Shown here: piece by piece, positions 1-64,000 of the stretch
Numbering within the stretch: position 1 is the first letter of the stretch
Layout: the number at the start of each line of letters is the position of its first letter
NCBI GenBank assembly: GCA_037441675.1
Contig: JBBIRS010000001.1
Coordinates: 224,001-288,000 of the forward strand
Origin: Planctomycetales bacterium
GTDB taxonomy: Bacteria; 4484-113
Direction: 5' to 3'
Length of the DNA: 64,000 bases
The notes under the pieces: generated by a model
What the model saw: the letters and a program-made list of their open reading frames with translations, nothing else
Database searches by the model: none
What the model was told of the DNA's origin: nothing
Translations under genes and position numbers: made by a program

Positions 1-1
1 G

Positions 2-652
2 TAGAGATACAGTCTTAAGCGGGGCGCGCGTATCATGCCCACCCTGGGAAACCCAGTCCTTGTGCGCCCACTCTCTTAGTTCCTCAAGACTTGCTCTCTT
101 GCCTTTTGGTTTTAGTCCTTTGTAATTCGAAGTGTCCAACAAAGTTGAGTAATTCTTTGGGTTTGATAAATCAATAATCTGTTTCTTAGCGAAGTTAGAA
201 ACGCTTCTATCTACCAAGTTAAAGCTCAAGGAGTAAGTGCTTTCTGGAAGCCAGCCTACTTCTGCCTCTGGAGGTGGTTGATAATCCAGGTAGTTCTTAT
301 CAATATTTACCATTACTAAAGCCAGTTGTTGCCCTGGTTGAAAGTTCTTGATGGTGACCGTGCCATTCCCCTGACTATCCGTAATCATTGGGAATATTTG
401 CGCACCCCAATTTCCCTCTGGGGTGATTGGGGGTAATTCGGGAAGAGACGTGGATGGTGATGGTGGTTGAAAACCCGGATAGGCAACAAATCCGCCCTGA
501 TTGAGTGGTGGAGATTGGGTGGAAGGATTGTAAATCTGTCCGTTCGGTGGAGTTGTGGTTGTGGTTACATCTCCACCACCACCGCAGGACAACGCAAATC
601 CGCTTATTAAAATAATACTTCCCGCTAATAAAACGGCCTTAAGTGTTTTCAT
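2..652 (-). CDS. Lipoprotein, function unknown (3'-truncated by window start; absent from supplied ORF track)
   Basis: Read manually: ATG at 652, MKTLKAVLLAGSIILISGFALS-CGGGGDVTTTTTPP..., open to position 2; lipobox-like signal, Thr/Pro linker, GGAG upstream. Confidence 0.85.
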   Translation of the reverse strand, partial: MKTLKAVLLAGSIILISGFALSCGGGGDVTTTTTPPNGQIYNPSTQSPPLNQGGFVAYPGFQPPSPSTSLPELPPITPEGNWGAQIFPMITDSQGNGTVTIKNFQPGQQLALVMVNIDKNYLDYQPPPEAEVGWLPESTYSLSFNLVDRSVSNFAKKQIIDLSNPKNYSTLLDTSNYKGLKPKGKRASLEELREWAHKDWVSQGGHDTRAPLKTVSL

Positions 653-763
653 ATGCAAACTCCAATTTTTAATAAGGCTCTCAGTTAAATTATACCCAAT
701 CAAGCGGAAACATAACAATTTCATCCAAATCTATTGCTGTATTTATTATGCGAGAATTTATGG

Positions 764-1264
764 CTATTCAGTCTGTGATTCTGTTTCTTTGGCTTTTTCT
801 AGAAACTTCCTAATTAGCCTTCTGCCATTATTGATCGTTTCCAACACACTGCCAAAATCTCTATTCAGATTATCTAAGAGCTCATTAGTGTAAATTAGTG
901 CTTCATTTTTTATTTCTACGGCTTCCCGCTTAGCTTGAGCAATTATTCTTTCGGCTTCCTGCTGGGCTTCACGCACTATGACGTCCTCTTTGATCAACTC
1001 TTGCGCGCGCCTCTCCGCAGCTTCTAAAATTCGTTTATGCTCCTGCTTAGCGTTTTCTATAATTGAGTTACGCTCCTTAATAATTCTCTTAGCCTCTTTT
1101 ACCACCAAGGGTAAAGCTTCCCTCATTGCCATTGATATTCGGAAGAATTCATGGTCTGGAATGGTGACTCTATGCGGGAAGAAAAATGGTGTCCTCTGTG
1201 CGTAAGACTCCATTTCATCGATAAGCTTTTCAGCTGTATCTAAATCTGCAAACTCTTCAGTCAT
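764..1264 (-). CDS. Coiled-coil protein (DivIVA/SepIVA- or ATP-synthase-b-like family commonly found downstream of coaD)
   Basis: A/E/K/R-rich heptads (EAKRIIKERNSIIENAKQE...EAERIIAQAKREA); position directly after coaD. Confidence 0.7.
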   Translation of the reverse strand: MTEEFADLDTAEKLIDEMESYAQRTPFFFPHRVTIPDHEFFRISMAMREALPLVVKEAKRIIKERNSIIENAKQEHKRILEAAERRAQELIKEDVIVREAQQEAERIIAQAKREAVEIKNEALIYTNELLDNLNRDFGSVLETINNGRRLIRKFLEKAKETESQTE

Positions 1265-1294
1265 TTTCTCAAATATTTATATTTACTCAAGTTA

Positions 1295-1795
1295 TTAAAA
1301 CTCAGTTTTGAGTTGCTTACTTACTTTTTTCATTATAGCATCTTCTACCACCTTAGGCACAAATAGCGTTAAATCACCGCCATGCTGGGCAATTTCCCTT
1401 ACCAAGGAAGAACTAAGATAAAGGTACTCCAGGCTTGTTACAAAAAACACCGTCTCAATATCACTTGCCAGCCTTCTATTCATTAGAGCCATCTGAAATT
1501 CATATTCAAAGTCTGTTGTCTCTCTAAGACCGCGAATAATTACCGTTGCGTTCTTTTCCTTGGCGAAATCAATTAAGAGACCGTCAAAGGCGCAAACCTC
1601 AACGTTTGTAATCCCTGAGGTTACCTCCTTGAGTAGTGCAATCTTTTCCTCAAGTGTAAAAATAGCGTCTTTTTCCTTAGAATCTTTCGTCGTCGCAACC
1701 AAAACCTCAGGGAAAATCCGTACCGCTCTTTCTAGTATATCCAAATGCCCATACGTAATGGGGTTGAAAGTTCCAGGATAGACCGCCCTTGTCAC
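1295..1795 (-). CDS. coaD: Pantetheine-phosphate adenylyltransferase
   Basis: AVYPGTFNPITYGHLDI (HxGH-like), IIRGLR..DFEYE, LSSSLVREIA; 166 aa; GTG start. Confidence 0.96.
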   Translation of the reverse strand: MTRAVYPGTFNPITYGHLDILERAVRIFPEVLVATTKDSKEKDAIFTLEEKIALLKEVTSGITNVEVCAFDGLLIDFAKEKNATVIIRGLRETTDFEYEFQMALMNRRLASDIETVFFVTSLEYLYLSSSLVREIAQHGGDLTLFVPKVVEDAIMKKVSKQLKTEF

Positions 1796-2097
1796 TGTCC
1801 CTGTTCCTCTTGGGTTAATTTTTGAAACCTTAGTCTAGCCTGTTTCCTCTAATCCGTCAATTTTAGTATATCTCAGATAATTTTTTCTTGGAAAGAACAC
1901 CATTTTTACTTAACCCTGCTCATTTTACAGCGATATCTAAAGTTAACTCAATCGGATAACTTATGTAAGTGTTTGTGCTTCATCCACATTAAATTCGCGG
2001 GTAAGGATAATTGCTATTCTTCAATTTCATTAATATTAATTTTTTATTAGAGGGATGTTTACCATTGGGATTGATAGGGTAAAATATGATGTGCCAT

Positions 2098-3576
2098 ATG
2101 TCACTAAATTTCTTTAGAAAAATTTCTTTACCACAAAGAAGGCAAGGATTCACGCTCATAGAACTTCTTGTAGTTTTGGTGATAGTGACGATAATTTTAT
2201 CCATAGCAGTTCCCGCCATTCTAAGTGGTAGAAGCCAAAGAGTTCTTGTCGCCTCTGCGAGTAGGTTCTATGCGGATCTTCAATGGGCAATGACCGAGGC
2301 GCAGAAAAGTGGAACGAACTATTATCTCGGTTTCAAATGTGACGTGGATAGGGATGGGATAATGGAATTTGACCAGGGTGAAATTCTCGGCCATGAAGTT
2401 GGCCCTGCGCCAAGAGTGTTTAGGCGTGATGACCAAAGTTGGGTTACCATTTATGGTAAAGATGGTAATCCCGTAGGGGAAACGTTTTACCCTCCGGACA
2501 ATCCTGGCTATAAGAGAATAGCAACCGGTTTCTACATCATTAAGGAGTCGCCTCGCTTTTGGAGTATACCTAATTCTGTTATCGGCTCGGCACAACTAAC
2601 AGACATCCCTCGTGAAGGAACTCCTTATACTTATATTGACTTTCTAAACGAGCTTGATAAGTATAACGCAGACCCAAACAATTATCCCGCTCCCCTTGAA
2701 CCGCAGTATCCCATCGACGTCAATCGCACACTAGCGCGTGGCGGAAACGTAACTGGTCCATTCATTAATCGCACTTCTGTTCCCAAGTTCTTTTACCCAA
2801 TCGGGATGACAACGGGCGGAACTTATGTCGCTTCGTTTTTAGGTTACGATTTTGTTAGCGGAAACCTTGACTTTAGCGATATTAGGTATCAAGCGAACAA
2901 ACTGTTTTGTGTTGCGGACACTGAAGAGATACTACTTTGGGATCGCGTTGACTCAAACAGCGCTGATGGCGTGAGAACCTACGATACTGGTGATCATCCC
3001 CGCCTCAAGGACCAAATCTATGATTATGTCCTGGTAAAGGAGGTTGATTTACCTGATGGAATTTACTTCCTTAACCCGTGGAAAAATCTTTATCAAGTAG
3101 GCACAGGTAGAAGCTCGTATATGGATTTTCAATTTCTTCAGTATATTTACAGAATAGCCCCTGACGGCAGTTTCCGTGTTTACCATTGGACTTACAATCC
3201 GGAGAGCTTTCCAGATAACCCAGGTGGTCCAGGCTCCTTACTTAGCGAGCGATTCAATGCAGGTCTTGTTCATGGTATGCCGGAGCTTAGATTATCCACG
3301 CCTGATTTTGTTTTCTTCTTTCTTACGGTTGAGGAAGTCATTGACCCGGAACAAAACTTTAACGTTAAGGACACACGCCGTGCCCAAATGGATGATTTTG
3401 GCAGAGTCGTAACAGTCTGGACGCTTAATAGCAGAGTAACAATAGATCCTTACGCTCCGAATGACGCTGAACGACCAATAACACCTGCTGAAGCTCCAGT
3501 TGGCAGCGGTTGGTTTGTAGGGTTCAACTATTTGAAGAAGCGTGCAGGCTTAACTTATGACAACTATCCCTATTAA
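2098..3576 (+). CDS. Large minor (pseudo)pilin, GspH/FimT-like
   Basis: RRQG/FTLIELLVVLVIVTIILSIAVP class III signal with E5; FYADLQWAMTEA helix typical of GspH/FimT. Start moved to ATG 2098 because a TAAAAT -10 sits at 2080-2085. Confidence 0.8.
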   Translation: MSLNFFRKISLPQRRQGFTLIELLVVLVIVTIILSIAVPAILSGRSQRVLVASASRFYADLQWAMTEAQKSGTNYYLGFKCDVDRDGIMEFDQGEILGHEVGPAPRVFRRDDQSWVTIYGKDGNPVGETFYPPDNPGYKRIATGFYIIKESPRFWSIPNSVIGSAQLTDIPREGTPYTYIDFLNELDKYNADPNNYPAPLEPQYPIDVNRTLARGGNVTGPFINRTSVPKFFYPIGMTTGGTYVASFLGYDFVSGNLDFSDIRYQANKLFCVADTEEILLWDRVDSNSADGVRTYDTGDHPRLKDQIYDYVLVKEVDLPDGIYFLNPWKNLYQVGTGRSSYMDFQFLQYIYRIAPDGSFRVYHWTYNPESFPDNPGGPGSLLSERFNAGLVHGMPELRLSTPDFVFFFLTVEEVIDPEQNFNVKDTRRAQMDDFGRVVTVWTLNSRVTIDPYAPNDAERPITPAEAPVGSGWFVGFNYLKKRAGLTYDNYPY

Positions 3577-3615
3577 ATCTATTTCGCGGAATAAGGCATA
3601 AATGTGATCTGAATT

Positions 3616-4611
3616 ATGGATGCAAATGAAAAGAGAATTTTAATTGTTAAAAGGGAGGGCTTCTCGTTATTGGAGCTCTTAGTTGCAGTTTCAATTTTAG
3701 CCCTCACGATGGTTCCCATTGCATACTTTTACAATCGTGCTATTCAGGCAATTGAGAATGCCTCCATTCGTGGTAGAGCCTTAGCCCTTGCCCAGGAAAG
3801 GATGAACGAGATTTTAGCTATGCCTTACGAGAAGATTTACGCCAATAATGAGCCAGGTCCTTCTGATATTGAGCTAAACGGACTTGATCCATCCACTGAT
3901 AACGTTTACGACTCAAATGAATTTATGTTTCACTATCCATTGCCTCTTGGCTTTAATCCCTACCGTCCTCAAACCCTAGGGGTAGATAATCGTGACGTAG
4001 TGACTCAAGATCCCAATTCCTATGTTAACGGAAACAACCTGGGAGACCCGGCGGGAGCAAATGGTCCTATTGCGCCTCACATAAACATTAGAAGATACGG
4101 TGGCTCCCCCTACTATGAGTATGAGCCTATTGGTTTTTATACCAGGTTAAGGAAAAGTGGAAGCATCAGTTTTCCGGATCCATCAAGAGATATAAGGGCA
4201 AATCCAGTCTATGAAAGGACGGAGCAGACCCAAGATCTATTTTCAATCTATGGTAGGCGTACTATTATTTTGAATGTCGTGCCAGATCCTCCTGATGATG
4301 ACAACGATGGTTACCCAGTTGATTCGCCCCTTGATGGCAACGCAACTGTTCTTGATCCATACCCGCCTCTGAAGGGTCCCGCCAACAAGTTTATGGTTAG
4401 AAGTCGGCATGGCGCGCGCGGAAAGCTCGTCATCGTTCAGGTATTTTGGCTTCCACGCAAAGCCCCTAAGGATATCTTAACGCCTGACGAATTGAATATT
4501 GTTCAGCTAAAGAGTTTTATTCCCGCAGCTCCTTCAACTGGAACCATAACTTCCGAAAACGACCTCGTATCATCGAACAATTATCTTTTAATTACACCTA
4601 GTTCAACATAG
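3616..4611 (+). CDS. Large minor (pseudo)pilin, GspI/PilV-like
   Basis: REG/FSLLELLVAVSILAL; ALALAQERMNEI motif; C-terminal VIVQVFW strand. Confidence 0.8.
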   Translation: MDANEKRILIVKREGFSLLELLVAVSILALTMVPIAYFYNRAIQAIENASIRGRALALAQERMNEILAMPYEKIYANNEPGPSDIELNGLDPSTDNVYDSNEFMFHYPLPLGFNPYRPQTLGVDNRDVVTQDPNSYVNGNNLGDPAGANGPIAPHINIRRYGGSPYYEYEPIGFYTRLRKSGSISFPDPSRDIRANPVYERTEQTQDLFSIYGRRTIILNVVPDPPDDDNDGYPVDSPLDGNATVLDPYPPLKGPANKFMVRSRHGARGKLVIVQVFWLPRKAPKDILTPDELNIVQLKSFIPAAPSTGTITSENDLVSSNNYLLITPSST

Positions 4612-4687
4612 GCAATCCTATGTTAAACTATACTGTTTTTAATGTTGCTGAAATTAGGTTTAATTTATAGCTTTAATAATCATTGAA

Positions 4688-5755
4688 ATGTTACTTTTAA
4701 GAAGGGATGACAAAGTGAAGCCTTTGAGAGACAAAAATGGATTCACGCTAATAGAGTTGCTAGTGGTAATCTCGGTGATTCTCATCCTCGTTGGAATAGC
4801 AGTTCCCGCCCTGAATAAGGCTAGAACTTCTGCTCGTAACGCTGAAGTTAAAGCTGGTATCAACGAAATACATCAGGCTCTTTCCCAGTATTCTGTGGAC
4901 AATAATGGCTTCTTTCCAGGTATGCACTGGGTAGTTATGCCGGATTCAACTGGTCGTAGGTATTCCGGGACTCTATATTCAGGCTCAGCTCTTCTTGGGG
5001 GAACACCGGATTTTGGAAGCGATTTGGAGCAGAAACTCTTTGAGGTTCCCACACCTGATAATCCGCAAAGGTATCTTAGCGACGGAGTGACACCTGATCC
5101 AGCGCGAGTTGATGCTTTAGTTGAAGCGGGTTATCTTTTAAGTTACCCTGCAAATCCTTTCTTGAGAGTTGGTGGTAGAAGCCAAAGGCAAATGTCCAAT
5201 CTTTTTTACTTCAGGGCAGATCCCGAGTCGGGTCCGGTGTTCACCTACACGCCTAACCTTTACGATTGGAACAGATATGCGACGTTTGAGAACACAACTA
5301 TGCGTGCGGACTATGAACATCACGGTCGGGGTCACTTCACCTATATCCCAATAAATCCGGTTCACCCAATGGGGATAGATTACATTAACGACTGGGATAC
5401 CTTGAACAATATTTCCGATCCTGCTGAGCAAAACCGATTAAAGAGCCAGTTTTATCGCAATGTAAGGGCGTTCATTCTCATCGGTTGGGGTGCAACCAGA
5501 GCGGATGATTCCGTCGCCAAGGGCTTTTCCGTTAAATACTACAATCGTGACATAGGTGGCTTTGACTTTGACAATTCTCTAGATATTGACCCAGTAGAAT
5601 CTTCCATCCAGAATCTCATTAGATTTCATATGGACGAGACTGGTCAAATCGGTGGACCAAATGTTGGTGCCTACGGCGCTCCTGACGTTGATGGAATTCC
5701 CATCATTGATTCAGGTTTGTATGGAGCGGCAATAATAATTTCATCAGGCTTGTAA
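4688..5755 (+). CDS. Large GspG-like (pseudo)pilin
   Basis: KNG/FTLIELLVVISVILILVGIAVP; ARNAEVKAGINEIHQALSQYSVDNNGFFP; GYLLSYPANPF; exact start uncertain. Confidence 0.85.
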   Translation: MLLLRRDDKVKPLRDKNGFTLIELLVVISVILILVGIAVPALNKARTSARNAEVKAGINEIHQALSQYSVDNNGFFPGMHWVVMPDSTGRRYSGTLYSGSALLGGTPDFGSDLEQKLFEVPTPDNPQRYLSDGVTPDPARVDALVEAGYLLSYPANPFLRVGGRSQRQMSNLFYFRADPESGPVFTYTPNLYDWNRYATFENTTMRADYEHHGRGHFTYIPINPVHPMGIDYINDWDTLNNISDPAEQNRLKSQFYRNVRAFILIGWGATRADDSVAKGFSVKYYNRDIGGFDFDNSLDIDPVESSIQNLIRFHMDETGQIGGPNVGAYGAPDVDGIPIIDSGLYGAAIIISSGL

Positions 5756-5770
5756 AAAGGTAGATATATT

Positions 5771-6712
5771 ATGGGCGAGAAGACTAAGAATGGTTTTACC
5801 TTAATAGAGCTTTTAGTAGTCATAGTGATAATAGGTATGATTGCTGCGATAGCTATTCCTTCGTATCAGAAGGTTCGGATTAAAGCAAGGGAAAGTGAAG
5901 TTGCCAAGAATTTGGGCACGATTAACCTAGCCCTGTCTCAGTTTGGTGTTGACCACAACGGCTTCTATCCGTACCGTGTAAGCGCAGTGGATAACGCCGG
6001 AAATGTAATCACCACCTCCGATTTGGATGGTCTTTATCCACTGGGAATTTTCGGTGGCGTCAAAGTCTTGGATGATACCGGGGCGCTTAGAAGTACGTAC
6101 GTTCAGAATGGTTTTGTCCAGCCTATGTTTCCGGATGATAACTACTATCTTTACTTTAACCAATACACAGACCCTTTGGTCGCTTTGGGTTATCTAGCCA
6201 ACTATCCTAGGAATCCCTTCTTTCCCCGTGATGACCGACCGATGGGCAGTATTATTTGGGCATTCTCTGGTTCTGATTTAACCGTTCCTTCACGCTCCGT
6301 TGTGGTAACACCGGGTGATTTTGTATATACCTTTAATATGGGTGATCCCGTATCACCAGGTGGTCCAGGAGGAACTGCAGGCTCCGATGAGAGAGAAGAC
6401 CCAGATTCTACTATGCCCAACGCTGAAAGCTACAGTGTTGAACTTCCTAGTGGAGCTACTTTGAACTTTAGGCTTGATTTGATTGACTCGTATCAGCTAT
6501 GGGCGTATGGTAATTTGCCTATGAATGGTCCTTTTTGGGCAGTTTATGAGAATAATGATTACGCCCCTCCACAAAGAAGGGTTGAACCAAGAAGGGATTT
6601 TAACGGCAACGGATACCGTGATGCCTTTGAGGCAGGTATTATTTTATACTATTCCGCAGGTGGCAAATTCTACGAACAGGCAACTTCTGCGGGAGGAAAG
6701 ATTGTCTTTTGA
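5771..6712 (+). CDS. Large GspG-like (pseudo)pilin
   Basis: KNG/FTLIELLVVIVIIGMIAAIAIP; KARESEVAKNLGTINLALSQFGVDHNGFYP; GYLANYPRNPF. Confidence 0.88.
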   Translation: MGEKTKNGFTLIELLVVIVIIGMIAAIAIPSYQKVRIKARESEVAKNLGTINLALSQFGVDHNGFYPYRVSAVDNAGNVITTSDLDGLYPLGIFGGVKVLDDTGALRSTYVQNGFVQPMFPDDNYYLYFNQYTDPLVALGYLANYPRNPFFPRDDRPMGSIIWAFSGSDLTVPSRSVVVTPGDFVYTFNMGDPVSPGGPGGTAGSDEREDPDSTMPNAESYSVELPSGATLNFRLDLIDSYQLWAYGNLPMNGPFWAVYENNDYAPPQRRVEPRRDFNGNGYRDAFEAGIILYYSAGGKFYEQATSAGGKIVF

Positions 6713-6758
6713 TTTATTGATTGGAAAATAACAATTCACAAAATTGGTGGTGTGAACT

Positions 6759-7826
6759 ATGAAAGCCTTAGAGAATACTGTTAAGAGAGAAATGGGGAAA
6801 AGCCCTCTTAGGGGTTTTACCCTCTTAGAGATGCTTGTGGTAATTGGAATTATCGCCATACTCGTCACGGTGATGGTTCCGATAGTTCGTGGTGCGAGGG
6901 AGAAAGCAAAGGACGCCGCGGTAAAGGAGTACTGCTCAGCGATTGAGCAGGCTCTTGCAAGCTTTGCGTTAGCGCATGATGGCAATTACCCAGGAGTTGC
7001 ATTAGATGTGATGGCGCCATATCCAATACATGCGCTAGGTGATCCTGCCCTTTATCAGGGTAACGAGACGCCTCCTGGCTCTGTTGTGACCGGAGTAATT
7101 GGCGGAACGGGCTCCGCCATTCCTTCCACCAGTAGCGTTTATCAGTTGTTAAAGCAGGTAAAGGATACTCCTTTAGCGGGTAATTTGAATACACCAAGGT
7201 ATTTTGATTCTTTGATAGCTAGAGGTGCAATTGATGAATTTCCGAGAAACCCGTTTAAGAAATCTACTGGTCAGGAAGTTTCTAACAGAATGATTAACAT
7301 CTTCCGCTTTGACGGCTTTCAACCTCCTAATCCGCTTACAATTCCTCAAGACTTAGCAAATATTAACCCCTATCTATTGGTGAATCCTCTAGCGGATTTA
7401 AGTGTCCAGCCAGCGCCCGGGGCAGTTCCCGAAGCTGTAGGTAGTGTCTTTGCAGGCAGAATCAGGCTGTACGATTCCGCCCCAGGTGATGCCAGAAACG
7501 AGTGGAACTTTTATTTTGACCCTGACAGATACTTTGCGCCAGGCGATTTTGCCTATGTTCCAATCCTTAGCCTCACTAATGCCCCACCAATAGATAATCC
7601 ACAAACCCTGGAAAATGACAGATACACATGGGGAACTTTGGTTACAGGTTATATGCTATTCGGATATGGCTGGCAGGGGAACAAAACCAGTCAGTATGAA
7701 AAAGAGAAGGAGGAGTTTGGTAGAACTGGACTTCCGGGCTTTGGTGCTCAAGGGGTTGACACCCCATATGAGCAGGCGGTTTATGCCCTGTTTAATGGCG
7801 CTGTCTACTTTAGTAAAAGACCTTAA
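6759..7826 (+). CDS. Large GspG-like (pseudo)pilin
   Basis: LRG/FTLLEMLVVIGIIAILVTVMVP; AREKAKDAAVK...ALASFALAHDGNYP; GAIDEFPRNPF. Confidence 0.85.
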   Translation: MKALENTVKREMGKSPLRGFTLLEMLVVIGIIAILVTVMVPIVRGAREKAKDAAVKEYCSAIEQALASFALAHDGNYPGVALDVMAPYPIHALGDPALYQGNETPPGSVVTGVIGGTGSAIPSTSSVYQLLKQVKDTPLAGNLNTPRYFDSLIARGAIDEFPRNPFKKSTGQEVSNRMINIFRFDGFQPPNPLTIPQDLANINPYLLVNPLADLSVQPAPGAVPEAVGSVFAGRIRLYDSAPGDARNEWNFYFDPDRYFAPGDFAYVPILSLTNAPPIDNPQTLENDRYTWGTLVTGYMLFGYGWQGNKTSQYEKEKEEFGRTGLPGFGAQGVDTPYEQAVYALFNGAVYFSKRP

Positions 7827-7842
7827 CCTTGTCTAGCTTGTT

Positions 7843-9576
7843 ATGAAAGAGCAAAATACATCTCTTATGCCTAAAGCACGTGGATTTACCCTCATTGAGA
7901 TGATGGTAGTTCTTCTTATTACATCCATCGTGCTTCTGATTCTTGGGGCTCTCAGTAAAGCCACTTTTGATATTCTGCGCGCCGGTGAAAGTCGCGCTCA
8001 ACTTACTCGTAACGCTACCTTGGCAATTGATTATCTTGCAAGAGATATTGAAAGCGCTACCGCCATACCCAGGATGGATGATCGTGATCTAAATGGTGTT
8101 CCAGATAATGACACGGTTGCTGGGTATGGTTCTGATGCCAGATGGGTAGTTGGCTATAAGGTCGGTGATAATTACTTTATACCTTCGAGTTTCTTTATGA
8201 GTGAAGCCTGGTCAGACCATCTAAAAACTCTACACGCATCAGCGTATCGTGTGGACTTGAGCGGTGGGGTCATATATGAAGAACTATCCCCGCCAAAAAA
8301 CATTCGGATCCAGGGTGGGCGAGTCGCTAGCTACACATCTTACTTCCGTCTTGCAATTCCTACTACCCAAGAGAGTAATCATCCCTACCACCTTTCATCT
8401 TATGGAAATGTGTTTCTTCAGAATAACACCTACCCCGAGAGTGTAGCAGTAGGTTTTAGAACTGAGACAGCAGTTCTTACCCAGGATATAACTCAAACCT
8501 ATCGTTCTTATGGTGAACCAGAAGTAGAATCTGCTAAGCCGCTTTCAGAGGACTATCCTTATTACTACTACCCCTTTTATAATCAACCCATAGGAACGAA
8601 TATCACCAGAATACTCTTTGAATACTTCCACGAGGTGCCTGTCTACAAAGTAAGTTCTGAAGGAAGAGTCGCATACCGCAATCTTGCAAATGGGGATATT
8701 TCCTTTGAAGATGCGCCGACATGGGCTGAAGGTGGCACTGTTGGTGTGGTCTCTAGCTCAGTCCCCATTATTGACCATTTTGAACTTAAACACGTTGATG
8801 TTGTTGATAATTTAGAAACAAGCTACAGTATCCAAGACCAATACACGGATTTATTTTACTCTAGGGCTATTCGGAATCAACCACCGTTTCCAGATCCTGG
8901 ATGGTTTGCCCCGCCGTGGGGTGATCAGTCTGCCTACAATAGCTGGAACATTGGATTCTACTGGAACAATCCTCCAGACAGCCCCGACAATCCACCGCTG
9001 GATCATTATGCCTGGACCACTGATGGTGAGTTTAGGGCAATTAGATATGATACCGCCTATCTTCTCGGTAATGATAATTCGCGCCCAACGGGAGAGGATG
9101 TTGGGAATGCTGATGGAATACCTGATGGAGATGGCAAGCCGGATGACCCGGTCCCCACATTCTGGCTACCCTATGTTCGTGCTGTGCGTATAACTATTGT
9201 TGCGACTCCAACTAGCGTAATAAATCAACGTTTGAAATTATCAGGCGTTGAACGCGGCGGAAGAACTTACTATTACACCATTGACAGCCCAGTCCCCTAT
9301 CTTGATGTGAACCGAACTGTTCCTGCATATTCCGCCAAGGACTTTTACGTCGGCGAGGGCAAGGATGTCATCGTTACACGCACTGTTTATCTAAAGAAAA
9401 CCTTTAAGCTTGACCTGATAATCGATCCAACAGACTCAAGGCTCGGTGGGCGAAGAAGGGCGGATGAAAATTTCTTCCGTGGGGTAGAGTACGCTTTTGT
9501 TGACCCCCTTGATCCAGATTCCCTTATTCCCCCTCTTACTCCATACCAGAAGTATAGGGTTCTCAATCCAAATTAG
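7843..9576 (+). CDS. Large minor (pseudo)pilin, GspJ/PilW-like
   Basis: ARG/FTLIEMMVVLLITSIVL; NATLAIDYLARDIESA; late VRAVRITIVA and TRTVYLK strands typical of PilW/GspJ. Confidence 0.82.
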   Translation: MKEQNTSLMPKARGFTLIEMMVVLLITSIVLLILGALSKATFDILRAGESRAQLTRNATLAIDYLARDIESATAIPRMDDRDLNGVPDNDTVAGYGSDARWVVGYKVGDNYFIPSSFFMSEAWSDHLKTLHASAYRVDLSGGVIYEELSPPKNIRIQGGRVASYTSYFRLAIPTTQESNHPYHLSSYGNVFLQNNTYPESVAVGFRTETAVLTQDITQTYRSYGEPEVESAKPLSEDYPYYYYPFYNQPIGTNITRILFEYFHEVPVYKVSSEGRVAYRNLANGDISFEDAPTWAEGGTVGVVSSSVPIIDHFELKHVDVVDNLETSYSIQDQYTDLFYSRAIRNQPPFPDPGWFAPPWGDQSAYNSWNIGFYWNNPPDSPDNPPLDHYAWTTDGEFRAIRYDTAYLLGNDNSRPTGEDVGNADGIPDGDGKPDDPVPTFWLPYVRAVRITIVATPTSVINQRLKLSGVERGGRTYYYTIDSPVPYLDVNRTVPAYSAKDFYVGEGKDVIVTRTVYLKKTFKLDLIIDPTDSRLGGRRRADENFFRGVEYAFVDPLDPDSLIPPLTPYQKYRVLNPN

Positions 9577-9739
9577 AGCAATCTTCGTCCATACACTTTG
9601 AATGTGCATAGAGTATTTCCTCTGGTACTCTAAAAAACTTCAGTCATTCATCAATTATCTATTGATTAGATTATGAAATAGTGGGTAGAATTAAAATGAC
9701 ATTAAACATTACCCAAGTAGAAGAGAGAACTGAAGAAAT

Positions 9740-12700
9740 ATGCTAGGCTTGTGGATAAAAAGGGATACACAAGGCGGGTTTGTTTTGCTCGCCGTAATTG
9801 CTTTCATAGCGATACTTCTCCCAATTGTCATTGTTATTTTATCAATCGTCGCTTCGGAAACCCACTCAGTTGGGGAGACAATTAAAGGCTCAAAGGCTGA
9901 GACCGCTGTGGATATGGCTATTGCTGGTGCCATTTCCTTAATAATCCAGGAAAAGCAACTTCCCAACTTTTGGGTAAGTGTAACACAACCCAACAATGCG
10001 ATAATCGTGGATGATGGTTTTGGTAATCGTCGTAATGATATTGCCAATAATGGCGCGGGCTTAGACGGTATTTATGGAACCGAGGACGATTACTGGATTG
10101 GCCCGAGAAAGGATAGGAGTTTCCTTCCGGGAGATGACCCGGACGACCCCCGAAACTACAACTACGATTTCCGATATCTGAATAATCACGGCCCAGCATA
10201 CTTGGCGCAAAGATGGGCTTTCTCCCTTGAGCGTAATCCCTTTTTCTTCGTGAGAACACCTCAGGCAGCCCCGGGTTTCATCCCTATTGAGCTATACAAC
10301 CAATTCGCTGCAGTCCGATCAGATGACGATGATGATGGTGTACCGGAGGGCTTCATCCCGGATGAGCTTGATATGCTTCTAACTCCGGGATACTACCCCA
10401 CCGCAATGCCAAGAAACGGTCCATACAACATAGACCTTACATCTCCCACCATTTTCCGTGATATGCTCAACTATCGTGTTCAGCCTTATTATGGCATCAC
10501 TGAGAATCTAGAGGAGGGACCTCTTCCCTCAAAATTTACGCGCTCTTATGCTTCTATAACAGATGAAAATGGACGCCTGAATCTAAATATATTCGTCAAA
10601 AAATTACGAGTATGGGCTCCTGAAGATAGCTCTTATGATAGTAGTGCACTGGATGGTCGTGCGACTTCGGATTTTAATGGCAACCAGATCCCAAATGAAT
10701 CAGGCTGGCATTGGATAGACAACCCGCTCTTCCCTGATAGGGATACGACATTAAAAGCCGACGGAACTCCCATTGATTTTGGAAGGTTAAGTAATAGTCC
10801 GAACCCCGCTTTAAGATTTCCAATAGATGGACAGGATGATATTGCAATAGCAGAACTCGGTGAAACTGTCCAGCATCTCTACTCAGAAGATTGGTATCTT
10901 TCAGCGAAGAAAAGTCTAAGTATGCTAGAAGCTTTACCTGGTATTGATCGTGAAATTGCTGAAAACATCCTTCAAACACTTAATCCCGTCTTTCCTAGCG
11001 ATGTTCAAACAAATTGGCCGCCTACGTCGAATAACGAGCGACCAGATGTGCCTAATCTCACTCCAGCCCTGATAGCAATTGACGTAACGACGGGTTTGGG
11101 AGGGGAAATAACTGATGTTGCTTGGGATTATTCACGGACTCAAGAGGACGACCTTCCTCTTCCTCAGCCCAAGCCATTCAACGATGTTAAGGAGCTATTA
11201 AATGTTCCTGGCGTGACCGTCACAAAGTACGAAAGGCTTAAGGACTTTGTGACAGTCTTTTCCTACGACACCAACGTCATTCAGAACTACATATCAGATG
11301 TTTCTTCTACGGTTGATCCAATCAATCCTCCGGATCTACCCCCGGGTTCCACTCGTAGAGAGATACCAGAATACTTAATTGATAGGGACAGTGTCCCAGA
11401 TTTGCGTTACGACTTAAATAAGCCTCTTCAGGATACATCTCTTTCCGCCCTAAGGGAAGAAGCGGACATACTTTATAAACACATTTTTAATCATTTACCT
11501 CTCCCAAACTTTCAGAAAATCTCGCTTCCAGTAATAGATAGGGCAGGAAGGGGTCCAAGCGATCACCTTCAGTCTGGTTTTAGAAGTCCATGGAATAACT
11601 CGTGTCCATATAATGTAGCGGAAACCGGCCATGAATATCCGTTGGAAGATGGCAGGGATTATGCTGCTCTTGACCCACCATTTTCCAGAGATTCAGCTCT
11701 ATCCATTCTCCTGTACCGTCACGGATTACGTCAAGAAACAGCCTATCACGGTTATGGTGAGCCGGGGCGTGAAGTGCGACCTGGTATTCCTGTTCCTGGT
11801 ACTCGCTCCTTTATTCCAATTGTTGAACCAATAATAATTCCAGGCTTTCTTAGCCTATATTTCCAGCCATCTTTCATTCCAGACCTTGAAACAACGCAAG
11901 AGTATGCAGAAATTCCGCCTCATACCTTTAGCTCAGTTGCTGATTTGCTTGAGGTTCCACTCTACAAGTTTAGCCAATTCAGTGTTGATATCATGGCAGA
12001 TCCACCCTCTGCCGCTCTTTGTCGCACTCGTGGTAACGATGAGGTCACCGTTCGTTACTATCTAACACTCTCTGATGTGCTTAAGGCTGGTGAATACAAC
12101 GACAACGGAACGCCCAGTGATCCAACCGACGATTCTCTGGCTTTCACTTATGAGATTGCCTGGGACTACAACAATGATGGCGTTCCGGAAGCTGAGATAC
12201 CTTTAGCTCTGAACGATACTCTTCGCCTGATAGGTCCACCGCCAACCCCGGAAAGACCTGCGGTTCTCACAACCTTCGATCAGGCGACAGGGCAAAGATA
12301 TATCACCTTTGATTGGACTTTCCAAGTTCAGGATGTTCCGAAAAAGGATAAGACTCTTGCGGGAACTTCAAGTGGAGATTTTGCCTATGATGCTTTCGGT
12401 AATCCATTCATAATAGGGCGAGCCCTCGGTGTAAAAGCTAGAGGAACTTCTGAGGAGACTCAAGCGGACGCTATAGTCCGAGTATACTTGCAGGAAAACT
12501 GCACCATCCCTCCACCCTTGAAGGTAAGTATCCTAGCTGTCCGTCAAAGTGAAGATACATTTATGCTGATGTCTTCAGTCGCCGGTGGAGTAGAGGATCC
12601 CAATCCGCTGAGAATCTATGATTGGGATATTGATGGCACACCTACGGACATAAATGGCACTTATCCGCCACAACCAAATGGTCGTGACCCAAGGACTGCG

Positions 12701-15700
12701 GTTGTTAGCCTCAATTCTCCGATTGTTAGACTAACCGTTTACGATATGTATGCGGAAGGTCTACCACCGGGAATTAGAATGCACCCGCCTGATAAAGTGA
12801 TACCACCAGGCATTTGGACAGCGATGTGGTTACCAAACGGCAGGCTTAATCCGGTATTTGGGGCAAATTGGGATCTACTTCCCGAGTCGAAGGACACTGA
12901 TGTCGGGGAAGTTGAACTGGTCGGAACTATTCCGCAAGTGCGTGCAGAAGTCGCTGTTGAACCTCCATCCATTGGCAGGGGTGATAACGTAGTAGTCCAC
13001 GTTGGTGCCTATGGCGGTAGGAGCCCCTACGATATTGATGTTCAAATTACCGGAGTAACATCTGGGACAGTGCTCTCCTATACCGCAAATGATTATGAAA
13101 GCAACACGCTCACCTTTGAAATTGGTCCCTTTACAGTTGAAGATGATTACAATGTAGCCCTTACCGTTACTGATTCCACTACTCCCATACCAACGGTAGA
13201 TGTTGATACAACATCACTAATTGTAGGCACAGCGGGAAGTCGTGGTCAGAGGTTTACGAACGTTCCCCAAATGGTTGCTTCTATCAACCTAGAGGAATTA
13301 GACTTGCCCAACAAAGGCTTCCGCGCCACTATGAGCGTAAGTGGCGGTAGAGGTGGATTAGGCTACTACTGGCAGGTATTTGATGAGAATGGACAAATAG
13401 CCCGCGACATAGAAGGTCGTGAGATGGTTTCCAACGAGCCCGCACCGGTCTTTCAATTTGACCCAAGTGCCGCGTCTGATGGCGTTTATATGGTAAAGGG
13501 GATGGTGATTGACCAGGCGGACGTTAATCCATACGTGGCATCCAATGTAACTATGGCGACGGATTCAGCGATGGTTGTCATTGCCTCAAGTGGTAGCGAC
13601 TTTGAAAACGAACCGATGGCTATTCTCTCTGCAACACCTCCGGGAAATGACGCTAGTGCCTTGGATACAACTCCTCAACCACCACCCGCAGTTTATGGCG
13701 CGGGGCCAGAGCCTATAATTACCACAGAAGCTGGCATACCCGGCGTAAGCCCTGAGATTGCTGGAGTTGGCTCAAGCATTGAAATACGAGGCTACAACTT
13801 TAACTCTAACCCAGCGAACAACATAGTTCACTTTGGTGGCGGAGTAAGTGCGGAAGCATACTCCGTGGAGGACGACCCAAGTTACGCCGGTCCACCTCCT
13901 GTAAGGCAAATTCTACGAGTTATTGTTCCTGATGGAGCTCGCTCCGGTTGGCTTTACGTCACTGTAAACGTTGGTGGTAATGGTGGCGTTTCAAATAGTG
14001 TTTTCTTCCAAACCCGTTTCGTGGTGAACTTTGATTTGATAGCTTCGGTTAGCCCGCAAGTGAATCACAGATACACCTACGAACTGGACTTTCAGGGTGA
14101 TGGAATCTATGACGTCCTGATTGACACCTCATCAACTGGAACCAATCCTCGTCAAATGCGTCACGAAAATAATCTTTCTCTCCAGCATGACTATGCTTCG
14201 GATGGTTTTGGAAACTACCAGGCGACATTGAAAGTAACAGATACAACTTCCGGTAGGGTGGAGATTGGTCATCAGCTGATTCAAGTGCGTAACCTAAGAC
14301 CCGTAATGACAAGTTCGAGTAATGCCCCGGAAGCTTTCGGCTTAATTACAAGCCTCATTCCTTCCATAGTGGAGAGATACCCAATACCAGGCTCTGGACT
14401 TACCGTGAGAACCTCTACAGGCGGTATGTCATCCTTATCAGGCATTCGCTATAAGTGGAATATAGACGGCAATGCTCGTGGAAGCTCAGTTCGGGCAACT
14501 TATCCAAGTCCAGCCAATCCGGGAAGAACCTTGAACGTGAACTTGTTTGCGACTGTCTCCGCTGATGCCACCTTTGCCAGCATTGGTATTCCAATAAAGT
14601 ATTTTGCCAACCTCAGATTCAACTTTACTACTACCGATACTGACATATTTAATATCACCTTAGATGAAGATGAAAGCCAGACCATCCTTGAATGGGACTT
14701 TAATGGTGATACAACGCCTGATTACATTAGTTCAGCAGGAGCAATAACCGCAAGCACCTATACAGCTCTTGCGAAAGCAATGGCGACTGCTGACCAAACT
14801 ATATTCAACACCATTGGCGACTACACAGGTTTTCTTAGGGTTTCCACTCGTGCAATTGTTACCGATAACAATAATAACCAGTATCCTGTAGCGATCACCT
14901 TCGCTACACCGCTTAATCTTCCCACAGTGACCATTAGCAACGTACTCAACACTTTATATCTTCCCTCCCTTGGCAATGACACTGATCATCTAATCTCTGT
15001 AACTGCGGTGGCGGAGGAAATTGACTCTGCCACAGGTGTTACAAGGTTTATTTCCGCCACGGATACAATTCACATTCCAAGCGCGAACAATCCGCTAAAT
15101 AACGTATTTGCATATTCAGGAACGGAGCCCCCATATAGCATTGGTAATACAGCGAGCACCATCAACTACACATTAATCGGAATATACGGTTCAGGCGCGC
15201 CATTGAATTTCTGGGCTGATATTAATACGGATGGATACTTTGAAATAGGTCAGATAAACTACTTTAATCCCCAGTCAGTTTCAAGAGTTACAGCCCAAAA
15301 TGATATTAATCGCTTGAACCCAGGTGCTACTAATTCTTTCCCGACTGAGCTGCCTGGTGTCAACTTCACCTTAATAAGCGTGCAAACCCCAATTGTAGCC
15401 GCAAAGGGAGTATACACTTCCTACGCACTGATCAAGGACGCCGGGGGAGTGGGTAGTGTTGGTGGGAGAAGCAGGACGCAAACCTACGCCTTTGAAACAC
15501 AAGAAATATTCGTGGGCGGTGGCAGAAGCGGAGGCGGTGGCGCATTAAGGCTCGCGGTTGATATTTTCCTTAATCCTCTGGTTGGCACGACAACCCAAGC
15601 GGTTGACTTCCAGTCCTTCGTCTCTGGTGGAACTCTGCCTTACAGTTACCAGTGGACAATTAGGCGGGTAGATACTGGTACAATAATCAACTTTGAAAAT

Positions 15701-18289
15701 CCAACGCAAGCGAATATACCAAATCCCGTCTTTGTTGCTGCAACCGATGCTATTGACGAATCTACAAGTGTTGGCTTTCCACTAGAGGGTGATTATGAAG
15801 TTCAGCTAACCGTTTTTGATGCCTTCGGTGCGGTAGCTGGAAGCAAGAGAGTTATTTTAACTCTAAAATCAGTTGCCCTGTCCGCCCAGCTAATGGCGGT
15901 TCCGCCATCCGCAACAGTTGATGAGCCGGTTAACTACATAGTCTATATTGATGGTGGTCAACCGCCATATCAAGTGACTATTTCCTACGACGATCCGAAC
16001 GATGCTAGGGTGGACACGGTAACAACTTGGGGAAGTTACGCTTTCTTCTCCCACGTCTATGACGCAGTATGGCTGGATAGAAGCACTCCAGCCAACGGAA
16101 GATACGATGACCCAGAAGATGGTGTTGACCCATACATAATCGTTACAGATAGTTCCACTCCACCTCAGAGAGTAGTTGGAATAGAGGGCGACCCAGACTT
16201 CTCCATTAACGCAGTTCAGAAGGTATTGGTGGGAGAGAGGCTTCCTCTTAATATTACATTGGTGGCAGCGCCAACAAGCGGTAATGATAATTTTGATATT
16301 CAAGTTAACTACTCGGTAGCAGGCGGAAGGAAATTCTCAAGTGGTTCTTTAGGTCAGTTAGGTGGTTTTGGTGCAGGCAGAAACAGGTTCAGCCTCGGCT
16401 CTGAAGACGACTACTTCGTGACAGTTGCTCTGATTGAAGCTGGTGGCTCGACGCCATCAGGCGGGTTTAGGCAAAGTGGGTTCGGGGGATTATTTGGTGC
16501 AGGTTTTGGAAGGTTCTCCGACGTTACGTTCCGAACTCAGGCTACAACCATAATCAACCCATTAGGGGATGACGGTATCTTTATGAATGGAGATTCTGGT
16601 GAGGTTTACGACCCAATTTACTTCCATATACCTCAACCTGGCAACTACATAGTTATGGCTTTTGTTAGTGATGGCGCTGGCGAATGGGCGGTTGACCAAA
16701 CTAGAATTTACTCTGAGGGTTATCTATCTCCTGCGCCCACCTCTACCACAAAAGCTCCAAAGGTGCGAGTTGATGGGGATGGTAGACCCTTGCACGCCGT
16801 TCGCATTTGGACTGATCCTCTCTATGTTGATAGTCGCGGCGGAGACTACAATAGTAATGACTACAGATTGAGAGAGGCTGATATACAGGTATTTGGCGAC
16901 CTACTGACTGTTGATCCAAGCCCGAACTTCCTCTCCCCAGCAATGTTTGCGGCGAAAGATCCGAGTGACGCAAGCCCATACAGTATGAGCTACCTCCTTA
17001 ATCCGGAAGACCCAACGCCAGTAGATTTCTATGATACGTTCACCATAGGTAGAGTGAATATCAACACAGCCTCAGAAGAAGTTCTCGCAGCGGTGTTTGG
17101 CAAGATAATAAAGCGAAGGGGTTATTATGAGGAAGATGATACCGCTCAGGATCCGCCGAGATGGAAGCGAGGCGATAGAAATTATTCCGAGGACGTTTAT
17201 CTTTCTCGCGAGGAGGCTCGTGCCTTAGCGCGAGCAGTTGTGGAATACAGGAATGCTTATTATGATGCCTATAAACCGAGAGTGTCTGGTGGTGGCTTTT
17301 TCTACGGTCATGGCACTTCCAATAATCCTTACCAAAGTGGAGACATCAGAGTTGACCATCTACCGGTAATTGGTCCATGGGATGGCGTTAATCCTAAGGT
17401 TTATGATGTGAATAGTCGTGACGCTGAACTGCCAGATTATCGAGATATAACAGTAATCAACACATGGGACAACTACCGCGGAAACTACTATAACCTTGAG
17501 TCTACCACGGGAAGCTTCCCGCTTAAATTCTACGCGCCTAGCGATATTGCAGTAGTTCGCGCCCAGCGACCAGGTGAATCCGATGAGGCTTATGCTAAAT
17601 ACCTTAATGACACACTCGCTAACAACACCGAGTTAACCGATCCCTTGGGCATAGATACCACCGCAGGTTTTGATGCCAGACACTACTTCGTCTATGACAC
17701 TAGCCAGGGAGAGGATCGTTCGGATGCGCGCAACCGAATAGCAATTATAAACAGCAATGGCGAGAGCGGTTACACCTTCATTCCCAACCCGCCGTTCCAG
17801 TCTATTTTTGACCTTTACAAGGTTGTGGGCGTGTCTGATCCTGACCTTTACGCTTTGGTTGACCCCAATCCTCGTTCCTTTGATCTGTACCAAAACGGTG
17901 ACGGTATTAAGTTTGATCCAACAACATTTTTCACTGTCAATGAACGCACCCTTTCAGGCCCAAGTCTCTTCAGGTATTCAGAAATCTGGGATTGGCGGGA
18001 GAATAGATTCCTCCCCACCGCAAATTATCTTGACGACATAGCCCCCTACATCACGACAAGAACATACATGTATCGTATTCTAGGTATTGGTGGAGTTGAT
18101 ATCTCTGGTTTAACTGAAAATAATCCAGTTACCCTAGATAGAATTGATCGTGACATGAGTAAAGAGATAATAATAGACGCAGGTAATATGCGACTACCTT
18201 CGGAAAGCTCGATATTTGGTACAACTATCAGAAGTGGAGGTCCATACACCGTCGTTTACGAGGAGCGTTCTTCTGGCGCATTAGAGTAG
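9740..18289 (+). CDS. gspK: Giant GspK/PilX-like tip (pseudo)pilin with inserted PKD/Ig-like and IPT/TIG-like repeats, 2849 aa
   Basis: QGG/FVLLAVIAFIAILL lacking E5; ITDENGRLNLN; LEALPGID; FNDVKELLNVPGVTVTKYERLKDFVTVFS; then near C-terminus GRVNINTASEEVL, ARALARAVVEYR, PFQSIFDLYKVVG, IAPYITTRTYMYRILGIG. Confidence 0.85.
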   Translation: MLGLWIKRDTQGGFVLLAVIAFIAILLPIVIVILSIVASETHSVGETIKGSKAETAVDMAIAGAISLIIQEKQLPNFWVSVTQPNNAIIVDDGFGNRRNDIANNGAGLDGIYGTEDDYWIGPRKDRSFLPGDDPDDPRNYNYDFRYLNNHGPAYLAQRWAFSLERNPFFFVRTPQAAPGFIPIELYNQFAAVRSDDDDDGVPEGFIPDELDMLLTPGYYPTAMPRNGPYNIDLTSPTIFRDMLNYRVQPYYGITENLEEGPLPSKFTRSYASITDENGRLNLNIFVKKLRVWAPEDSSYDSSALDGRATSDFNGNQIPNESGWHWIDNPLFPDRDTTLKADGTPIDFGRLSNSPNPALRFPIDGQDDIAIAELGETVQHLYSEDWYLSAKKSLSMLEALPGIDREIAENILQTLNPVFPSDVQTNWPPTSNNERPDVPNLTPALIAIDVTTGLGGEITDVAWDYSRTQEDDLPLPQPKPFNDVKELLNVPGVTVTKYERLKDFVTVFSYDTNVIQNYISDVSSTVDPINPPDLPPGSTRREIPEYLIDRDSVPDLRYDLNKPLQDTSLSALREEADILYKHIFNHLPLPNFQKISLPVIDRAGRGPSDHLQSGFRSPWNNSCPYNVAETGHEYPLEDGRDYAALDPPFSRDSALSILLYRHGLRQETAYHGYGEPGREVRPGIPVPGTRSFIPIVEPIIIPGFLSLYFQPSFIPDLETTQEYAEIPPHTFSSVADLLEVPLYKFSQFSVDIMADPPSAALCRTRGNDEVTVRYYLTLSDVLKAGEYNDNGTPSDPTDDSLAFTYEIAWDYNNDGVPEAEIPLALNDTLRLIGPPPTPERPAVLTTFDQATGQRYITFDWTFQVQDVPKKDKTLAGTSSGDFAYDAFGNPFIIGRALGVKARGTSEETQADAIVRVYLQENCTIPPPLKVSILAVRQSEDTFMLMSSVAGGVEDPNPLRIYDWDIDGTPTDINGTYPPQPNGRDPRTAVVSLNSPIVRLTVYDMYAEGLPPGIRMHPPDKVIPPGIWTAMWLPNGRLNPVFGANWDLLPESKDTDVGEVELVGTIPQVRAEVAVEPPSIGRGDNVVVHVGAYGGRSPYDIDVQITGVTSGTVLSYTANDYESNTLTFEIGPFTVEDDYNVALTVTDSTTPIPTVDVDTTSLIVGTAGSRGQRFTNVPQMVASINLEELDLPNKGFRATMSVSGGRGGLGYYWQVFDENGQIARDIEGREMVSNEPAPVFQFDPSAASDGVYMVKGMVIDQADVNPYVASNVTMATDSAMVVIASSGSDFENEPMAILSATPPGNDASALDTTPQPPPAVYGAGPEPIITTEAGIPGVSPEIAGVGSSIEIRGYNFNSNPANNIVHFGGGVSAEAYSVEDDPSYAGPPPVRQILRVIVPDGARSGWLYVTVNVGGNGGVSNSVFFQTRFVVNFDLIASVSPQVNHRYTYELDFQGDGIYDVLIDTSSTGTNPRQMRHENNLSLQHDYASDGFGNYQATLKVTDTTSGRVEIGHQLIQVRNLRPVMTSSSNAPEAFGLITSLIPSIVERYPIPGSGLTVRTSTGGMSSLSGIRYKWNIDGNARGSSVRATYPSPANPGRTLNVNLFATVSADATFASIGIPIKYFANLRFNFTTTDTDIFNITLDEDESQTILEWDFNGDTTPDYISSAGAITASTYTALAKAMATADQTIFNTIGDYTGFLRVSTRAIVTDNNNNQYPVAITFATPLNLPTVTISNVLNTLYLPSLGNDTDHLISVTAVAEEIDSATGVTRFISATDTIHIPSANNPLNNVFAYSGTEPPYSIGNTASTINYTLIGIYGSGAPLNFWADINTDGYFEIGQINYFNPQSVSRVTAQNDINRLNPGATNSFPTELPGVNFTLISVQTPIVAAKGVYTSYALIKDAGGVGSVGGRSRTQTYAFETQEIFVGGGRSGGGGALRLAVDIFLNPLVGTTTQAVDFQSFVSGGTLPYSYQWTIRRVDTGTIINFENPTQANIPNPVFVAATDAIDESTSVGFPLEGDYEVQLTVFDAFGAVAGSKRVILTLKSVALSAQLMAVPPSATVDEPVNYIVYIDGGQPPYQVTISYDDPNDARVDTVTTWGSYAFFSHVYDAVWLDRSTPANGRYDDPEDGVDPYIIVTDSSTPPQRVVGIEGDPDFSINAVQKVLVGERLPLNITLVAAPTSGNDNFDIQVNYSVAGGRKFSSGSLGQLGGFGAGRNRFSLGSEDDYFVTVALIEAGGSTPSGGFRQSGFGGLFGAGFGRFSDVTFRTQATTIINPLGDDGIFMNGDSGEVYDPIYFHIPQPGNYIVMAFVSDGAGEWAVDQTRIYSEGYLSPAPTSTTKAPKVRVDGDGRPLHAVRIWTDPLYVDSRGGDYNSNDYRLREADIQVFGDLLTVDPSPNFLSPAMFAAKDPSDASPYSMSYLLNPEDPTPVDFYDTFTIGRVNINTASEEVLAAVFGKIIKRRGYYEEDDTAQDPPRWKRGDRNYSEDVYLSREEARALARAVVEYRNAYYDAYKPRVSGGGFFYGHGTSNNPYQSGDIRVDHLPVIGPWDGVNPKVYDVNSRDAELPDYRDITVINTWDNYRGNYYNLESTTGSFPLKFYAPSDIAVVRAQRPGESDEAYAKYLNDTLANNTELTDPLGIDTTAGFDARHYFVYDTSQGEDRSDARNRIAIINSNGESGYTFIPNPPFQSIFDLYKVVGVSDPDLYALVDPNPRSFDLYQNGDGIKFDPTTFFTVNERTLSGPSLFRYSEIWDWRENRFLPTANYLDDIAPYITTRTYMYRILGIGGVDISGLTENNPVTLDRIDRDMSKEIIIDAGNMRLPSESSIFGTTIRSGGPYTVVYEERSSGALE

Positions 18290-18383
18290 ATGATCTTGAT
18301 TCATTCTTTCAAGTGAAATGTAGGGCGACCTTCAAAGAATATCTTCGGTTTCAAATCCACAAAACCGATAATTTGAGTGTTTC

Positions 18384-18412
18384 TTGACAGGATAATCTTT
18401 ATCCCTTAAAAT
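18384..18412 (+). promoter_or_regulatory. Sigma70-type promoter of the secretin-pilMNOP operon
   Basis: TTGACA (18384-18389), 17-nt spacer, TAAAAT (18407-18412); AGGAGG RBS before ATG 18531. Confidence 0.75.
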
Positions 18413-18530
18413 CACTTAGTCAATTTGATATTAACAAGTAAGTTTTGCTTTTACAATCCCAGGGGGAATGGCAAGGCGGAGACGCGCGTTGATATTAAAA
18501 CTAAATTGGTAGTTTAGGAGGGAATCTCTT

Positions 18531-21500
18531 ATGAAGTATTGGGCATTTAGAAGTTTGTACTTTACAGTGGCTATCCTGTGTGGAGTACTCGTACACACCA
18601 TTACCTCACTTGCTGCGACTACTTCTACTGTTACTTCAGTTGAAGTAAAGGCTCTTGTAGACCGTGACCTTGTAATCGTAAAGAGTGAAGGAGCTGAGAT
18701 TAAACCCCAAAGCGTCGTAAAGCTTTACCCAACCAGGATTGAGACCCTATTGCCTAACGTAAAACTCAAAGCGGTCAACCCACAGGTTAAGGGTACGACG
18801 CTTGTGAAAAATGTGCTAATCGCTGGAGATACTGACACAGCTGTTCTAGTGGTTTATTTAGACGTCAAGGGCAAGGTTGACAAGGATGCTTACAGATGGA
18901 CACATTTGAAGAGTGGAGTTTCAGTTCTTGAGGTTTTTTACCCGCTATCAGACCGTTCACCACTGACAAGCGCAATGCTAGATGGTAAAGAAACCCCGAA
19001 AGAGCCAGTAAAACCTATCGTTGAAACCCCTACCCAGCTACCACCTCAAGTACCACCTAGCGAAACACCACCTACCACTCTTATTGAACCTGCGCTACCG
19101 CAAGCAAAGAAATATATTGAGCTTGTTTATTTCTCAACCGTGGAGAAGAAGCTTACTATTAAGGGAACTGACTTAAGTGGTTATCAGCTTGAGGTTTCTA
19201 AGTTTCCTCCGCAAATCCAAATTACTTTTCCAGGCACCGACACTTCTCCCACCGTCTTGAAGGAAGTCATCAAGAATTTCGGTGCAATACGAGCAATTCT
19301 AGTTTCCTCAACGTCTATTGAAGGCGGCTTCAATACGCGCGTTACTCTGAATTTTGTTAACTCTTTGAATATAAAGTATGAAGAGAATCTTTCAGCGGAT
19401 AATACAACATTAGTCATTTCACTTCCCTTGGCGGACAAAGTTCTCGTTCCAGAGAGCGCTCAAAAGCCTGAGGAAGTCAAACCTTTAGCTTCTGCTGAGC
19501 CAACCGCCGAGAATGGATCAGTTCGCCCTGAGGAGCCAACAGTGGCGGAGGGGCAAGCGGCGGAGGAGAAGCCAGTGGAAGAGGAAAAGGCGGAAGAGCC
19601 AGCGCCAGTTCCTCCGCTTGAAGTAAAACCGAAAAAGTCCTTCAAGGTTCCTCCTGTTGAAAAAAAGGTTGAAGAGGAAAGAGAGGCGGTGGCTCAACAA
19701 GAGCCAACCCTATCCGCTTCTCTTCAACCAACTGAGGAGGGTATGATTAGCTATATAAACTACGATCCATCTACCCTCACTCTCACCATAACAACCACTA
19801 AAGAGGCAACACTCAATATCGTTCCTGTTACATTTCCACGTGGCTATAACATCTTTGTAGACCTTCCACCCTCTCCCAGTGTCTTGGACTACATCTTCAA
19901 GAATGATGCAAATATCCGTTACCTCAGTGTTGCAAAAGTTCTTGAAGATGAATCCGCATTCACTAGGATTATCATCACATTCGCAAATGATTCGCAACTC
20001 GGCTTTCAGGACACATCCACGCAGGTTGGCACAAATTTTGTGTTAAGGCTTGCTGAGGTTCCACCTCAAGCGCCTAAACCAAAGTTTTCGTCGGGAAGAT
20101 TTGGCTCTGAAATGTCATCGGAAGATGAGGGTCAAGGTATATCAGAAACTACTTCTGTAAGAGAATCTGAAGAAATTCCAGGAGTTGATGATGTATTCGC
20201 TGAAGAGGTGGAAACCGACAAAGAATACCCGAGAGTGCCGGTGAAAGTGGGTCCTGCTGAGGGAGAGTACGAACTTCCCGAATTTCCCGGGATGGAAGAG
20301 AGGCTTTCCGATGTGCTGGTTAACCTGCCTGCGCCCTCTGGACTTTCCGTCTACCAGGTGCTTTACCTGATGTCCAGCTTGGCTGGTATTTCAATCATTA
20401 TAGATCCATATATCACTGACCCACCCATCGGAGGAAGAACACAAAGACGGGTGTTAGATCCGCTTCAGTTTGAAGAGGATGGTGCTCCAATTGGCTTTAG
20501 GGAGGCTTCTCAGTTTTATGCCCTCATCACCGAGCCGGGAACGGTCAGAGGCAATTTTGAAAATGTTCCTTGGGATACCGCTCTAGACATTATTCTTGAG
20601 GTTCACCAATTTGAAAAGATTGTATACCGCGATCCCAATGACCCCAACGCGAAGCCGGTAATTCTAATCACGAGTAGAGAGAGGAAGGAGCAAGAAATTA
20701 AGGGTGCTAATGTCATAGATTTCTATCAGCTTCACTATGCTGATCCCGCGGAACTTTACCTTATTCTCTACAATCTAGACTTACTCCCATCCATTAACGT
20801 CGGTTGGTATGTATATACCAACAGATCTACACGTGGCGGATTTGGCGGAGGCTTTGGTGGTGGAGGCTTTGGTGGTGGCATCGGCGGAGGCTTTGGTGGT
20901 GGAGGCTTTGGTGGTGGGGGATTTGGCGGAGGTGGTTTCAGTGCTAATATCCCACCCACTTCAACTGTTAGCCAAGGTTATCTTGATGCCAACTCCGCTC
21001 TTGCTGGAAGTTACTTTGGAGATGCTCCATTACAGGGTGCTGGACCTGGTTTCGGTGCTGGTGGTGGAGCAGGTGGTGTAGGCGGAGCAGGCGCCGGTGG
21101 ATTTGGTGGAGTAGGTGGTGCTGGTGCTGGAGGTGCTGGAATTGGGTTCATTCCACTTCCCACAGCAAAAAGTGGGTTAATAGTGATGCGAGGTTCTCGT
21201 GAAACTCTGGATGTCGTGAAATCCATTATTCGTAAAATTGACAAGCCACCAAAGCAGGCTGCAGTGAAACTAACTGTTTATCAGGTTACTGAAAATCCAC
21301 AGAAAGTATACGGTCTTGTGCGTGCAGCAGCACCAAGTGGAAGAACTAACATTACCTACGACCAAGGTGGGTTAGACCTCTCCTTTGTTACCAGGCCAGA
21401 GCAAGGCGGATTACCCGCCGGTTTCCGTTCATTCCGCGTTCCTCACAATATCGGTGCTGTATTTGACGCTCTCGCTGCTGACCGTAAGGCAAAGGTTGTT

Positions 21501-21989
21501 ACAGAAACCGAACTAGCGGTTATTGATGGATTTCCTGCTGTGCTTTCAGTTGACAGGACGCGTGGTAACTTCCGTCAAAGCATCGCCTTTGATCAGAATG
21601 GCAATGCAATTAGGACATCAACCTTTGACGAAATCACCGTTGGAACGAATATTACTTTCACGCCAAATATTGATGACTGGGGTAGAATGACCCTCTTCCT
21701 CGTGATTAGTCTCAGCAGTTTTGATGGTCCACCGCAAGTTTCACCTGATGGTCTTGCGACTTTTCAACCTACGACAGATACGAACCTTCAGACCTTCTTT
21801 AGACTTATGGACGGTGAGACCGCTATGATAGGCGGTCTCCAGACTCGTCAGGTAACGGACGAAATATTCGCAGTTCCATTCCTTTCAGAACTTCCATTCG
21901 TAGGTTCACTATTCCAGCATCACTCAAAGAGCGAGGAGAATAGTTACGTCTTTGTAACGCTGACGGTAAATCTAGTTGACGATAAATAA
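18531..21989 (+). CDS. pilQ: Secretin (PilQ/GspD family) with N-terminal AMIN-like repeats and Gly/Phe-rich insert in N3
   Basis: Signal peptide; ENVPWDTALDIIL (N0); QLHYADPAEL...LIVMRGSRETLDVVKSIIRKIDKPPKQ (N3); DGETAMIGGL, VPFLSELPFVGSLF secretin signature. Confidence 0.92.
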   Translation: MKYWAFRSLYFTVAILCGVLVHTITSLAATTSTVTSVEVKALVDRDLVIVKSEGAEIKPQSVVKLYPTRIETLLPNVKLKAVNPQVKGTTLVKNVLIAGDTDTAVLVVYLDVKGKVDKDAYRWTHLKSGVSVLEVFYPLSDRSPLTSAMLDGKETPKEPVKPIVETPTQLPPQVPPSETPPTTLIEPALPQAKKYIELVYFSTVEKKLTIKGTDLSGYQLEVSKFPPQIQITFPGTDTSPTVLKEVIKNFGAIRAILVSSTSIEGGFNTRVTLNFVNSLNIKYEENLSADNTTLVISLPLADKVLVPESAQKPEEVKPLASAEPTAENGSVRPEEPTVAEGQAAEEKPVEEEKAEEPAPVPPLEVKPKKSFKVPPVEKKVEEEREAVAQQEPTLSASLQPTEEGMISYINYDPSTLTLTITTTKEATLNIVPVTFPRGYNIFVDLPPSPSVLDYIFKNDANIRYLSVAKVLEDESAFTRIIITFANDSQLGFQDTSTQVGTNFVLRLAEVPPQAPKPKFSSGRFGSEMSSEDEGQGISETTSVRESEEIPGVDDVFAEEVETDKEYPRVPVKVGPAEGEYELPEFPGMEERLSDVLVNLPAPSGLSVYQVLYLMSSLAGISIIIDPYITDPPIGGRTQRRVLDPLQFEEDGAPIGFREASQFYALITEPGTVRGNFENVPWDTALDIILEVHQFEKIVYRDPNDPNAKPVILITSRERKEQEIKGANVIDFYQLHYADPAELYLILYNLDLLPSINVGWYVYTNRSTRGGFGGGFGGGGFGGGIGGGFGGGGFGGGGFGGGGFSANIPPTSTVSQGYLDANSALAGSYFGDAPLQGAGPGFGAGGGAGGVGGAGAGGFGGVGGAGAGGAGIGFIPLPTAKSGLIVMRGSRETLDVVKSIIRKIDKPPKQAAVKLTVYQVTENPQKVYGLVRAAAPSGRTNITYDQGGLDLSFVTRPEQGGLPAGFRSFRVPHNIGAVFDALAADRKAKVVTETELAVIDGFPAVLSVDRTRGNFRQSIAFDQNGNAIRTSTFDEITVGTNITFTPNIDDWGRMTLFLVISLSSFDGPPQVSPDGLATFQPTTDTNLQTFFRLMDGETAMIGGLQTRQVTDEIFAVPFLSELPFVGSLFQHHSKSEENSYVFVTLTVNLVDDK
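20835..21148 (+). repeat. Coding low-complexity (GGGF)n / GA-rich tract in the secretin, incl. a 35-nt direct repeat with 39-nt period
   Basis: ggcggaggctttggtggtggaggctttggtggtgg at 20844 and 20883; translates RGGFGGGFGGGGFGGGIGGGFGGGGFGGGGFGGGGFS, then GAGGGAGGVGGAGAGGFGG. Confidence 0.9.
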
Positions 21990-22185
21990 GGTTGATTCCT
22001 TTGTTAAGTTAAACGTCAAATAGCGCGATAGAAAAAGAGGTTTTCGCAAGAGTCAATCGGGACTTGTTTGGCTCTTCATTTAGGTTTTTAGGAACAAATA
22101 TTTCACTTGAAGAGTCTAACAAATGATTGTAAAATCATTCTGAAGGGTGACAGTCAAGGTAAAATTATAAGGCGGGAGACAACCT

Positions 22186-24144
22186 ATGCCAGCAAAAGGA
22201 ACAAGAAAGAAAACCGACATTGCGATTGATCTAACGAGCAATGAGATGAGAATAGTTGCGTTAAGCAAGAAGGGAAACGACTACTTACTTGAGCGTTTCG
22301 TTGTTAGCGAGGTTAATCCGCAATTTTTTGCCGCTGGTCGTGTAGCAGATCCCAAAGGGCTGGGTGAGCGGATTAAGGAAATTCTTCAGGCGAATGGAAT
22401 TTCCGCCAAGCGTGCGATTATATCCCTTTCCGGGAAGGCTGCGATTACTAGAATCGTTGAATTACCAAGGATGGGTGCGGCGCAAACTCGCCAAGCAATT
22501 AGCTTGCAAATAAATCAGTACGTTCCATTTCCGGTTGGTGACACAGTTTACGATTATCGTGTTTTGCCCCATCGTAAAGGAGCTGGCACTGCCATGCAGG
22601 AGATTCTGCTAGTTGCCACCCGTGCCTCCACTGTTCAATCCCTGGTAAGCACAATGGAATATGCAGGCTTAGAGCCTTTTGCGGTAAAGATAACTTCTTT
22701 GGCAGCATGGAATTTAATTTCTTCGAAGCTAGAGGGTTATACGCAATCAATCGGCGTAGTAGATGTGAGGGATACAATTTCAGAACTTTCCTTCTTTGTT
22801 GGTGGAACTTTCCGTATGGCACGTTCTGTGGAGCTTGGGTTCAACACAATCGTTTCTAAGATTGCCCAACTGCTAGGAGTATCAGTTGCAGAAGCGGAAG
22901 AGTATCTGAAATCAGAACCTGTTGACCTAATGCTTCCTGAGGAGGAGATTGACCCCACTGAGGATAATCGACTGCGTGAGGCTGTGATGAGCGTGTTTGC
23001 CAGTTTTGTTACAGAACTTATCCGCTCCATAAGGTACTATGAATCTCAAGCTTCCCGAGCGGAGAGGGTGGGCAAACTGCTAGTCTTTGGAAACATCCGT
23101 TATTTCAAAAATTTGGCGCCATACTTAGAACGTGAAACAGGACTAGAAGTATCAGAAGTTGCCTTATCAAGCCTGGTGCAGTACGTTGCAGGAGCTTATC
23201 CACTAGATTTGGTTCAAGATGCTTCACCGAAACTCCTCGTCTCTGCTGGTTTGGCTGTGGAGTTCTTCAAGAAGGGAAAGGTTGAATTTAACTTGCTCCC
23301 CACAAGTTATTATGTGAAGGCTTGGGCATGGAACACCGCAAAAGTTGGAGTTTTGGTTGTAGCGATAATTGGCGTAATGATGTATATGGACTATCAGAAC
23401 CTTATGAAAGCAAAAGCAACCGCCGAGAAAGAGCTTCAAGAAGTGACAGCTGAAGCTAACCGTTGGCAACCGCAGGCAACCGAGTTTGACCGTGTCAAAC
23501 AAGAAGTGAGTAGTAAAGTTCCAAAGTTTAAGTGGGTATACAACCTAATTAAGGAACAGAGAATGTGGGCGCCTATAATGGTGGAGCTAGGTAGTATGAC
23601 ACCGGATGGCGTTATTGTAACTGAAGCTGATTTTGAAGCTTCTGGCAACGAGATAAAGCTAAAGGGTTGGGCGATAAATCGTGCGGAGCTAATGTTATAC
23701 GCGATTATGCTTGATAGGTCACCATATTTTACGCAAACCACCGTTGAGGAAAACGTCCAAGATTTGACGCCAGGCGGTGGTGGTGGACGTGGTCCAGGAG
23801 GTGGTGGTGGAGCAACTGGGGTCAGTGCAACGATGGGTGATACTGCCCCGGGCAGATTTTCATCCTCTTTACCATCGCTTACTGGTCGTGCTGGAATTTT
23901 AGGGGGTATGACAGCTGGAATTGAAAGTACCAGGCAGCCTCTTCAATTTGAGCTTCCACGTTTAGGACTAATCTCAGGTCTCTCTATTGAGGAGTATTTT
24001 GGCCGTGAAGAGGCTCAGCAACAGATGCTAAAGTTTGAATTTGACATAACTACGCATTTACAAGACACCGCTCTTATCCAGCCAGAAGCCATTAAAGAGC
24101 TAAGCGCGTTGGAGGAGGTGACCAAAGATGTCCTCAGTACGTAG
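22186..24144 (+). CDS. pilM: PilM-PilN fusion (actin-like domain + NLLP motif + TM + periplasmic domain)
   Basis: PilM signatures (AITRIVELP, QYVPFP...YDY, EILLVAT, ELIRSIRYY); PilN motif FNLLP at 23287-23301, then TM helix, coiled coil, TPDGVIV...IKLKGWA...LDRSPYF. Confidence 0.88.
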   Translation: MPAKGTRKKTDIAIDLTSNEMRIVALSKKGNDYLLERFVVSEVNPQFFAAGRVADPKGLGERIKEILQANGISAKRAIISLSGKAAITRIVELPRMGAAQTRQAISLQINQYVPFPVGDTVYDYRVLPHRKGAGTAMQEILLVATRASTVQSLVSTMEYAGLEPFAVKITSLAAWNLISSKLEGYTQSIGVVDVRDTISELSFFVGGTFRMARSVELGFNTIVSKIAQLLGVSVAEAEEYLKSEPVDLMLPEEEIDPTEDNRLREAVMSVFASFVTELIRSIRYYESQASRAERVGKLLVFGNIRYFKNLAPYLERETGLEVSEVALSSLVQYVAGAYPLDLVQDASPKLLVSAGLAVEFFKKGKVEFNLLPTSYYVKAWAWNTAKVGVLVVAIIGVMMYMDYQNLMKAKATAEKELQEVTAEANRWQPQATEFDRVKQEVSSKVPKFKWVYNLIKEQRMWAPIMVELGSMTPDGVIVTEADFEASGNEIKLKGWAINRAELMLYAIMLDRSPYFTQTTVEENVQDLTPGGGGGRGPGGGGGATGVSATMGDTAPGRFSSSLPSLTGRAGILGGMTAGIESTRQPLQFELPRLGLISGLSIEEYFGREEAQQQMLKFEFDITTHLQDTALIQPEAIKELSALEEVTKDVLST

Positions 24145-24937
24145 AGGCGCTTCCCCAAAAGCAAGACCCGGTCCAGGTGAACGTCCTCCAAGAAAGCCGA
24201 TTTTCACGCCTGTAAATGTTGGTATTTTCTTTGCAGGGATAGTAATCGTAGGAGTTGGAATATACATTCCAATGGTGCATCGTGCAACCACCGCTGAAAT
24301 TGCAAACATTAAGAACGAGATAGAAAAGCAGAAGCAGCAAGCAGAAATATTCCGCAAAAAGGCTCAAATGCTTCCCAAAGCGGAAGAGCTGGATAAAGTA
24401 ATGGCATCAAAGATTAAAGATGAACAGAAGTACTTTCTCCACACTCAACGTGAAATCATTCCATTCTTAAACGATTGGCTCGCTGATTTATTTAATCGCT
24501 ATGGTTGGCCAGAAAAATTGGAGATTGATCCAAAGCTTTCCTTTAAGATTAGCTGGTTGATGGAACCTTACGAAACCGTCGCCGACCCGAGCATTCAAAG
24601 GTTACTGGATTTGTTTGAATGGGAGTACATCGGTGAAGGAAGTGGAAGTGGAGAGGTAACAGAGACATTGCCCAATTTTCTAGAGCCAATTACCTTCAAG
24701 GCTATTGGCATTAGGATGAGGTATGAAGATCTGCGCGATATGATTCGCGACCTTCAGACAAACAAAACTTATCATGTAACTGTTCACGCATTCAAGAATA
24801 GTGAGAGCGACAACGAGTATTTGCTGGTGCGAACTAGGAGCAAGTATGATTTGCTGTTCACCGTTTACTTTATGAATCCAGAGGGTATGGTATCAGGCGA
24901 GAAACCGCCGGGAATGCCTGATGACAAAAAGCTCTAA
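24128..24937 (+). CDS. PilO/GspM-like inner-membrane assembly protein
   Basis: Single N-terminal TM, coiled coil, MRYEDLRDMIRDL ferredoxin-like helix; overlaps pilMN stop. Confidence 0.7.
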   Translation: MSSVRRGASPKARPGPGERPPRKPIFTPVNVGIFFAGIVIVGVGIYIPMVHRATTAEIANIKNEIEKQKQQAEIFRKKAQMLPKAEELDKVMASKIKDEQKYFLHTQREIIPFLNDWLADLFNRYGWPEKLEIDPKLSFKISWLMEPYETVADPSIQRLLDLFEWEYIGEGSGSGEVTETLPNFLEPITFKAIGIRMRYEDLRDMIRDLQTNKTYHVTVHAFKNSESDNEYLLVRTRSKYDLLFTVYFMNPEGMVSGEKPPGMPDDKKL

Positions 24938-24979
24938 CTTAGAGGATTAAAAGGGTATAATAAAAACAGGGAGAATAAA

Positions 24980-25888
24980 ATGAAAGGTCAAGCTATAAAT
25001 AGAAACCTATTGATATTTCTTTTAGTCGTAGTCGGTGCAGGTGTGTTGAACTACGTATTTTTTGGTGGGTTGGCGATGTTGAGGCAGGGAGATATTCCCA
25101 CTCCGCCCTCTCAGGCAACAGTTCAACCATCCGCACCAGCGTCAACGACTCAGCCCGCCCCCACATCTCAAGGGGCAGCTCTGCCTTCCGTAGTCGGTGG
25201 CGAGGCAACTCCATCAACTAGTGCGCCTCCTTCTGCGCAGACTGGTGCTCCAGAATCTGCTGGCAAGACAAAAGCGGAGCCAGCAAAGCCCCTTACTGAA
25301 GAGCAGAAGCTTAAAGGGCTTGAAGACTTTGAAAAGATTGATTCTCGAGAAATTCTTCGGAAGAGATTGGATGAGGCCACTGAAAGCCTGAGTAAGGTTG
25401 ACCCCGAAGAAGGCTTGCCATATCCTGGTGTTGGAAGAGTTGATCCTCTAACTTACGTATATGACGCAATCCCTGAAGAACTTAGACCTCCCCGTTCAGG
25501 TGAAACCAATGAGGATGAAATCCTGTCTCTATTAATGGCGCAGGGTTCCACTGAAATAATTGATAGTTTCTACCTTGACGTTTACTCCGTGATGAAAATT
25601 GGAATGGATACCTACGTTAGCTTCGCTGTTTTATCTCCATTTCAAGCTCGTCTCAGTTGGCCAGTAGGCGCCAGTAACACTTGGCGCACATGGATGTCTG
25701 CGGATAAGTATAGTTGGCTTGCGTATATAACACTTGAACTTACTTCGGCGACTCAAGACCTCGTTACCTTTGCTGTAACGGTTGAAACTGACAAGGAGAC
25801 TATTACTCGTGTAAAACATTACGTTCCAGGCCGTCCAAGCAGTGGAGGTAGAAGCACAGGCGTAGGTGGTGGCGGTGGTGGCTACTAA
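24980..25888 (+). CDS. PilP/GspC-position membrane-anchored protein
   Basis: N-terminal TM, P/S/T/A linker, YPGVGRVDPL resembling PilP RDPF motif; gene order after pilO-like. Confidence 0.55.
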   Translation: MKGQAINRNLLIFLLVVVGAGVLNYVFFGGLAMLRQGDIPTPPSQATVQPSAPASTTQPAPTSQGAALPSVVGGEATPSTSAPPSAQTGAPESAGKTKAEPAKPLTEEQKLKGLEDFEKIDSREILRKRLDEATESLSKVDPEEGLPYPGVGRVDPLTYVYDAIPEELRPPRSGETNEDEILSLLMAQGSTEIIDSFYLDVYSVMKIGMDTYVSFAVLSPFQARLSWPVGASNTWRTWMSADKYSWLAYITLELTSATQDLVTFAVTVETDKETITRVKHYVPGRPSSGGRSTGVGGGGGGY

Positions 25889-26114
25889 GTAGTGCTCATT
25901 AACCTAAACTTAAAGAGCAGCCCATCAAATTTCAACGCCTAAATCTTTTCACAAAGCTGAGGTTCATTAAGCTTACCTGCTAGCCCCCATATTGTTTCTA
26001 AATCTTCAACTATTCCTAGCATTCCATTAAGCTCTTCCATTCAATATATTTATTTTCTATGGTAAAATTCTATTGATTGCGTTTTCCGCAAGTGTTCTTC
26101 TATCCTATGCCTAA

Positions 26115-27728
26115 ATGGATGCGTTAGTACAAATTCTCAGCACCATCTGGGGAAGATTCGTTTACATCGCGACTCAACCACTGCAGGATTTTAGTCAATG
26201 GGCTTTTCAGCATCCCGCATACTATCTTCTCTTCCCGGAATTTTTTCTTGCCTTAGCTATACTTGGCATTGTTGTCGTTTGGGTATTTTCTAGAGGCGAA
26301 AATCTAAATGTAGTTTTATGGCTAGGGATTATTGGTAGCGCATCCAACTTCGCAATGACCATCCATCTGATGTTCAACACCAGTCGATACTTCAACTATG
26401 GACTTGGGACCTTCTGGGGAGGGCTTGAGACAATAGACCCGTTTGCGCTCTTCTTCAAACAGCTGATGGACTGGGGCGACATTATGCTCTTCCTCGTGCT
26501 GATGGGTTATGGGCTAATGAAGAAGTATCGTGTTGAATTTATTCTCTTCACGCTGATGGCAACCGTCGCCTTTGACCTAATGGTAGGCTCTTCTGACCTT
26601 TTAGCGATTTATGTAATGACCGAGTTTGCCTCAATTCTTCTCTACGTAATGGCAGCCTGGTACAAAGACGACCTTCGCTCTCTTGAGGCAGGGCTAAAAC
26701 TTTTCATCACTGGCGTTGTCTCTTCCGCCGCGCTTCTATTTGGTATCGCCATAATTTACGGGCTTACCGGCTCAACCAATCTTTATGACTTAAAGCTATT
26801 TCTTGAGTTAGGAGTTAGGACATATCATCCGATGGTAGTCTTAGCATTTGTGATGATAGTTGTTGGCATAGGCTACAAAGTAGGAGTAGCACCATTCCAT
26901 TTATGGATTCCTGATACCTATGAGGGCGCCCCTACACCAGTTACCGCCTTTCTCTCCGTTTATCCCAAAATCGCAGGTTTTGCAGTCTTTATAAGATTAT
27001 TTCTTCTCGGTTTCATTCCCGTGAAAGAAGCTTGGGTTCCACTCGTGGCTACAATTGCGATAATTACCCTTTTCCTCGGAAACATAATGGCTTTACGACA
27101 AACCTCTTTCAAGCGACTTATGGCTTACTCCGGGATTGCTCAAATGGGATACGTCCTTCTTGGAATAATCGGGGCAACCTACGCTTTTGAACCCACATCT
27201 AACATCGCATTCTATGCAACCCTCTATTACTTAATGTTTTACTTCTTCGCGAATCTAGGAGCGTTTTTAATAGCAATGCTAAATGAGATTTCAGGCGGTA
27301 GTGATGAGCTTGTCTCCTACAATGGTTTTTGGAAGCGTTCACCGGCTCTCTCCGCTTTTATGACAATTTTCTTGCTCGCCCTAACTGGAATTCCTCCAAC
27401 AGTTGGCTTCATAGGAAAGTTTCTGATATTCTTAAGTCTATTTATGTTCTTTTCGCCAGCAGACCCACTTCCTTTAATCTTGATAATTGTTGGTGTAATA
27501 AACGCGGTGATAGCGGCATTTTATTATCTTGGGATAGTAAGACGGATCTATCTAGAAGTTCCATCAACGGAACAACAGGGAACAACCTTCGTTCCATTTC
27601 TCTTTCAGAGGCTTGCGGTTGCTTTTCCAGCGCTTGCGGTTCTAATGTTAGGCTTTATTTTCGTTCAGGGTCCTTATGAGTACGTTCGTGGTGCCTGGTT
27701 TTTAACTTATTGGATAACTCTCGCATAA
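26115..27728 (+). CDS. nuoN: NADH-quinone oxidoreductase subunit N (antiporter-like)
   Basis: SLEAGLKLF, GYKVGVAPFHLWIPDTYEGAPTPVTAFLS, KRLMAYSGIAQMGY, LTGIPPTVGFIGKF, AFYYLGIV. Confidence 0.93.
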   Translation: MDALVQILSTIWGRFVYIATQPLQDFSQWAFQHPAYYLLFPEFFLALAILGIVVVWVFSRGENLNVVLWLGIIGSASNFAMTIHLMFNTSRYFNYGLGTFWGGLETIDPFALFFKQLMDWGDIMLFLVLMGYGLMKKYRVEFILFTLMATVAFDLMVGSSDLLAIYVMTEFASILLYVMAAWYKDDLRSLEAGLKLFITGVVSSAALLFGIAIIYGLTGSTNLYDLKLFLELGVRTYHPMVVLAFVMIVVGIGYKVGVAPFHLWIPDTYEGAPTPVTAFLSVYPKIAGFAVFIRLFLLGFIPVKEAWVPLVATIAIITLFLGNIMALRQTSFKRLMAYSGIAQMGYVLLGIIGATYAFEPTSNIAFYATLYYLMFYFFANLGAFLIAMLNEISGGSDELVSYNGFWKRSPALSAFMTIFLLALTGIPPTVGFIGKFLIFLSLFMFFSPADPLPLILIIVGVINAVIAAFYYLGIVRRIYLEVPSTEQQGTTFVPFLFQRLAVAFPALAVLMLGFIFVQGPYEYVRGAWFLTYWITLA

Positions 27729-27734
27729 TTTGGC

Positions 27735-29621
27735 GTGCCAGATAAATTGCGAACTTGGTTATTGCCTTCAATCTTGCTTCTATCCCTCTTCTTGCTTCCG
27801 TTTTTTGAGGGCGGAAACGGCTTTCCATCCTTTTTCTTCGGCTTAGTTGTTATACCCTCAATCTTCCTATTGCACTACTTCTCCGGGGACATTCGTCCCT
27901 CGCTGACATTGACTCTTTTGTTGTTGATTTTCGTTTTAATAAGTCTCGCAACATCAACTTATGTCTATCCAACTCTTAAGAATATCAACTTTTTAGTTTC
28001 AAGCGTCTCCGCGTTTATTCTAACCGCTCATTACGCGAGGAAAGTTCCACGCTTTTGCATTCTCCTCCTTGAGGTGCTGACCGCTTCTTCCTTTCTCACC
28101 TGTTTATATGGCTTATTTCTTCTATCAGCAAATCTTCCAAGAATAACCTTTGAGACTCAAGTTTCCTCAACCTTTGGTCTTCATAATAGCTTTGCGGCAT
28201 TTTTACTCCTTACATGGCTAATTCCCTGGGCTCTAATAGGGATAAGAAAGTCACCCATCTATGCGATAATTGGAGTTACCCTCTTGCTCACACTGCTTCT
28301 AACTTTTAGTCGTGCGTCTTACATTGCGCTTTTCATTCAACTTGCATACATTCTTGTCTCTTTACTATTGGTTAACTCTCAAGGAGTTAACGCCTTTTGG
28401 GAAAATCTCCGAGGCAGTAAGCCCTTCATCTCACTTTCCACCTTTGTTTTACTTTCGTTAGTCCTTATTCTTCTTTCCTTTACCACCTTTTACGTAAGCC
28501 TTTTTCAACGTATCACCTCCATCTTCAATATTCTTGATTATTCCCTTCAGGGCAGGCTAACCTTCTGGAAAGTTGCCTTTGAAATGTTCGCAAGATATCT
28601 TTTCTTTGGAGTAGGGCTAGGTAACTTCGGATACCATTACACCTATCTTCAACCCAATTGGCATTATTTTGCCACGGATGCTCATGGAATTATTTTTCAA
28701 GCGCTTGCTGAGGGTGGTTTGTTCACCACTTTTTTTCTCGCATTAATCTTCATTCTATTTTTCAAAAGTTGGATTAAGGCAAAAGCTTTCCCTTCGGCTT
28801 TCCCCAAGACTTCCCATATTCTCCTCAGCTCAGCAATCTTGGGTTTCTTTCTGCACGCCCAGGTTGACTTTGATCTTACCTATCTCGCGAATGCGATTTA
28901 CTTTTCCGCTTTGATTGGAATTCTTCTCTCTCCTGCCCTAAATTATGCTCAGATTAAAAAAGGAAGTATAAGAAATGTCTTCACCGCGCAGGGCTTATAT
29001 CAAAACATAACCGCATTGTTTGTTCTGCTCGGCCTAGTATCAATCATTTCTTCAGGGTATCTTTTGAGTAGGGAGCGTGCCTATCTTGAAAGAGCAAGAG
29101 TAGCGGATAACAAAACGCCTCATCTTGAGAAGGCTCTTTCGGTAATGCCCATTAACGCCTCAGTAAGAGTTGACTTGGTTCTAAATCTACTGCAAGAACC
29201 TACTCCCAATTTAGAAAGAATAAGGGGAGAGCTTAAAACAGTTCTCTCTCAAAATTCTTATGAGAGTCAGGGCTACTTTCTTCTTAGTCAGTTGCCGATA
29301 TCGCCCTTAGAAGAAAGCGTTAGGCTTGGTGAGAAGGCGATAGAGCTTGACCCGTACAACCGACCTTACTACTATCTTGGATTGTCTCGGCTATATAGAA
29401 GGGCAGGCGACACAAATGGAGAACGGCGGATTTTGCTCACTTTTGCCAACCGCTTCGGCGAGATAAAGGAGAAAATCACACCCACATTTGCGCGGAGCAC
29501 GTGGGTAAGTTACAATGAGACCTTTTACACCATTTACCTACGTCTCTCAGAGCTAATGTTAAACGAAGACCCCGTTCTAAGTCGTATTTGTCGTCAGCGG
29601 GCGGAAAATTTCATTCACTGA
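27735..29621 (+). CDS. O-antigen ligase / oligosaccharyltransferase family membrane protein with C-terminal TPR-like region
   Basis: Multi-TM; STFGLHNSFAAFL, LTFSRASY, RLTFWKVAFEM..FFGVGLGNF, DAHG...LAEGG; KAIELDPYN TPR-like. Confidence 0.85.
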   Translation: MPDKLRTWLLPSILLLSLFLLPFFEGGNGFPSFFFGLVVIPSIFLLHYFSGDIRPSLTLTLLLLIFVLISLATSTYVYPTLKNINFLVSSVSAFILTAHYARKVPRFCILLLEVLTASSFLTCLYGLFLLSANLPRITFETQVSSTFGLHNSFAAFLLLTWLIPWALIGIRKSPIYAIIGVTLLLTLLLTFSRASYIALFIQLAYILVSLLLVNSQGVNAFWENLRGSKPFISLSTFVLLSLVLILLSFTTFYVSLFQRITSIFNILDYSLQGRLTFWKVAFEMFARYLFFGVGLGNFGYHYTYLQPNWHYFATDAHGIIFQALAEGGLFTTFFLALIFILFFKSWIKAKAFPSAFPKTSHILLSSAILGFFLHAQVDFDLTYLANAIYFSALIGILLSPALNYAQIKKGSIRNVFTAQGLYQNITALFVLLGLVSIISSGYLLSRERAYLERARVADNKTPHLEKALSVMPINASVRVDLVLNLLQEPTPNLERIRGELKTVLSQNSYESQGYFLLSQLPISPLEESVRLGEKAIELDPYNRPYYYLGLSRLYRRAGDTNGERRILLTFANRFGEIKEKITPTFARSTWVSYNETFYTIYLRLSELMLNEDPVLSRICRQRAENFIH

Positions 29622-29654
29622 AAAATATCCCTCAATTGCGCTATAATCTCAATA

Positions 29655-30617
29655 GTGAACTTTGAGCCTGAAAATGCAGATAAAGAAGAGAAGGCGCGGC
29701 AAAAGGTAGTTTCACCCGAGACCTTCCTTAACGTTCCTACATGTCCTTTTCGCCGAGTAAGTTTTGGCGTGACATACTGCACCATCTCCACCGATGCGTA
29801 CTATGCGGAGGTTGACCCTCTAACGTGCCTCAACTGTGAAGTGCCGGAGATAATTAAGAAGCCGAGGTGTAGATTTTTATCACTAGGGACGGAGCTAAAG
29901 CCTTATCGTGGCGAGGGAAAGTTAGTTACCGCAATGGCTTGCAAGGAGCTTGGAATTAAGCTCTATGATTTCTCCAGCTGCGCCAAGTGCGCTCTATATT
30001 CTGAGGTTCCATCCATAGTTGATGAGATAAAGAGAAGCAAAGAAAAGGCGGAAATCAAGCTCACGGTCACCGATGAACTTGTAAAAGAAGTGGCAAAGAT
30101 AATCTCAGATGAACAAGAGGAATTTCGTGCGGCCAGGGAGGAAAAGCCCTTCTTTTGCATGAGGTGCTGGCGTTTTGCTGATGGACATTGCCGTAAGACT
30201 CCTGTCTACACCCGAGGAAAGGTAACGATAATACTCAAAGCTAACGAACGTAATGACGAGATTTACCGACGCGCTATACTGCCTGCCATAAAGGAAATTG
30301 GCCTTTCTCCTTATCGCATCACGGACGAGATGGATGAAGTGGACAACCTATGCCGAGCCTGTGAGAACATTCAGGAGAGCGATTTCGCAGTTTTTTCCCT
30401 TGACGATTGGGACAGCAACATCTTATTCCTCATTGGCTTGGCGCAAGGAATGGGAAGAAACTTGGCTGTCCTTAAACGCGATAACGTGGCTAAAGTGCCT
30501 CTGCTTGACACAATTTCTGAGTATATTCTTGAATATTCCAATCTCTCTGAAATAATCTTTCTTCTAAAAAGCAGATTTTCTCCATTTATAAAGCATTCTC
30601 AGGAGCGTGAATTATGA
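29655..30617 (+). CDS. Cys-rich protein with C-terminal nucleoside 2-deoxyribosyltransferase/TIR-like fold
   Basis: Two four-Cys clusters at N-terminus; AILPAIKEIGLSPYRI...ENIQESDFAVFSL...SNILFLIGLAQGMGRNLAVL. Confidence 0.65.
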   Translation: MNFEPENADKEEKARQKVVSPETFLNVPTCPFRRVSFGVTYCTISTDAYYAEVDPLTCLNCEVPEIIKKPRCRFLSLGTELKPYRGEGKLVTAMACKELGIKLYDFSSCAKCALYSEVPSIVDEIKRSKEKAEIKLTVTDELVKEVAKIISDEQEEFRAAREEKPFFCMRCWRFADGHCRKTPVYTRGKVTIILKANERNDEIYRRAILPAIKEIGLSPYRITDEMDEVDNLCRACENIQESDFAVFSLDDWDSNILFLIGLAQGMGRNLAVLKRDNVAKVPLLDTISEYILEYSNLSEIIFLLKSRFSPFIKHSQEREL

Positions 30618-30907
30618 CTTTCACAGTTCCCTCGGAGCTTACCTTTTCTTGCTCTGAATGTTCTCGTACTTTCCGTCTGATAACTCGCGAGCTCTCAGAG
30701 GTTCTAACGATTCATTGTCCCTACTGCGCATCAAGTATGTATTGGCTGGATTGCGTTGAGCCAAGAGTGAAGGCGGAATTGCTTCAGCAAGTCAGAGAAT
30801 CGCTCAGAGAAATAGTGAAAAAAGTAGAGGAAGATGTGCAAAGGGACAAAAAAGAAGTGGACGAAGCTGTCCTGAGACTGCTCCTTTCAAGAATGATTAA
30901 GAGTTAA
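30614..30907 (+). CDS. Small zinc-ribbon protein with C-terminal helix
   Basis: CSEC...CPYC; ATGA overlap with upstream gene. Confidence 0.75.
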   Translation: MTFTVPSELTFSCSECSRTFRLITRELSEVLTIHCPYCASSMYWLDCVEPRVKAELLQQVRESLREIVKKVEEDVQRDKKEVDEAVLRLLLSRMIKS

Positions 30908-31065
30908 TCACGAAAATCTTTACGAAGGCGCTTCTTTAGGGAGAGTGCGAACTTCGAGCCTATAGTTATTACCACCCTGCATCTGATTTTTCAAGGTTGC
31001 CGAAATTTCGCTTTTAGAGTAATATTTACGATACCATGCGAAAAGTTGGCAAATGAGAGGGGAAG

Positions 31066-32883
31066 ATGGATAAAATTCTTTTGAAAGTTATAGTATGTGT
31101 TGGAGTTGTTTTGTTTTATTTAACGGTTGTCTACGCAGCAAAGGATCCGCTCGCGGTGAAAGATGCAGTGGTCAAAATCAAGGAGAAAGTTCTTTCCTCA
31201 GAATCTTCCTGGAATGCGCTAATCTCAGAGATCAGTTCCGCACAGGATGAAGCCAAAGAATTCTCCGAATATAAAGACGCCTACGATAAACTCCTTTCCC
31301 TGAAGGATGAACTTAACGCCTACGATAATGAGCTTTCTGGTTATCTGTCTGAGCTTAACTCTTACCGGGAAGAGCATCCTGACATGACTGAAACGGAAGA
31401 ACTCCAATTCACAGAAACCCTTGAATTTGTTGACACTGTCAGCGTTACTATTACTTCATATTTGATGCGCATAGCCTCAATTGAGGTGAAGCAGGCGGAG
31501 TTATTGAAGCAAGCCCCTCCCGAGAAAAAAGAAGTTCCAACCGAATTTGAGGTTCGTGGAGAACTCTCGGTTCTCACTGGTAATGGTACTTTAACCGATA
31601 GGGATAGGCATTACCTCATGGTTTCTGAAAGATACAAGAATAAAAAGGATCAGGTTTTCACTTTTTTGCAAAGGTACGATAACGACCATTCCTTTATTGA
31701 TAGACGAAGAACCGTCTTTTCAATGGCTCAGGAGTTACCCGTTTTTCTTGGGGGAGAGCTGGAAATGCGCCAATCCTATGAAGATTATGATGACCTAAGT
31801 TTCAGCGCGAATTCTCGCAAACAGCTTAATCTTGATTTTGATTTTTCTCGCCCATTTGCTGGTGGTAGAACGCAAACATTTTTCTCCTACCATTACACTT
31901 CAAAGAATTTCAGAAGCATTTCCCCACGCTCATATCTGAATCACTGGGCAAGGTTTGAGATAATTCACGAAATAAGCCCAAAGGTTATTGGTAATGCCTA
32001 TTGGCATATGATAGATTCCCATTACGCTCTCACTAACTTCAATGGTTACAATGCCACTTATCTCGGGGCAGGTTTTCAATTCACACCCAATCCCGGTTTC
32101 ATTTGGAATCTAAAGTACCAGTCTCTTGAGAATTCCTATGATGTCAGGAAGGCTAGTGCTTTCTTTGAGGAGTACTTTTTGCTTGAGGGACACTATCAAC
32201 CCAATAACGATGTTCTCGTAGAAGGTGACCTAAGGTTTTTAGACCACAATCGTCGGAGAACTCCAGGAAGTAGTTACGACGAAGACCGATTCCGTCTGCG
32301 TTACAATCGTTCATTTAGTGAAAGCGCGGATGGCGATTTCCGCTTTGAATGGAAGAACAAGGATTTTGATGTTGCAAGTCCGAACGATTTTACTTACCTT
32401 CGTTGGCAAGCATACTTAAACTTTTACCCAAGCGAGAGATTGCGCTGGTATTACAACTTTGATTTTTACGACTACGATTACTCAAGTCTAGCACGCAGTT
32501 ACAATAGAATGTACAATCGGCTGGGTTTTAATTATCACTTTGCGAACGGCGTGTTATGGACATCTGAGTTCGCCCTCACCGATCAGAACTACTCCACAAA
32601 CAGCGCAAGAAACTATACCATCACTGATTTTCTTGCTGATCTGTACGTTCCCATAAGTCGTAGGGATAATCTTCGCTTCTTTTTAACGCTAAGCAGGCTT
32701 GACCAATCCGCACATCTCTCAGTGAATGATTACACTGCGACTGATTTTGGTGTTGAATACACATGTAGATTATCTGAAAATTACCGCTTGAAGCTCATTT
32801 ATACTTACGACCGAAGAGACTACAAGAATCAGGCTGATATTAGAGATACCGCCTTTGAGACTAGGCTTAACTTTGATTTCTAA
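31066..32883 (+). CDS. Outer-membrane beta-barrel protein with N-terminal periplasmic coiled coil
   Basis: Signal peptide; acidic helical N-terminus; long run of alternating aromatic strands; terminal ..TRLNFDF beta-signal. Confidence 0.8.
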   Translation: MDKILLKVIVCVGVVLFYLTVVYAAKDPLAVKDAVVKIKEKVLSSESSWNALISEISSAQDEAKEFSEYKDAYDKLLSLKDELNAYDNELSGYLSELNSYREEHPDMTETEELQFTETLEFVDTVSVTITSYLMRIASIEVKQAELLKQAPPEKKEVPTEFEVRGELSVLTGNGTLTDRDRHYLMVSERYKNKKDQVFTFLQRYDNDHSFIDRRRTVFSMAQELPVFLGGELEMRQSYEDYDDLSFSANSRKQLNLDFDFSRPFAGGRTQTFFSYHYTSKNFRSISPRSYLNHWARFEIIHEISPKVIGNAYWHMIDSHYALTNFNGYNATYLGAGFQFTPNPGFIWNLKYQSLENSYDVRKASAFFEEYFLLEGHYQPNNDVLVEGDLRFLDHNRRRTPGSSYDEDRFRLRYNRSFSESADGDFRFEWKNKDFDVASPNDFTYLRWQAYLNFYPSERLRWYYNFDFYDYDYSSLARSYNRMYNRLGFNYHFANGVLWTSEFALTDQNYSTNSARNYTITDFLADLYVPISRRDNLRFFLTLSRLDQSAHLSVNDYTATDFGVEYTCRLSENYRLKLIYTYDRRDYKNQADIRDTAFETRLNFDF

Positions 32884-32897
32884 GAGGTGAATTTAAT

Positions 32898-34856
32898 ATG
32901 AATGAAGCAAAGAGTAAGAGTTGTTTAAGATTTTTGATTTTTGTTCTGGTTGTTTCTGTATTTGCGGGAGCGATTTCAGCTCAAGAACTCACCGTTCGGA
33001 TAACAAGAATTGCCGGAGCAGTCGAGATAAAAAAAAGTGGCACGCAAAGGTGGGTTCGTGCAGAGGCAGGTACAACAATTAAGAATGGCGATTCCTTAAG
33101 AACCCTGAAAGGTGGCAAGGCACAGTTGGTCTTCCCTCAGAATGTAATTGTGCTTATTAAGGAAAATTCTGTGTTGAACCTAAAAGATTTGAGGGCAGAT
33201 GGTGGAAGCAAGGTCAAAACCCTTGTCGGTAGTTTTCTTTTTGACCTTAAGAAAGCTCTATCACCAGGCTCATCCTTTGAGGTTGAAACGCCATCCGCAT
33301 TAGCTGTCGTGCGAGGAACGAAGTTCGGTGATGATGTTGGCTTTGATGGCTCGACTGTCTTTACTGGCTATGAAGACACGGTTGAGATTATTGCGCAAGG
33401 AATTTCAAGAACGCTGGAAGAAGGATTTGAAATTGAAGTGAAACCAGATGAACCACCCGGCGAGCCTCAGGCTACCGATAAAACCTGGGAAGAGGTATTT
33501 ACAGCTGAAGATGTAGAGTATCCCACGGCGGAGGAGTACATCTCCCAATTCTCCTTCCTCGCCACACAATTCGAGGAGCTTTCAGGCATAGTTAGGCGTT
33601 TTTACGAGGAATTCCAGCGTTACGAGCTTGAAGGGGATCTGCCTAAAATGTCCTCTGTCTATTACAACATTCAACCCTACAGAGAGACCTTTGGCAGGCT
33701 GAATGAGAATTACGATACCTTGTATTCAAGCCTTAGCCAGGACCCTTACTTCTCTTGGATTCCAGCGAGTACCTCACCCCTAAATGGCACAGAGGAGTCA
33801 GGGCAAACGATACAGGGATACATTTCTCGTATTAATCAATACCAGGATGAGATTAACAACGCACTTTCTTACATCTTCACTCAGATAGAGGAATACACCG
33901 TCTCTACTGAGGATGTTTTGGATGAGCAAAGAGGCAACATAGAGTCCCGTGATCCTGAGCGAGACGTTCGTTACAGCACGTTTGACACTGACAACGATGG
34001 CGTTCCCGATGTAGTGGAGAGTGCGCTTGGTGTAGAGCCTGGCTCTGAAGAACCCATCATACAGCTTATCTCTCCCGATGACGGTGCGGAGTTTTTCTAC
34101 CCAGATGTCGCGTTTATAAATTTTGAGTTTTCAGTCTCTGATGACACTTACTTTTCAAGCTTTGAGCTTGTTCTTTCAGCAGGTGGTGTTACCTCGACTA
34201 AAACTTTCAGCGGGTTTTCTATGGATATCTCAATTCCTGAGCTTGTGGAGGGTCCTCCCTCATTTCTGAGCCTTCTTCAGGACGGCGAATCGGTTGAGTT
34301 CTCCTGGTACGTTCGTGGCAATTTTGATTTTGAGTTGTTCTCCCAGAGCCAAATCACTCAGGAAACCGCATCACTTCGCCAGGCATCTTCCATACCGATT
34401 TTAAGCGAGACTAGGTCATTCACCCTGACACACGCTCCTGTTGGAGCTGTTGTAGACCTGAGTTTAAGCGTGGTAGGTCCCTCTACTGTCCATGTAGGTG
34501 AACAAGTCACAGTTAGACTTGATTTTAGCGATGTTACTGGCTTGACAAGGTGGGAAATTGCCCTAAGGTATGATCCCTCCCTTCTTGAGTTTGACACCGG
34601 CAGGAAGACAGGCTTGACCTCCGGTTCCACGCTATTCTTTGGTGAAGATAGCCTTGGGGTACTCGCAATTTCAGGTGAAATTCCTCAAGGCTCTGCACCA
34701 ATTAGTGGTAGCGGTCCGTTTGCAGAGATTGTCTTTTTAGCTAGAAACTCAGGTTTAGCAAGCATTGACTTCGGCAGGGTAGAGCTGGAAGGCGTCGGTG
34801 GGGCAAGTATCCCTATAGGTGCGCTTGCTGGAACGGAGGTAAATATTAGCGGGTAA
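32898..34856 (+). CDS. Exported FecR-domain protein with helical mid region and C-terminal cohesin-like domain
   Basis: GDSLRT..GKAQL, FEVETPSALAVVRGTKF (FecR); DTDNDGVPDVVE Ca-loop; VHVGEQVTVRL...LRYDPSLLEF...GSGPFAEIVF (cohesin-like). Confidence 0.85.
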   Translation: MNEAKSKSCLRFLIFVLVVSVFAGAISAQELTVRITRIAGAVEIKKSGTQRWVRAEAGTTIKNGDSLRTLKGGKAQLVFPQNVIVLIKENSVLNLKDLRADGGSKVKTLVGSFLFDLKKALSPGSSFEVETPSALAVVRGTKFGDDVGFDGSTVFTGYEDTVEIIAQGISRTLEEGFEIEVKPDEPPGEPQATDKTWEEVFTAEDVEYPTAEEYISQFSFLATQFEELSGIVRRFYEEFQRYELEGDLPKMSSVYYNIQPYRETFGRLNENYDTLYSSLSQDPYFSWIPASTSPLNGTEESGQTIQGYISRINQYQDEINNALSYIFTQIEEYTVSTEDVLDEQRGNIESRDPERDVRYSTFDTDNDGVPDVVESALGVEPGSEEPIIQLISPDDGAEFFYPDVAFINFEFSVSDDTYFSSFELVLSAGGVTSTKTFSGFSMDISIPELVEGPPSFLSLLQDGESVEFSWYVRGNFDFELFSQSQITQETASLRQASSIPILSETRSFTLTHAPVGAVVDLSLSVVGPSTVHVGEQVTVRLDFSDVTGLTRWEIALRYDPSLLEFDTGRKTGLTSGSTLFFGEDSLGVLAISGEIPQGSAPISGSGPFAEIVFLARNSGLASIDFGRVELEGVGGASIPIGALAGTEVNISG

Positions 34857-35016
34857 GTAAAACGAAGTTTCATTGAGCTTGGTCTATTATTTGCTTAAAA
34901 CGCCTCACATTTCCTCTATCACAATTTCTTAGATGCAAAGTATCTTTGCAAAGATAGCCTAAATTTTTATTCTATCCTTTAGATAGAAGTTAAGTTATAC
35001 TACTCTTGAAAAGCTT

Positions 35017-36999
35017 ATGCGAGGCAAGCGAAAATACATTGCATTTTTATTCACGGTTCTTGGTCTTCTAATGGCGCTTTCTATAGCTCCGCTGAAGCTT
35101 TGGGAGTTCAGTGAGCACTGGTTTTCTACGCAAGCTTTCAAGTTACGCGGACACAAGGAGCCCGACCCAAGGATAACAATTGTGGGCATTGATGATGCGT
35201 CCTACGAATTTATGGGTGATGTGGGTATAGACTGGCCCTTTCCAAGGAGTATGTGGGCAGATCTTCTAAAGAAGCTCACGGACGCAGGCGCTCGTGTTGT
35301 GGTATTTGATATCCTCTTCTCCGATGAGCCGTGGGATGTTTCAGAGGATGAAGCCTTCCGTACCGCAATAATCAGGGCGCAGAAAAACGGAACAACTGTT
35401 ATCCTTTCAGCAAGTTGGGTGGTAGCCAGTGGCGTGGGTGGTAGTGGTGAACTAGGAGAGCTTGCGTCCCTTGAAATCCCGACCGATACTATAATGGAGG
35501 GAAAGCCGGAAATTGCTGTTGCGTCCGCTCTCACCAAGCTCTCCTATAAAGACAAAGAGCTCGCTTACATTGTTTTTGAAGGACAGCGCTATTATTCCCA
35601 GGCAGTTCAGGCGTATCGCCAAATACTCAAAGACGAGGGTAGGCTTGAAGAGTTTGACCAAAACCCACGAGCCTTTGGTGTAAGCAAGGCGCGGGATTTC
35701 ATTATCAATTATTTTGGTCCCTCAGGCAGCATTCCCATCGTTCCCCTTGCGATGATGTTTCCGGAGCTTCTTGAGGAGAAGGTTTGGGAGAAGCGTGAGG
35801 GTGAAATGCAGGAGATTCGCGCTTCCACCTTCAAAGACGGCATAGTCTTCATCGGGAGCGTTTCCACTGCGGATAACGATTACTTTTGGACGCCATACGA
35901 GAAAATGTTCGGGGTTGAGACTATTGCGCATGCGTTCAATACACTCCTCACAGGCGAGCATATCTATCCCGTTGATTGGAAAGTAAGCGCCATAATTCTT
36001 GCTCTCATCTCGCTACTAACATGGACACTTGTTGTGATGTTAAGACCCCTTCAAGGAATTGCTTTCTTCATTGTTTCATTTTTTATCTATCAGATATTTC
36101 TCTTCGCGATGTTTATCAAGGCAAATTATTTGATGGAGTTCACGGTATCAACCGCATCTTTCTTCACCACCTATTTCTTCACATTAGGATTTAGGGTTTT
36201 CAGCGAAGAGGCGGAAAAACACAGAATTCGCGCCACTTTTGGTCGTTATATGGCTCCCGACATAGTGAAGGAGCTTATTGACAATCCAAAACTTGCGGAA
36301 CTTGGAGGAATTGAGCGTGAGGTTGCGCTACTTTTTACGGATATTAGGAACTACTCCACGATTTCAGAGCCCCTCAATCCTCATGAGACAGTTGAATTCC
36401 TGAACCGCTTCCTTTCCCGAGCATCGGAAGCGATAATGGCAAACGGAGGTTTTGTGGACAAGTTTGTTGGTGATGCAATAATGGCTGTTTTTGGAGCTCC
36501 AGTGCCACTGGAAAATCCATGCGCTTCAGCGGTTAGGTCAGCTCTCGCTATTGTTGAAATCGTTCATCATAATTGGAAAGATATTGTTGGTGACTTGCCA
36601 ATCCCACTTTTCCGCGTAGGGGTTGGAATACATTATGGTAAAGTCGTGATGGGCAACGTGGGTAGCGGTAGGAGAATGGATTACACCTGCATTGGAGATG
36701 TGGTAAATGTTGCCTCTAGGATTGAATCTGAAACAAAGCACTATCGTACCGCCATTCTTATTAGCGAAGATGTTTATAAGCGATTAGGTAACGAGTTCAA
36801 GTGTGAGTATGTTGCAGAGTCTTTGGTTAAAGGTCGAAAGAGTGCGGTTAGTCTGTACAAGGTTATTCACCCGGAGGGAGAAGAGGTAACAGACCTCACC
36901 GAGGCGGTTCTCACCGTAAGCGCAGATACCTCCTACGACCTCACATATGAAGAAGCTCAAGCGAAAGTTCTCACTAATCCACCTCCATCTCAAGCCTAG
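35017..36999 (+). CDS. CHASE2-domain class III adenylate cyclase
   Basis: ITIVGIDD, WPFPRSMWA, GARVVVFDILF (CHASE2); 3 TMs; LLFTDIRNYS, DKFVGDAIMAVFGAP, DYTCIGDVVNVASRIE; Lys/Thr specificity residues favour ATP. Confidence 0.93.
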   Translation: MRGKRKYIAFLFTVLGLLMALSIAPLKLWEFSEHWFSTQAFKLRGHKEPDPRITIVGIDDASYEFMGDVGIDWPFPRSMWADLLKKLTDAGARVVVFDILFSDEPWDVSEDEAFRTAIIRAQKNGTTVILSASWVVASGVGGSGELGELASLEIPTDTIMEGKPEIAVASALTKLSYKDKELAYIVFEGQRYYSQAVQAYRQILKDEGRLEEFDQNPRAFGVSKARDFIINYFGPSGSIPIVPLAMMFPELLEEKVWEKREGEMQEIRASTFKDGIVFIGSVSTADNDYFWTPYEKMFGVETIAHAFNTLLTGEHIYPVDWKVSAIILALISLLTWTLVVMLRPLQGIAFFIVSFFIYQIFLFAMFIKANYLMEFTVSTASFFTTYFFTLGFRVFSEEAEKHRIRATFGRYMAPDIVKELIDNPKLAELGGIEREVALLFTDIRNYSTISEPLNPHETVEFLNRFLSRASEAIMANGGFVDKFVGDAIMAVFGAPVPLENPCASAVRSALAIVEIVHHNWKDIVGDLPIPLFRVGVGIHYGKVVMGNVGSGRRMDYTCIGDVVNVASRIESETKHYRTAILISEDVYKRLGNEFKCEYVAESLVKGRKSAVSLYKVIHPEGEEVTDLTEAVLTVSADTSYDLTYEEAQAKVLTNPPPSQA

Positions 37000-39517
37000 C
37001 CCTTAGCCTTGATGTCTCTAACTCAACTCCATCCTCTAACACGCCTTCAATCAGAACAAGCTCCTTAACGTTTCCCGTGACTAGCAGATCAATTTTCCCT
37101 TGCTCAAGCCTATTCAGTAGAGCCCTGTCAATCTGTGATTCATTTGCGAAACCGATTATGAGTCTATCCGCAGGTTTCTTTATTGAGACTTTAAGTTCAC
37201 TTTTAGCTTTTCTAATCAGAGAAAGCGCTTCAATAATTGAATCTCCCATTTCGCTACTATCCTTATCGTAAGCACCGTTGAACTCCTCCTGAGATGGCCA
37301 AGTTGTTAGATGAATGCTAGCCTTTTCACTGAACCTGTGAAAGTACCAGTGCCAAATTTCCTCAGTTATAAACGGCAAAAACGGCGCGAATAGTCTTAGG
37401 ATGCTCTCTAGGGCTTTGAATAGCGTCAGCTTAGCAGATGTTTGGAGTTTATTTCTCTGATTTTCCGTTACCTGAAGAAGGGCATCCCCGTAAAGTCTTC
37501 CCTTTGCAATCTCTAAGAAATTATCACAAAAGTCTTGCCAGAAAAACGCCTCCACGTGTTCCAATGCTTCTGCGAATTCATACTGTTCAAAGGCTTTTGT
37601 AGCTTTATCAATTGTTTGAACCAACTTGCCAATTAACCACCTATCTAAGGGATGGTTTATTTCCTGAGACAGGTCAAGATTTCCAGGCGTGAAGTCCGCA
37701 AGGTGCAGATGTGAGAGCTTGCTGGCGTTGTAAATCTTAGTAATTAACCTTTTTCCGCTAGCAAGATTCTCCGTAGGGTCTTGCAAGTTGATGAATGTAT
37801 CTGTTCCTAGCCTTGTCTGACCTGCCCAATGACGCACAACATCAGCGGAGAACTGTTCTATTATTTGTTTAGGCTTAACAGTCTCACTCTTACTCTTACT
37901 AATTTTTGTCCTTGATGAATCAAGGGCATGTCCACTTATCATCAAATCGTACCATGGAATATCTTTATTATGGAGATAAGCTTTCACTATGGTGTAAAAA
38001 GCCCATGTTCTAATAATATCGTGGGCTTGAGGTCTTAGCGTCATTGGAAAGAGAATGTTGCTTCTGTCGTCATTTTCGCCCCATTTTGCGTTAATCTGGG
38101 GTGTAAGTGAGCTTGTCGCCCAAGTGTCAAAAACGTCCTTCTCAGGGACGAACTCATCCTTACCGCACTTTGGACACTTTTCAATTCCGGGGGAATCACG
38201 AAGGGGATTAACCGGCAGATTCTCCCCCCGTGCAGGGATAACTTCGTCACAGTGCGCACAGTACCAAATCGGGAATGGCACCCCATAGTACCTCTGCCTG
38301 CTTATGCACCAATCCCATCTTAGGTTTTCCACCCAATGTTTGTATCTAACAAACATATGCGGGGGATACCACCTACACTTCTCTCCATAGCGAACAAGCT
38401 CATCCTTCTTGTCCAAAACTTTCACGAACCACTGCTTATTCAGCAAAAATTCAAGGGGTGTTCCGCACCTTTCATGGGCTGAAATGGTGTGCGTAATCCT
38501 TTCGGTTTCAATAAGAAGCTTCTGTTCGCTTAGGGTATTTACTATCCTTTTTCTGGCATCTCTCAGAGAAAAACCTTGAAACTCGCCCGCAAGCTCATTC
38601 ATCCTGCCAAAAGTATCAACCACAATCCTTGTCTCAAGGTTATACTCCTGCCACCACTCAATGTCAACCGTGTCGCCAAAGGTGCAGCACATTACAATTC
38701 CAGTCCCCTTCTCAGGATTTACCTTGGCATCCTCCAAAACTGGCACTTTAAGCCCAAAGTACGGGGTTACCAAGTATTTGCCTTTTAGGTGCGAATATCT
38801 TTCATCGCCAGGGTGATAAAATACCGCCACACACGCGGGTAAAAGTTCCGGTCTAGTAGTTGCAATTGGGACTTTCTTGCCATCTTCAGTTAGAAAGCAG
38901 ATTTTATGGAATTCGCTAGCCTCCTCTTTATCTTCAACTTCCGCTTGAGCTATGGCAGTCCTGCATTCGGTGCACCAAAGTGTTGGCGCTTCTTTTCTAT
39001 AAACTTCTCCACTCTTTAGAAGCTCAAGAAAGCTTCTCTGGGATATTCTTCTCGACCTTTCATCAATGGTTGAATAGACCTCATTCCAATCGCAGGATAA
39101 GCCTACATCCTGCCATAGATCCTTAAAAGCTTTTTCTTGCTCTTTGCTAACCTCAAGGCAAAGTTCCCAAAAATCTTCTCGCGGCATATCCATCGCTTTA
39201 ACGCATTTGACACGCTCGACTAGCCTTTCGGTGGGCAAGCCGTTGTCATCAAACCCAAAGGGGTAGAATATTTTGAACCCTCGCATTCTCTTGTAACGCA
39301 CAATAAAGTCCTGGTGCGTATAGGAAAAGACGTGCCCAATGTGGAGGTCGCCTGAAACGGTTGGCGGTGGAGTATCAACTGAATAGATTTCTTCCCGATT
39401 GCTAGATGGCTCATAGACGTAAATATTCTTCTCCTCCCAAAATTTGCGCCACTTCCTCTCCGATGCTCCTGCATCGTAAATTTTTGGGATTTCTTGAGTT
39501 GTTTCTACCTTACTCAT
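36974..39517 (-). CDS. valS: Valine-tRNA ligase, archaeal-type (type 2)
   Basis: DTPPPTVSGDLHIGH, GFDDNGLPTERLVE, WDWCISRQRYYG, RPQAHDIIRTWAFYT, KISKSK; lacks bacterial C-terminal coiled coil; 26-bp tail-to-tail overlap with the cyclase. Confidence 0.96.
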   Translation of the reverse strand: MSKVETTQEIPKIYDAGASERKWRKFWEEKNIYVYEPSSNREEIYSVDTPPPTVSGDLHIGHVFSYTHQDFIVRYKRMRGFKIFYPFGFDDNGLPTERLVERVKCVKAMDMPREDFWELCLEVSKEQEKAFKDLWQDVGLSCDWNEVYSTIDERSRRISQRSFLELLKSGEVYRKEAPTLWCTECRTAIAQAEVEDKEEASEFHKICFLTEDGKKVPIATTRPELLPACVAVFYHPGDERYSHLKGKYLVTPYFGLKVPVLEDAKVNPEKGTGIVMCCTFGDTVDIEWWQEYNLETRIVVDTFGRMNELAGEFQGFSLRDARKRIVNTLSEQKLLIETERITHTISAHERCGTPLEFLLNKQWFVKVLDKKDELVRYGEKCRWYPPHMFVRYKHWVENLRWDWCISRQRYYGVPFPIWYCAHCDEVIPARGENLPVNPLRDSPGIEKCPKCGKDEFVPEKDVFDTWATSSLTPQINAKWGENDDRSNILFPMTLRPQAHDIIRTWAFYTIVKAYLHNKDIPWYDLMISGHALDSSRTKISKSKSETVKPKQIIEQFSADVVRHWAGQTRLGTDTFINLQDPTENLASGKRLITKIYNASKLSHLHLADFTPGNLDLSQEINHPLDRWLIGKLVQTIDKATKAFEQYEFAEALEHVEAFFWQDFCDNFLEIAKGRLYGDALLQVTENQRNKLQTSAKLTLFKALESILRLFAPFLPFITEEIWHWYFHRFSEKASIHLTTWPSQEEFNGAYDKDSSEMGDSIIEALSLIRKAKSELKVSIKKPADRLIIGFANESQIDRALLNRLEQGKIDLLVTGNVKELVLIEGVLEDGVELETSRLRARLEMEVD

Positions 39518-39734
39518 TCCGCAACATTTTTAATATGAAATATTCAGACTAGCTTTGCAAATCTTAAATTTTACCACAAGCTTTTTCGCCTTCTTCTCGG
39601 CTCAAATCTCATGCTGATATTCGGCTCCCACTGATACTTAAGCTGAAAGGTTGCAAGTCCAGCTTCTAGCATATGATATTATTTTTTTGCTTTGGTATAA
39701 TTTCCATTTAGGGCTAGTGTCGCATTCAGTGAAA

Positions 39735-40331
39735 ATGGACTCATATAACGACCTGGAAGATTGGCGCTTATTTTCAGATTTAACGCTGGAAAATCGCGCT
39801 AAGATAATACAGAAATATCAGCCGTTAGTTTTCCATATATATCACACCTTTTTCCCTAAGCGTTCCTCTGAATCCATAGATATAATCTCCGAAGGTACAC
39901 TTGGCCTAATTGAGGCGGTTGACACTTATGATATTTCCAGGGGAGCAAAGTTCAAAACCTATGCCTTCTACAAAATCAAGGGCAAGATGCTTGACTACCT
40001 AAGAGCGCGAAGGCGATTACTCGGATTCTCAATGCCAAGAGACAAAGATACCCTCCTCCGTTCTCTAAATGTTTCAAGCTCTATAGATATGAGTGAGCTA
40101 GATGCGGTTATTTTGGTGGAAACGTTATTGAACGAACTAACTCCCTCTGAGCGAAGCGTAATGGAGCTTATTTACTCGGAAGGAATTAGCCAGGAAGAGG
40201 TTGCGAAGCGACTTGGCTGTACCCCTGCCAACGTCTCTATCCTTAAAAAGCGGGCTCTCTCCCGCCTTAGAAGCAGACTGTTAGACAAACTAACCCGAAA
40301 AGAGAAAAAAGCTTACGGAGTTAGTTACTAG
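39735..40331 (+). CDS. Sigma-70 family RNA polymerase sigma factor (FliA/SigD-like region 2, compact)
   Basis: DIISEGTLGLIEAVDTYDISRGAKFKTYAFYKIKGKMLDYLR; region 4 SQEEVAKRLGCT..NVS..KKRALSRLR. Start set at ATG 39735 since TGGTATAAT lies at 39693-39701. Confidence 0.88.
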   Translation: MDSYNDLEDWRLFSDLTLENRAKIIQKYQPLVFHIYHTFFPKRSSESIDIISEGTLGLIEAVDTYDISRGAKFKTYAFYKIKGKMLDYLRARRRLLGFSMPRDKDTLLRSLNVSSSIDMSELDAVILVETLLNELTPSERSVMELIYSEGISQEEVAKRLGCTPANVSILKKRALSRLRSRLLDKLTRKEKKAYGVSY

Positions 40332-40335
40332 TGAT

Positions 40336-42714
40336 GTGAACATTCGCCTTCACAATAAAAGAATCTTAATCTGTCTATGTTTCATTCTTTTATCACTCTC
40401 TATTGACGTTCCATCCACCGCTGGCTCAACTGCTAAAATTCTAGAAAACCTACAATTTTCTGTATATACGGGCTTTTCAGGGTACGCCAATCCGCTTGCG
40501 TTTTATGCCCTTAGGCTAAGTGAAAAGAACGTTCCTACCTCAACAACCTCATTTAATGACCTTGGCTTAACCCCGCTGGTGCTATCAGTTAAAAACATAA
40601 GCAACATCAATATTCCCTTAGAAGTTGCAATTTACAATCACTCTCTGCCTTTCGGGATGAAAGAAGAAGAGGCAGTATCCTGGCTTACTAGATTTCTTCG
40701 GCTCGAAGAGAAGGGGGAGGAAGAGGCAAAGGGTAGCGCTGAGGAAGCTCTCCAGGTGGTAGAAGGAAATACTGAAAAAGGAAGAGCCGGCAGCTCCCAA
40801 AGGGAGGCTGAATCAATGCCATCTCCCAAGGGCGTGCGGGAAATTCTCGCCCACAATCGCTTTTCTCTTTCCACCCTCCATACGACCCTTGTAAGACGCG
40901 AGGGAATAGTTGCTCGCAAGAAGTCACAGGAAAATTTTTCCTTTCCGTTAAGCGTGTATGCGACTAATCCTAACCAACAAACAGTTGGCTTCACGCTGGA
41001 TATCCTCTTTGAAGGGGAGATAATCCACCGTGAAAAACTTGTGGTGAAATTGCTTGAACCAGATAGTATCTACTCTTTGCTTCTTTCAGAAGTGGATAGT
41101 AAAGAGATATTACGCTCCTCCAAGGAATTATCCCTTGCCACACCTGTGACGAAGATGCTCTATCGTCCCGTCTCAATTAAGCACGGCATAGTTACAGCTA
41201 GTTTAAGTAAGGTTGGCTCAAACCCCGATGTCTTTCGGCACTTTCAGTATGTCCTTATTGAAAATGCGTTTTGGCAAAGCCTTGAATCCGATGATAAAAG
41301 TTATTTAAGGGAAGTGGTTGCCTCAGGAGCACGTCTCGTCATCTTTAACTCACCTGAGTCGATAATCGTTGACTCAAAGCTCTTTCGGCCTTCAAAGAAG
41401 CTAAAGCTGGAGAACTTCGGGTTTGGTGGTATCTGTGTAACCCCTTTGAATCTTCAAGAGCTTCAGGAAGAGATATTGGAAGAGTTACTCAAACGTTTCA
41501 ACTTTGCGGTTAAGTTATACCAAAAGAAAGCTCAGGAAATTCCAAAAGACAGAGCGGAGTATAGGCTTGGATTGTCTTCTGACGAGATATTACTGCCGGG
41601 GGTAAATCTCGTTTCATCACTTGACCCTACATTCCTGCCTGTTCTTCTGCTATGGATCTCAAACTACCAGTTTCTTCCCGATCTTTTCCAACTTCTAGAA
41701 GCGGATAGTTTACAGTTTAAGCCAGGCAACCCGCAAGAAATATCTTCTGAGTTAGCAAGGGACAGCACCAACCTAACTATCCCTAGAATTTTCTACCGCA
41801 CCCACTATTTCCCATCCGTGAAGAGTCTTATTATCTCTGTAACTCAATTCTCCCTTCTTCTTTTTTTAATACTCTTGCTCTTACTGCTACGAGTTAGGAT
41901 GGCTCTCCTTGTGCTAATGATACTTATACTTAGCATATTTAGTATATTCGCCATAAAGCTCGGCATACGTGCGATAAGTCCTGAAAATGTGTCTGCGATT
42001 ATTCTAGAGTTTAGTCAAGGCTCAAACTTAACGAGAAAGAATGAGATTGAAAGGCTGATAACACTGTTCTCCGAGCGTAGAACCTCTATTGATGTAGAGT
42101 TAACGGGGAAGGATATTGCGCTAAAGAGCGTCACCCCAATAACAAAACAAGATTTTCAAATGGTAGTTGAACAGCAATCTCACGCCACACTTCAGGATAT
42201 AGTTCTCGAACCAGCTCTTCCCACGCAGATAGCCTATAGAACCAAAGGAGCTTCCTCCCCCGGCATCAGAATAGAAGAAGTTAACAAGCAGCTTGGGAGT
42301 TATCGTATTTCTGAAACAAGGGGCGAAGACGTTGATAGGCTCTTTATACTGCGGGGTTCTAGGCTAATTGACCTGGGTAGCTTATCGGCGGGCAAATCCC
42401 TTGAGATTCAATTCGGAAAGCGCAAATCAAATGAAACAGCTGGGGATTTAATTCTCAGCTCAGGTTCTTTGGAGTATTTGAGAGCATTTACTGATGCGGA
42501 AAAATTCAGGTATCTTCAAAGAGGTAGCTCTACCTCAGCTCTCGTTCTTACAACTCTATTATCTACCTTCACAGAAACCTTACTGCCAAAACTTTTGGCT
42601 GAAAGTGGACGAGAACTGATCATCTCTTTCCGTGTAGGAGAACTGAAGGATGAAACTTCCACTTTTGGTGCGGGGAGCGTTTTTGGAAGTGTGTCAATTT
42701 ATTTAATTGAATGA
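40336..42714 (+). CDS. Large membrane-anchored hypothetical protein
   Basis: 792-aa ORF, signal peptide, two internal TMs; 4 bp after sigma gene. Confidence 0.7.
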   Translation: MNIRLHNKRILICLCFILLSLSIDVPSTAGSTAKILENLQFSVYTGFSGYANPLAFYALRLSEKNVPTSTTSFNDLGLTPLVLSVKNISNINIPLEVAIYNHSLPFGMKEEEAVSWLTRFLRLEEKGEEEAKGSAEEALQVVEGNTEKGRAGSSQREAESMPSPKGVREILAHNRFSLSTLHTTLVRREGIVARKKSQENFSFPLSVYATNPNQQTVGFTLDILFEGEIIHREKLVVKLLEPDSIYSLLLSEVDSKEILRSSKELSLATPVTKMLYRPVSIKHGIVTASLSKVGSNPDVFRHFQYVLIENAFWQSLESDDKSYLREVVASGARLVIFNSPESIIVDSKLFRPSKKLKLENFGFGGICVTPLNLQELQEEILEELLKRFNFAVKLYQKKAQEIPKDRAEYRLGLSSDEILLPGVNLVSSLDPTFLPVLLLWISNYQFLPDLFQLLEADSLQFKPGNPQEISSELARDSTNLTIPRIFYRTHYFPSVKSLIISVTQFSLLLFLILLLLLLRVRMALLVLMILILSIFSIFAIKLGIRAISPENVSAIILEFSQGSNLTRKNEIERLITLFSERRTSIDVELTGKDIALKSVTPITKQDFQMVVEQQSHATLQDIVLEPALPTQIAYRTKGASSPGIRIEEVNKQLGSYRISETRGEDVDRLFILRGSRLIDLGSLSAGKSLEIQFGKRKSNETAGDLILSSGSLEYLRAFTDAEKFRYLQRGSSTSALVLTTLLSTFTETLLPKLLAESGRELIISFRVGELKDETSTFGAGSVFGSVSIYLIE

Positions 42715-44450
42715 ACATTATAACGGAAAAGCTAGGCAGAGGCAAGAAACAAGTGCAAGGTTACGAGCTAACCTCTGCGCACGATAGATTTTCCTCAGAG
42801 CTTTTCCAAGATTTTTTTCTTAAGGCGCGTGGATTTTTTGCTGGTTTGTTCCTTGCAACCCTTATCTTCGCGATTTTCTTTAGAATTCTCTTTAACTACT
42901 ACGACCAGTTATTCATCCCGCTGGAGAATCTCTTGCATTTGGTTCTATTTATTCTTCTTCTGTATTTCCTTCCAGTTATCTACTCTATATTTTATGGTCA
43001 AGGCAATCAAAGCTTTAGCCAGAAAGGTTTTGTCAACATTGTTTCCACCGCAGTTCGTATTTTCCGTAATATCCTCAAGCTAGCCTTTCTAGCTACCATC
43101 TCCTTAACCCCGATTACGTTAATGCTTCCGGCAGATTTCATTTCCTGGTTTAGGTTGAATCCCGAGTTGCAGACTATTTGGATTTTATGGGTGGTCGGCT
43201 TTCTTTCAGTCTTCTTTACCTATCTCGTTTTCGTGTTGGCTCTTGGTTTCTTCGTTTTATCTAGCTTAAGAATCACTTGGATTTATCGCCTCATTGCGAT
43301 TTTCTTCATCATTTCAGGTTTGCGTTTAGGTTCATTTAGAGTAGGAGGGGATCTCTGGGCAATTCTTAGGTGGTTGGGCGTTCCCTTCTTTGAAAGCTTC
43401 CGTCTAAGGAATCTTTACCTTATAAGCCTATCCGGTGCTATTCAAGATTTCTTCTACTATCTAAGTAGCCCTCCATTCCTCTTCTTCTTGGATTTCTTAT
43501 CAAATTTCACCTCTACTTTGTTGCTTATCTTCGTGTTGCGTAAATTGTTATTCTCCTCATCTCTGGCTCTTGGGTTATGCTTTCTATCGGTTTTAATCTT
43601 TAATGCTTTTCGTTTGCTCCGCCCCTCTCTTCGCAGATTATCCTCATTTTCCCCAATTCTTACCAGTTCTCATTACCTTTTCATCCAAATTATTTTCTGT
43701 CTCTTTGTACTATTCTCAGTTACTATCTTTATCCTTCGCTACGGCTCATTTCTCACGATGGAAGTTTCAAAGGATCCCTTCCTAGTGAGGAACTTTCCCC
43801 AAGCGGTGCTATTGTTTTCCACAGTGATTTTAATGCTCTATTTGACGATTATATCCGCTGTTTCCAAGCTCAAGAGTTTTAACGCCGAACTTGCGAGTTT
43901 GGCGAGATGTCACTGGTTTCGCATAGTTTACACATTCACCTTTCAAGTGAACTTAATTTTTTTAATCGTATCAAGTTATTTTTCTTTCATTTTAGGTGAA
44001 GTTTTTGGCTCAGATACTTCCGTGTACGCTACCTTAACGTTTCTTCTCATCCTCTTCACAATTTCTTTCCCCCTTTTGGCTTCTCTTCTTGTTCTCGGCT
44101 TATCGTTTCCTGTAATCAATAAGTATCGGTTTCTTCTGGCAGGTTTTTCCTTTGGATTGCTGGCGGAGTTTCTATTATTCGTTTTTCTTCTTCCAAGTGA
44201 AGGTGCGATACTCCTTGGAGGCAGAATTGATCCTTCAGATGTTAAAGCTCTTGTGAGAGTTTATTCAGACTTAAGACTTCTAGAATATTTCGGCTATCTT
44301 GGCAATTTCAAAGGAATAAGTTCATTCTTTGACTTTGCTTTTAAGGAGCCCTCGGGGTTAATTCCAGCTATCTTAGTGCTAGGCTCAATCCTTCTCATAC
44401 CCTTACTTCTCACTCTCTTCTTTTACCGTCTTGCAAAGAAGCTTGCCTAG
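42711..44450 (+). CDS. Polytopic membrane protein (possibly ABC-permease-like)
   Basis: 579 aa, many Leu/Phe-rich TM segments; ATGA overlap with upstream gene. Confidence 0.65.
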   Translation: MNIITEKLGRGKKQVQGYELTSAHDRFSSELFQDFFLKARGFFAGLFLATLIFAIFFRILFNYYDQLFIPLENLLHLVLFILLLYFLPVIYSIFYGQGNQSFSQKGFVNIVSTAVRIFRNILKLAFLATISLTPITLMLPADFISWFRLNPELQTIWILWVVGFLSVFFTYLVFVLALGFFVLSSLRITWIYRLIAIFFIISGLRLGSFRVGGDLWAILRWLGVPFFESFRLRNLYLISLSGAIQDFFYYLSSPPFLFFLDFLSNFTSTLLLIFVLRKLLFSSSLALGLCFLSVLIFNAFRLLRPSLRRLSSFSPILTSSHYLFIQIIFCLFVLFSVTIFILRYGSFLTMEVSKDPFLVRNFPQAVLLFSTVILMLYLTIISAVSKLKSFNAELASLARCHWFRIVYTFTFQVNLIFLIVSSYFSFILGEVFGSDTSVYATLTFLLILFTISFPLLASLLVLGLSFPVINKYRFLLAGFSFGLLAEFLLFVFLLPSEGAILLGGRIDPSDVKALVRVYSDLRLLEYFGYLGNFKGISSFFDFAFKEPSGLIPAILVLGSILLIPLLLTLFFYRLAKKLA

Positions 44451-44559
44451 AAAAGAAGGCTTTCCACTGGAATTTAGAATTGCTGAAAGATACTCGGTAT
44501 TGCAGAGATGGATATTACCGCTCGGCTTAATTAAGGCTTTCCTCCTTTACTAAACATTC

Positions 44560-45075
44560 TTATTTCGCTTTCTTCGGAAAGAGTTTCGATGCATAGCTTT
44601 CAAGCTCCTTCAGGGTCATACTGCCTAAAACTATATCAATCACTTTTCCATCTGGTGCAACAATAAATGTGGTAGGAACTCCTTTTAGACGCCATTTCTT
44701 ATAGAGCTTATCATCAAGTGCGTGTATCCAAGGCATTTTCTCTTTTTCCCAAACATCTTTAATGTCTTCAATCTTGTCCCTATATGCGATGCTAATCATA
44801 ACAAGCCCGTTGTTCTTGTTCTTCTCATAAAATGATCTAAAGTCGGGAACCTCCCGAAGACAAGCGCCTCACCAGCTCGCCCAGAAATTGATAATTAGCG
44901 GTTTCTTCCCCACGTAGTTCCCGCTATCAAGCTCCTTCCCGTCAATAGTCGTAAGTTTGAAGCTCGGCATAGTTTTACCAACTTGTGGTTGTTCCAGAGA
45001 GCTGGCGATGTTGCTCGCAATTAAAATCAAAATAAAACCGATAACAAATCCTAATGCAATTTCAAGCTTGCGCAT
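44560..45075 (-). CDS. Selenocysteine-containing TlpA/ResA-like thiol-disulfide oxidoreductase (UxxC), 171 aa
   Basis: Track ORFs 44869-45075 and 44560-44799 are one frame joined through TGA at 44869-44871: INFWASW-U-GAC-LREVPDFRSFYEK...GVPTTFIV; aligns with WCPPC of adjacent paralogue. Confidence 0.9.
44843..44857 (-). promoter_or_regulatory. Bacterial SECIS-like hairpin
   Basis: UCGGGA-GGU-UCCCGA perfect 6-bp stem with G-first loop, beginning 11 nt after the in-frame UGA. Confidence 0.78.
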
Positions 45076-45110
45076 AGTTATCCCCTCCAGTTTAATTTAC
45101 AATCGCACTT

Positions 45111-45644
45111 CTACTGACTTTTACTATTCTTCGGGAATAGAGATTTCTCGTATTCCGTCAGCTCATCCAAAGTAAGCGCGCCCACCTTAACCTCAATCAC
45201 ATTGCCATTTTTATCCACAAATACGTTTGTAGGGACACCTCGGTAACCCCACTTCTTGAAGAGTCCATCATCATCAAGAGCGTGAATCCATGGCATTGGC
45301 TCTTTCTTCATAAATGCCTTCATATCATCAAGATTATCGTTCACCGCAAGACTAATAATTACTAGCCCATTTTTCTTGTGGCTTTCATAGAACTTTCTGA
45401 GTTCTGGCACTTCTCTTCTGCAAGGTGGACACCAACTACCCCAGAAATTCACTATTAACGGATTCTTGCCAAGGTATTCATCAATCTTCACCGTCTTGCC
45501 TTCAATAGTCTTGAAGGTAAAGCTCGGTAACTTCTTTCCGGTCTCGGGACGCTTAACCTCCTCCTTCCCGGAAGTAGTTAATGATAAAGCTAGTAAACCA
45601 ATAAACACTGGGAAAATTGCCAATAGCAGAGCTTTCTTCATCAT
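45111..45644 (-). CDS. TlpA/ResA-like thiol-disulfide oxidoreductase (CPPC)
   Basis: N-terminal anchor; VNFWGSWCPPCRREVP; GVPTNVFVDKNG. Confidence 0.93.
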   Translation of the reverse strand: MMKKALLLAIFPVFIGLLALSLTTSGKEEVKRPETGKKLPSFTFKTIEGKTVKIDEYLGKNPLIVNFWGSWCPPCRREVPELRKFYESHKKNGLVIISLAVNDNLDDMKAFMKKEPMPWIHALDDDGLFKKWGYRGVPTNVFVDKNGNVIEVKVGALTLDELTEYEKSLFPKNSKSQ

Positions 45645-45731
45645 TTACTCCTGAAATTACTCTATAAGTAATTTTACCTCAAAAACTTGAGATTTTGTCT
45701 TGCTAGCGTGTTGTTTTTTCCTGTTCTGCTT

Positions 45732-46124
45732 CTAAAAATCATCAAGGGAGAACCTTTGCTCCGCCAGCGATGGGTCAACCTCAATTTCGTTTAGCACGTC
45801 CCGGACGTCCTTCGTGTTTCTAGCGATTTCTTCCGCCCTTTTCTTAAGCTGCTCACTTGGTACTTTCCCGCGAATAATCGCTCTAGCATTAACCACCTCA
45901 ACTTCAAGCTTGTTCTGTGCGAGTTCAGGATCGCTTTTCCAGGAAATGGCGATAGCCGCCATAATTGCCAGGTCTCGGGCTTTTAACTCCTCCTCAAGTC
46001 CCGGAACTTGTGCTTTTTTACTGACCGCTCGCTCGCTCTCCGGCGTGAGTTTACAAGAATATGCAAGAAATCCACTCATCAATGTAATCACCGCAATTAG
46101 TCCAAACCTTAAATATCTTTTCAT
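45732..46124 (-). CDS. BON-domain lipoprotein
   Basis: Lipobox-like LAYS-C; LEVEVVNARAIIRGKVPSEQLKKRAEEIARNTKDVRDVLNEIEV. Confidence 0.88.
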   Translation of the reverse strand: MKRYLRFGLIAVITLMSGFLAYSCKLTPESERAVSKKAQVPGLEEELKARDLAIMAAIAISWKSDPELAQNKLEVEVVNARAIIRGKVPSEQLKKRAEEIARNTKDVRDVLNEIEVDPSLAEQRFSLDDF

Positions 46125-46128
46125 TTCC

Positions 46129-47151
46129 TTACACTCCTAAGCAAGATGAAAGAAAACTATCAAGCTGTTCAAAATTAGTGCTCCCTTTCATCACTACCTT
46201 GCCCTGTGGGAAGATAGTGTATTCCACGCCATTTTCACCGGTTGCCCTTATGAAGAATGGATTTTTTTGCACGCTGAATCCGTTTTTCTTAAGAACCTTC
46301 TCTATTCTATCAATCTCAATTTTAGAATCCCTTATAACCACTTGAAGAGCGTCCGCTCCGCAGATGTTTTCCACGCTGGGAGAGTATCCTCCTGACAAGA
46401 ACTTAAATTCAGCCATAGCGCATACAGGGCAGTCTAAATTCCTCTCAGGAGCTGGAATGATGTCGACTTTAAGGTTTTCCGCGTTTAGGCGATAGAGTTG
46501 TACCTGGAAGTTTTCAATGTCTGCCACTAACCTTACTGCGATATCAACCTCAACCGCTGCTATCATCTGTACAATTGCAGGATCCATCCCAACCTCAGAG
46601 CAGGAAGGCGCTTCTCCCACTTGAGGGATAATCGGGATAAGGCATCTCAAGCAAGGTCCTTGAGCTGGGATAATCGGCATCACCACGCCATTCTCACCAG
46701 CTGTTCCAGCATAAATGTAAGCTTTTCGCAATTTGACCGCTACTTCATTAACCAGAAATCGGGTTCTGAAGTTATCCAAGCCATCAAGAATAATATCCAC
46801 CCCCCCAAGTATCTCCTCCGCATTTTTTTCAGATAACGCTTGAGTGTGGACTGTTACCCTAATTTTGGAATTTTGCTTTGTAATAGCATCAGCTACCGCC
46901 TCTGCCTTGAAGGTCTGTGTTCGAAGCATATCTTCGGTAAAGTTAGATGATGTTCCGAGATTCTCAACGGTTACAATGTCCCTGTCGATTAGGATAAGTT
47001 TCCCAAATCCAATAGCGCCAGCCAATCTCGCCACAGAGCTACCCAGTGCGCCCACACCGATAACTGCGCAAGTAGTTTCACTCAACATGGCGCGAACTTG
47101 TGAGCTATACTTTCGCAACGGGTCAAGCCTAACATAACGCGCCTTTTCCAT
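46129..47151 (-). CDS. ThiF/MoeB-family adenylyltransferase
   Basis: GVGALGS, DRD, DGLDNFRTR, PCLRC and DCPVC zinc motifs, Firmicutes-MoeB-like C-terminal extension. Confidence 0.88.
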   Translation of the reverse strand: MEKARYVRLDPLRKYSSQVRAMLSETTCAVIGVGALGSSVARLAGAIGFGKLILIDRDIVTVENLGTSSNFTEDMLRTQTFKAEAVADAITKQNSKIRVTVHTQALSEKNAEEILGGVDIILDGLDNFRTRFLVNEVAVKLRKAYIYAGTAGENGVVMPIIPAQGPCLRCLIPIIPQVGEAPSCSEVGMDPAIVQMIAAVEVDIAVRLVADIENFQVQLYRLNAENLKVDIIPAPERNLDCPVCAMAEFKFLSGGYSPSVENICGADALQVVIRDSKIEIDRIEKVLKKNGFSVQKNPFFIRATGENGVEYTIFPQGKVVMKGSTNFEQLDSFLSSCLGV

Positions 47152-47207
47152 CTCATCAAATGATAACTCAAGTCCTTATCTGGTTGGGTTTTTGTATTAC
47201 GCTGTTT

Positions 47208-48368
47208 TCAAATAACAGCCTGTTCGTGGAGTGGGCTTTCTCCATCCTTAAATCTTGTGATTGAAAGCGGTGAAATATCAAAGCATCTCGCAGTACCTTC
47301 TACGATTAACTCCGCGATGGCTTTCGTGGTTATTGGAGAGTGCATTGCGCCATGCCCGGAAAATCCAGCCGCAATGAATAGATTTGAAAATTGGGGTATT
47401 CTTCCCAATATTGAGTGATGGTCTGGTGTGGTGTCGTAAAAACCTGCCCAACCATCCCGAAGATTGGCTTCTTCTAGTACGGGGAATCTTCTTAGCGCCA
47501 TCTCTGCGACTAAGAATCTGAACTCCGGATCCACGCTGTAGTTAAAACCTGGTGGCTCGTCTTTGTTGCTATAACCAAGCAAGAATCCTCCAGATTCGCT
47601 CTTCACGTATAACCCCGTCCCCATATCAATCATCAACGGCACTTCTTGACGCATACCATCAAAAGGCTCCGTATCAAATACCTGTCTTCTAATTGGAACT
47701 ATTGGAATAGAAAGCCCGAGGAGTTTGCCAATTTCACCGCTCCATGCGCCAGCGGCAATTACAACTGCCTCCGCTTCAATCTCGCCAGCCTTCTCTGTTT
47801 TTACCACTCTCACCTTATCATCCTTAGTCTCAAATCCCACAACCTCCGCCTCGTATAATGCGATTCCATCTGCCTCTAGAAAGAAGTTTGAATACGCGAG
47901 CATAAATTCGTAAGGGTCAAAGTAACCATCCGTTGGACAGTATGTCCCCCCGATAATATCCTCTGTATTAACCTGTTCACATATTTCCTTGACTCGCTTG
48001 GCGCCTTCAAAGAACTCAACTTGAACCCCGAATTCCTTTTGCAAGGAGATATTTCTGGATAAAGCTTCCAAATGCTCTGGCTTAGTAGCCATGAACATAT
48101 AGCCGAATTGTTTTACCTCAGGCTGAACCCCCACCTCTTCCTTAAAGTTAGTCAGGATACGAATAGACTTCACGCTCATTTCAATATTTGGTTTAGTAGA
48201 GAATTGAACGCGGAATCCGCCAGCGCTCTTCCCCGTGGAATGAAGTCCAGGCATCTTCTCCTTCTCTAGGACAACTACGCTCTTCTCTCCAAGCTTAACA
48301 AGGTTAGCAGCTATTCCAAATCCTATGAGCCCCCCGCCGATTATAGCAACTTTATATACAGGCGACAT
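47208..48368 (-). CDS. FAD-dependent oxidoreductase (sarcosine oxidase beta / DAO family)
   Basis: IIGGGLIG, STGKSAGG, VIAAGAWS, WAGFYDTTPDHHSILG, AGFSGHG. Confidence 0.92.
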   Translation of the reverse strand: MSPVYKVAIIGGGLIGFGIAANLVKLGEKSVVVLEKEKMPGLHSTGKSAGGFRVQFSTKPNIEMSVKSIRILTNFKEEVGVQPEVKQFGYMFMATKPEHLEALSRNISLQKEFGVQVEFFEGAKRVKEICEQVNTEDIIGGTYCPTDGYFDPYEFMLAYSNFFLEADGIALYEAEVVGFETKDDKVRVVKTEKAGEIEAEAVVIAAGAWSGEIGKLLGLSIPIVPIRRQVFDTEPFDGMRQEVPLMIDMGTGLYVKSESGGFLLGYSNKDEPPGFNYSVDPEFRFLVAEMALRRFPVLEEANLRDGWAGFYDTTPDHHSILGRIPQFSNLFIAAGFSGHGAMHSPITTKAIAELIVEGTARCFDISPLSITRFKDGESPLHEQAVI

Positions 48369-48478
48369 TGGCTTGACTTGGTAGGCTTAATTCCCCTTCC
48401 GCCAAGCATCATCCTCAAGCTAAGAAATTTGCGGAAGCATCAGAAAAAAACCAAAGACATTTTTGCAACTTTGAATTT

Positions 48479-49360
48479 CTACTTAAGCCAGTACTGCCTC
48501 TTTACCTTAAGCCTCTCCTTCGCAGGAAACATCTCGCCAAGTGCCTCCATAAACTCAACAAATTCAAGATCAATCATTCTCAGTATTTGATACTGTTGAA
48601 GTTTTGTTAGCTCCTTATATTCAAACATCTCCGGGTTGGAAAGCACGAGCGAGAATTTCACAGGTATCTCGTTTAATAATAGCTCCTCAATCCTAGAGAT
48701 ATCCTGGTCATTAAATCTAAATGCGATAACCCACCGATATGCGTTCACCAGGGGGTCCCATTCCTGGTCCTTCAGAACCACCTTTTCAGGATAGTATAGG
48801 TAATCTCCTTCAACATCAACAAAGAATGGTCTAGCTCCACCTTCGTAGATTAACTCTTCTTTCGTTGGATACTGACGCCTTTCCTTTGCCATTTGATTCC
48901 TAGCTCGCTCAACGTGCTTTTCCAGTTTTTGGGAACCGTACTCCAGATGAACGTAATCCTCAAAATTCACTAGCTCATTAACGAAGTAGCGATTTGAAAT
49001 GCCGGGAGCTTTGAAGTAAAGAATAACAATTGCCTCTCTTCCCTGGGGCGTGATGTCTAAAAAGTAATTTATTACTTCTTGAGTTTTTCCAGCATCGGTA
49101 ATGTTATTTGCGTCAATGACTCTTTGGATTTGATCCTTGATAAGCTCCCTAGTTACAACGTAGCTGTAAACGTGGTAGCCGAGCTTCTTGTCCCAGTATA
49201 GATGCATTCTTTGACCTGGGTAACGTGAAAGCGACCAATCGTATGAAAGCTTTGTGCGCGAAGGAATTGCAGGTCTAAAGTCTTCAGGTTTGAATGGTTG
49301 CGCGGAAGCTATCAAAGAAAAAAGTGCCACGCATACAGCACTGGATAAAACAGTCCTCAT
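48479..49360 (-). CDS. Exported hypothetical protein
   Basis: 293-aa ORF with Sec-type signal (..LIASA-Q) and GGAGAGG RBS. Confidence 0.75.
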   Translation of the reverse strand: MRTVLSSAVCVALFSLIASAQPFKPEDFRPAIPSRTKLSYDWSLSRYPGQRMHLYWDKKLGYHVYSYVVTRELIKDQIQRVIDANNITDAGKTQEVINYFLDITPQGREAIVILYFKAPGISNRYFVNELVNFEDYVHLEYGSQKLEKHVERARNQMAKERRQYPTKEELIYEGGARPFFVDVEGDYLYYPEKVVLKDQEWDPLVNAYRWVIAFRFNDQDISRIEELLLNEIPVKFSLVLSNPEMFEYKELTKLQQYQILRMIDLEFVEFMEALGEMFPAKERLKVKRQYWLK

Positions 49361-49585
49361 AGTGCCCTCTCCAAAGTTTGCTTAAAAATCCCGATTGAAA
49401 TTCTACCACTATTTTATCTTTTGAGCAAACTAGCCTACCTTAGCGGTGCGTAGTTCAAGAGGCTAAGGAGGTTGCTCGTATCATTTCAAAATATCTCAAA
49501 CCAAACCCAAAAACATCTGAAGACAAATGGCGTTATCCTTTGCCATAGGAGCGTCAAAATCTAGAGTTGCATTCACATTCACTGA

Positions 49586-50461
49586 CTAGTGTGTTACCAC
49601 GCCTTCTATGCCGAAGAGTTTTCCAAGAACCTTACCCACGAAAAAGGTAGCAACAGCAGTTCCAAGCATTAGCACTGTTGCCTCCAAGAACTCTCTCAAA
49701 AAGTTCCTATCAAAAACGACAGCGCTATAGAAGGTGAGCAGAGCAATCATCAATATCCCAATAATAACGGACACTAAAAAGGCAAGCGCCATATCAGCGG
49801 TTAAGAAGTATGGAAGTGCAAGCATTACTACCGAAACGATGTAGCTGAACCCTGTTGCAAATGCAGAGGTTATAGCGGAACGCTCTGGGTCTTGCTTTGC
49901 CTGAATGTAAGATGCGGAGCCCATTGAAATCGCTGCTGCGAAACCTACTATCAATCCTGAAATTCCAGCGACCAGAGTTGAGCCGGTCACTCCAAGGAAT
50001 CCCGCGTGGACGCCGGTAATCTCAACAATGGCATCAGCAAGCCCAAGGGCGATGAACCCAATGTACTTTATAATTTTATCTTTTAGCTGGCTGATGAAAA
50101 ACTTTTCATGCTCCTCCTCGTCCCTGATGAGGTTTACAAGCTCATCTTTATGAACCTCTGGAATTTCAGCAAGTGCTTTCTTATACTCTTCTAAAACCCT
50201 ATGCTCATGGCGCTCTAGAAACTTCAGTTCGAACGTCAATCCGAGAACGTATCTCATAGAGAAGAACAGCGCCAAGAGTGCCTTGTTCACCTTTGGCTCA
50301 TAGCCTTGCCCAAACTTCGCCCAGAAAGTGTAGTGAGCATACTCCTGCGCGGATAGCTTTTCTAGCATCTCTCTGTTATGCGAATTTCTTTCTCGCTTAG
50401 CTAGTTTCTGATAGAGCAGGTAATCCGCGTATTCATCATAAATATATTCCTTGGGTTTCAT
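49586..50461 (-). CDS. Ferritin/rubrerythrin-like + VIT1/CCC1 iron exporter (MbfA-like)
   Basis: ExxH di-iron motifs (EYAH, EEEH); LGLADAIVE, AAAISMGSASY and TMs of VIT1 family. Confidence 0.88.
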   Translation of the reverse strand: MKPKEYIYDEYADYLLYQKLAKRERNSHNREMLEKLSAQEYAHYTFWAKFGQGYEPKVNKALLALFFSMRYVLGLTFELKFLERHEHRVLEEYKKALAEIPEVHKDELVNLIRDEEEHEKFFISQLKDKIIKYIGFIALGLADAIVEITGVHAGFLGVTGSTLVAGISGLIVGFAAAISMGSASYIQAKQDPERSAITSAFATGFSYIVSVVMLALPYFLTADMALAFLVSVIIGILMIALLTFYSAVVFDRNFLREFLEATVLMLGTAVATFFVGKVLGKLFGIEGVVTH

Positions 50462-50639
50462 TAGGCAAAATTAGAAGATGAGTAAATCGTAAACCGCAAA
50501 AATTCTCATACCGCTTTACTCCACCGCATAATTACGCGCATAAACATAAATAAAATCACTAATTTCAGCAAAAAATAGCTGAGCTAAATTTTCCTCACGG
50601 TAGCCTGCAAGGCATCATACCCAGAGCTAATCTTAAGTT

Positions 50640-50712
50640 TACCCTGGGCGGGAATTGAACCCGCAACCCCCCGCTTAGGAGGCGGATGCTCTGTCCGTTG
50701 AGCTACCAGGGC
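50640..50712 (-). tRNA. tRNA-Arg (CCT)
   Basis: GCCCTGG acceptor, TAGCTCAACGGACAGAGC D arm, TCCGC-CTCCTAA-GCGGG anticodon arm, GGTTCAATTCC T arm; CCA not encoded. Confidence 0.95.
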
Positions 50713-50803
50713 GCTTCTTTCATTTTACCACGCAGAATCTTCCTCCCTTGGCGTTTATTTATGTTACTCTTTTCTCACCCTTTTGTCTTTCAAATTGGGA
50801 AAA

Positions 50804-50877
50804 CACGCCCGGCAGGATTCGAACCTGCGGCCTTCTGTTCCGTAGACAGACGCTCTAATCCTCTGAGCTACGGGCGC
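50804..50877 (-). tRNA. tRNA-Arg (ACG)
   Basis: GCGCCCG acceptor, TCTGT-CTACGGA-ACAGA anticodon arm, GGTTCGAATCC T arm; CCA not encoded. Confidence 0.95.
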
Positions 50878-50906
50878 TTCAACACTTTCCTCTTATGCCT
50901 ACCCCA

Positions 50907-50935
50907 ATGATAATTCTACTAAAATTGTCTGTCAA
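50907..50935 (-). promoter_or_regulatory. Sigma70-type promoter upstream of the tRNA-Arg genes
   Basis: Minus strand TTGACA - 17 nt - TATCAT. Confidence 0.65.
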
Positions 50936-51044
50936 TTCACTTAAATCAATTATAAAGCGTTAATTCCCCATTCTGGATAATCTTATATCTAGATGAACCT
51001 CCTCTTGAGTAAACTTGAATTCTCGGCAATAATCTATTTAGCTT

Positions 51045-52874
51045 ATGTATGAGAGCCTCGCGAATCTTTTTTCATCAATACTCCAAAATGTCCTAAAAAA
51101 GCTTGGTTTTGAGGAACAACCTGCCAGGCTCTCAAAGACGTCAACATTTCCCTCCACTCTTCCCTTTACACCCATCGTTCCGCCAAGAGAATGGGGCATT
51201 GCTTTCATCTTGCCTCAATTAGCAAAAGCAAATGCATTAAAACAAGTCGCAGAAGAGTTAAAGGCGGTCAAGGACTTGCCGGCAATTATCGCAAGATGCG
51301 AGGCGGAAGGGATTTATCTTAACCTCTACTTTGATCCAAAGCAGGCTTCTAACGAGGTCTTAAGCAAGATTTTATACTGCTACCATACCAATGACCACCT
51401 AAGCCTTTTTCAACAGGGAAAAAGAACGCGAGAACGCGTTATGATCGAATTCTCTCAGCCAAATACCCATAAGGAATTCCACGTTGGTCACTTGAGAAAT
51501 GTTCTCATTGGCAATGCGATTTCAAATTTATACTCCTTTCTAGGATATTCAGTGGTGCGTGCCAATTACTACGGCGACCACGGCATTCACATCGCCAAGA
51601 CGCTTTGGGGCTTCAAGAAGTTCTATAACTGCCAAATCCCAAGTGGTGTTGACCCCGCAGAATTCTTAGGTGAGGTTTATACACGCGCGGAAATTTCAAA
51701 CCGCGAAGCGGAAAACACTGAGGAGGGGAAAAAGATTGAAGAGGAGCAACTTGCAATTCTCGGAAATATTCTTCAAGACGGGACGGAGGAGAATAAACTT
51801 TGGCTAAAGACTCGCCAATACTTCCTTGCGAAATTCCGCGAAATCTACGAAGAGCTGGGAGTAAAGTTTGACGTTGAATTCTTTGAAAGCGAGGTGGAAA
51901 GGAAGGGTAGGGAGATTGTGAAAGAGCTTGTTGAAAGAGGCGTGGCGAGATGTGAAACTAGCGGTGAGTATGTTGGCACAATTTATGTGGATTTTTCTGA
52001 GCTCAACGCGCCACATCTCGGCAAAATGGTTCTGATTCGCTCCGACGGAACTAGCCTTTACCAGACAAAGGAGTTAGCCCTCGCCAAGGAAAAGTTCACG
52101 AGTTCATTCAAAGCCCGAGATGGTTCTGAAGGTGGAATTGACATTTCCCTTTACCTTGTGGGAAGCGAGCAGAAGCTTTACTTCCAACAACTTTTCAAAA
52201 TACTGGAAGCCTGGGGATTTCCCCAGGCAAAGAACTGTAAGCATGTATCTTATGAGCTTGTCCAGCTTGCGACAGGAAAGATGAGTAGTAGGGAGGGAAC
52301 TATTATCTCTTATAGCGATTTCCTAAACGAGGCAAAAGTGCGTGCGAGGAGGTTAACCGATGAGCGCGGCATCAGCGCCGATAAGGGAAACGTGTCCGCG
52401 CTTGTTGCTCTTGGCGCGATAAAATACGCCTTTCTCAAAGTAAGTCCAGATAAGCCTATTATCTTTGACTGGAATACCGCCCTCACCTTTGATGGCAACT
52501 CCGGCCCCTACATACAGTACGCCTACGCCCGTGCCAGAAAGCTCATTCTTGATTTTATCCCAAGCGTGCCTGATAACGCTTCTCTCATCAAAGATGGCGT
52601 TCATTTAACCGACGAGGAAATCTACCTTTGTCGTGTTCTGATGGATTTTCCAACAAAGTTGAAACAAGCTCTTTCAAGTTTCGCAGTTAGCATAATCTGC
52701 GGTTACATCTACGAACTTACGCGAGCCTTTACATCCTTTTACGATACCTGTCCAGTTCTCTCGTCAGATGAGCCTACCCGCACTTTTAGAAGAACCCTTG
52801 TCTTTTGCTTTGTTAGGGTGCTAGAGTGGTTAGCATCTGATATACTAGGGATTAAACTTCCGGAAGAGATGTAA
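51045..52874 (+). CDS. argS: Arginine-tRNA ligase
   Basis: IEFSQPNTHKEFHVGHLRN, RSDGTSLYQTKELA, KMSSREG, GNSGPYIQYAYAR, terminal LGIKLPEEM. Confidence 0.97.
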   Translation: MYESLANLFSSILQNVLKKLGFEEQPARLSKTSTFPSTLPFTPIVPPREWGIAFILPQLAKANALKQVAEELKAVKDLPAIIARCEAEGIYLNLYFDPKQASNEVLSKILYCYHTNDHLSLFQQGKRTRERVMIEFSQPNTHKEFHVGHLRNVLIGNAISNLYSFLGYSVVRANYYGDHGIHIAKTLWGFKKFYNCQIPSGVDPAEFLGEVYTRAEISNREAENTEEGKKIEEEQLAILGNILQDGTEENKLWLKTRQYFLAKFREIYEELGVKFDVEFFESEVERKGREIVKELVERGVARCETSGEYVGTIYVDFSELNAPHLGKMVLIRSDGTSLYQTKELALAKEKFTSSFKARDGSEGGIDISLYLVGSEQKLYFQQLFKILEAWGFPQAKNCKHVSYELVQLATGKMSSREGTIISYSDFLNEAKVRARRLTDERGISADKGNVSALVALGAIKYAFLKVSPDKPIIFDWNTALTFDGNSGPYIQYAYARARKLILDFIPSVPDNASLIKDGVHLTDEEIYLCRVLMDFPTKLKQALSSFAVSIICGYIYELTRAFTSFYDTCPVLSSDEPTRTFRRTLVFCFVRVLEWLASDILGIKLPEEM

Positions 52875-52876
52875 AG

Positions 52877-54637
52877 ATGGCGAGGCAGTATCGGACTTTT
52901 AATATAAGAAAACTAGTAAAGGCTCTTCAGGGTTTTTCAGTAAAGAGGGAAAGCCCAGGTGTTATCATCAACCGCCTTCTCTTAGATGCCTCTTACCTTC
53001 TGAAGCTTTCACCTGAGGAAGTGGAAGCGGAGTATGAGAAAAAGCCACTGCTCTTATTCGGCATACTAGAGATAAGTCAGCTTGCGTCACTATTTACGGT
53101 GGAAATAGTCAGTGATCGTGCATTTCTGGAGTACTTTCAAAAGCGCCCACCCACTTCTTCATTCCTTTTTTTCTTCTCTGAAGTTGAAGATTTATCTTAC
53201 TACTCGACCTCCGGTTTAAAAATCTACGTCGCTCAAGATCCAGCGGACATTGTCGCTTTTATTCAAAATGTTCTCAGGTATGCGCATCTTTTTTACAACT
53301 GGGCTCCTGGCGATATTTTTTCCCTTGGCAAAATTTTGCATACCAAGTTTCTTGCGGGTGCAGTAATCTGGAATGAGCCAGATGAGTTTGAATCTCATAT
53401 AATCCGAGCCCTATCAGCGCTGGATTTGCCTTTGTTCTCAAGAATCTCTTTGTATCCCTATCTCAACTATATAAACGTTGTTGATATGGACGATCTATTC
53501 AACAAGGTTCGTGCGTTAAAACCGACTATCGGAGCTCACAAGGCTAAAGGCGAAGGAGAATCTCAAAAGCTAAACACTTCACTTCCCAAGCCTAAAGTCT
53601 ACGGAGGCACATACTCTTCCTTCTTCGTTGTTCGGGAAATGGGTGGAACAGATGGCGTTGAAGTAAGGGGAAACGAGAGTGAGAACGTTGGCTTGATTGT
53701 GGATATTGGCGATAAAAACGTTGACATCACACTTTCTCATTATATTGAAGAAGATCTGATGCAAGTATTTTCCCACCATCCATGGATGCGTTTTTCTGAG
53801 GATAGTTTCTTTTCGATAACAGTTACAAAGGCAGATGTTGAACCGGTAGAGTTGGGAAGGGAAGTTTACGATAAACTGAAGGAGCGACTTCTCCTCAACC
53901 AAGTGGCGGTAAGCCTAATTTTTGATACCCCAAGGCTAACTACCTTAAAGCCGACAATATCTGCCTACCAGGAAGAGAGAAAAAATGCGCTTCAAAGGCG
54001 CTCCGACCTTGACGCTCCACTTCTAATCTGCACCTACTGCCAAAGGTACTGCAAGAATGGATTTTGCTTCGTATCAGTGAATCATCCGCCCCAGTGTGAA
54101 CTATCCTATGACGCAGTTCGCGCCTCTGCGCTTCTTACCAATTCAACCGAGGCGTTCTCTATTGAAAAAGGCGAAATAATAGATAAACAAAGACTTCAAT
54201 TCACTGGAGTTAACAAATTTGCCCGCATCCTATCCGAGGGAGAGATAAAGCATGTGAATCTGCAGTCCATCCTCGCAGACCCACCTCCAACAACTGCCTA
54301 CGCCCAGAATATTGCCTATCTGAATGAAGATGTTAGCGGAATACTTATCCTTTCAAGAGATTTTGAAGGTCTCTCGCCAGATAGAAAGACCTACTTTGGC
54401 TTATTAAAAGAAGTGGTGGGCGCGCAGGTTCCAGGGGTAATGGGGGTTTCGGACGCCTATCTTAAATCCAAAGAATTCCTCTCTTCCGAAGGTGGCCTAG
54501 GGCGAGTGGTGTGGATGCCTTCAGTCCTAAAGAAACGTCTTGGATTTGAAAGTTTTCTTCACATAGCCACAGAACGTGAGTGTAATAATATGCTCCTTCT
54601 AAAAGCTTTTCTTAAGGAGCGTGGATTCTCTTTTTAA
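52877..54637 (+). CDS. Divergent acetyl-CoA synthase (AcsB/CdhC)-like protein lacking the Ni-binding CGC motif
   Basis: CTYC-x8-C-x9-C, IEKGEIID...GVN, GAQVPG, YLKSKEFLSSEGGLGRVVWMPSVLKKRL match the ACS C-terminal domain. Confidence 0.8.
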   Translation: MARQYRTFNIRKLVKALQGFSVKRESPGVIINRLLLDASYLLKLSPEEVEAEYEKKPLLLFGILEISQLASLFTVEIVSDRAFLEYFQKRPPTSSFLFFFSEVEDLSYYSTSGLKIYVAQDPADIVAFIQNVLRYAHLFYNWAPGDIFSLGKILHTKFLAGAVIWNEPDEFESHIIRALSALDLPLFSRISLYPYLNYINVVDMDDLFNKVRALKPTIGAHKAKGEGESQKLNTSLPKPKVYGGTYSSFFVVREMGGTDGVEVRGNESENVGLIVDIGDKNVDITLSHYIEEDLMQVFSHHPWMRFSEDSFFSITVTKADVEPVELGREVYDKLKERLLLNQVAVSLIFDTPRLTTLKPTISAYQEERKNALQRRSDLDAPLLICTYCQRYCKNGFCFVSVNHPPQCELSYDAVRASALLTNSTEAFSIEKGEIIDKQRLQFTGVNKFARILSEGEIKHVNLQSILADPPPTTAYAQNIAYLNEDVSGILILSRDFEGLSPDRKTYFGLLKEVVGAQVPGVMGVSDAYLKSKEFLSSEGGLGRVVWMPSVLKKRLGFESFLHIATERECNNMLLLKAFLKERGFSF

Positions 54638-54640
54638 CCT

Positions 54641-55462
54641 ATGAACGATCATCAATTCTTACTTCCAAAGAGTAAACTCAGGGTCTGCGCACTTCAGTTA
54701 TCCTTATTCGCAAACTCAGTTCAAGATAATCTTTCAAAAATCAAAATGCACCTAAGCGAAATAGAATCGGGTTCAGTTGACCTTGTAGTCGTGCCCGAGC
54801 TTGCCAACACCTTTTACAATTATGAGGTAATAGAGTCGTTGGAAGAGGGTGAAGAGGAGGAATTTCTTTCTCCGCTTCAATCATTCTGTAAAGAAAAGAA
54901 TTCTGTGCTGGTAGTGGGATTAGCAGTACGTGAGGGTGGGTGTCTGAGAAACCGAGCTTATTTCATAAGTTCCGATGGCACGGTTAAAGGTCATTACGAC
55001 AAAATGCACTTAATATCACTCCTCGATGAGGATCTTCACTTCACGCCTGGAAATTCAACAAAAATCTTTGATGTTAAAGATTGGAAAGTTGGAATTGGGA
55101 TTTGTTTTGATATCAGATTTCCCGAGCTTTTCATAAATTATGCTCTTGATAATTGCAATCTGATTGTCCTTCCAGCTTGTTTTCCATATGAGCGTAGGAA
55201 CCATTGGCGCCATCTCAACTTAGCTCGTGCCCAGGAAGGACAGTTCTTCTTTCTTGGTGCAAATATGGGTGGAACCGGCTCTACAAAATGGGGCGATAAA
55301 ACTTACGGTGGAAGCATTCTTGCCTCGCCCGATTCCTGCCCAATCGCGGAGTTACCCTGGGGAAGCGAGGGAATCCTTACTTGCGAGATTGACCCGAAGG
55401 AAATTGCTATTCAAAAGTCACTCTTTGATCTAATGGCTAATCGTAATCGCCCGCCACTCTGA
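54641..55462 (+). CDS. Carbon-nitrogen hydrolase (nitrilase/amidase family)
   Basis: E-K-C triad: VVPELA, YDKMHL, GICFDIRFPE. Confidence 0.93.
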   Translation: MNDHQFLLPKSKLRVCALQLSLFANSVQDNLSKIKMHLSEIESGSVDLVVVPELANTFYNYEVIESLEEGEEEEFLSPLQSFCKEKNSVLVVGLAVREGGCLRNRAYFISSDGTVKGHYDKMHLISLLDEDLHFTPGNSTKIFDVKDWKVGIGICFDIRFPELFINYALDNCNLIVLPACFPYERRNHWRHLNLARAQEGQFFFLGANMGGTGSTKWGDKTYGGSILASPDSCPIAELPWGSEGILTCEIDPKEIAIQKSLFDLMANRNRPPL

Positions 55463-55522
55463 GAAGGGTTTATTATGAACGCAGTCCCTTAATCTAACTG
55501 CCGAAGATGATTCTCAATATGT

Positions 55523-57688
55523 TCACTTTGGATTTATTCCGCCCTGTCCTGATGTTTTTTGTTTGGTTGCCTCTTTTGGTTGAATGTTGATGGGAATCAC
55601 TTTCATATTGTATATCACCCACTTCGTAGGGACACTGATCTTAAATTCTCTCTCTTCCTTCTCTTCCTCGCTTTTTTCATCGTTCTTCTTGTCTTGGTTA
55701 GGTTGAGGCGGTTCCATAGGCTTCATAATGCTTACCACAACCTCGTTATTTAGGGGCGTTGCAAGAGCCTTTTCAATTATCTTATCTAAGTCATGAAGCG
55801 TAGAATCAACATTTACAAATGCCCCAGAACCAAAAAGCATTTTCCCCTTTCCGCCAAACTCGTTAAGAAGCGAAACGAGTGAACCGCCTCCACGGATATA
55901 TAAATTTGTCATGCCAATGGGAAAATCCTCCGGAATAGTCACATAAATCTTTTCGAAGATTGGTTCCTGCCTAAAGGGTTGTAGTCTAACTTCAATTTCA
56001 AGTGTCTCACCCGGATAAACGGTTTTAGGAGGTTCAGCATAAGGATAGCCACCCATCTCGCCTTCCTGCGGTGGGGGAGGCTCTACCATTTGCTGTAAAG
56101 GAGCTTGCAATGGGCTTCCGATGCCTTCTATCTGGTCTTCTTCTTCCCCTTCTCCTTCTGATTCATTTTCTTTTTGTTCTTCGGGACTTTTTTCTTCCGT
56201 GCCCTCTTTGGCTTCCTCAACCTGCTCTCCCTGACCCTGTTCCGCTTCCTTCTTCTCTGCTTCCTTTGCCTTATCCTTTTCAGTTACGATCTTTGCGTCG
56301 TCAATGCTTGCGTTAACCCTATTGCGGGTAAAGTCTATCTTGATGTTGAACTCAGTTATCTTCACCTCGCGGTAGATGTTATTCGTAAGAAGCGATGCAA
56401 AGGGTAGAGCCTCATCCCATAGTATGTTCACAGGTGAAATCTCATCATAAAAGTAATTAGTTCTTTTAACTGGTTCTTTCAAGCCGATACCATTAATGTA
56501 AAACTCTAGCCGAGTAGTTCCGCCTTTAGCCATATCAACGACTCGAGTAAAAGCCTCGCTTACCACAAACCCAATCAAGATATCCGAGAGGAATGGTTCT
56601 CGGACAACCTCAGCGTTAAACTCCCTTGACCGTCTTAGGTCTATGTCATTTACCACAACCTTGATAGGCAGAAGGTCTGCTTTCTCGCCAATAAGTCCAC
56701 CAACCGCGCTCAATCTATCGCTGGTTATTGCGCCTACTGAGTTTAACCTAAAACCGTCCTTGTAGGCTCGCTCTACGCTTTTGTTTGTGTAGGCTATGTA
56801 AGCTTTTCCCATGGAAAGAGAAGTATCACCGGATAGAAGAAAAGGATGCCCGAAGGCTAATACCTGTCCCATCTCATCAACATAGGTAACAGTTCCCACT
56901 GCGGATAGCTCAATATCACCATGCACCAATGAGACCGCAAGGGCATCACCGGGTTTAAGCGGAGTGTCTTTAGCTGGGTCATAGAGCAAGCCCTTGCCCT
57001 GAAATGAACCACCAGGTGCTCCCCCTACAACTTCAACAAACGGGTTATCCTTAAGTGCTTCTCGCAATAGTTCAATGGACTTTTGATTCGCGGAACGAAC
57101 GATTAGCGGTGCTGCCAGTGGTTTCAACTGAAGAGAGGTGTTATTTTTGTTGAACTGTTGTGATAAATCTTGAGGTGATTCACTCGGCGGTAGTGGGTTT
57201 TCGTCATTTGAGCTTCCCGGTAAGAGTAGAAACCCCGACTTCCTTTTAGTTTTTGGTTCAGGAATAACGGTATTTCCAGAGTAGTCAACCTTGCCCCGCC
57301 TGGGCAGAGCTGAAAGCATACTTGTAATTGGTGTTATTCCGCCAATATGAGTATCGCTAAATGGCACAGCGGTGGATACTGCCCCTAGAAGTTTCCCATC
57401 TATATACACGGGACTGCCGGAGTAACCCGCTGCAATACCATTACTCATTTCCACAACTGGTCCACTAAATCGCGCTAGGATGAGTGGCCCGCCATCAAAT
57501 CCAGCATTTGGCAAAACGTCAATAATTTCCACGTCAAAAGTTTCAACTTTAACTCCCCGTATCACCGTTTTGCCAATGCCTTTCTGCCCAACTTTAAGTT
57601 GTTCTAAGGGATAGAAATCTACCCCTGCTAACGCTTCAATGCTGAAAAGATTTATTAGTAATAGTAGTAATAGACCAACTTTTCTCAT
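55523..57688 (-). CDS. Exported SpoIVB-like peptidase S55 domain protein
   Basis: Signal peptide; GIGKTVIRG, GIAAGYSGSPVYIDGKLLGAVS, LAFGHPF; acidic E/K/P linker. Confidence 0.9.
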   Translation of the reverse strand: MRKVGLLLLLLINLFSIEALAGVDFYPLEQLKVGQKGIGKTVIRGVKVETFDVEIIDVLPNAGFDGGPLILARFSGPVVEMSNGIAAGYSGSPVYIDGKLLGAVSTAVPFSDTHIGGITPITSMLSALPRRGKVDYSGNTVIPEPKTKRKSGFLLLPGSSNDENPLPPSESPQDLSQQFNKNNTSLQLKPLAAPLIVRSANQKSIELLREALKDNPFVEVVGGAPGGSFQGKGLLYDPAKDTPLKPGDALAVSLVHGDIELSAVGTVTYVDEMGQVLAFGHPFLLSGDTSLSMGKAYIAYTNKSVERAYKDGFRLNSVGAITSDRLSAVGGLIGEKADLLPIKVVVNDIDLRRSREFNAEVVREPFLSDILIGFVVSEAFTRVVDMAKGGTTRLEFYINGIGLKEPVKRTNYFYDEISPVNILWDEALPFASLLTNNIYREVKITEFNIKIDFTRNRVNASIDDAKIVTEKDKAKEAEKKEAEQGQGEQVEEAKEGTEEKSPEEQKENESEGEGEEEDQIEGIGSPLQAPLQQMVEPPPPQEGEMGGYPYAEPPKTVYPGETLEIEVRLQPFRQEPIFEKIYVTIPEDFPIGMTNLYIRGGGSLVSLLNEFGGKGKMLFGSGAFVNVDSTLHDLDKIIEKALATPLNNEVVVSIMKPMEPPQPNQDKKNDEKSEEEKEEREFKISVPTKWVIYNMKVIPINIQPKEATKQKTSGQGGINPK

Positions 57689-57804
57689 AGCTTTATCCTT
57701 AAAAGAGTTTTCAAGATAATGTTAGTTTACAAGAGTGCTTTCGTCAACAAGTAAAAGCTTAATGAAATTTATTAAAAGTTATTTACGTGCCTGCTTAAAT
57801 GTAT

Positions 57805-57845
57805 GAAAAGAAAACAGCCCCCCGGTAGAGACCGAGGGGCTGTTT
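57805..57845 (-). terminator. Intrinsic terminator of the pilin gene
   Basis: Minus strand AAACAGCCCCTCGGT-CTCT-ACCGGGGGGCTGTTT followed by TCTTTTC, 30 nt after the stop. Confidence 0.88.
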
Positions 57846-57874
57846 GGAGCAATCTCCCATAAAGGGGTTTAAGG

Positions 57875-58897
57875 CTACTCGCGTCCGCCCTTGGTGTCCT
57901 CACCTGGAACAAGAACTAGCACGATTCCATCGCGAACGCCGTTCGGATTGCCGTAAGCGAGCTGATCAACAGACTCGCCGGGCCTTGCAGAGCTATAGGG
58001 AGAACCCAGATACCTATTGGTTGCCTGGTCCCTATCCTCTCTGGTTGAACGCGTCCATGACGGAATTTCAAAACGTGCACCAGTCTGTCCACCAGCGCCT
58101 CCGCGTGAAGTCTGGAACTGGATAGTAGGCTCAGGTCCTAGAATGTCCTTGCCCTTTGTGCGGATTGCGCCATATCCACCGAGCATGTACTGGTCAATTG
58201 AAGTTGGGATAACTGGCTCGTCCGCCCTAAAGGTAGACTCTCTAGCGACCATAACTGGCCCTGCCGACTTGTAGAAAAACTCGCCTGGGAGGAATGGATT
58301 AGGCTTGTTAGCTCTCCACATGTCCCAGAACTTGTACTCTTGATCGGCATAGGAATTAAACGTGATTTGCCGGCCAGTTGAACGATCGGTAACGACGTAA
58401 TTGATGAACCTTAAATCCGCCAAGACGTTACCCATCAAGACGCAGTAAGGACCAAATCTTGTTCCCTGAATGGAGGAACGGTCAGTGGTCCCGTTGCGAA
58501 GGGGGTCATTAACCTCTTCCTGAAACCTGTGTATTGCATAACCATTGGTTGCAAATGGGTTCTTTGGATAGGAGTCAATGTAACCCTTTCTCAATAGCGG
58601 ATCAGAGAGGTTCTGCCGATCATCAACATCTCTAATGTTAATGAAAGGATTTGCGGAAACACCTTGAATCTGAGAGTATTTTCCCTGTCCACCAATTAGG
58701 TAATCAGGATAAAACCCGCCGGTATCAACCGCAAATCTCTCCACAGAGAGTTGAATGTTGTGCAGGTTACTCTTAACCTCCGCTTCCTTCGCTTTGTCCT
58801 TTACCTTGATGTAGTTCGGTAGGGCTATGGCTGCGAGGATACCAATAATTACTATGACTACGAGTAGCTCAATTAGGGTGAAACCCTTTCGACTCAT
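57875..58897 (-). CDS. Large GspG-like pilin, probable major subunit
   Basis: MSRKG/FTLIELLVVIVIIGILAAIALP; KAKEAEVKSNLHNIQLSVERFAVDTGGFYP; GYIDSYPKNPF; AGGAGGTG RBS, own promoter and terminator. Confidence 0.9.
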   Translation of the reverse strand: MSRKGFTLIELLVVIVIIGILAAIALPNYIKVKDKAKEAEVKSNLHNIQLSVERFAVDTGGFYPDYLIGGQGKYSQIQGVSANPFINIRDVDDRQNLSDPLLRKGYIDSYPKNPFATNGYAIHRFQEEVNDPLRNGTTDRSSIQGTRFGPYCVLMGNVLADLRFINYVVTDRSTGRQITFNSYADQEYKFWDMWRANKPNPFLPGEFFYKSAGPVMVARESTFRADEPVIPTSIDQYMLGGYGAIRTKGKDILGPEPTIQFQTSRGGAGGQTGARFEIPSWTRSTREDRDQATNRYLGSPYSSARPGESVDQLAYGNPNGVRDGIVLVLVPGEDTKGGRE

Positions 58898-58977
58898 CAA
58901 ATGTTCACCTCCTACAAAATCTTACAATCATTCTGGACGCAAAATACCCTTTTGGGAGGCTACTCCCCGTCACAAAT

Positions 58978-59006
58978 AATGTAACACAGCTTTAGCATTT
59001 CGTCAA
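58978..59006 (-). promoter_or_regulatory. Sigma70-type promoter of the major pilin candidate
   Basis: Minus strand TTGACG - 17 nt - TACATT with TG extension. Confidence 0.65.
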
Positions 59007-59142
59007 TGTGGATTCGGAAAAAATCGCAAAGAAAATTAGTTCTGAAATAACTTGAGCTTTTCAACAATTGAGCGTTCCACTCTAAAAGAGCGCGCGAAAA
59101 ATCTCAACGTTTCAACTATGTGGCAGTTTAATTGTAAAAATC

Positions 59143-60360
59143 TTATCTAATCACATCTACCAGCTTGAAGATTGGAAGGTACAGTGAGATAACAATGGTT
59201 CCCACAACCGCGCCAATAATCATAATCATCACAGGCTCAATAATGCTGGCTAGTCCTCTAATTGTGGCGTCAATCTCTTGGTCGTAATAATCGGAAATCT
59301 TATAGAGTATGTCTTCAAGGTTACCAGCCTCTTCGCCAACCGCAATCAAGTTCGTCACAATCGGCGGGAAAACACCTGTTCGTTTCATTGGCGCGTGAAT
59401 GGACTCTCCTTCCCTAATTCTTTCCCTAATGTACATTATTGCTCTTTGCACGACGTTGTTGCTCGCAGTGTTTTTTGCCACCTCTAAAGCCTCTAGGATT
59501 GGCACGCCTGATTGTGTCAGTGTCCCAAACGTCCTCGTGAACCTTGTAATTGCTACTTTTCTTGCCAGAGGACCGAAAATTGGTATTCTAAGGATTATGG
59601 GGTCAAAGATAATGTGTCCCCACTTGGAATGTCGAAAACGATAGAAAAGCACTAGGAAAACCGGAATTGTTAGCAGGTAGTACCAGTTGTTCACGAGCCA
59701 GTCGCTAAGCGCCAACATTCTTCTCGTAAGCTCCGGTAGTTGCGTTTCACCCTCTGAAAGTTCCTCATAAAAGGCTGCAAACTGTGGCACTATGTATAAA
59801 AGCATAAATAATGAAATCGCGGTCGCAAATGTCAAGACCACGATTGGGTAAACCATGGCGCTCTTAACTTTATGCCTCAGCTCTAGCTCTTTTTCATAAA
59901 AGACCGCAACCCTTTCGAGAATCTTGTCCAATGCACCACCAATTTCACCTGCCTGAACCATTGATACGAAAAATGCTGAAAAGGCGCGAGGATGTTTTTT
60001 CATTGCTTGATGCAAGGTTTCTCCGCCCTGGATGTCCATTTTGATTTTGTGAAGTATGGAGCGAAAACTTGAGTTTTGCGTTTGTTCCTCAATTGTATCA
60101 ATTGCCTCCGCAAGTGTTAATCCAGCATTTAGAAGTAGCGCAAACTGTCTGGAGAAAAGCGTGAGCTCTTTAAGTCCAATTCGGAATAACTTTTCAATTA
60201 TTATCAGAGGATTAAATGGTCTTCTCTTTTCAACGATGCGGACTACAAAGAAACCCTCGTTTCTTAGGGCTTCCATCACCGCACGTGGATTATCCGCCTC
60301 AACCGAGCTCTGTATAACTTTGCCCGCAGAATCTCTTGCAGTGTATACAAAAGTTCTCAT
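59143..60360 (-). CDS. pilC: Type IV pilus platform protein (PilC/GspF)
   Basis: FSRQFALLLNAG, MVQAGEIGGALD, KVKSAMVYP, VGEEAGNL, IIEPVMI, LYLPIF. Confidence 0.95.
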   Translation of the reverse strand: MRTFVYTARDSAGKVIQSSVEADNPRAVMEALRNEGFFVVRIVEKRRPFNPLIIIEKLFRIGLKELTLFSRQFALLLNAGLTLAEAIDTIEEQTQNSSFRSILHKIKMDIQGGETLHQAMKKHPRAFSAFFVSMVQAGEIGGALDKILERVAVFYEKELELRHKVKSAMVYPIVVLTFATAISLFMLLYIVPQFAAFYEELSEGETQLPELTRRMLALSDWLVNNWYYLLTIPVFLVLFYRFRHSKWGHIIFDPIILRIPIFGPLARKVAITRFTRTFGTLTQSGVPILEALEVAKNTASNNVVQRAIMYIRERIREGESIHAPMKRTGVFPPIVTNLIAVGEEAGNLEDILYKISDYYDQEIDATIRGLASIIEPVMIMIIGAVVGTIVISLYLPIFKLVDVIR

Positions 60361-60661
60361 CTACTTTAGATAACCTCCGAAAAAGTTTTACATTCTATTA
60401 TACCTCAAAAGCGCCCTGCCTAAATTCTAAAACTTCAAAAATCTCGTAAGTACCAAACTCAAGTATCCCACACACCGCCAAACTTCCAAATATAAAGCTA
60501 TCCATTCACGCGCATATCCAGAATAGCCGATGCGTCTCAGCGCTAGCGAAAAAACTGAAAGAGAAGGGTCGCACTATCCTGCCCGCAGGTGGAAAGCCCC
60601 CCAACGGTTAAGAATTTTGAAAACTATCTGGCAAAGCTTGACTAGAATTACGACCATCCTA

Positions 60662-61357
60662 TCAATTTGAAACCCAATCACTCCGCTCACCGCCTGCGCC
60701 ACTCCTCATTTGAGCATTCTTCAGCTCCTCCTCATACTTTAGCTTATCGCCCTTTTGATACTCGCAGATGCCTTGGCGGATTACCCACTCATTCAGAAGC
60801 GTAGCCGTGTCTGCGCCAATCTCTCTTTCCTTAAACTTCTGCGTCTTGCCCTCTCTGTTAAGCCCCGTAACCCATACCCATGCCAGGAGCCTTCCATAGT
60901 TATCCATTGGCGGTTGCCCGCTTTCAAACTCAAGTTCAATCGCCTTGCCCTGTAGGAATTCTTCAATCTTATCCCTACCTGCTCGCGCCATTGGGTCAAC
61001 ATTCTCTAGCCAAACGCTCTCAACCCTACCGTTCTGCGTCTTTGTCTCTTTCCTCCAAATTTCAGGACCATCAACTCCGAGAAGTTGAACTCGCAAAATC
61101 TCGACACCGGTAAACTTTACTTCCAAAGTGTCCGCATCTATAACACGTACAAGCCTCGCAGGTATTTTAGAATTCGTCGCTAGCTCTTTAAGAAGTCCTT
61201 TACTAGGGATATTTATAGCCTGAGTTCTAATACTTCTCGTAAGACTTCCAAGGCGGTAAAGGAAAAATGGGGATAGGATTATCAAAGCCAGACAAATACT
61301 AAGGATAATACTTAAGTTTCTTCGCTTAGAAGTTCTACCTTTAGGTAGAGAATTCAT
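60662..61357 (-). CDS. Membrane-anchored thermonuclease (SNase)-family protein
   Basis: N-terminal TM; VRVIDADT, QLLGVDGPE, DNYGRLLAWV, LNEWVIRQG. Confidence 0.85.
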   Translation of the reverse strand: MNSLPKGRTSKRRNLSIILSICLALIILSPFFLYRLGSLTRSIRTQAINIPSKGLLKELATNSKIPARLVRVIDADTLEVKFTGVEILRVQLLGVDGPEIWRKETKTQNGRVESVWLENVDPMARAGRDKIEEFLQGKAIELEFESGQPPMDNYGRLLAWVWVTGLNREGKTQKFKEREIGADTATLLNEWVIRQGICEYQKGDKLKYEEELKNAQMRSGAGGERSDWVSN

Positions 61358-61406
61358 TCCTGATTAAAATGCGAGTAGCATTTCACCAAAGCCAAAGATA
61401 ATTTGC

Positions 61407-62453
61407 CTAATCTTCCAAAGGTTCATCCGATTCATCTAGTCCCTCAACTTCGCAGGGTTCAGAAATAGTGTCCGCATCTCCTTTATGTGGCTGTTCAGCT
61501 TCAGACTTTACTTGACTTTCGGGTGCTTGTGATTCTATTTCCTCTTTCACCGGTTCAACTGGAGGAGGAGTTTTACGCACTACGATTTTAGTCTGCCCAA
61601 TTCTGATTTCATCCCCGTCATTGATCTGAATCCATTCATTGGGTGCGATTTTTCTGTCGTTGATGAAGGCTCCGTTGGTTGATGCTAGATCTTGAACCTT
61701 TAAGTACTCTAGATCAACATCAAGAAGCAGATGTTCACCGCTCACGTATCGGTCATCAGGAAAAGAAATGTCATTCCTCTCAGGCTTGCGACCAATACGG
61801 ATTTTGCCAAATGGAACCGCACGCCTCTCTTCGCCAATCAGTAACTCCCACGTGCTTGTTATTTCAATGAGATTTTGTGAGGATGGCTCTTCCTCTGATT
61901 TCTCAGGGATACTAGTTTTCTCTAGCTCATCTTCATCCGATGAGGAAGCAACATCAATGCTCGCGGAAACACCAGCCGAAGATATAAATGTAACTTCCCC
62001 ATCAAGCTCGCCAAATTTTAACTTAGAGCTTTCAGGAATTTCCTTTTCTTCATTAGGTGAAAGTCTGACACCATCCAAGAAAGTTCCATTGGTGGAACCT
62101 AAATCAACTAAGTAAGCCTTACCATGCTCAATCTTGATCTTTGAATGCCTTCTAGAAAGATAGGGATTGGCAATTACAATATCTCCCTCATTTCTGCCGA
62201 TTACATATTCACCCTCGGAAAGCTCATACACTTCTTCACCGATTTTGAGTTTCAAGATAGGTTCTTTCTTTTCAGTACGCCCTATTGCTTTCGCCCATGA
62301 ACCCCTTTCATATCCGCATGTCGGGCAGTACTTTTCACTTTCCAAAATAGCCTGACCACAGTTAGGGCAGTTCCGCTCCAATTTCTCTTGCGGAACTTCT
62401 ATCTGCTCCAATGGTTCTGTCCCCATTATTTTTGTTTTCTCCTCCAAGTTCAC
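61407..62453 (-). CDS. Zinc-ribbon + tandem FHA domain protein
   Basis: CPNC...CPTC; two FHA signatures (IGR...SRRH...DLGSTNGT; IGR...SGEH...DLASTNGA). Confidence 0.9.
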   Translation of the reverse strand: MNLEEKTKIMGTEPLEQIEVPQEKLERNCPNCGQAILESEKYCPTCGYERGSWAKAIGRTEKKEPILKLKIGEEVYELSEGEYVIGRNEGDIVIANPYLSRRHSKIKIEHGKAYLVDLGSTNGTFLDGVRLSPNEEKEIPESSKLKFGELDGEVTFISSAGVSASIDVASSSDEDELEKTSIPEKSEEEPSSQNLIEITSTWELLIGEERRAVPFGKIRIGRKPERNDISFPDDRYVSGEHLLLDVDLEYLKVQDLASTNGAFINDRKIAPNEWIQINDGDEIRIGQTKIVVRKTPPPVEPVKEEIESQAPESQVKSEAEQPHKGDADTISEPCEVEGLDESDEPLED

Positions 62454-62503
62454 TTCTCCCTGGCTTTTGAACTAGTTACCATTATTGTATCAGTAAACCC
62501 AAT

Positions 62504-63127
62504 TTAGTTCATAGATTCTCTCTTACGCTTCTTTCTAACTATCAGATATATGATGACGCCCAAAATAGCAAGTATAACGAGAATGTCGATCAATTCAGTA
62601 TAGCGTTTAATCTCGCGCCAATTTTCGCCCAGAATCAATCCCGCGTAGGTTAAAAGGTATGCCCATGGAATTGAGCCAACAAATGTGAGAATGCAAAAGC
62701 TAGGGAAGTTCATCTTGGCTAACCCTGCGGGCAGAGAAATGTAAGTCCTAACTATCGGCATCATCCTGGTAAAGAAAACAGTTGCCCCTCCCCATTTTTC
62801 AAAGAATTTCTCCGCGATTCTTAATTCGTGCTCTCGCAAGAAGATGTACTTTTTGTATCGAAGGACGAAGGATCTTCCGCCAAAGTATCCGACCACATAA
62901 GCGACTATACTTCCGAGGAGGTTACCGAAAGCGCCGGCAAATGCAACAGCGTGCAGGTTCAGTTTGCCAGTAGAGACCAGAAAGCCTGAGAAAGGCATAA
63001 TAATCTCAGAGGGCAACGGAATGCAGGCGCTTTCAATCGCCATTAGGATGATGATGCCGGGATAGCCAGTTGTGCCAATTATGTTCGATACGAACTGCAC
63101 GAGGGAGTCAATGATATTTGCAATCAT
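62504..63127 (-). CDS. DedA family membrane protein
   Basis: LMAIESACIPLPSEIIMPFSG, FFTRMMPIVRTYISLPAG. Confidence 0.93.
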   Translation of the reverse strand: MIANIIDSLVQFVSNIIGTTGYPGIIILMAIESACIPLPSEIIMPFSGFLVSTGKLNLHAVAFAGAFGNLLGSIVAYVVGYFGGRSFVLRYKKYIFLREHELRIAEKFFEKWGGATVFFTRMMPIVRTYISLPAGLAKMNFPSFCILTFVGSIPWAYLLTYAGLILGENWREIKRYTELIDILVILAILGVIIYLIVRKKRKRESMN

Positions 63128-63369
63128 TCAGGGTGAGGATTGTAGCAGAAGGCAAAGCAACAATCCACCGGTTAGCTTTGGTCTTGAAAGGCTCGGGGGG
63201 AGAGCTTGCCCCGCCGTCATTTCGGCGCGATACGAGTTCGCGCCCTAAAGTAGCTTTATTTGGATCACACCCGTCTCGCCCGTGTCCTTTCCCACACGCC
63301 GGAGGCAAGCCAACAGCCGACAAGCACCCCGTTATTGCCTCTTCACTCAAAGACGCCCCTTAGAGTCTG

Positions 63370-63999
63370 TCACTCTAATGGCTCTCCACTCTCTTGGCTC
63401 TCCGCTCCCTCATCATCCTCGCCCGTCTTGCTATCTCCATTCTCATCTCTCTCTTCTTCTCCATCTTTCCCATCTTCGCCACTTCCGCCCACCTCAACCG
63501 CCTCTCCCCCATCTTCAGTCCCCCCTTCCCCAGCGGCTTCTCCCCCTTCCACTTCGCCGTTCTCCTTCTTCCCCTCTTCATCTACCTTACTGCCATTAGA
63601 CTTTTTAGCTTCTTCAGCTTTCTCCGCATCTGTCTGTTCTTCAACAGGCTTCTCCTCTTCAAGCTTTTCCTCTTCTTCACCTTCCTCAGGCGGGCTCAAT
63701 TCTTCTATCTTGTATGTTCCTTTTGCGATCTGTTCTGCGAGTTCGTCATCAGGATTGTAAGGATAATCTAAAGCGTTCTCCTTCTTGATATGTCCAAGGC
63801 TCACATCAAGATGAGTAGCTGGACTTGTCATAGGCTCCACTCTATTGCTTTCCAAATCGTGCTTCCAACGATAGATAAGCCTACTCTTGCCATCTGGTGT
63901 AACCACTGTCCAAAGAAAGTACTTTACGCCCTCCTTTATATAAGGCTCGCTTTCCATTACTTCAAAATGGTCATTCTTAAGTTTCTCAAAGAATCGAGC
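63370..63999 (-). CDS. Hypothetical protein with acidic G/E/D-rich tail (5'-truncated by window end)
   Basis: Frame is open upstream of ATG 63957 to the window edge (..ARFFEKLKNDHFEVMESEPY..); low-complexity acidic C-terminus. Confidence 0.75.
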   Translation of the reverse strand, partial: ARFFEKLKNDHFEVMESEPYIKEGVKYFLWTVVTPDGKSRLIYRWKHDLESNRVEPMTSPATHLDVSLGHIKKENALDYPYNPDDELAEQIAKGTYKIEELSPPEEGEEEEKLEEEKPVEEQTDAEKAEEAKKSNGSKVDEEGKKENGEVEGGEAAGEGGTEDGGEAVEVGGSGEDGKDGEEERDENGDSKTGEDDEGAESQESGEPLE

Positions 64000-64000
64000 A

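Follow-up and report, generated by a model that had tools for sequence, protein, structure and literature searches.

Results

The stretch of DNA analysed here, hereafter the window, comprises 64,000 nucleotides from a Planctomycetales bacterium and carries a type IV filament gene cluster. Six oversized prepilin-type genes of the forward strand, all with Glu5 and N_methyl matches (496, 331, 355, 313, 355, and 577 aa; 2086..9576), lie directly upstream of a giant gene at 9740..18289 on the same strand, which encodes a candidate K-type (GspK/PilK-like) minor pilin of 2849 aa. The forward strand continues with a secretin gene (18531..21989; 1152 aa; PF00263, 86.1 bits), followed by a PilM-PilN fusion (652 aa) and two conserved ORFs without a family (269 and 302 aa; 22186..25888). 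The reverse strand of the same window encodes, at 57875..60360, another pilin with Glu5 (341 aa) as well as a platform protein of PilC/GspF type (405 aa). A gene for an SNase-like nuclease (60662-61357) adjoins them. The genome also encodes a prepilin peptidase, on contig 3, and gave six matches to the T2SSE ATPase family; judging from frame length, two of these would be assembly-type (616 and 622 aa) and four PilT-sized (365-382 aa). No match to PilY1 (PF05567) was found in the giant protein, nor at E ≤ 0.1 in the genome, which is 90.9% complete.

The upstream pilins show weak N-terminal matches to GspH, PilV/GspI, GspG (three genes), and Verru_Chthon C/HpsC. A relationship of the giant protein with Verru_Chthon cassette protein A was rejected, as no such NCBIfam match was obtained at E ≤ 1. 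The giant gene follows minor pilins of the I/J type, their identity being read from the weak N-terminal matches, and the candidate I-J pair consists of the PilV/GspI-like gene at 3616-4611 and the 577-aa pilin gene at 7843-9576.

The giant gene starts with ATG and contains no internal stops. It is carried by 22 of the 24 species genomes of its phylum, including all 13 of high quality; the two genomes that lack it are 77% and 62% complete. The phylum itself is small and uncultured, with genomes of 1.5-4.1 Mb. A collinear giant frame, of 2845-3807 aa wherever contig ends do not cut it, occurs in independent assemblies of 22/24 species, and a homologue search for size variation returned relatives that are always giant (16 at full size, 2703-3627 aa; up to 3807 aa). 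The family alignment shows conservation over the full length of the protein. The secretin gene lies downstream in 19 of 20 strong related loci; PilMN is present in 13 of these loci and the upstream 577-aa pilin in 14, the rest being cut by contig ends. A misassembly fusing two genes, named beforehand as the observation that would overturn the sequence-only reading, was not encountered in these genomes, where the same operon recurs. The chance that the frame is an artefact of assembly or gene calling joining at least two genes is therefore negligible: unusual length is the sole point in its favour, and the recurrence of the uninterrupted frame in independent assemblies across the phylum led us to reject it. 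The giant ORF is an intact gene, conserved phylum-wide at a fixed place in the operon.

Searches with aa 1-520 and with the C-terminal block found no protein of canonical size in which the N- and C-terminal blocks are adjacent. The aa 1-520 search for shorter relatives returned five proteins (212-1300 aa) on contigs of 2-10 kb, which are probably fragments. The C block had 23 matches among 1.84 billion representatives, 12 of at least 2306 aa and 11 of 125-1441 aa; in the four of these 11 that were inspected, the similarity lies at the C-terminal ends, and they look cut or mis-started. Our literature searches found no paper describing this giant pilin family.

The N-terminus comprises a leader (aa 1-13, the last residue Gly) and a long hydrophobic/amphipathic helix (aa 14-73; together 9740..9958), as indicated by the sequence, by hhalign, and by the AlphaFold2 (AF2) model of the N block, in which a helix spans aa 13-73. 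The sequence around the leader end is ...QGG|FVLLA, and since residue +5 is Ala, the protein lacks Glu5; the class III signal without E5 claimed from the sequence is thus borne out. The Gly at position -1, the hydrophobic alpha1N, and the missing Glu at +5 form the class-III-type N-terminus characteristic of K-type subunits. All seven neighbouring pilins have Glu5, and the giant protein is the sole Glu5-less member of the cluster. The strongly hydrophobic part is confined to aa ~8-45 by hydropathy; a second 19-aa window, from aa 690, barely passes the cut. In Pfam, the giant protein has no PF07963 (N_methyl) match at E ≤ 1. It lies outside the modular-pilin definition of PMC8179133 (IPR012902/N_methyl plus an appended domain), its extra domains being inserted.

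Comparison with GspK by hhalign used 27 of 108 GspK matches as the reference and column shuffles as nulls. The leader and helix (aa 8-95) align with GspK 2-93 at a probability of 70.8%, and aa 246-289 align with GspK 59-113 at 56.6%. The latter region includes a strand with the DENGRLNLN motif (aa 265-290; 10532..10609), which hhalign and the predicted pairing place as the last pilin-sheet strand before the insert; ITDENGRLNLN itself was found where it had been reported, at aa 273-283 (nt 10556-10588). A first helix-hairpin-helix (HhH) subdomain, T2SSK_1st-like (aa 388-511; 10901..11272), aligns with GspK 122-213 (probability 93.9%, score 51.9, null maximum 17.6) and is also indicated by sub-cut-off Pfam matches and by an AF2 pLDDT of 76-86 at aa 385-414 and 483-500. 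It contains FNDVKELLNVPG at aa 480-491 (nt 11177-11212), present as claimed but with a start of 11174 that was 3 nt off, and KDFVTVFS at aa 501-508 (nt 11240-11263), exactly as given. A second, T2SSK-like HhH subdomain (aa 2437-2519; 17048..17296), placed by hhalign and VIA-align, opens with GRVNINTASEEVL at aa 2437-2449 (nt 17048-17086), again at its reported position, and aa 2427-2519 align with GspK 202-300 (92.3%, score 46.8, null maximum 18.8). The two HhH subdomains thus occur in GspK order (T2SSK_1st, then T2SSK), collinear and with scores 2.5-3 times the null maxima; control comparisons from two middle regions scored 14.8 and 10.9, inside the null. The separation of ~1930 aa noted between the blocks measures 1,928 aa, from aa 508 to aa 2437, and the statement that GspK proteins are of ~300-350 aa with adjacent motifs is in keeping with the listed GspK matches, mostly 286-393 aa and carrying PF21687 + PF03934. 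The likeness of the giant protein to GspK, as measured by profile comparison, is real but remote, and collinear.

The remaining parts of the two blocks are less readily placed. The segment after the first HhH subdomain (aa 512-760; 11273..12019), with a further HhH-like SVADLLEVPLYKF, is conserved (0.47-0.62 in the family alignment), has no assigned family, and does not match the GspK profile in hhalign. Residues 2347-2436 (RPLHAVRIWTDP...; 16778..17047), with which the C block begins, may be a degenerate second T2SSK_1st-like piece: residues 161-271 of a 366-aa Verrucomicrobia GspK match aa 2353-2453 by BLASTP at E 1e-5, that protein being a bona fide GspK (T2SSK_1st 63.2 bits, in an F-pilin-pilin-J-K operon), and the piece adds 10 hhalign score units. 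Taken alone, aa 2340-2436 score 15.9 against the GspK profile (null 18.2, thus within the null), 22.8 against one Verrucomicrobia GspK (null 18.3, marginal), and 13.0 against aa 380-520 (null 17.9), which is no similarity. The second HhH subdomain is followed by a conserved segment without a family match (aa 2520-2748; 17297..17983) and by the C-terminal strands (aa 2749-2849; 17984..18286), which contain TTRTYMYRILGIGG, DRDMSKEIIID, and YTVVYEE, and would, by prediction, close the pilin sheet in cis. ITTRTYMYRI, the last motif named for the C block, lies at aa 2771-2780. Against GspK 253-320 these strands are at noise level (probability 2.5%, score 20.8, null maximum 17.1).

The curated GspK models all remain below their cut-offs. 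T2SSK_1st (PF21687) scored 18.6 bits against a cut-off of 26.2, T2SSK (PF03934) 16.1 against 24.2, and NF037980 31.3 against 130; among 14 relatives, T2SSK_1st matched 6 and T2SSK 8, none above the cut-off. In the genome, the giant protein is the sole T2SSK_1st match (21.5 bits, E 5e-4). The 17-residue T2SSK match is a generic HhH signature, since the PF03934 control matches 12/14 unrelated genomes, Bacillus and archaea included. The best Pfam match to the first HhH subdomain is HHH_3 (25.2 bits), above T2SSK_1st and itself below the cut-off. In the ESM-Atlas, the nearest named clusters to aa 1-520 (score 0.92) have T2SSK_1st in 87-99% of members, which is a lead only, because no more than 158 features are shared. 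The PDB sequence search with the giant protein gave nothing relevant, its one hit being an unrelated 174-aa chain at E 0.8, and the PDB search with a 17-row family profile gave no match. Of the families proposed for a HMMER check, TIG passes, but T2SSK and the protein's own PKD match do not.

Structure prediction of the separate blocks was poor, with a mean pLDDT of 45.7 for aa 1-760 (26 rows) and 48.4 for aa 2330-2849 (29 rows) in AlphaFold2; thus these models give no fold assignment and leave the fold itself unconfirmed. A Foldseek search of the PDB with the block models returned no hit of E ≤ 0.001; XcpX and GspK came up for the N block only at E 3.8-7.8. VIA-align of the confident C-block part ranked ComEA first (Z 7.5), followed by GspK 3ci0_K (Z 6.0; rmsd 2.6 over 75 residues, the HhH part only) and XcpX 5vtm_X (Z 5.4), all HhH-level matches below the standout level of Z 8. 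When the blocks were instead predicted together as two chains (aa 30-520 and aa 2380-2849), the ipSAE was 0.81, against 0.00 for the best of three controls. In the calibration, 116 of 157 solved complexes attained this mark, as did 2 of 215 mismatched pairs; the score is the model's own confidence, obtained from a custom 17-row alignment, so that the calibration holds only roughly. At least 46% of contacts agree between runs, with a partner pLDDT of 52-59. The prediction pairs strand 273-276, before the insert, with 2780-2777, after it, in antiparallel fashion; the other best-defined contacts are 277-281 with 2439-2448, alpha1 49-72, and 502-513 with 2448, and the C-terminal strands contribute interface residues 2772-2787, 2804-2817, and 2835-2840. 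As GspK structures are solved, the two-chain result may reflect likeness to GspK, which is itself the point tested. The C block (HhH2 and the C-terminal strands) is thus predicted to pack onto the N block (alpha1, NLN strand, and HhH1), closing one pilin-type unit. On the question raised earlier, whether the two blocks close into one GspK domain, the two-chain packing speaks for closure, whereas the single-block models and Foldseek lend it no support.

These results bear on two other readings. In the first, the protein is a giant envelope protein anchored in the inner membrane outside any filament, and its resemblance to GspK stems from generic HhH motifs plus an uncleaved signal anchor. The sub-threshold GspK models, the wide occurrence of HhH motifs, and the top VIA-align matches, ComEA and Tex, would suit this reading; however, we consider it improbable, given five collinear GspK matches that include the non-HhH leader/alpha1 and NLN strand, the conserved Gly before the hydrophobic helix and the absence of Glu5 in 22/22 relatives with an intact N-terminus, the fixed place between pilins and secretin across the phylum, and the predicted packing of the N and C blocks. 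The second keeps the architecture but replaces the adhesin for cells or polymers by a tip DNA receptor comparable to ComEA or ComZ; the HhH units would then serve to take up or scavenge DNA from outside the cell. Such a function is very doubtful, even though the best Pfam match, HHH_3, is a ComEA-type motif, ComEA is the top structural match, and the nuclease gene sits beside the platform and pilin genes. GspK has the same HhH units, which are not known to serve a DNA-related function there; the model places those of the giant protein (aa 394-400, 502-513, and 2439-2455) inside the two-block interface, and ~1,570 aa of TIG/PKD-like domains would be superfluous for binding DNA.

Those domains form a beta-rich array (aa 761-2329; 12020..16726) with TIG, PKD-like units, and DxDxDG-like loops. 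The IPT/TIG-like unit placed at ~13740-14010 was recovered by Pfam TIG (PF01833) at aa 1336-1424 (nt 13745-14011), a marginal pass at 21.4 bits against a cut-off of 20.9, and one relative has a TIG of 22.7 bits at the same alignment columns. The PKD/Ig-like signatures YEIAWDYNNDG, YDWDIDG, GGTLPYSYQW, GDYEVQLTVFD, and HDY..GNYQATLKVTD are all present. The protein's own PKD match (PF00801 / PF18911; aa 1947-2038) is below the cut-off (18.7 against 23.5 bits); three relatives have PKD matches above it (37.2, 34.5, and 40.7 bits), and the matches of those included in the family alignment map to aa 2050-2162. Profile self-comparison revealed approximately seven mutually related PKD-like units, at about aa 1075-1175, 1177-1270, 1428-1520, 1644-1702, 1935-2045, 2045-2152, and 2167-2324. 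The Ca-loops that had been pointed out correspond to five D-x-[DNQ]-x-[DN]-G motifs, against 0.44 expected and with none of 500 shuffles reaching five; four lie in the array (aa 809, 961, 1450, and 1827) and the fifth in the N block (aa 195). Indel hot spots follow aa 1525-1597, 1742, and 2281, and conservation in the array comes close to that of the pilin core.

Discussion

Our analysis suggests that the giant protein is most likely a Glu5-less apical (GspK/PilK-type) minor pilin whose fold is predicted to be interrupted by ~1,915 aa of TIG/PKD-like domains; the protein would then carry the adhesin of the tip within its own chain. We hold this reading with moderate confidence. The sequence-only reading had proposed a GspK-like tip pilin with an adhesin array inside the fold. 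The K position, the missing Glu5, the collinear matches, and the predicted packing speak for it, but the curated models stay below their cut-offs. Its proposal that the array replaces a PilY1-type adhesin agrees with the failure to find a PilY1 homologue in the genome (90.9% complete), while the adhesive role is one that we infer. Adhesion, location at the tip, and extrusion through the secretin would all follow by analogy with known filament systems.

The composition of the cluster raises the question of which kind of filament the protein would cap. It could belong to a short, periplasmic T2SS-like pseudopilus and never be displayed, the array filling the secretin vestibule as a piston head, plug, or cargo-docking platform. 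GspK tips face the secretin, the sequence resembles T2SS GspK and not PilX, three GspG-like paralogues occur together with GspH-like and GspI-like N-termini, and a mass of ~313 kDa would be awkward to extrude. In contrast, the cluster has PilM-PilN, with no GspL, GspM, or GspC in Pfam/NCBIfam scans of its proteins, and the length of the four smaller ATPase frames suggests the PilT type. Arrays of TIG, PKD, and Ca-loops are typical of surface-exposed proteins, and no PilY1 that could serve as the adhesin was found in the genome. We therefore regard the pseudopilus as unlikely and favor a displayed tip pilin.

For the assembly of a displayed tip pilin, we take the beta-strand-addition model of PilK, GspK, and CpaL as a guide. 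The protein would first enter the membrane and lose its leader; the entire periplasmic chain would then be made and folded, with its last strands completing the sheet only afterwards. The completed pilin would subsequently be recognised by the I-J pair, seeding a filament, and Glu5 pilins growing beneath would push the domain loop out via the 1,152-aa secretin. The exposed loop would bind a ligand, which we propose to be conserved, given that conservation in the array almost matches that of the core. Against this scheme stands the difficulty of passing a loop of ~1,900 aa, anchored at both ends, through a secretin.

The closest known relatives in design are GspK and XcpX (PDB 3CI0 chain K, 5VTM chain X; PF21687 + PF03934; NF037980). 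They share with the giant protein an N-terminus of class-III type that lacks Glu5 and follows the pattern (R/K)G(V/F)xLL. They also have the NLN strand, a pair of HhH subdomains set between strands of the sheet, and terminal strands provided in cis, features that are predicted for the giant protein; their genes likewise come after those of other minor pilins. In contrast, the giant protein is ~9 times longer and below all curated cut-offs, and its gene stands in a PilM-PilN-type cluster, not a GspC/L/M one. A single insert inside GspK had been envisaged; a huge insert between the HhH subdomains is indeed present, but the alignment gives at least four expansions, at about aa 96-245, 290-387, 512-2426, and 2520-2748, the largest (~1,915 aa) lying in the alpha-domain.

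A tip pilin that is its own adhesin is not a new concept, as passages on CpaL and ComZ in PMC13533445 and PMC8179133 already present it. According to PMC13533445, CpaL/TadG of the Tad (type IVc) pili of Caulobacter crescentus is pilin-like and analogous to the K subunit; its middle part, a large adhesin, is located at the tip, and its extreme C-terminal strand comes back to close the sheet. The giant protein would have the same plan of N-terminal pilin-like domain, large middle, and closing C-terminal strand, the last by prediction. CpaL, as presented there, is of ~600 aa with a middle of ~470 aa, lacks an alpha-domain of the GspK type, and is part of another class of filament. The giant protein's insert is ~4 times that of CpaL and made of TIG/PKD-like units. 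PMC13533445 also states that PilK homologues invariably lack Glu5 and that, in systems without tip adhesins, the PilK homologue often has a large insertion before the cis C-terminal strand. ComZ of Thermus thermophilus and other large-insertion PilK homologues without PilY1 have, as is predicted for the giant protein, a module inserted in the pilin beta-sheet and not appended (PMC8179133 and PMC13533445), although ComZ has a single beta-solenoid, is far smaller, and shows no detectable sequence relation.

Two further groups differ in how the cargo is attached. In the modular pilins PilB and PilC of Streptococcus sanguinis, as covered in sections of PMC8179133, modules are grafted on the C-terminal end of a Glu5 pilin, and the largest module in the InterPro survey reported there has 860 aa. 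They resemble the giant protein in that a pilin carries a functional module for display on the filament, which in our case would be the array, whereas the giant protein has its extra domains inserted and no N_methyl match. For the PilC/PilY1 family, whose C-terminal beta-propeller is PF05567, PMC13533445 reports metagenomic members as large as 3,500 aa, similar in size to the giant protein; the presumed function at the tip is shared, and in both a C-terminal strand would license tip assembly. PilY1 is not a pilin, however, and gives its strand in trans, whereas that of the giant protein is predicted to act in cis.

The size and the insertion site are new, whereas the plan of a long insert that a C-terminal strand closes off in cis has already been published for CpaL and ComZ. 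In its fullest form, which we put forward tentatively as somewhat short of an even chance, our proposal is the largest pilin known: a K-type cap subunit of 313-420 kDa, conserved across a candidate phylum, that would merge the roles of PilK and PilY1. The C-terminal strand, acting in cis, would check that an adhesin loop anchored at both ends (1,900-2,800 residues, >15 domains) is complete; the loop would then pass through an enlarged secretin with a Gly/Phe-rich linker, to be shown on a retractile pilus. If this is true, the pilin fold tolerates an internal insert ~9 times its own size, in what is apparently a core gene of the phylum, and the size limit for tip cargo of a secretin-gated filament would be stretched. 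The same would hold for the 2026 beta-strand-addition model, where tip assembly is licensed by the final strand of the K subunit. With ~2,750 residues to be synthesised and folded after the acceptor sheet and before the donor strand, the protein would be a natural extreme test case. The giant gene would then mark a likely surface-contact organelle of an uncultured lineage.

Results

An uninterrupted ORF on the + strand of the window (9740–18289) encodes the 2,849-aa giant protein. The sequence-only reading had proposed a GspK-like tip pilin with an adhesin-like array inserted in its fold, and all of the motifs it quoted were located where it had placed them, with one start off by 3 nt: ITDENGRLNLN at aa 273–283, FNDVKELLNVPG...KDFVTVFS at aa 480–508, GRVNINTASEEVL at aa 2437–2449, and ITTRTYMYRI at aa 2771–2780. 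The wide split between the two motif blocks was also real, as 1,928 residues separate aa 508 from aa 2437. The N-terminus (QGG/FVLLAVIAF) has Gly followed by a long hydrophobic helix, and position +5 is Ala, not Glu. This helix is the only hydrophobic stretch of the protein, save a window at aa 690 that is barely over the hydropathy cut-off.

A search of 5.8 billion proteins revealed 16 relatives with 31–67% identity, one of which carries the NCBI name "general secretion pathway protein GspK". In one-genome-per-species collections, 20 strongly matching loci carry the gene, all from uncultured MAGs labeled Planctomycetales, Planctomycetia, "bacterium", or UBP7. Homologues varied in size, from 2,703–3,627 aa among the 16 relatives to 2,845–3,807 aa among the phylum frames uncut by contig ends, which include frames of 3,511 aa. 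In the giant-family alignment, identity per 50-aa window was 0.23–0.63, conservation spanned the whole length, and proteins differed in length at a few hot spots only (after aa 1525–1597, 1742, and 2281). Misassembly was set aside, since the gene is conserved end to end and present in 22 of the 24 species genomes of the window's own phylum in the collection used, including 13/13 high-quality ones; the two genomes without it are 77% and 62% complete. Thus, the giant gene is real and conserved.

The Pfam scan yielded only weak matches, namely HHH_3 (aa 479–505), T2SSK_1st (aa 472–507, profile positions 69–105 of 107), T2SSK (aa 2439–2455, profile positions 1–17 of 63), and PKD (aa 1947–2038), together with a narrow pass for TIG (aa 1336–1424, 21.4 against a cut-off of 20.9). 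The NCBIfam GspK equivalog reached 31.3 bits, short of its cut-off of 130. Of the families expected from the sequence-only reading, therefore, TIG was recovered and the GspK models remained below threshold; the giant protein is not GspK by curated thresholds. Its ORF gave the sole T2SSK_1st match in the whole genome. The 17-residue T2SSK match was rejected as a GspK-specific signal and is a generic helix-hairpin-helix signal, because Bacillus and archaea are among the 12 of 14 control genomes that the same model also hits.

Because the curated thresholds failed and the T2SSK match was generic, we assembled a profile for GspK from 27 sequences among the 108 relatives of the E. coli K-12 protein, leaving out near-identical, fused, and truncated rows, and compared it with column ranges of the giant-family alignment, with column-shuffled nulls. 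Five matches appeared in collinear order: aa 8–95 with GspK 2–93 (probability 70.8%, score 35.5, without null), aa 246–289 with 59–113 (56.6%, 30.1, without null), aa 388–511 with 122–213 (93.9%, 51.9, null maximum 17.6), aa 2427–2519 with 202–300 (92.3%, 46.8, null maximum 18.8), and aa 2749–2812 with 253–320 (2.5%, 20.8, null maximum 17.1). The fifth match, over the C-terminal strands, is no better than noise, and two segments taken as controls from the middle region stayed within the null (14.8 and 10.9). At the level of sequence, this comparison shows the giant protein to be a remote, collinear GspK homologue.

The C block (the part after the array) matched only 23 proteins among 1.84 billion cluster representatives; 12 were at least 2,306 aa, the rest were short pieces, and 0/23 was an ordinary GspK. 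The closest canonical-length protein is a 366-aa GspK encoded by Verrucomicrobia MAG DNA (L030, 9521–10621, +), whose residues 161–271 match giant aa 2353–2453 (BLASTP E 1e-5), with 33% identity to the C block over 112 aa. It is a bona fide GspK (T2SSK_1st 63.2 bits; operon F-pilin-pilin-J-K) and a possible bridge for profile building. For aa 1–520, the named ESM-Atlas clusters lying nearest were Planctomycetota proteins of 250–500 aa with T2SSK_1st (score 0.92), a lead only because just 158 features were shared.

Relative to GspK, the protein has at least four expansions (aa ~96–245, 290–387, 512–2426, and 2520–2748), the largest starting directly after the first helix-hairpin-helix subdomain (HhH1) and stopping at the second (HhH2). 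This largest expansion contains a conserved part without an assigned family (aa 512–760) and a beta-rich array (aa 761–2329) of one TIG and ~7 mutually related PKD-like units. The proposed PKD/TIG content held for TIG; the protein's own PKD match was weak, while relatives gave above-cut-off PKD matches on aa 2050–2162. On marginal evidence, aa 2347–2436, also in this expansion, may represent a second, degenerate piece resembling T2SSK_1st. Across the protein, five DxDxDG-like loops were observed against 0.44 expected, with at least five in 0/500 shuffles. The array is high in Thr, Gly, and Asp. Cysteines are few (3 in 2,849 residues, at aa 622, 761, and 921), and disulfide stabilisation is therefore unlikely; calcium loops are the more likely stabilisers. 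The array varies among relatives through cassette-like insertions whose hot spots are fixed, and many relatives have 240–400 extra residues there; the family members P0003, P0005, and P0007–P0010 carry inserts after aa 1587–1597 of member P0001, and a beta-propeller-like stretch occurs in another, P0023 (aa 1146–1302; DUF5050, 24.1 bits, below cut-off).

The expectation that the N and C parts close as one GspK domain received a divided answer. Each block alone was modeled poorly by AlphaFold2 (mean pLDDT 45.7 and 48.4), with reasonable confidence limited to the long N-terminal helix and the HhH units, and Foldseek found no significant match to these models. VIA-align of the confident part of the C block against 48,161 chains ranked at the top, all below Z 8, ComEA (Z 7.5), Tex (7.0), a ComEA-related protein (6.1), GspK 3ci0_K (6.0; rmsd 2.6 over 75 residues), and XcpX 5vtm_X (5.4; rmsd 3.2 over 79 residues). 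In contrast, the two-chain prediction of aa 30–520 with aa 2380–2849 passed with a score of 0.81 (best of three controls, 0.00). In the calibration, 116 of 157 solved complexes attain that value, as do 2 of 215 mismatched pairs, counts that apply only roughly here because our own alignment was used; contact agreement between runs was at least 46% and partner pLDDT was 52–59. Strand 273–276, before the inserted region, was predicted to pair antiparallel with 2780–2777 after it, the turn of the DENGRLNLN strand to contact the NINTA helix, HhH1 (394–400, 502–513) to contact HhH2, and alpha1 (49–72) to lie beneath the C-terminal strands. In the models, the best-defined contacts are those demanded by GspK-type topology. 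A solved structure of GspK exists, so the prediction may reproduce that known fold; its success speaks for resemblance to GspK and not for any function, and the two blocks are predicted to close into one unit.

Immediately upstream lie six prepilin-type genes with a GFTLIE motif; the downstream genes encode a secretin of 1,152 aa, a PilM-PilN fusion, and two conserved proteins without family. This order is maintained as far as contigs extend (of the 20 strong loci, 19 have the secretin, 13 PilMN, and 14 the upstream 577-aa pilin). Weak hits limited to the N-termini suggest that the upstream pilins are GspH-like (one), PilV/GspI-like (one), GspG-like (three), and Verru_Chthon-C/HpsC-like (one). 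A rival explanation places the giant protein, anchored, outside any filament. All seven Glu5 pilins of the system are oversized, at 313–577 aa (window 2086–9576, 57875–58900), and enlarged subunits seem to make up the whole filament, beyond the cap alone. Gly-rich stretches occur in the secretin, where two of low complexity lie just before its conserved core (aa 753–885, window 20787–21185; one Gly/Phe-rich, GGFGGGFGGGGFGGG..., 43% Gly and 10% Phe, and one Gly/Ala-rich, 41% Gly), in PilM-PilN (poly-Gly, aa 516–561, window 23731–23868), and in the giant protein (FG/GFG-rich, ~aa 2195–2265, poorly conserved); these may be flexible periplasm-spanning linkers.

The 1.99-Mb genome (90.9% complete) gave six T2SSE-family ATPase matches, of which, judged by frame length, two look like assembly-type and four like PilT-sized enzymes; it also encodes a single prepilin peptidase and two platform proteins, and no PilY1-family match was obtained. 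A second, ordinary-looking type IVa set with pilins of 135–163 aa lies on contig 7. A tip of a non-extruded pseudopilus is another rival reading. A third is a DNA receptor; a staphylococcal-nuclease-like gene (window 60662–61357, −) and an FHA/zinc-ribbon gene (61407–62453, −) adjoin platform/pilin genes and may be relevant to a DNA-related filament role.

Discussion

Our results demonstrate the integrity, conservation, operon position, Glu5-less signal, and remote collinear homology of the giant gene. According to PMC13533445, PilK homologues are invariably without Glu5 and apical; their last sheet strand is supplied in trans from PilY1, or in cis in GspK and CpaL, and a large insertion ahead of the cis strand is frequent in systems without a tip adhesin. 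From this published PilK/GspK/CpaL model, we infer that alpha1N would insert the chain in the membrane, with the leader cut after Gly13, and that the ~2,800-aa periplasmic part would then fold. The C-terminal strands would complete the sheet only after folding, so that an I-J pair could seed a filament; the array, held at both ends, would next be driven out through the secretin as a loop and would bind a conserved ligand.

Modular pilins and in-sheet insertions are already known, as PMC8179133 describes. The largest modular pilin in its survey has 860 aa, in contrast to the 2,849 aa here; CpaL has ~600 aa, and the PilY1 family, whose adhesins are not pilins, extends to 3,500 aa (PMC13533445). 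We found no description of the giant family in the literature searched. The giant protein is thus probably an extreme case of an already known pilin design.

What the first reader, a model, noticed from the sequence alone, without database searches (positions are those of the whole stretch)
52877..54637. Acetyl-CoA synthase homologue that keeps the [4Fe-4S] ligands but has lost the Ni-Ni site, with no Wood-Ljungdahl neighbours
Seen: CTYCQRYCKNGFCFVSVNHPPQC (54029-54097) has C-x2-C-x8-C-x9-C spacing, and downstream motifs (IEKGE, GVN, KEFLSSEGGLGRVVWMP..LKKRL) track AcsB/CdhC. Established: that spacing gives the A-cluster cubane ligands (C506/509/518/528 in Moorella), and the Ni site needs PxTSCGC (C595/C597). 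Here the equivalent position reads PPPTTAYAQNI (~54281-54313) with no Cys. The ORF is intact and packed between argS (2-bp gap) and a C-N hydrolase (3-bp gap); no CODH or corrinoid genes are in the window. Inference: a repurposed Fe-S/CoA-binding pseudo-ACS (sensor or new enzyme) that pipelines would misannotate as a carbon-fixation marker.
Basis: partly seen in the sequence, partly recalled or inferred. Interest (0 to 1): 0.8.

Follow-up and report, generated by a model that had tools for sequence, protein, structure and literature searches.

The report
Nickel-site-less acetyl-CoA synthase homologue
An intact, strongly conserved gene encodes a full-length relative of the carbon-fixing enzyme acetyl-CoA synthase that keeps the iron-sulfur ligands but has lost the nickel site, in a small bacterial phylum without the rest of that pathway, so it must do something else, still unknown.

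Summary
ORF 52877-54637 (+, 586 aa) is a real homologue of acetyl-CoA synthase (ACS). It hits Pfam PF19436 at E 1.4e-30. A model with pLDDT 93 aligns over residues 7-586 with bacterial ACS (Z about 30), covering all three domains.

It keeps the four cubane cysteines (C385, C388, C397, C407). The Cys-Gly-Cys nickel ligands read Thr-Ala-Tyr. The A1 segment that carries three of the CO-alcove residues is missing. By motif mapping, the A2 Arg/His implicated in acetyl transfer read Glu/Met.

This is not decay:
- 22 of the 24 species genomes of its phylum carry the gene, and none has C-x-C.
- dN/dS is 0.04-0.07 in close pairs.
- It diverges about as slowly as ArgRS.

No CFeSP gene was found in 0 of 24 genomes. 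A Prismane/CODH-family gene was found in 3 of 24, none in the window's family. The window's genome also lacks FTHFS.

The gene lies 2 bp behind the genome's only argS, and this pairing is kept in three families of the phylum. In most relatives a small YbjN-like gene follows, but not here.

Function is unknown. My best guess is a nickel-free Fe-S binding or regulatory protein. I found no description in print. I rate it a new variant of a known kind, interest about 0.62.

The parts
52877..54637 (+). ACS-like ORF (ACSL), 586 aa, stop included
   Evidence: ORF. PF19436 at E 1.4e-30. AF2 model pLDDT 93.3, pTM 0.88. VIA-align Z 29.8 to 7nyp_A over model residues 7-586.
52895..53533 (+). A1-like N-terminal domain (residues 7-219). 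It is shortened relative to bacterial ACS.
   Evidence: VIA-align to ACS N-terminal-domain structures: 9g03_D Z 15.0, rmsd 3.6, 206 aligned; 6yua_A Z 14.8. In alignment A2 the segment carrying the alcove Gly/Ile/Val of canonical ACS is gapped in this family.
53579..54634 (+). A2 + A3-like core (residues 235-586), equivalent to the whole archaeal CdhC core
   Evidence: VIA-align to 9c0t_E: Z 29.7, rmsd 2.9, 352 aligned, model 235-586 against chain 19-396. phmmer.
53639..53671 (+). Family-specific invariant motif in A2 (M255 G256 G257 x D259 ... R264 G265)
   Evidence: At least 96% conserved in 23 family rows and under 20% in 42 other ACS rows, except G265, which is shared with other ACS.
54029..54097 (+). 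C-x2-C-x8-C-x9-C, the four [4Fe-4S] cubane ligands (C385, C388, C397, C407), plus non-conserved C392
   Evidence: Aligned with the cubane cysteines of solved ACS/CdhC. Invariant in 13 of 13 close orthologues and kept in families f1-f3 of the phylum.
54293..54301 (+). T473-A474-Y475 at the place of the Cys-Gly-Cys nickel ligands
   Evidence: phmmer alignments to 9c0s_E and 8cmw_B. Family states are TAY, TAI and SAE.
54581..54583 (+). C569, a family-specific conserved cysteine of unknown role
   Evidence: Conserved in 96% of 23 family rows and 5% of 42 other ACS rows.
51045..52874 (+). argS (arginine-tRNA ligase), the only full copy in the genome. It ends 2 bp before ACSL.
   Evidence: TIGR00456 at 354 bits against a cut-off of 262. 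One match over the cut-off in the genome. The adjacency is kept in relatives.
54641..55462 (+). C-N hydrolase family gene, 3 bp after ACSL
   Evidence: PF00795 at E 7.9e-41. All NCBIfam equivalogs score below their cut-offs. It lies downstream in f1 and f3 loci.
50640..50877 (-). Two tRNA-Arg genes (CCU at 50640-50712, ACG at 50804-50877), divergent from argS
   Evidence: ARAGORN. tRNA-Arg genes lie near argS-ACSL in 5 of 7 f1 loci and 3 of 3 f3 loci, and in 0 of 4 f2 loci.

Best explanation
The gene encodes a nickel-free paralogue of bacterial-type acetyl-CoA synthase, with all three domains (A1, A2, A3).

Shown:
- It has the ACS fold.
- It keeps the four cysteines that hold the [4Fe-4S] cubane.
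- It lacks both cysteines that bridge the two nickels.
- It lacks the A1 segment that forms most of the CO alcove.
- Its genome and phylum lack CFeSP, and (bar three genomes with a Prismane-family gene) CODH.
- It is kept under strong purifying selection in nearly every genome of its phylum.

Inferred:
- It cannot assemble an A-cluster and does not make or cleave acetyl-CoA.
- It probably still binds a plain [4Fe-4S](Cys)4 cluster.
- It probably works through a new conserved patch of polar and charged residues in A2, the A2-A3 hinge and A3 (M255-G-G-x-D259, R264, D276, R353, Y364, Y411, K447, R450). This patch lies in the domains that bind acetyl-CoA in true ACS.

My most likely mechanism, at about 45%: a non-catalytic ligand- or partner-binding (regulatory or scaffold) Fe-S protein. 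It would use the domain motions of the ACS scaffold, with the cluster serving as a structural or redox-sensing element. It is probably co-transcribed with the cell's only argS.
For: Fold and homology. Full-length Z is 29.8, the A1 domain alone scores Z 15, and the CdhC core scores Z 29.7 at rmsd 2.9.

Cubane cysteines are invariant in 13 of 13 close orthologues and in families f1-f3.

The Ni ligands are replaced. States are TAY, TAI and SAE in every family member examined.

The alcove segment is gapped in the family in alignment A2. The residue list comes from passages of PMC11321310.

The Arg/His motif E-R-x-x-H of canonical ACS reads E291-E292-D-L-M295. The role of these residues comes from passages of bioRxiv 10.1101/2024.08.05.606187.

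Partner genes:
- Own genome: 0 Prismane/CODH, 0 CdhD, 0 FTHFS, 1 ACS domain.
- Phylum: CdhD in 0 of 24 genomes, Prismane family in 3 of 24.

Selection and spread:
- A match in 22 of 24 genomes of the phylum.
- dN/dS 0.043-0.067 in the six closest pairs, with dS 0.47-1.30.
- 51-55% identity to six relatives, where ArgRS is 47-50% and PilC 81-85%.
- The family is one clade (support 1.0), which fits a single ancient loss.

New conserved patch.

A member without any cubane Cys still keeps the fold-level match and most A2 patch residues (L013 and P0027). This points to a role that does not rest on redox catalysis.
Against: No experiment exists. Cluster binding is inferred from ligands only.

I could not read model coordinates, so I could not test whether the family-specific residues cluster in space.

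The strong conservation of a polar patch would fit an enzyme as well as a binder.

The Arg/His mapping runs through motif spacing in the C. hydrogenoformans chain and is not a direct alignment to the C. autoethanogenum chain. The same two residues are also absent from the roughly 610-650 aa class that does keep C-G/S-C, so their absence is a weak criterion.

A Phe at the place of alcove F229 (F139) and an aromatic at F512 (Y391) are kept.

Co-transcription with argS is inferred from the 2-bp gap alone. The promoter and terminator scan was at chance level.
Confidence: 0.6

Rival explanations
1. It is a new enzyme. The ACS scaffold, with a plain [4Fe-4S] cluster for electron transfer or substrate positioning, catalyses a different reaction at the A2-A3 cleft. 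This could be on a CoA thioester or another nucleotide-bearing substrate, perhaps linked to the neighbouring C-N hydrolase (and to enoyl-CoA hydratase in family f3).
For: Sixteen family-specific, almost invariant residues, many of them charged or aromatic, lie in A2, the hinge and A3. Purifying selection is very strong. In f3 loci the gene order is ACSL, small gene, C-N hydrolase, enoyl-CoA hydratase, glutamine synthetase. True ACS binds acetyl-CoA mainly on A2 (passages).
Against: All four cubane ligands are Cys, so no iron is free for substrate. One lineage (L013, P0027) lost all four Cys but kept the protein. The His and Arg proposed for thiol and acetyl handling are gone. The neighbours beyond argS and the small gene differ between families.
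Confidence: 0.27
2. It is a factor coupled to arginine decoding. It would bind or regulate ArgRS or tRNA-Arg, or modify tRNA-Arg, with the Fe-S cluster acting as sensor or cofactor.
For: It lies directly behind the only argS. The same pairing is seen in every f1 locus that reaches upstream: 6 of 6 and 5 of 5, where 2 further loci start inside the gene. It is also seen in 3 of 4 f2 loci and 2 of 3 f3 loci scanned, at only 31-35% protein identity. Two tRNA-Arg genes flank argS here and lie nearby in f1 and f3.
Against: This is synteny only. Gene order in a small phylum can be inherited without any functional link. The pairing is broken in genus g9 and in L009. The protein is near neutral to slightly acidic (pI 5.9; family range 5.5-8.4), with no basic surface suggested. 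No known tRNA- or synthetase-binding domain was detected.
Confidence: 0.1
3. It is still an acetyl-CoA synthase (or decarbonylase) that builds a metal site from other ligands.
For: It has the full ACS fold and keeps the cubane ligands, including the Cys that bridges to the proximal Ni in true ACS. Aromatic residues are kept at the places of F229 and F512.
Against: No thiolate is at either bridging position in any member, and the loop differs between families (TAY, TAI, SAE), which does not fit a conserved metal site. There is no CFeSP in 0 of 24 genomes and no CODH in the window's family. There is no FTHFS in the genome. Scores lie far below all curated ACS cut-offs.
Confidence: 0.02
4. It is a decaying relic of a lost Wood-Ljungdahl pathway, or an annotation artefact.
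For: The pathway partners are absent. One orthologue (in G019) shows an in-frame TGA. One lineage lost the cubane Cys.
Against: The frame is intact here and in 20 other genomes, with full-length matches and no stops. dN/dS is 0.04-0.07. There are 185 invariant columns among 13 orthologues of 50-70% identity. The loss of C-x-C is shared by the whole clade, so it is old.
Confidence: 0.01

Closest known systems
Bacterial acetyl-CoA synthase AcsB (Moorella thermoacetica and Carboxydothermus hydrogenoformans ACS; PDB 1oao, 1ru3, 7nyp, 7zkj)
   Same: It has the same three-domain architecture over the whole length: Z 29-30 with 552-560 residues aligned, and Foldseek E 3e-33. It has the same C-x2-C-x8-C-x9-C cubane motif. 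Many structural motifs of A3 are kept, including the G-G...W-M-P stretch.
   Different: Identity is only 18-21%. It has no Cys-Gly-Cys. It is about 140 residues shorter, with the A1 segment carrying the alcove Gly/Ile/Val missing. It has no E-R-x-x-H motif. It gives no PF03598 or PF18537 hit (against the canonical hits). It has no CODH or CFeSP partners.
Archaeal CdhC (ACDS beta subunit, Methanosarcina thermophila, PDB 9c0s/9c0t)
   Same: This is the best sequence match among solved structures (E 3.5e-27). It is also the best local superposition (rmsd 2.9 A over 352 residues).
   Different: CdhC has no A1 domain and keeps Cys-Gly-Cys. The window protein has an A1-like domain, so it is of the bacterial type.
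An uncharacterised class of ACS homologues of about 610-650 aa from metagenomes (P0024, P0025, P0029, P0031 and others)
   Same: These are the nearest relatives outside the family. Profile E-values are 6e-61 to 1e-30 with matches from about residue 110-125 to the end. They group with the family in the tree (support 0.98). They also lack the E-R-x-x-H motif.
   Different: They keep C-G-C or C-S-C and the A1 alcove segment. Nothing is known to me about their function or hosts.
P0037/P0169 (707-722 aa), sister to the family in the tree
   Same: It has four cubane Cys and S-A-R in place of C-G-C, the same Ser/Thr-Ala start as the family.
   Different: It is longer and has a Lys-rich tail. The sister position is weakly supported (0.60). 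One source names it as an ACS beta subunit.
ACS without CODH in Dehalococcoides (incomplete Wood-Ljungdahl pathway).
   Same: It is an ACS homologue in a genome that lacks CODH.
   Different: As I recall, that enzyme keeps the Ni site and CFeSP and cleaves acetyl-CoA. Here both are absent.

Membership tests
Acetyl-CoA synthase (AcsB/CdhC), A-cluster enzyme | ACS fold and sequence homology (A2 and A3; A1 in bacteria) | tested here: met
   PF19436 at E 1.4e-30. PDB phmmer E 3.5e-27. Z 29.8 over residues 7-586, with A1 alone at Z 15.
Acetyl-CoA synthase (AcsB/CdhC), A-cluster enzyme | Four Cys ligands of the [4Fe-4S] part of the A-cluster | tested here: met
   C385, C388, C397 and C407 align with the cubane Cys of solved ACS. 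They are invariant in 13 of 13 orthologues.
Acetyl-CoA synthase (AcsB/CdhC), A-cluster enzyme | Cys-Gly-Cys that bridges the proximal and distal Ni | tested here: not met
   The position reads T473-A474-Y475. No member of the family has C-x-C.
Acetyl-CoA synthase (AcsB/CdhC), A-cluster enzyme | Hydrophobic CO alcove (Moorella G145, I146, V149, F229, F512, per PMC11321310) | tested here: not met
   The segment with the Gly/Ile/Val is gapped in the family in alignment A2. The F229 place is F139, and Leu in 2 of 13 orthologues. The F512 place is Y391. This is alignment-based and was not checked on coordinates.
Acetyl-CoA synthase (AcsB/CdhC), A-cluster enzyme | A2 Arg and His near the A-cluster proposed for acetyl transfer (C. 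autoethanogenum R383 and H386, per bioRxiv 10.1101/2024.08.05.606187) | tested here: not met
   E-R-x-x-H of canonical rows aligns with E291-E292-D293-L294-M295. The mapping of numbers is inferred from motif spacing. The motif is also absent from a class that keeps C-G-C, so this is a weak criterion.
Acetyl-CoA synthase (AcsB/CdhC), A-cluster enzyme | Score above the curated equivalog or subfamily cut-offs | tested here: not met
   NF003379 138 against 372 bits; TIGR00316 116 against 356; NF040764 125 against 800; NF007078 125 against 809.
Acetyl-CoA synthase (AcsB/CdhC), A-cluster enzyme | Partner genes: CODH (AcsA/CooS/CdhA) and corrinoid Fe-S protein (AcsC/D, CdhD/E) | tested here: not met
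   Own genome (90.9% complete): 0 PF03063, 0 PF03599, 0 FTHFS. Phylum: PF03599 in 0 of 24 genomes; PF03063 in 3 of 24, with frames of 555-567 aa. I did not test whether those three are CODH or hybrid-cluster protein.
Acetyl-CoA synthase (AcsB/CdhC), A-cluster enzyme | Ni content and CO/acetyl-CoA exchange or synthase activity | not testable with these tools
   This needs anaerobic expression, metal analysis and assays.
Pfam PF19436 (ACS/CODH beta subunit C-terminal domain) | Score above the gathering threshold | tested here: met
   107.1 bits against 25, residues 382-556. Orthologues in f2-f4 score 75-130 bits.

The most novel reading that the evidence does not exclude
The ACS scaffold has been re-used, after one ancient loss of the nickel site, as an Fe-S protein that is indispensable to a whole candidate phylum. 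It would be functionally tied to arginine decoding. It sits with the only argS and near two tRNA-Arg genes, and would act on or regulate ArgRS or tRNA-Arg, for example by coupling charging or a tRNA modification to redox or CoA status.

More widely, nickel-less, cubane-keeping ACS homologues would form several unrecognised protein families with non-carbon-fixation roles. They make up 50 of the 142 cluster representatives retrieved here.
Probability: 0.1. Interest if true: 0.85.

Novelty: new variant of a known kind. Interest (0 to 1): 0.62.

Why it matters
ACS is treated as a marker of the Wood-Ljungdahl pathway and as one of the oldest enzymes. A full-length, strongly selected ACS homologue without the Ni-Ni site, in a phylum without CODH/CFeSP, shows two things. 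The scaffold has a second life outside carbon fixation. Domain-level hits (PF19436, COG- or KO-style calls) should not be counted as carbon-fixation potential unless the Cys-Gly-Cys is checked.

It also offers metalloenzyme research a natural 'cubane-only' ACS, which could separate the roles of the [4Fe-4S] part and the nickels.

The side observation deserves its own survey. About a third of the retrieved ACS-family representatives lack C-x-C but keep the cubane Cys. That figure is biased by the query and depends on the alignment.

Tried and rejected
- **Expression.** The look-up of sequencing runs on 51045-55462 listed no run, so no RNA holder was listed and read laying was not used.
- **Binding of ACSL to the YbjN-like neighbour.** Complex prediction, with a relative's pair and alignments A3 and A4, gave no verdict (score 0.00, mark 0.32). 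This is no evidence either way.
- **First structure model.** With only 13 sequences it was poor (pLDDT 58.3) and was replaced by the 66-sequence model.
- **ESM Atlas.** It returned only ACS/CdhC clusters at 0.77-0.80, below its own trust level.
- **The search of earlier findings by sequence.** Nothing was shown.
- **Literature.** Seven searches found no paper on ACS homologues lacking the Ni ligands. The terms 'AcsB-like', 'CdhC-like' and 'acetyl-CoA synthase-like' had 0 occurrences. The library lacks most subscription journals, so this is not proof of absence. The evolutionary study of CODH/ACS that I recalled was not among the hits, so I could not check it.
- **Promoter and terminator scan of 50400-55700.** It was at chance level.
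- **Small downstream gene in the window's genome.** It was not found with one protein query or with an HMM over 12,116 six-frame ORFs.
- **Nucleic-acid binding from charge.** The protein has pI 5.9, so there is no support.
- **Naming of relatives by sources.** Ten look-ups gave only 'hypothetical protein' or nothing, except P0169.
Full report
**Observation**

The window holds an intact ORF at 52877..54637 (+) of 586 aa. It lies 2 bp after argS (51045..52874) and 3 bp before a C-N hydrolase gene (54641..55462). At 54029-54097 lie C385-x2-C388-x8-C397-x9-C407, with one extra, non-conserved Cys at 392. At 54281-54313 lies a Pro-rich loop without cysteine.

The similarity to acetyl-CoA synthase (ACS) is not chance:
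- Pfam PF19436 at E 1.4e-30, 107 bits against a gathering score of 25, residues 382-556.
- Four NCBIfam ACS/CdhC models at E 1e-33 to 3e-40.
- Seventeen distinct PDB sequences of ACS/CdhC at E 3.5e-27 to 1.6e-13.

In the printed alignments the cubane cysteines of the solved enzymes align with C385, C388, C397 and C407. Their Ser-Cys-Gly-Cys aligns with T472-T473-A474-Y475.

**Anatomy**

A first AlphaFold2 model built on 13 orthologues was poor (pLDDT 58). With a 66-row alignment (A2: the family, its nearest relatives and canonical ACS) the model reached pLDDT 93.3 and pTM 0.88.

Foldseek against the PDB gave 31 matches at E 0.001 or better. All of the listed ones (ranks 1-30) are ACS, CdhC or ACS fragments. 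The best is 7zkj_B at E 3.4e-33.

VIA-align on Foldseek's list gave the domain map:
- Model 7-586 on C. hydrogenoformans ACS 30-726: Z 29.8, 557 aligned.
- Model 7-219 on isolated ACS N-terminal domains: Z 14.4-15.0, rmsd 3.4-3.6.
- Model 235-586 on archaeal CdhC 19-396: Z 29.7, rmsd 2.9.
- Model 472-586 on the C-terminal ACS fragment: Z 12.8, rmsd 1.7.

So this is a bacterial-type, three-domain ACS homologue, not a CdhC-like two-domain one. Its A1 domain is shortened. Pfam finds neither PF03598 nor PF18537, which the canonical hits carry.

**What is kept and what is lost**

Kept:
- The four cubane ligands.
- An aromatic residue at the place of the swinging Phe next to the cluster (Y391).
- A Phe at the place of the A1 alcove Phe (F139; Leu in 2 of 13 orthologues).

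Lost:
- Both Ni-bridging cysteines.
- The A1 segment that in canonical ACS carries the alcove Gly, Ile and Val. The residue list is in passages of PMC11321310. In alignment A2 the family is gapped there, whereas the roughly 610-650 aa relatives and canonical ACS are not.
- The E-R-x-x-H motif of A2, which here reads E291-E292-D293-L294-M295. A preprint on C. autoethanogenum CODH/ACS proposes that this Arg and His stabilise the Ni-acetyl and deprotonate CoA (bioRxiv 10.1101/2024.08.05.606187, passages only). I inferred the numbering link from motif spacing in the C. hydrogenoformans chain.

The adenine-stacking Trp of that paper aligns, in the structure-consistent MAFFT alignment, with F312. 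It is Leu in family f2 and Phe or Leu in f3. This is inconclusive for CoA binding.

All curated ACS models score far below their cut-offs.

**Relatives and selection**

A word-indexed search of 5.8 billion proteins scored 7,998 candidates and gave 17 hits at E 0.001 or better. The window's own protein and 12 full-length orthologues (584-590 aa, 50-69% identity) make up 13 of them. The other 4 are canonical ACS of 734-736 aa.

The 13 share 185 invariant columns. These include the four cubane Cys, C569 and the Cys-free loop.

The genome belongs to a GTDB-type phylum with only 24 species genomes. The family profile found a match in 22 of the 24, and in 12 of the 13 high-quality genomes. The two without a match are 62% and 90% complete. 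Record titles of relatives call them Planctomycetales bacterium MAGs, one of them '4484_113'. That the phylum is the placeholder phylum 4484-113 is my inference.

Orthologues from the other families (f2, f3, f4) are 30-35% identical over the full length. Their states:
- f1: four cubane Cys kept, Ni loop reads T-A-Y.
- f2: four cubane Cys kept, loop reads T-A-I.
- f3: four cubane Cys kept, loop reads S-A-E.
- f4: the two sequences lost all four cubane Cys as well, yet remain full-length.

No member has C-x-C.

Pairwise dN/dS (NG86) for the six closest pairs is 0.043-0.067 at dS 0.47-1.30. Pairs involving the window's own copy are saturated. Against six relatives the protein is 51-55% identical. 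ArgRS is 47-50%, the C-N hydrolase 41-54% and PilC 81-85%.

A FastTree of the 66 rows (628 columns, LG+gamma, midpoint root) makes the family one clade (support 1.0). It is sister to P0037, which reads S-A-R (support 0.60). Both lie inside a group of roughly 610-650 aa homologues that keep C-G-C or C-S-C (support 0.98). The simplest reading is one old loss of the Ni ligands at the base of the clade.

**Absence of the pathway**

In the window's genome (1.99 Mb, 18 contigs, 90.9% complete):
- One ACS domain, this gene.
- No Prismane/CODH family member.
- No CdhD/CFeSP.
- No formate-tetrahydrofolate ligase.
- One pterin-binding protein of 291 aa, which I take to be dihydropteroate synthase rather than AcsE (untested).
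- Five matches to the N-terminal domain of 2-oxoacid:ferredoxin oxidoreductases, so an anaerobic, ferredoxin-based metabolism is likely.

In the phylum, CdhD is found in 0 of 24 genomes. The Prismane family is found in 3 of 24, all in f2, with frames of 555-567 aa. That length fits hybrid-cluster protein, which I did not test.

**Context**

argS is the only full ArgRS gene in the genome. It lies directly upstream of ACSL on the same strand in:
- the window;
- 6 of 6 genome loci of f1;
- 5 of 5 metagenome loci that reach upstream, while 2 further loci begin inside ACSL;
- 3 of 4 f2 loci and 2 of 3 f3 loci scanned with Pfam.

Two tRNA-Arg genes (CCU, ACG) lie divergently upstream of argS. tRNA-Arg genes are also nearby in 5 of 7 f1 loci, 3 of 3 f3 loci and 0 of 4 f2 loci.

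A small acidic gene of about 130-185 aa follows ACSL directly in most relatives. Two f2 copies hit PF10722 (YbjN) at E 7.5e-6 and 2.3e-4. An HMM built from three f1 copies finds all f2 and f3 copies at E 1e-14 to 5e-9 among 1,100 ORFs, and nothing else. The f4 neighbour is not found.

This small gene is missing in the window, in the closest relative L022 (68% identity) and in L006/L026. It was not found anywhere in the window's genome. The C-N hydrolase follows in f1 and f3. In f3 an enoyl-CoA hydratase and a glutamine synthetase come next.

**What distinguishes the family**

I compared 23 family rows with 42 other ACS rows. Sixteen positions from the start of A2 onward are at least 90% conserved in the family and under 20% in the rest: M255, G256, G257, D259, R264, I274, D276, R353, Y364, F396, Y411, K447, A449, R450, P471 and C569. 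Three more lie in A1 (N32, D37, P57).

Most of the A2 ones are also kept in the Cys-less f4 sequences. I could not read the model's coordinates, so I do not know whether they form one site.

**Interpretation**

Shown: the protein is an ACS-fold protein that cannot form the Ni-Ni part of the A-cluster, has no partners for CO or methyl supply, and is kept by strong selection across a phylum.

Inferred: it binds a plain [4Fe-4S] cluster and has a function unrelated to acetyl-CoA synthesis. I place:
- about 45% on a non-catalytic binding, regulatory or scaffold role;
- about 27% on a new enzyme;
- about 10% on a role tied to ArgRS or tRNA-Arg;
- about 2% on residual ACS activity;
- about 1% on decay;
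- the remainder on something I have not thought of.

The survival of a cluster-less member and the all-Cys coordination argue against cluster-based catalysis. The highly conserved polar patch keeps the enzyme reading alive.

**A wider pattern, seen in passing**

The full HMMER search of 1.84 billion cluster representatives with the family profile gave 313 hits at E 0.001 or better. I examined 149 of the best 150 (P0002, a close orthologue, was set aside). Of these, 142 cover the Ni loop. Ninety-two have C-x-C: 68 CGC, 18 CSC, 3 CRC, 2 CAC and 1 CHC. Fifty do not. About ten of the fifty belong to this family and one is its sister. Forty-six of the fifty (and all but one of those outside this family) still show four cubane Cys.

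In the tree, five such sequences (P0064, P0070, P0099, P0106, P0118) lie within the canonical clade of about 700 aa, which implies independent losses.

Caveats: the ranking favours sequences like the query, and a profile alignment can slip by a residue or two in this loop.

**Novelty**

Seven literature searches found no description of Ni-ligand-less ACS homologues or of this family. The sources that name relatives call them hypothetical proteins. The library does not hold most subscription journals.

I rate it a new variant of a known kind. It belongs to the ACS superfamily, but a defining feature of the enzyme family was tested and not met.

Noticed in passing
window 50640-50712 and 50804-50877 (minus strand): Two tRNA-Arg genes (anticodons CCU and ACG) sit back to back with the genome's only argS. 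tRNA-Arg genes also lie within a few kb of argS-ACSL in 5 of 7 f1 loci and 3 of 3 f3 loci, but in 0 of 4 f2 loci.
   Followed up: partly
window 54638-54640 (junction of ACSL and the C-N hydrolase). Compare L003:7752-8141, L010:7367-7798, L018:7013-7450.: Most relatives in families f1-f3 carry a small acidic YbjN-like gene between ACSL and the next gene. It is absent here, in L022 and in L006/L026, and was not found in the window's genome.
   Followed up: yes
L013:16-1734, and protein P0027: The f4 orthologues (572 aa) have lost all four cubane cysteines as well as the Ni ligands, yet stay full-length and keep most family-specific A2 residues.
   Followed up: partly
proteins P0018-P0166: Of 142 ACS-family cluster representatives covering the Ni loop, 50 lack C-x-C, and about 39 of those lie outside this family and its sister. 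Forty-six of the 50 keep four cubane Cys. The set is biased by the query and the loop alignment may slip.
   Followed up: partly
window 51045-52874: The ArgRS shows no Pfam hit to the usual N-terminal ArgRS domain at E up to 1. Only the catalytic and DALR domains are found. ArgRS frames in f2 are much longer (675-759 aa), though some of those starts may be called too far upstream.
   Followed up: no
window 2086-25888: A large type IV pilus / type II secretion-like cluster. It holds five prepilin-type genes in a row, a 2,849-aa ORF (9740-18289) with no Pfam hit, a 1,152-aa secretin and a PilM-like gene. A further pseudopilin and a PilC/GspF gene lie at 57875-60360.
   Followed up: no
G019:C3:180278-181981 (locus L009): The orthologue in this f3 genome shows one in-frame TGA inside the match. 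There argS is not adjacent.
   Followed up: no
window 54641-55462: The C-N hydrolase matches eleven NCBIfam models (omega-amidase-like, N-carbamoylputrescine amidase, deaminated glutathione amidase and others), all far below their cut-offs, so its substrate is open.
   Followed up: no
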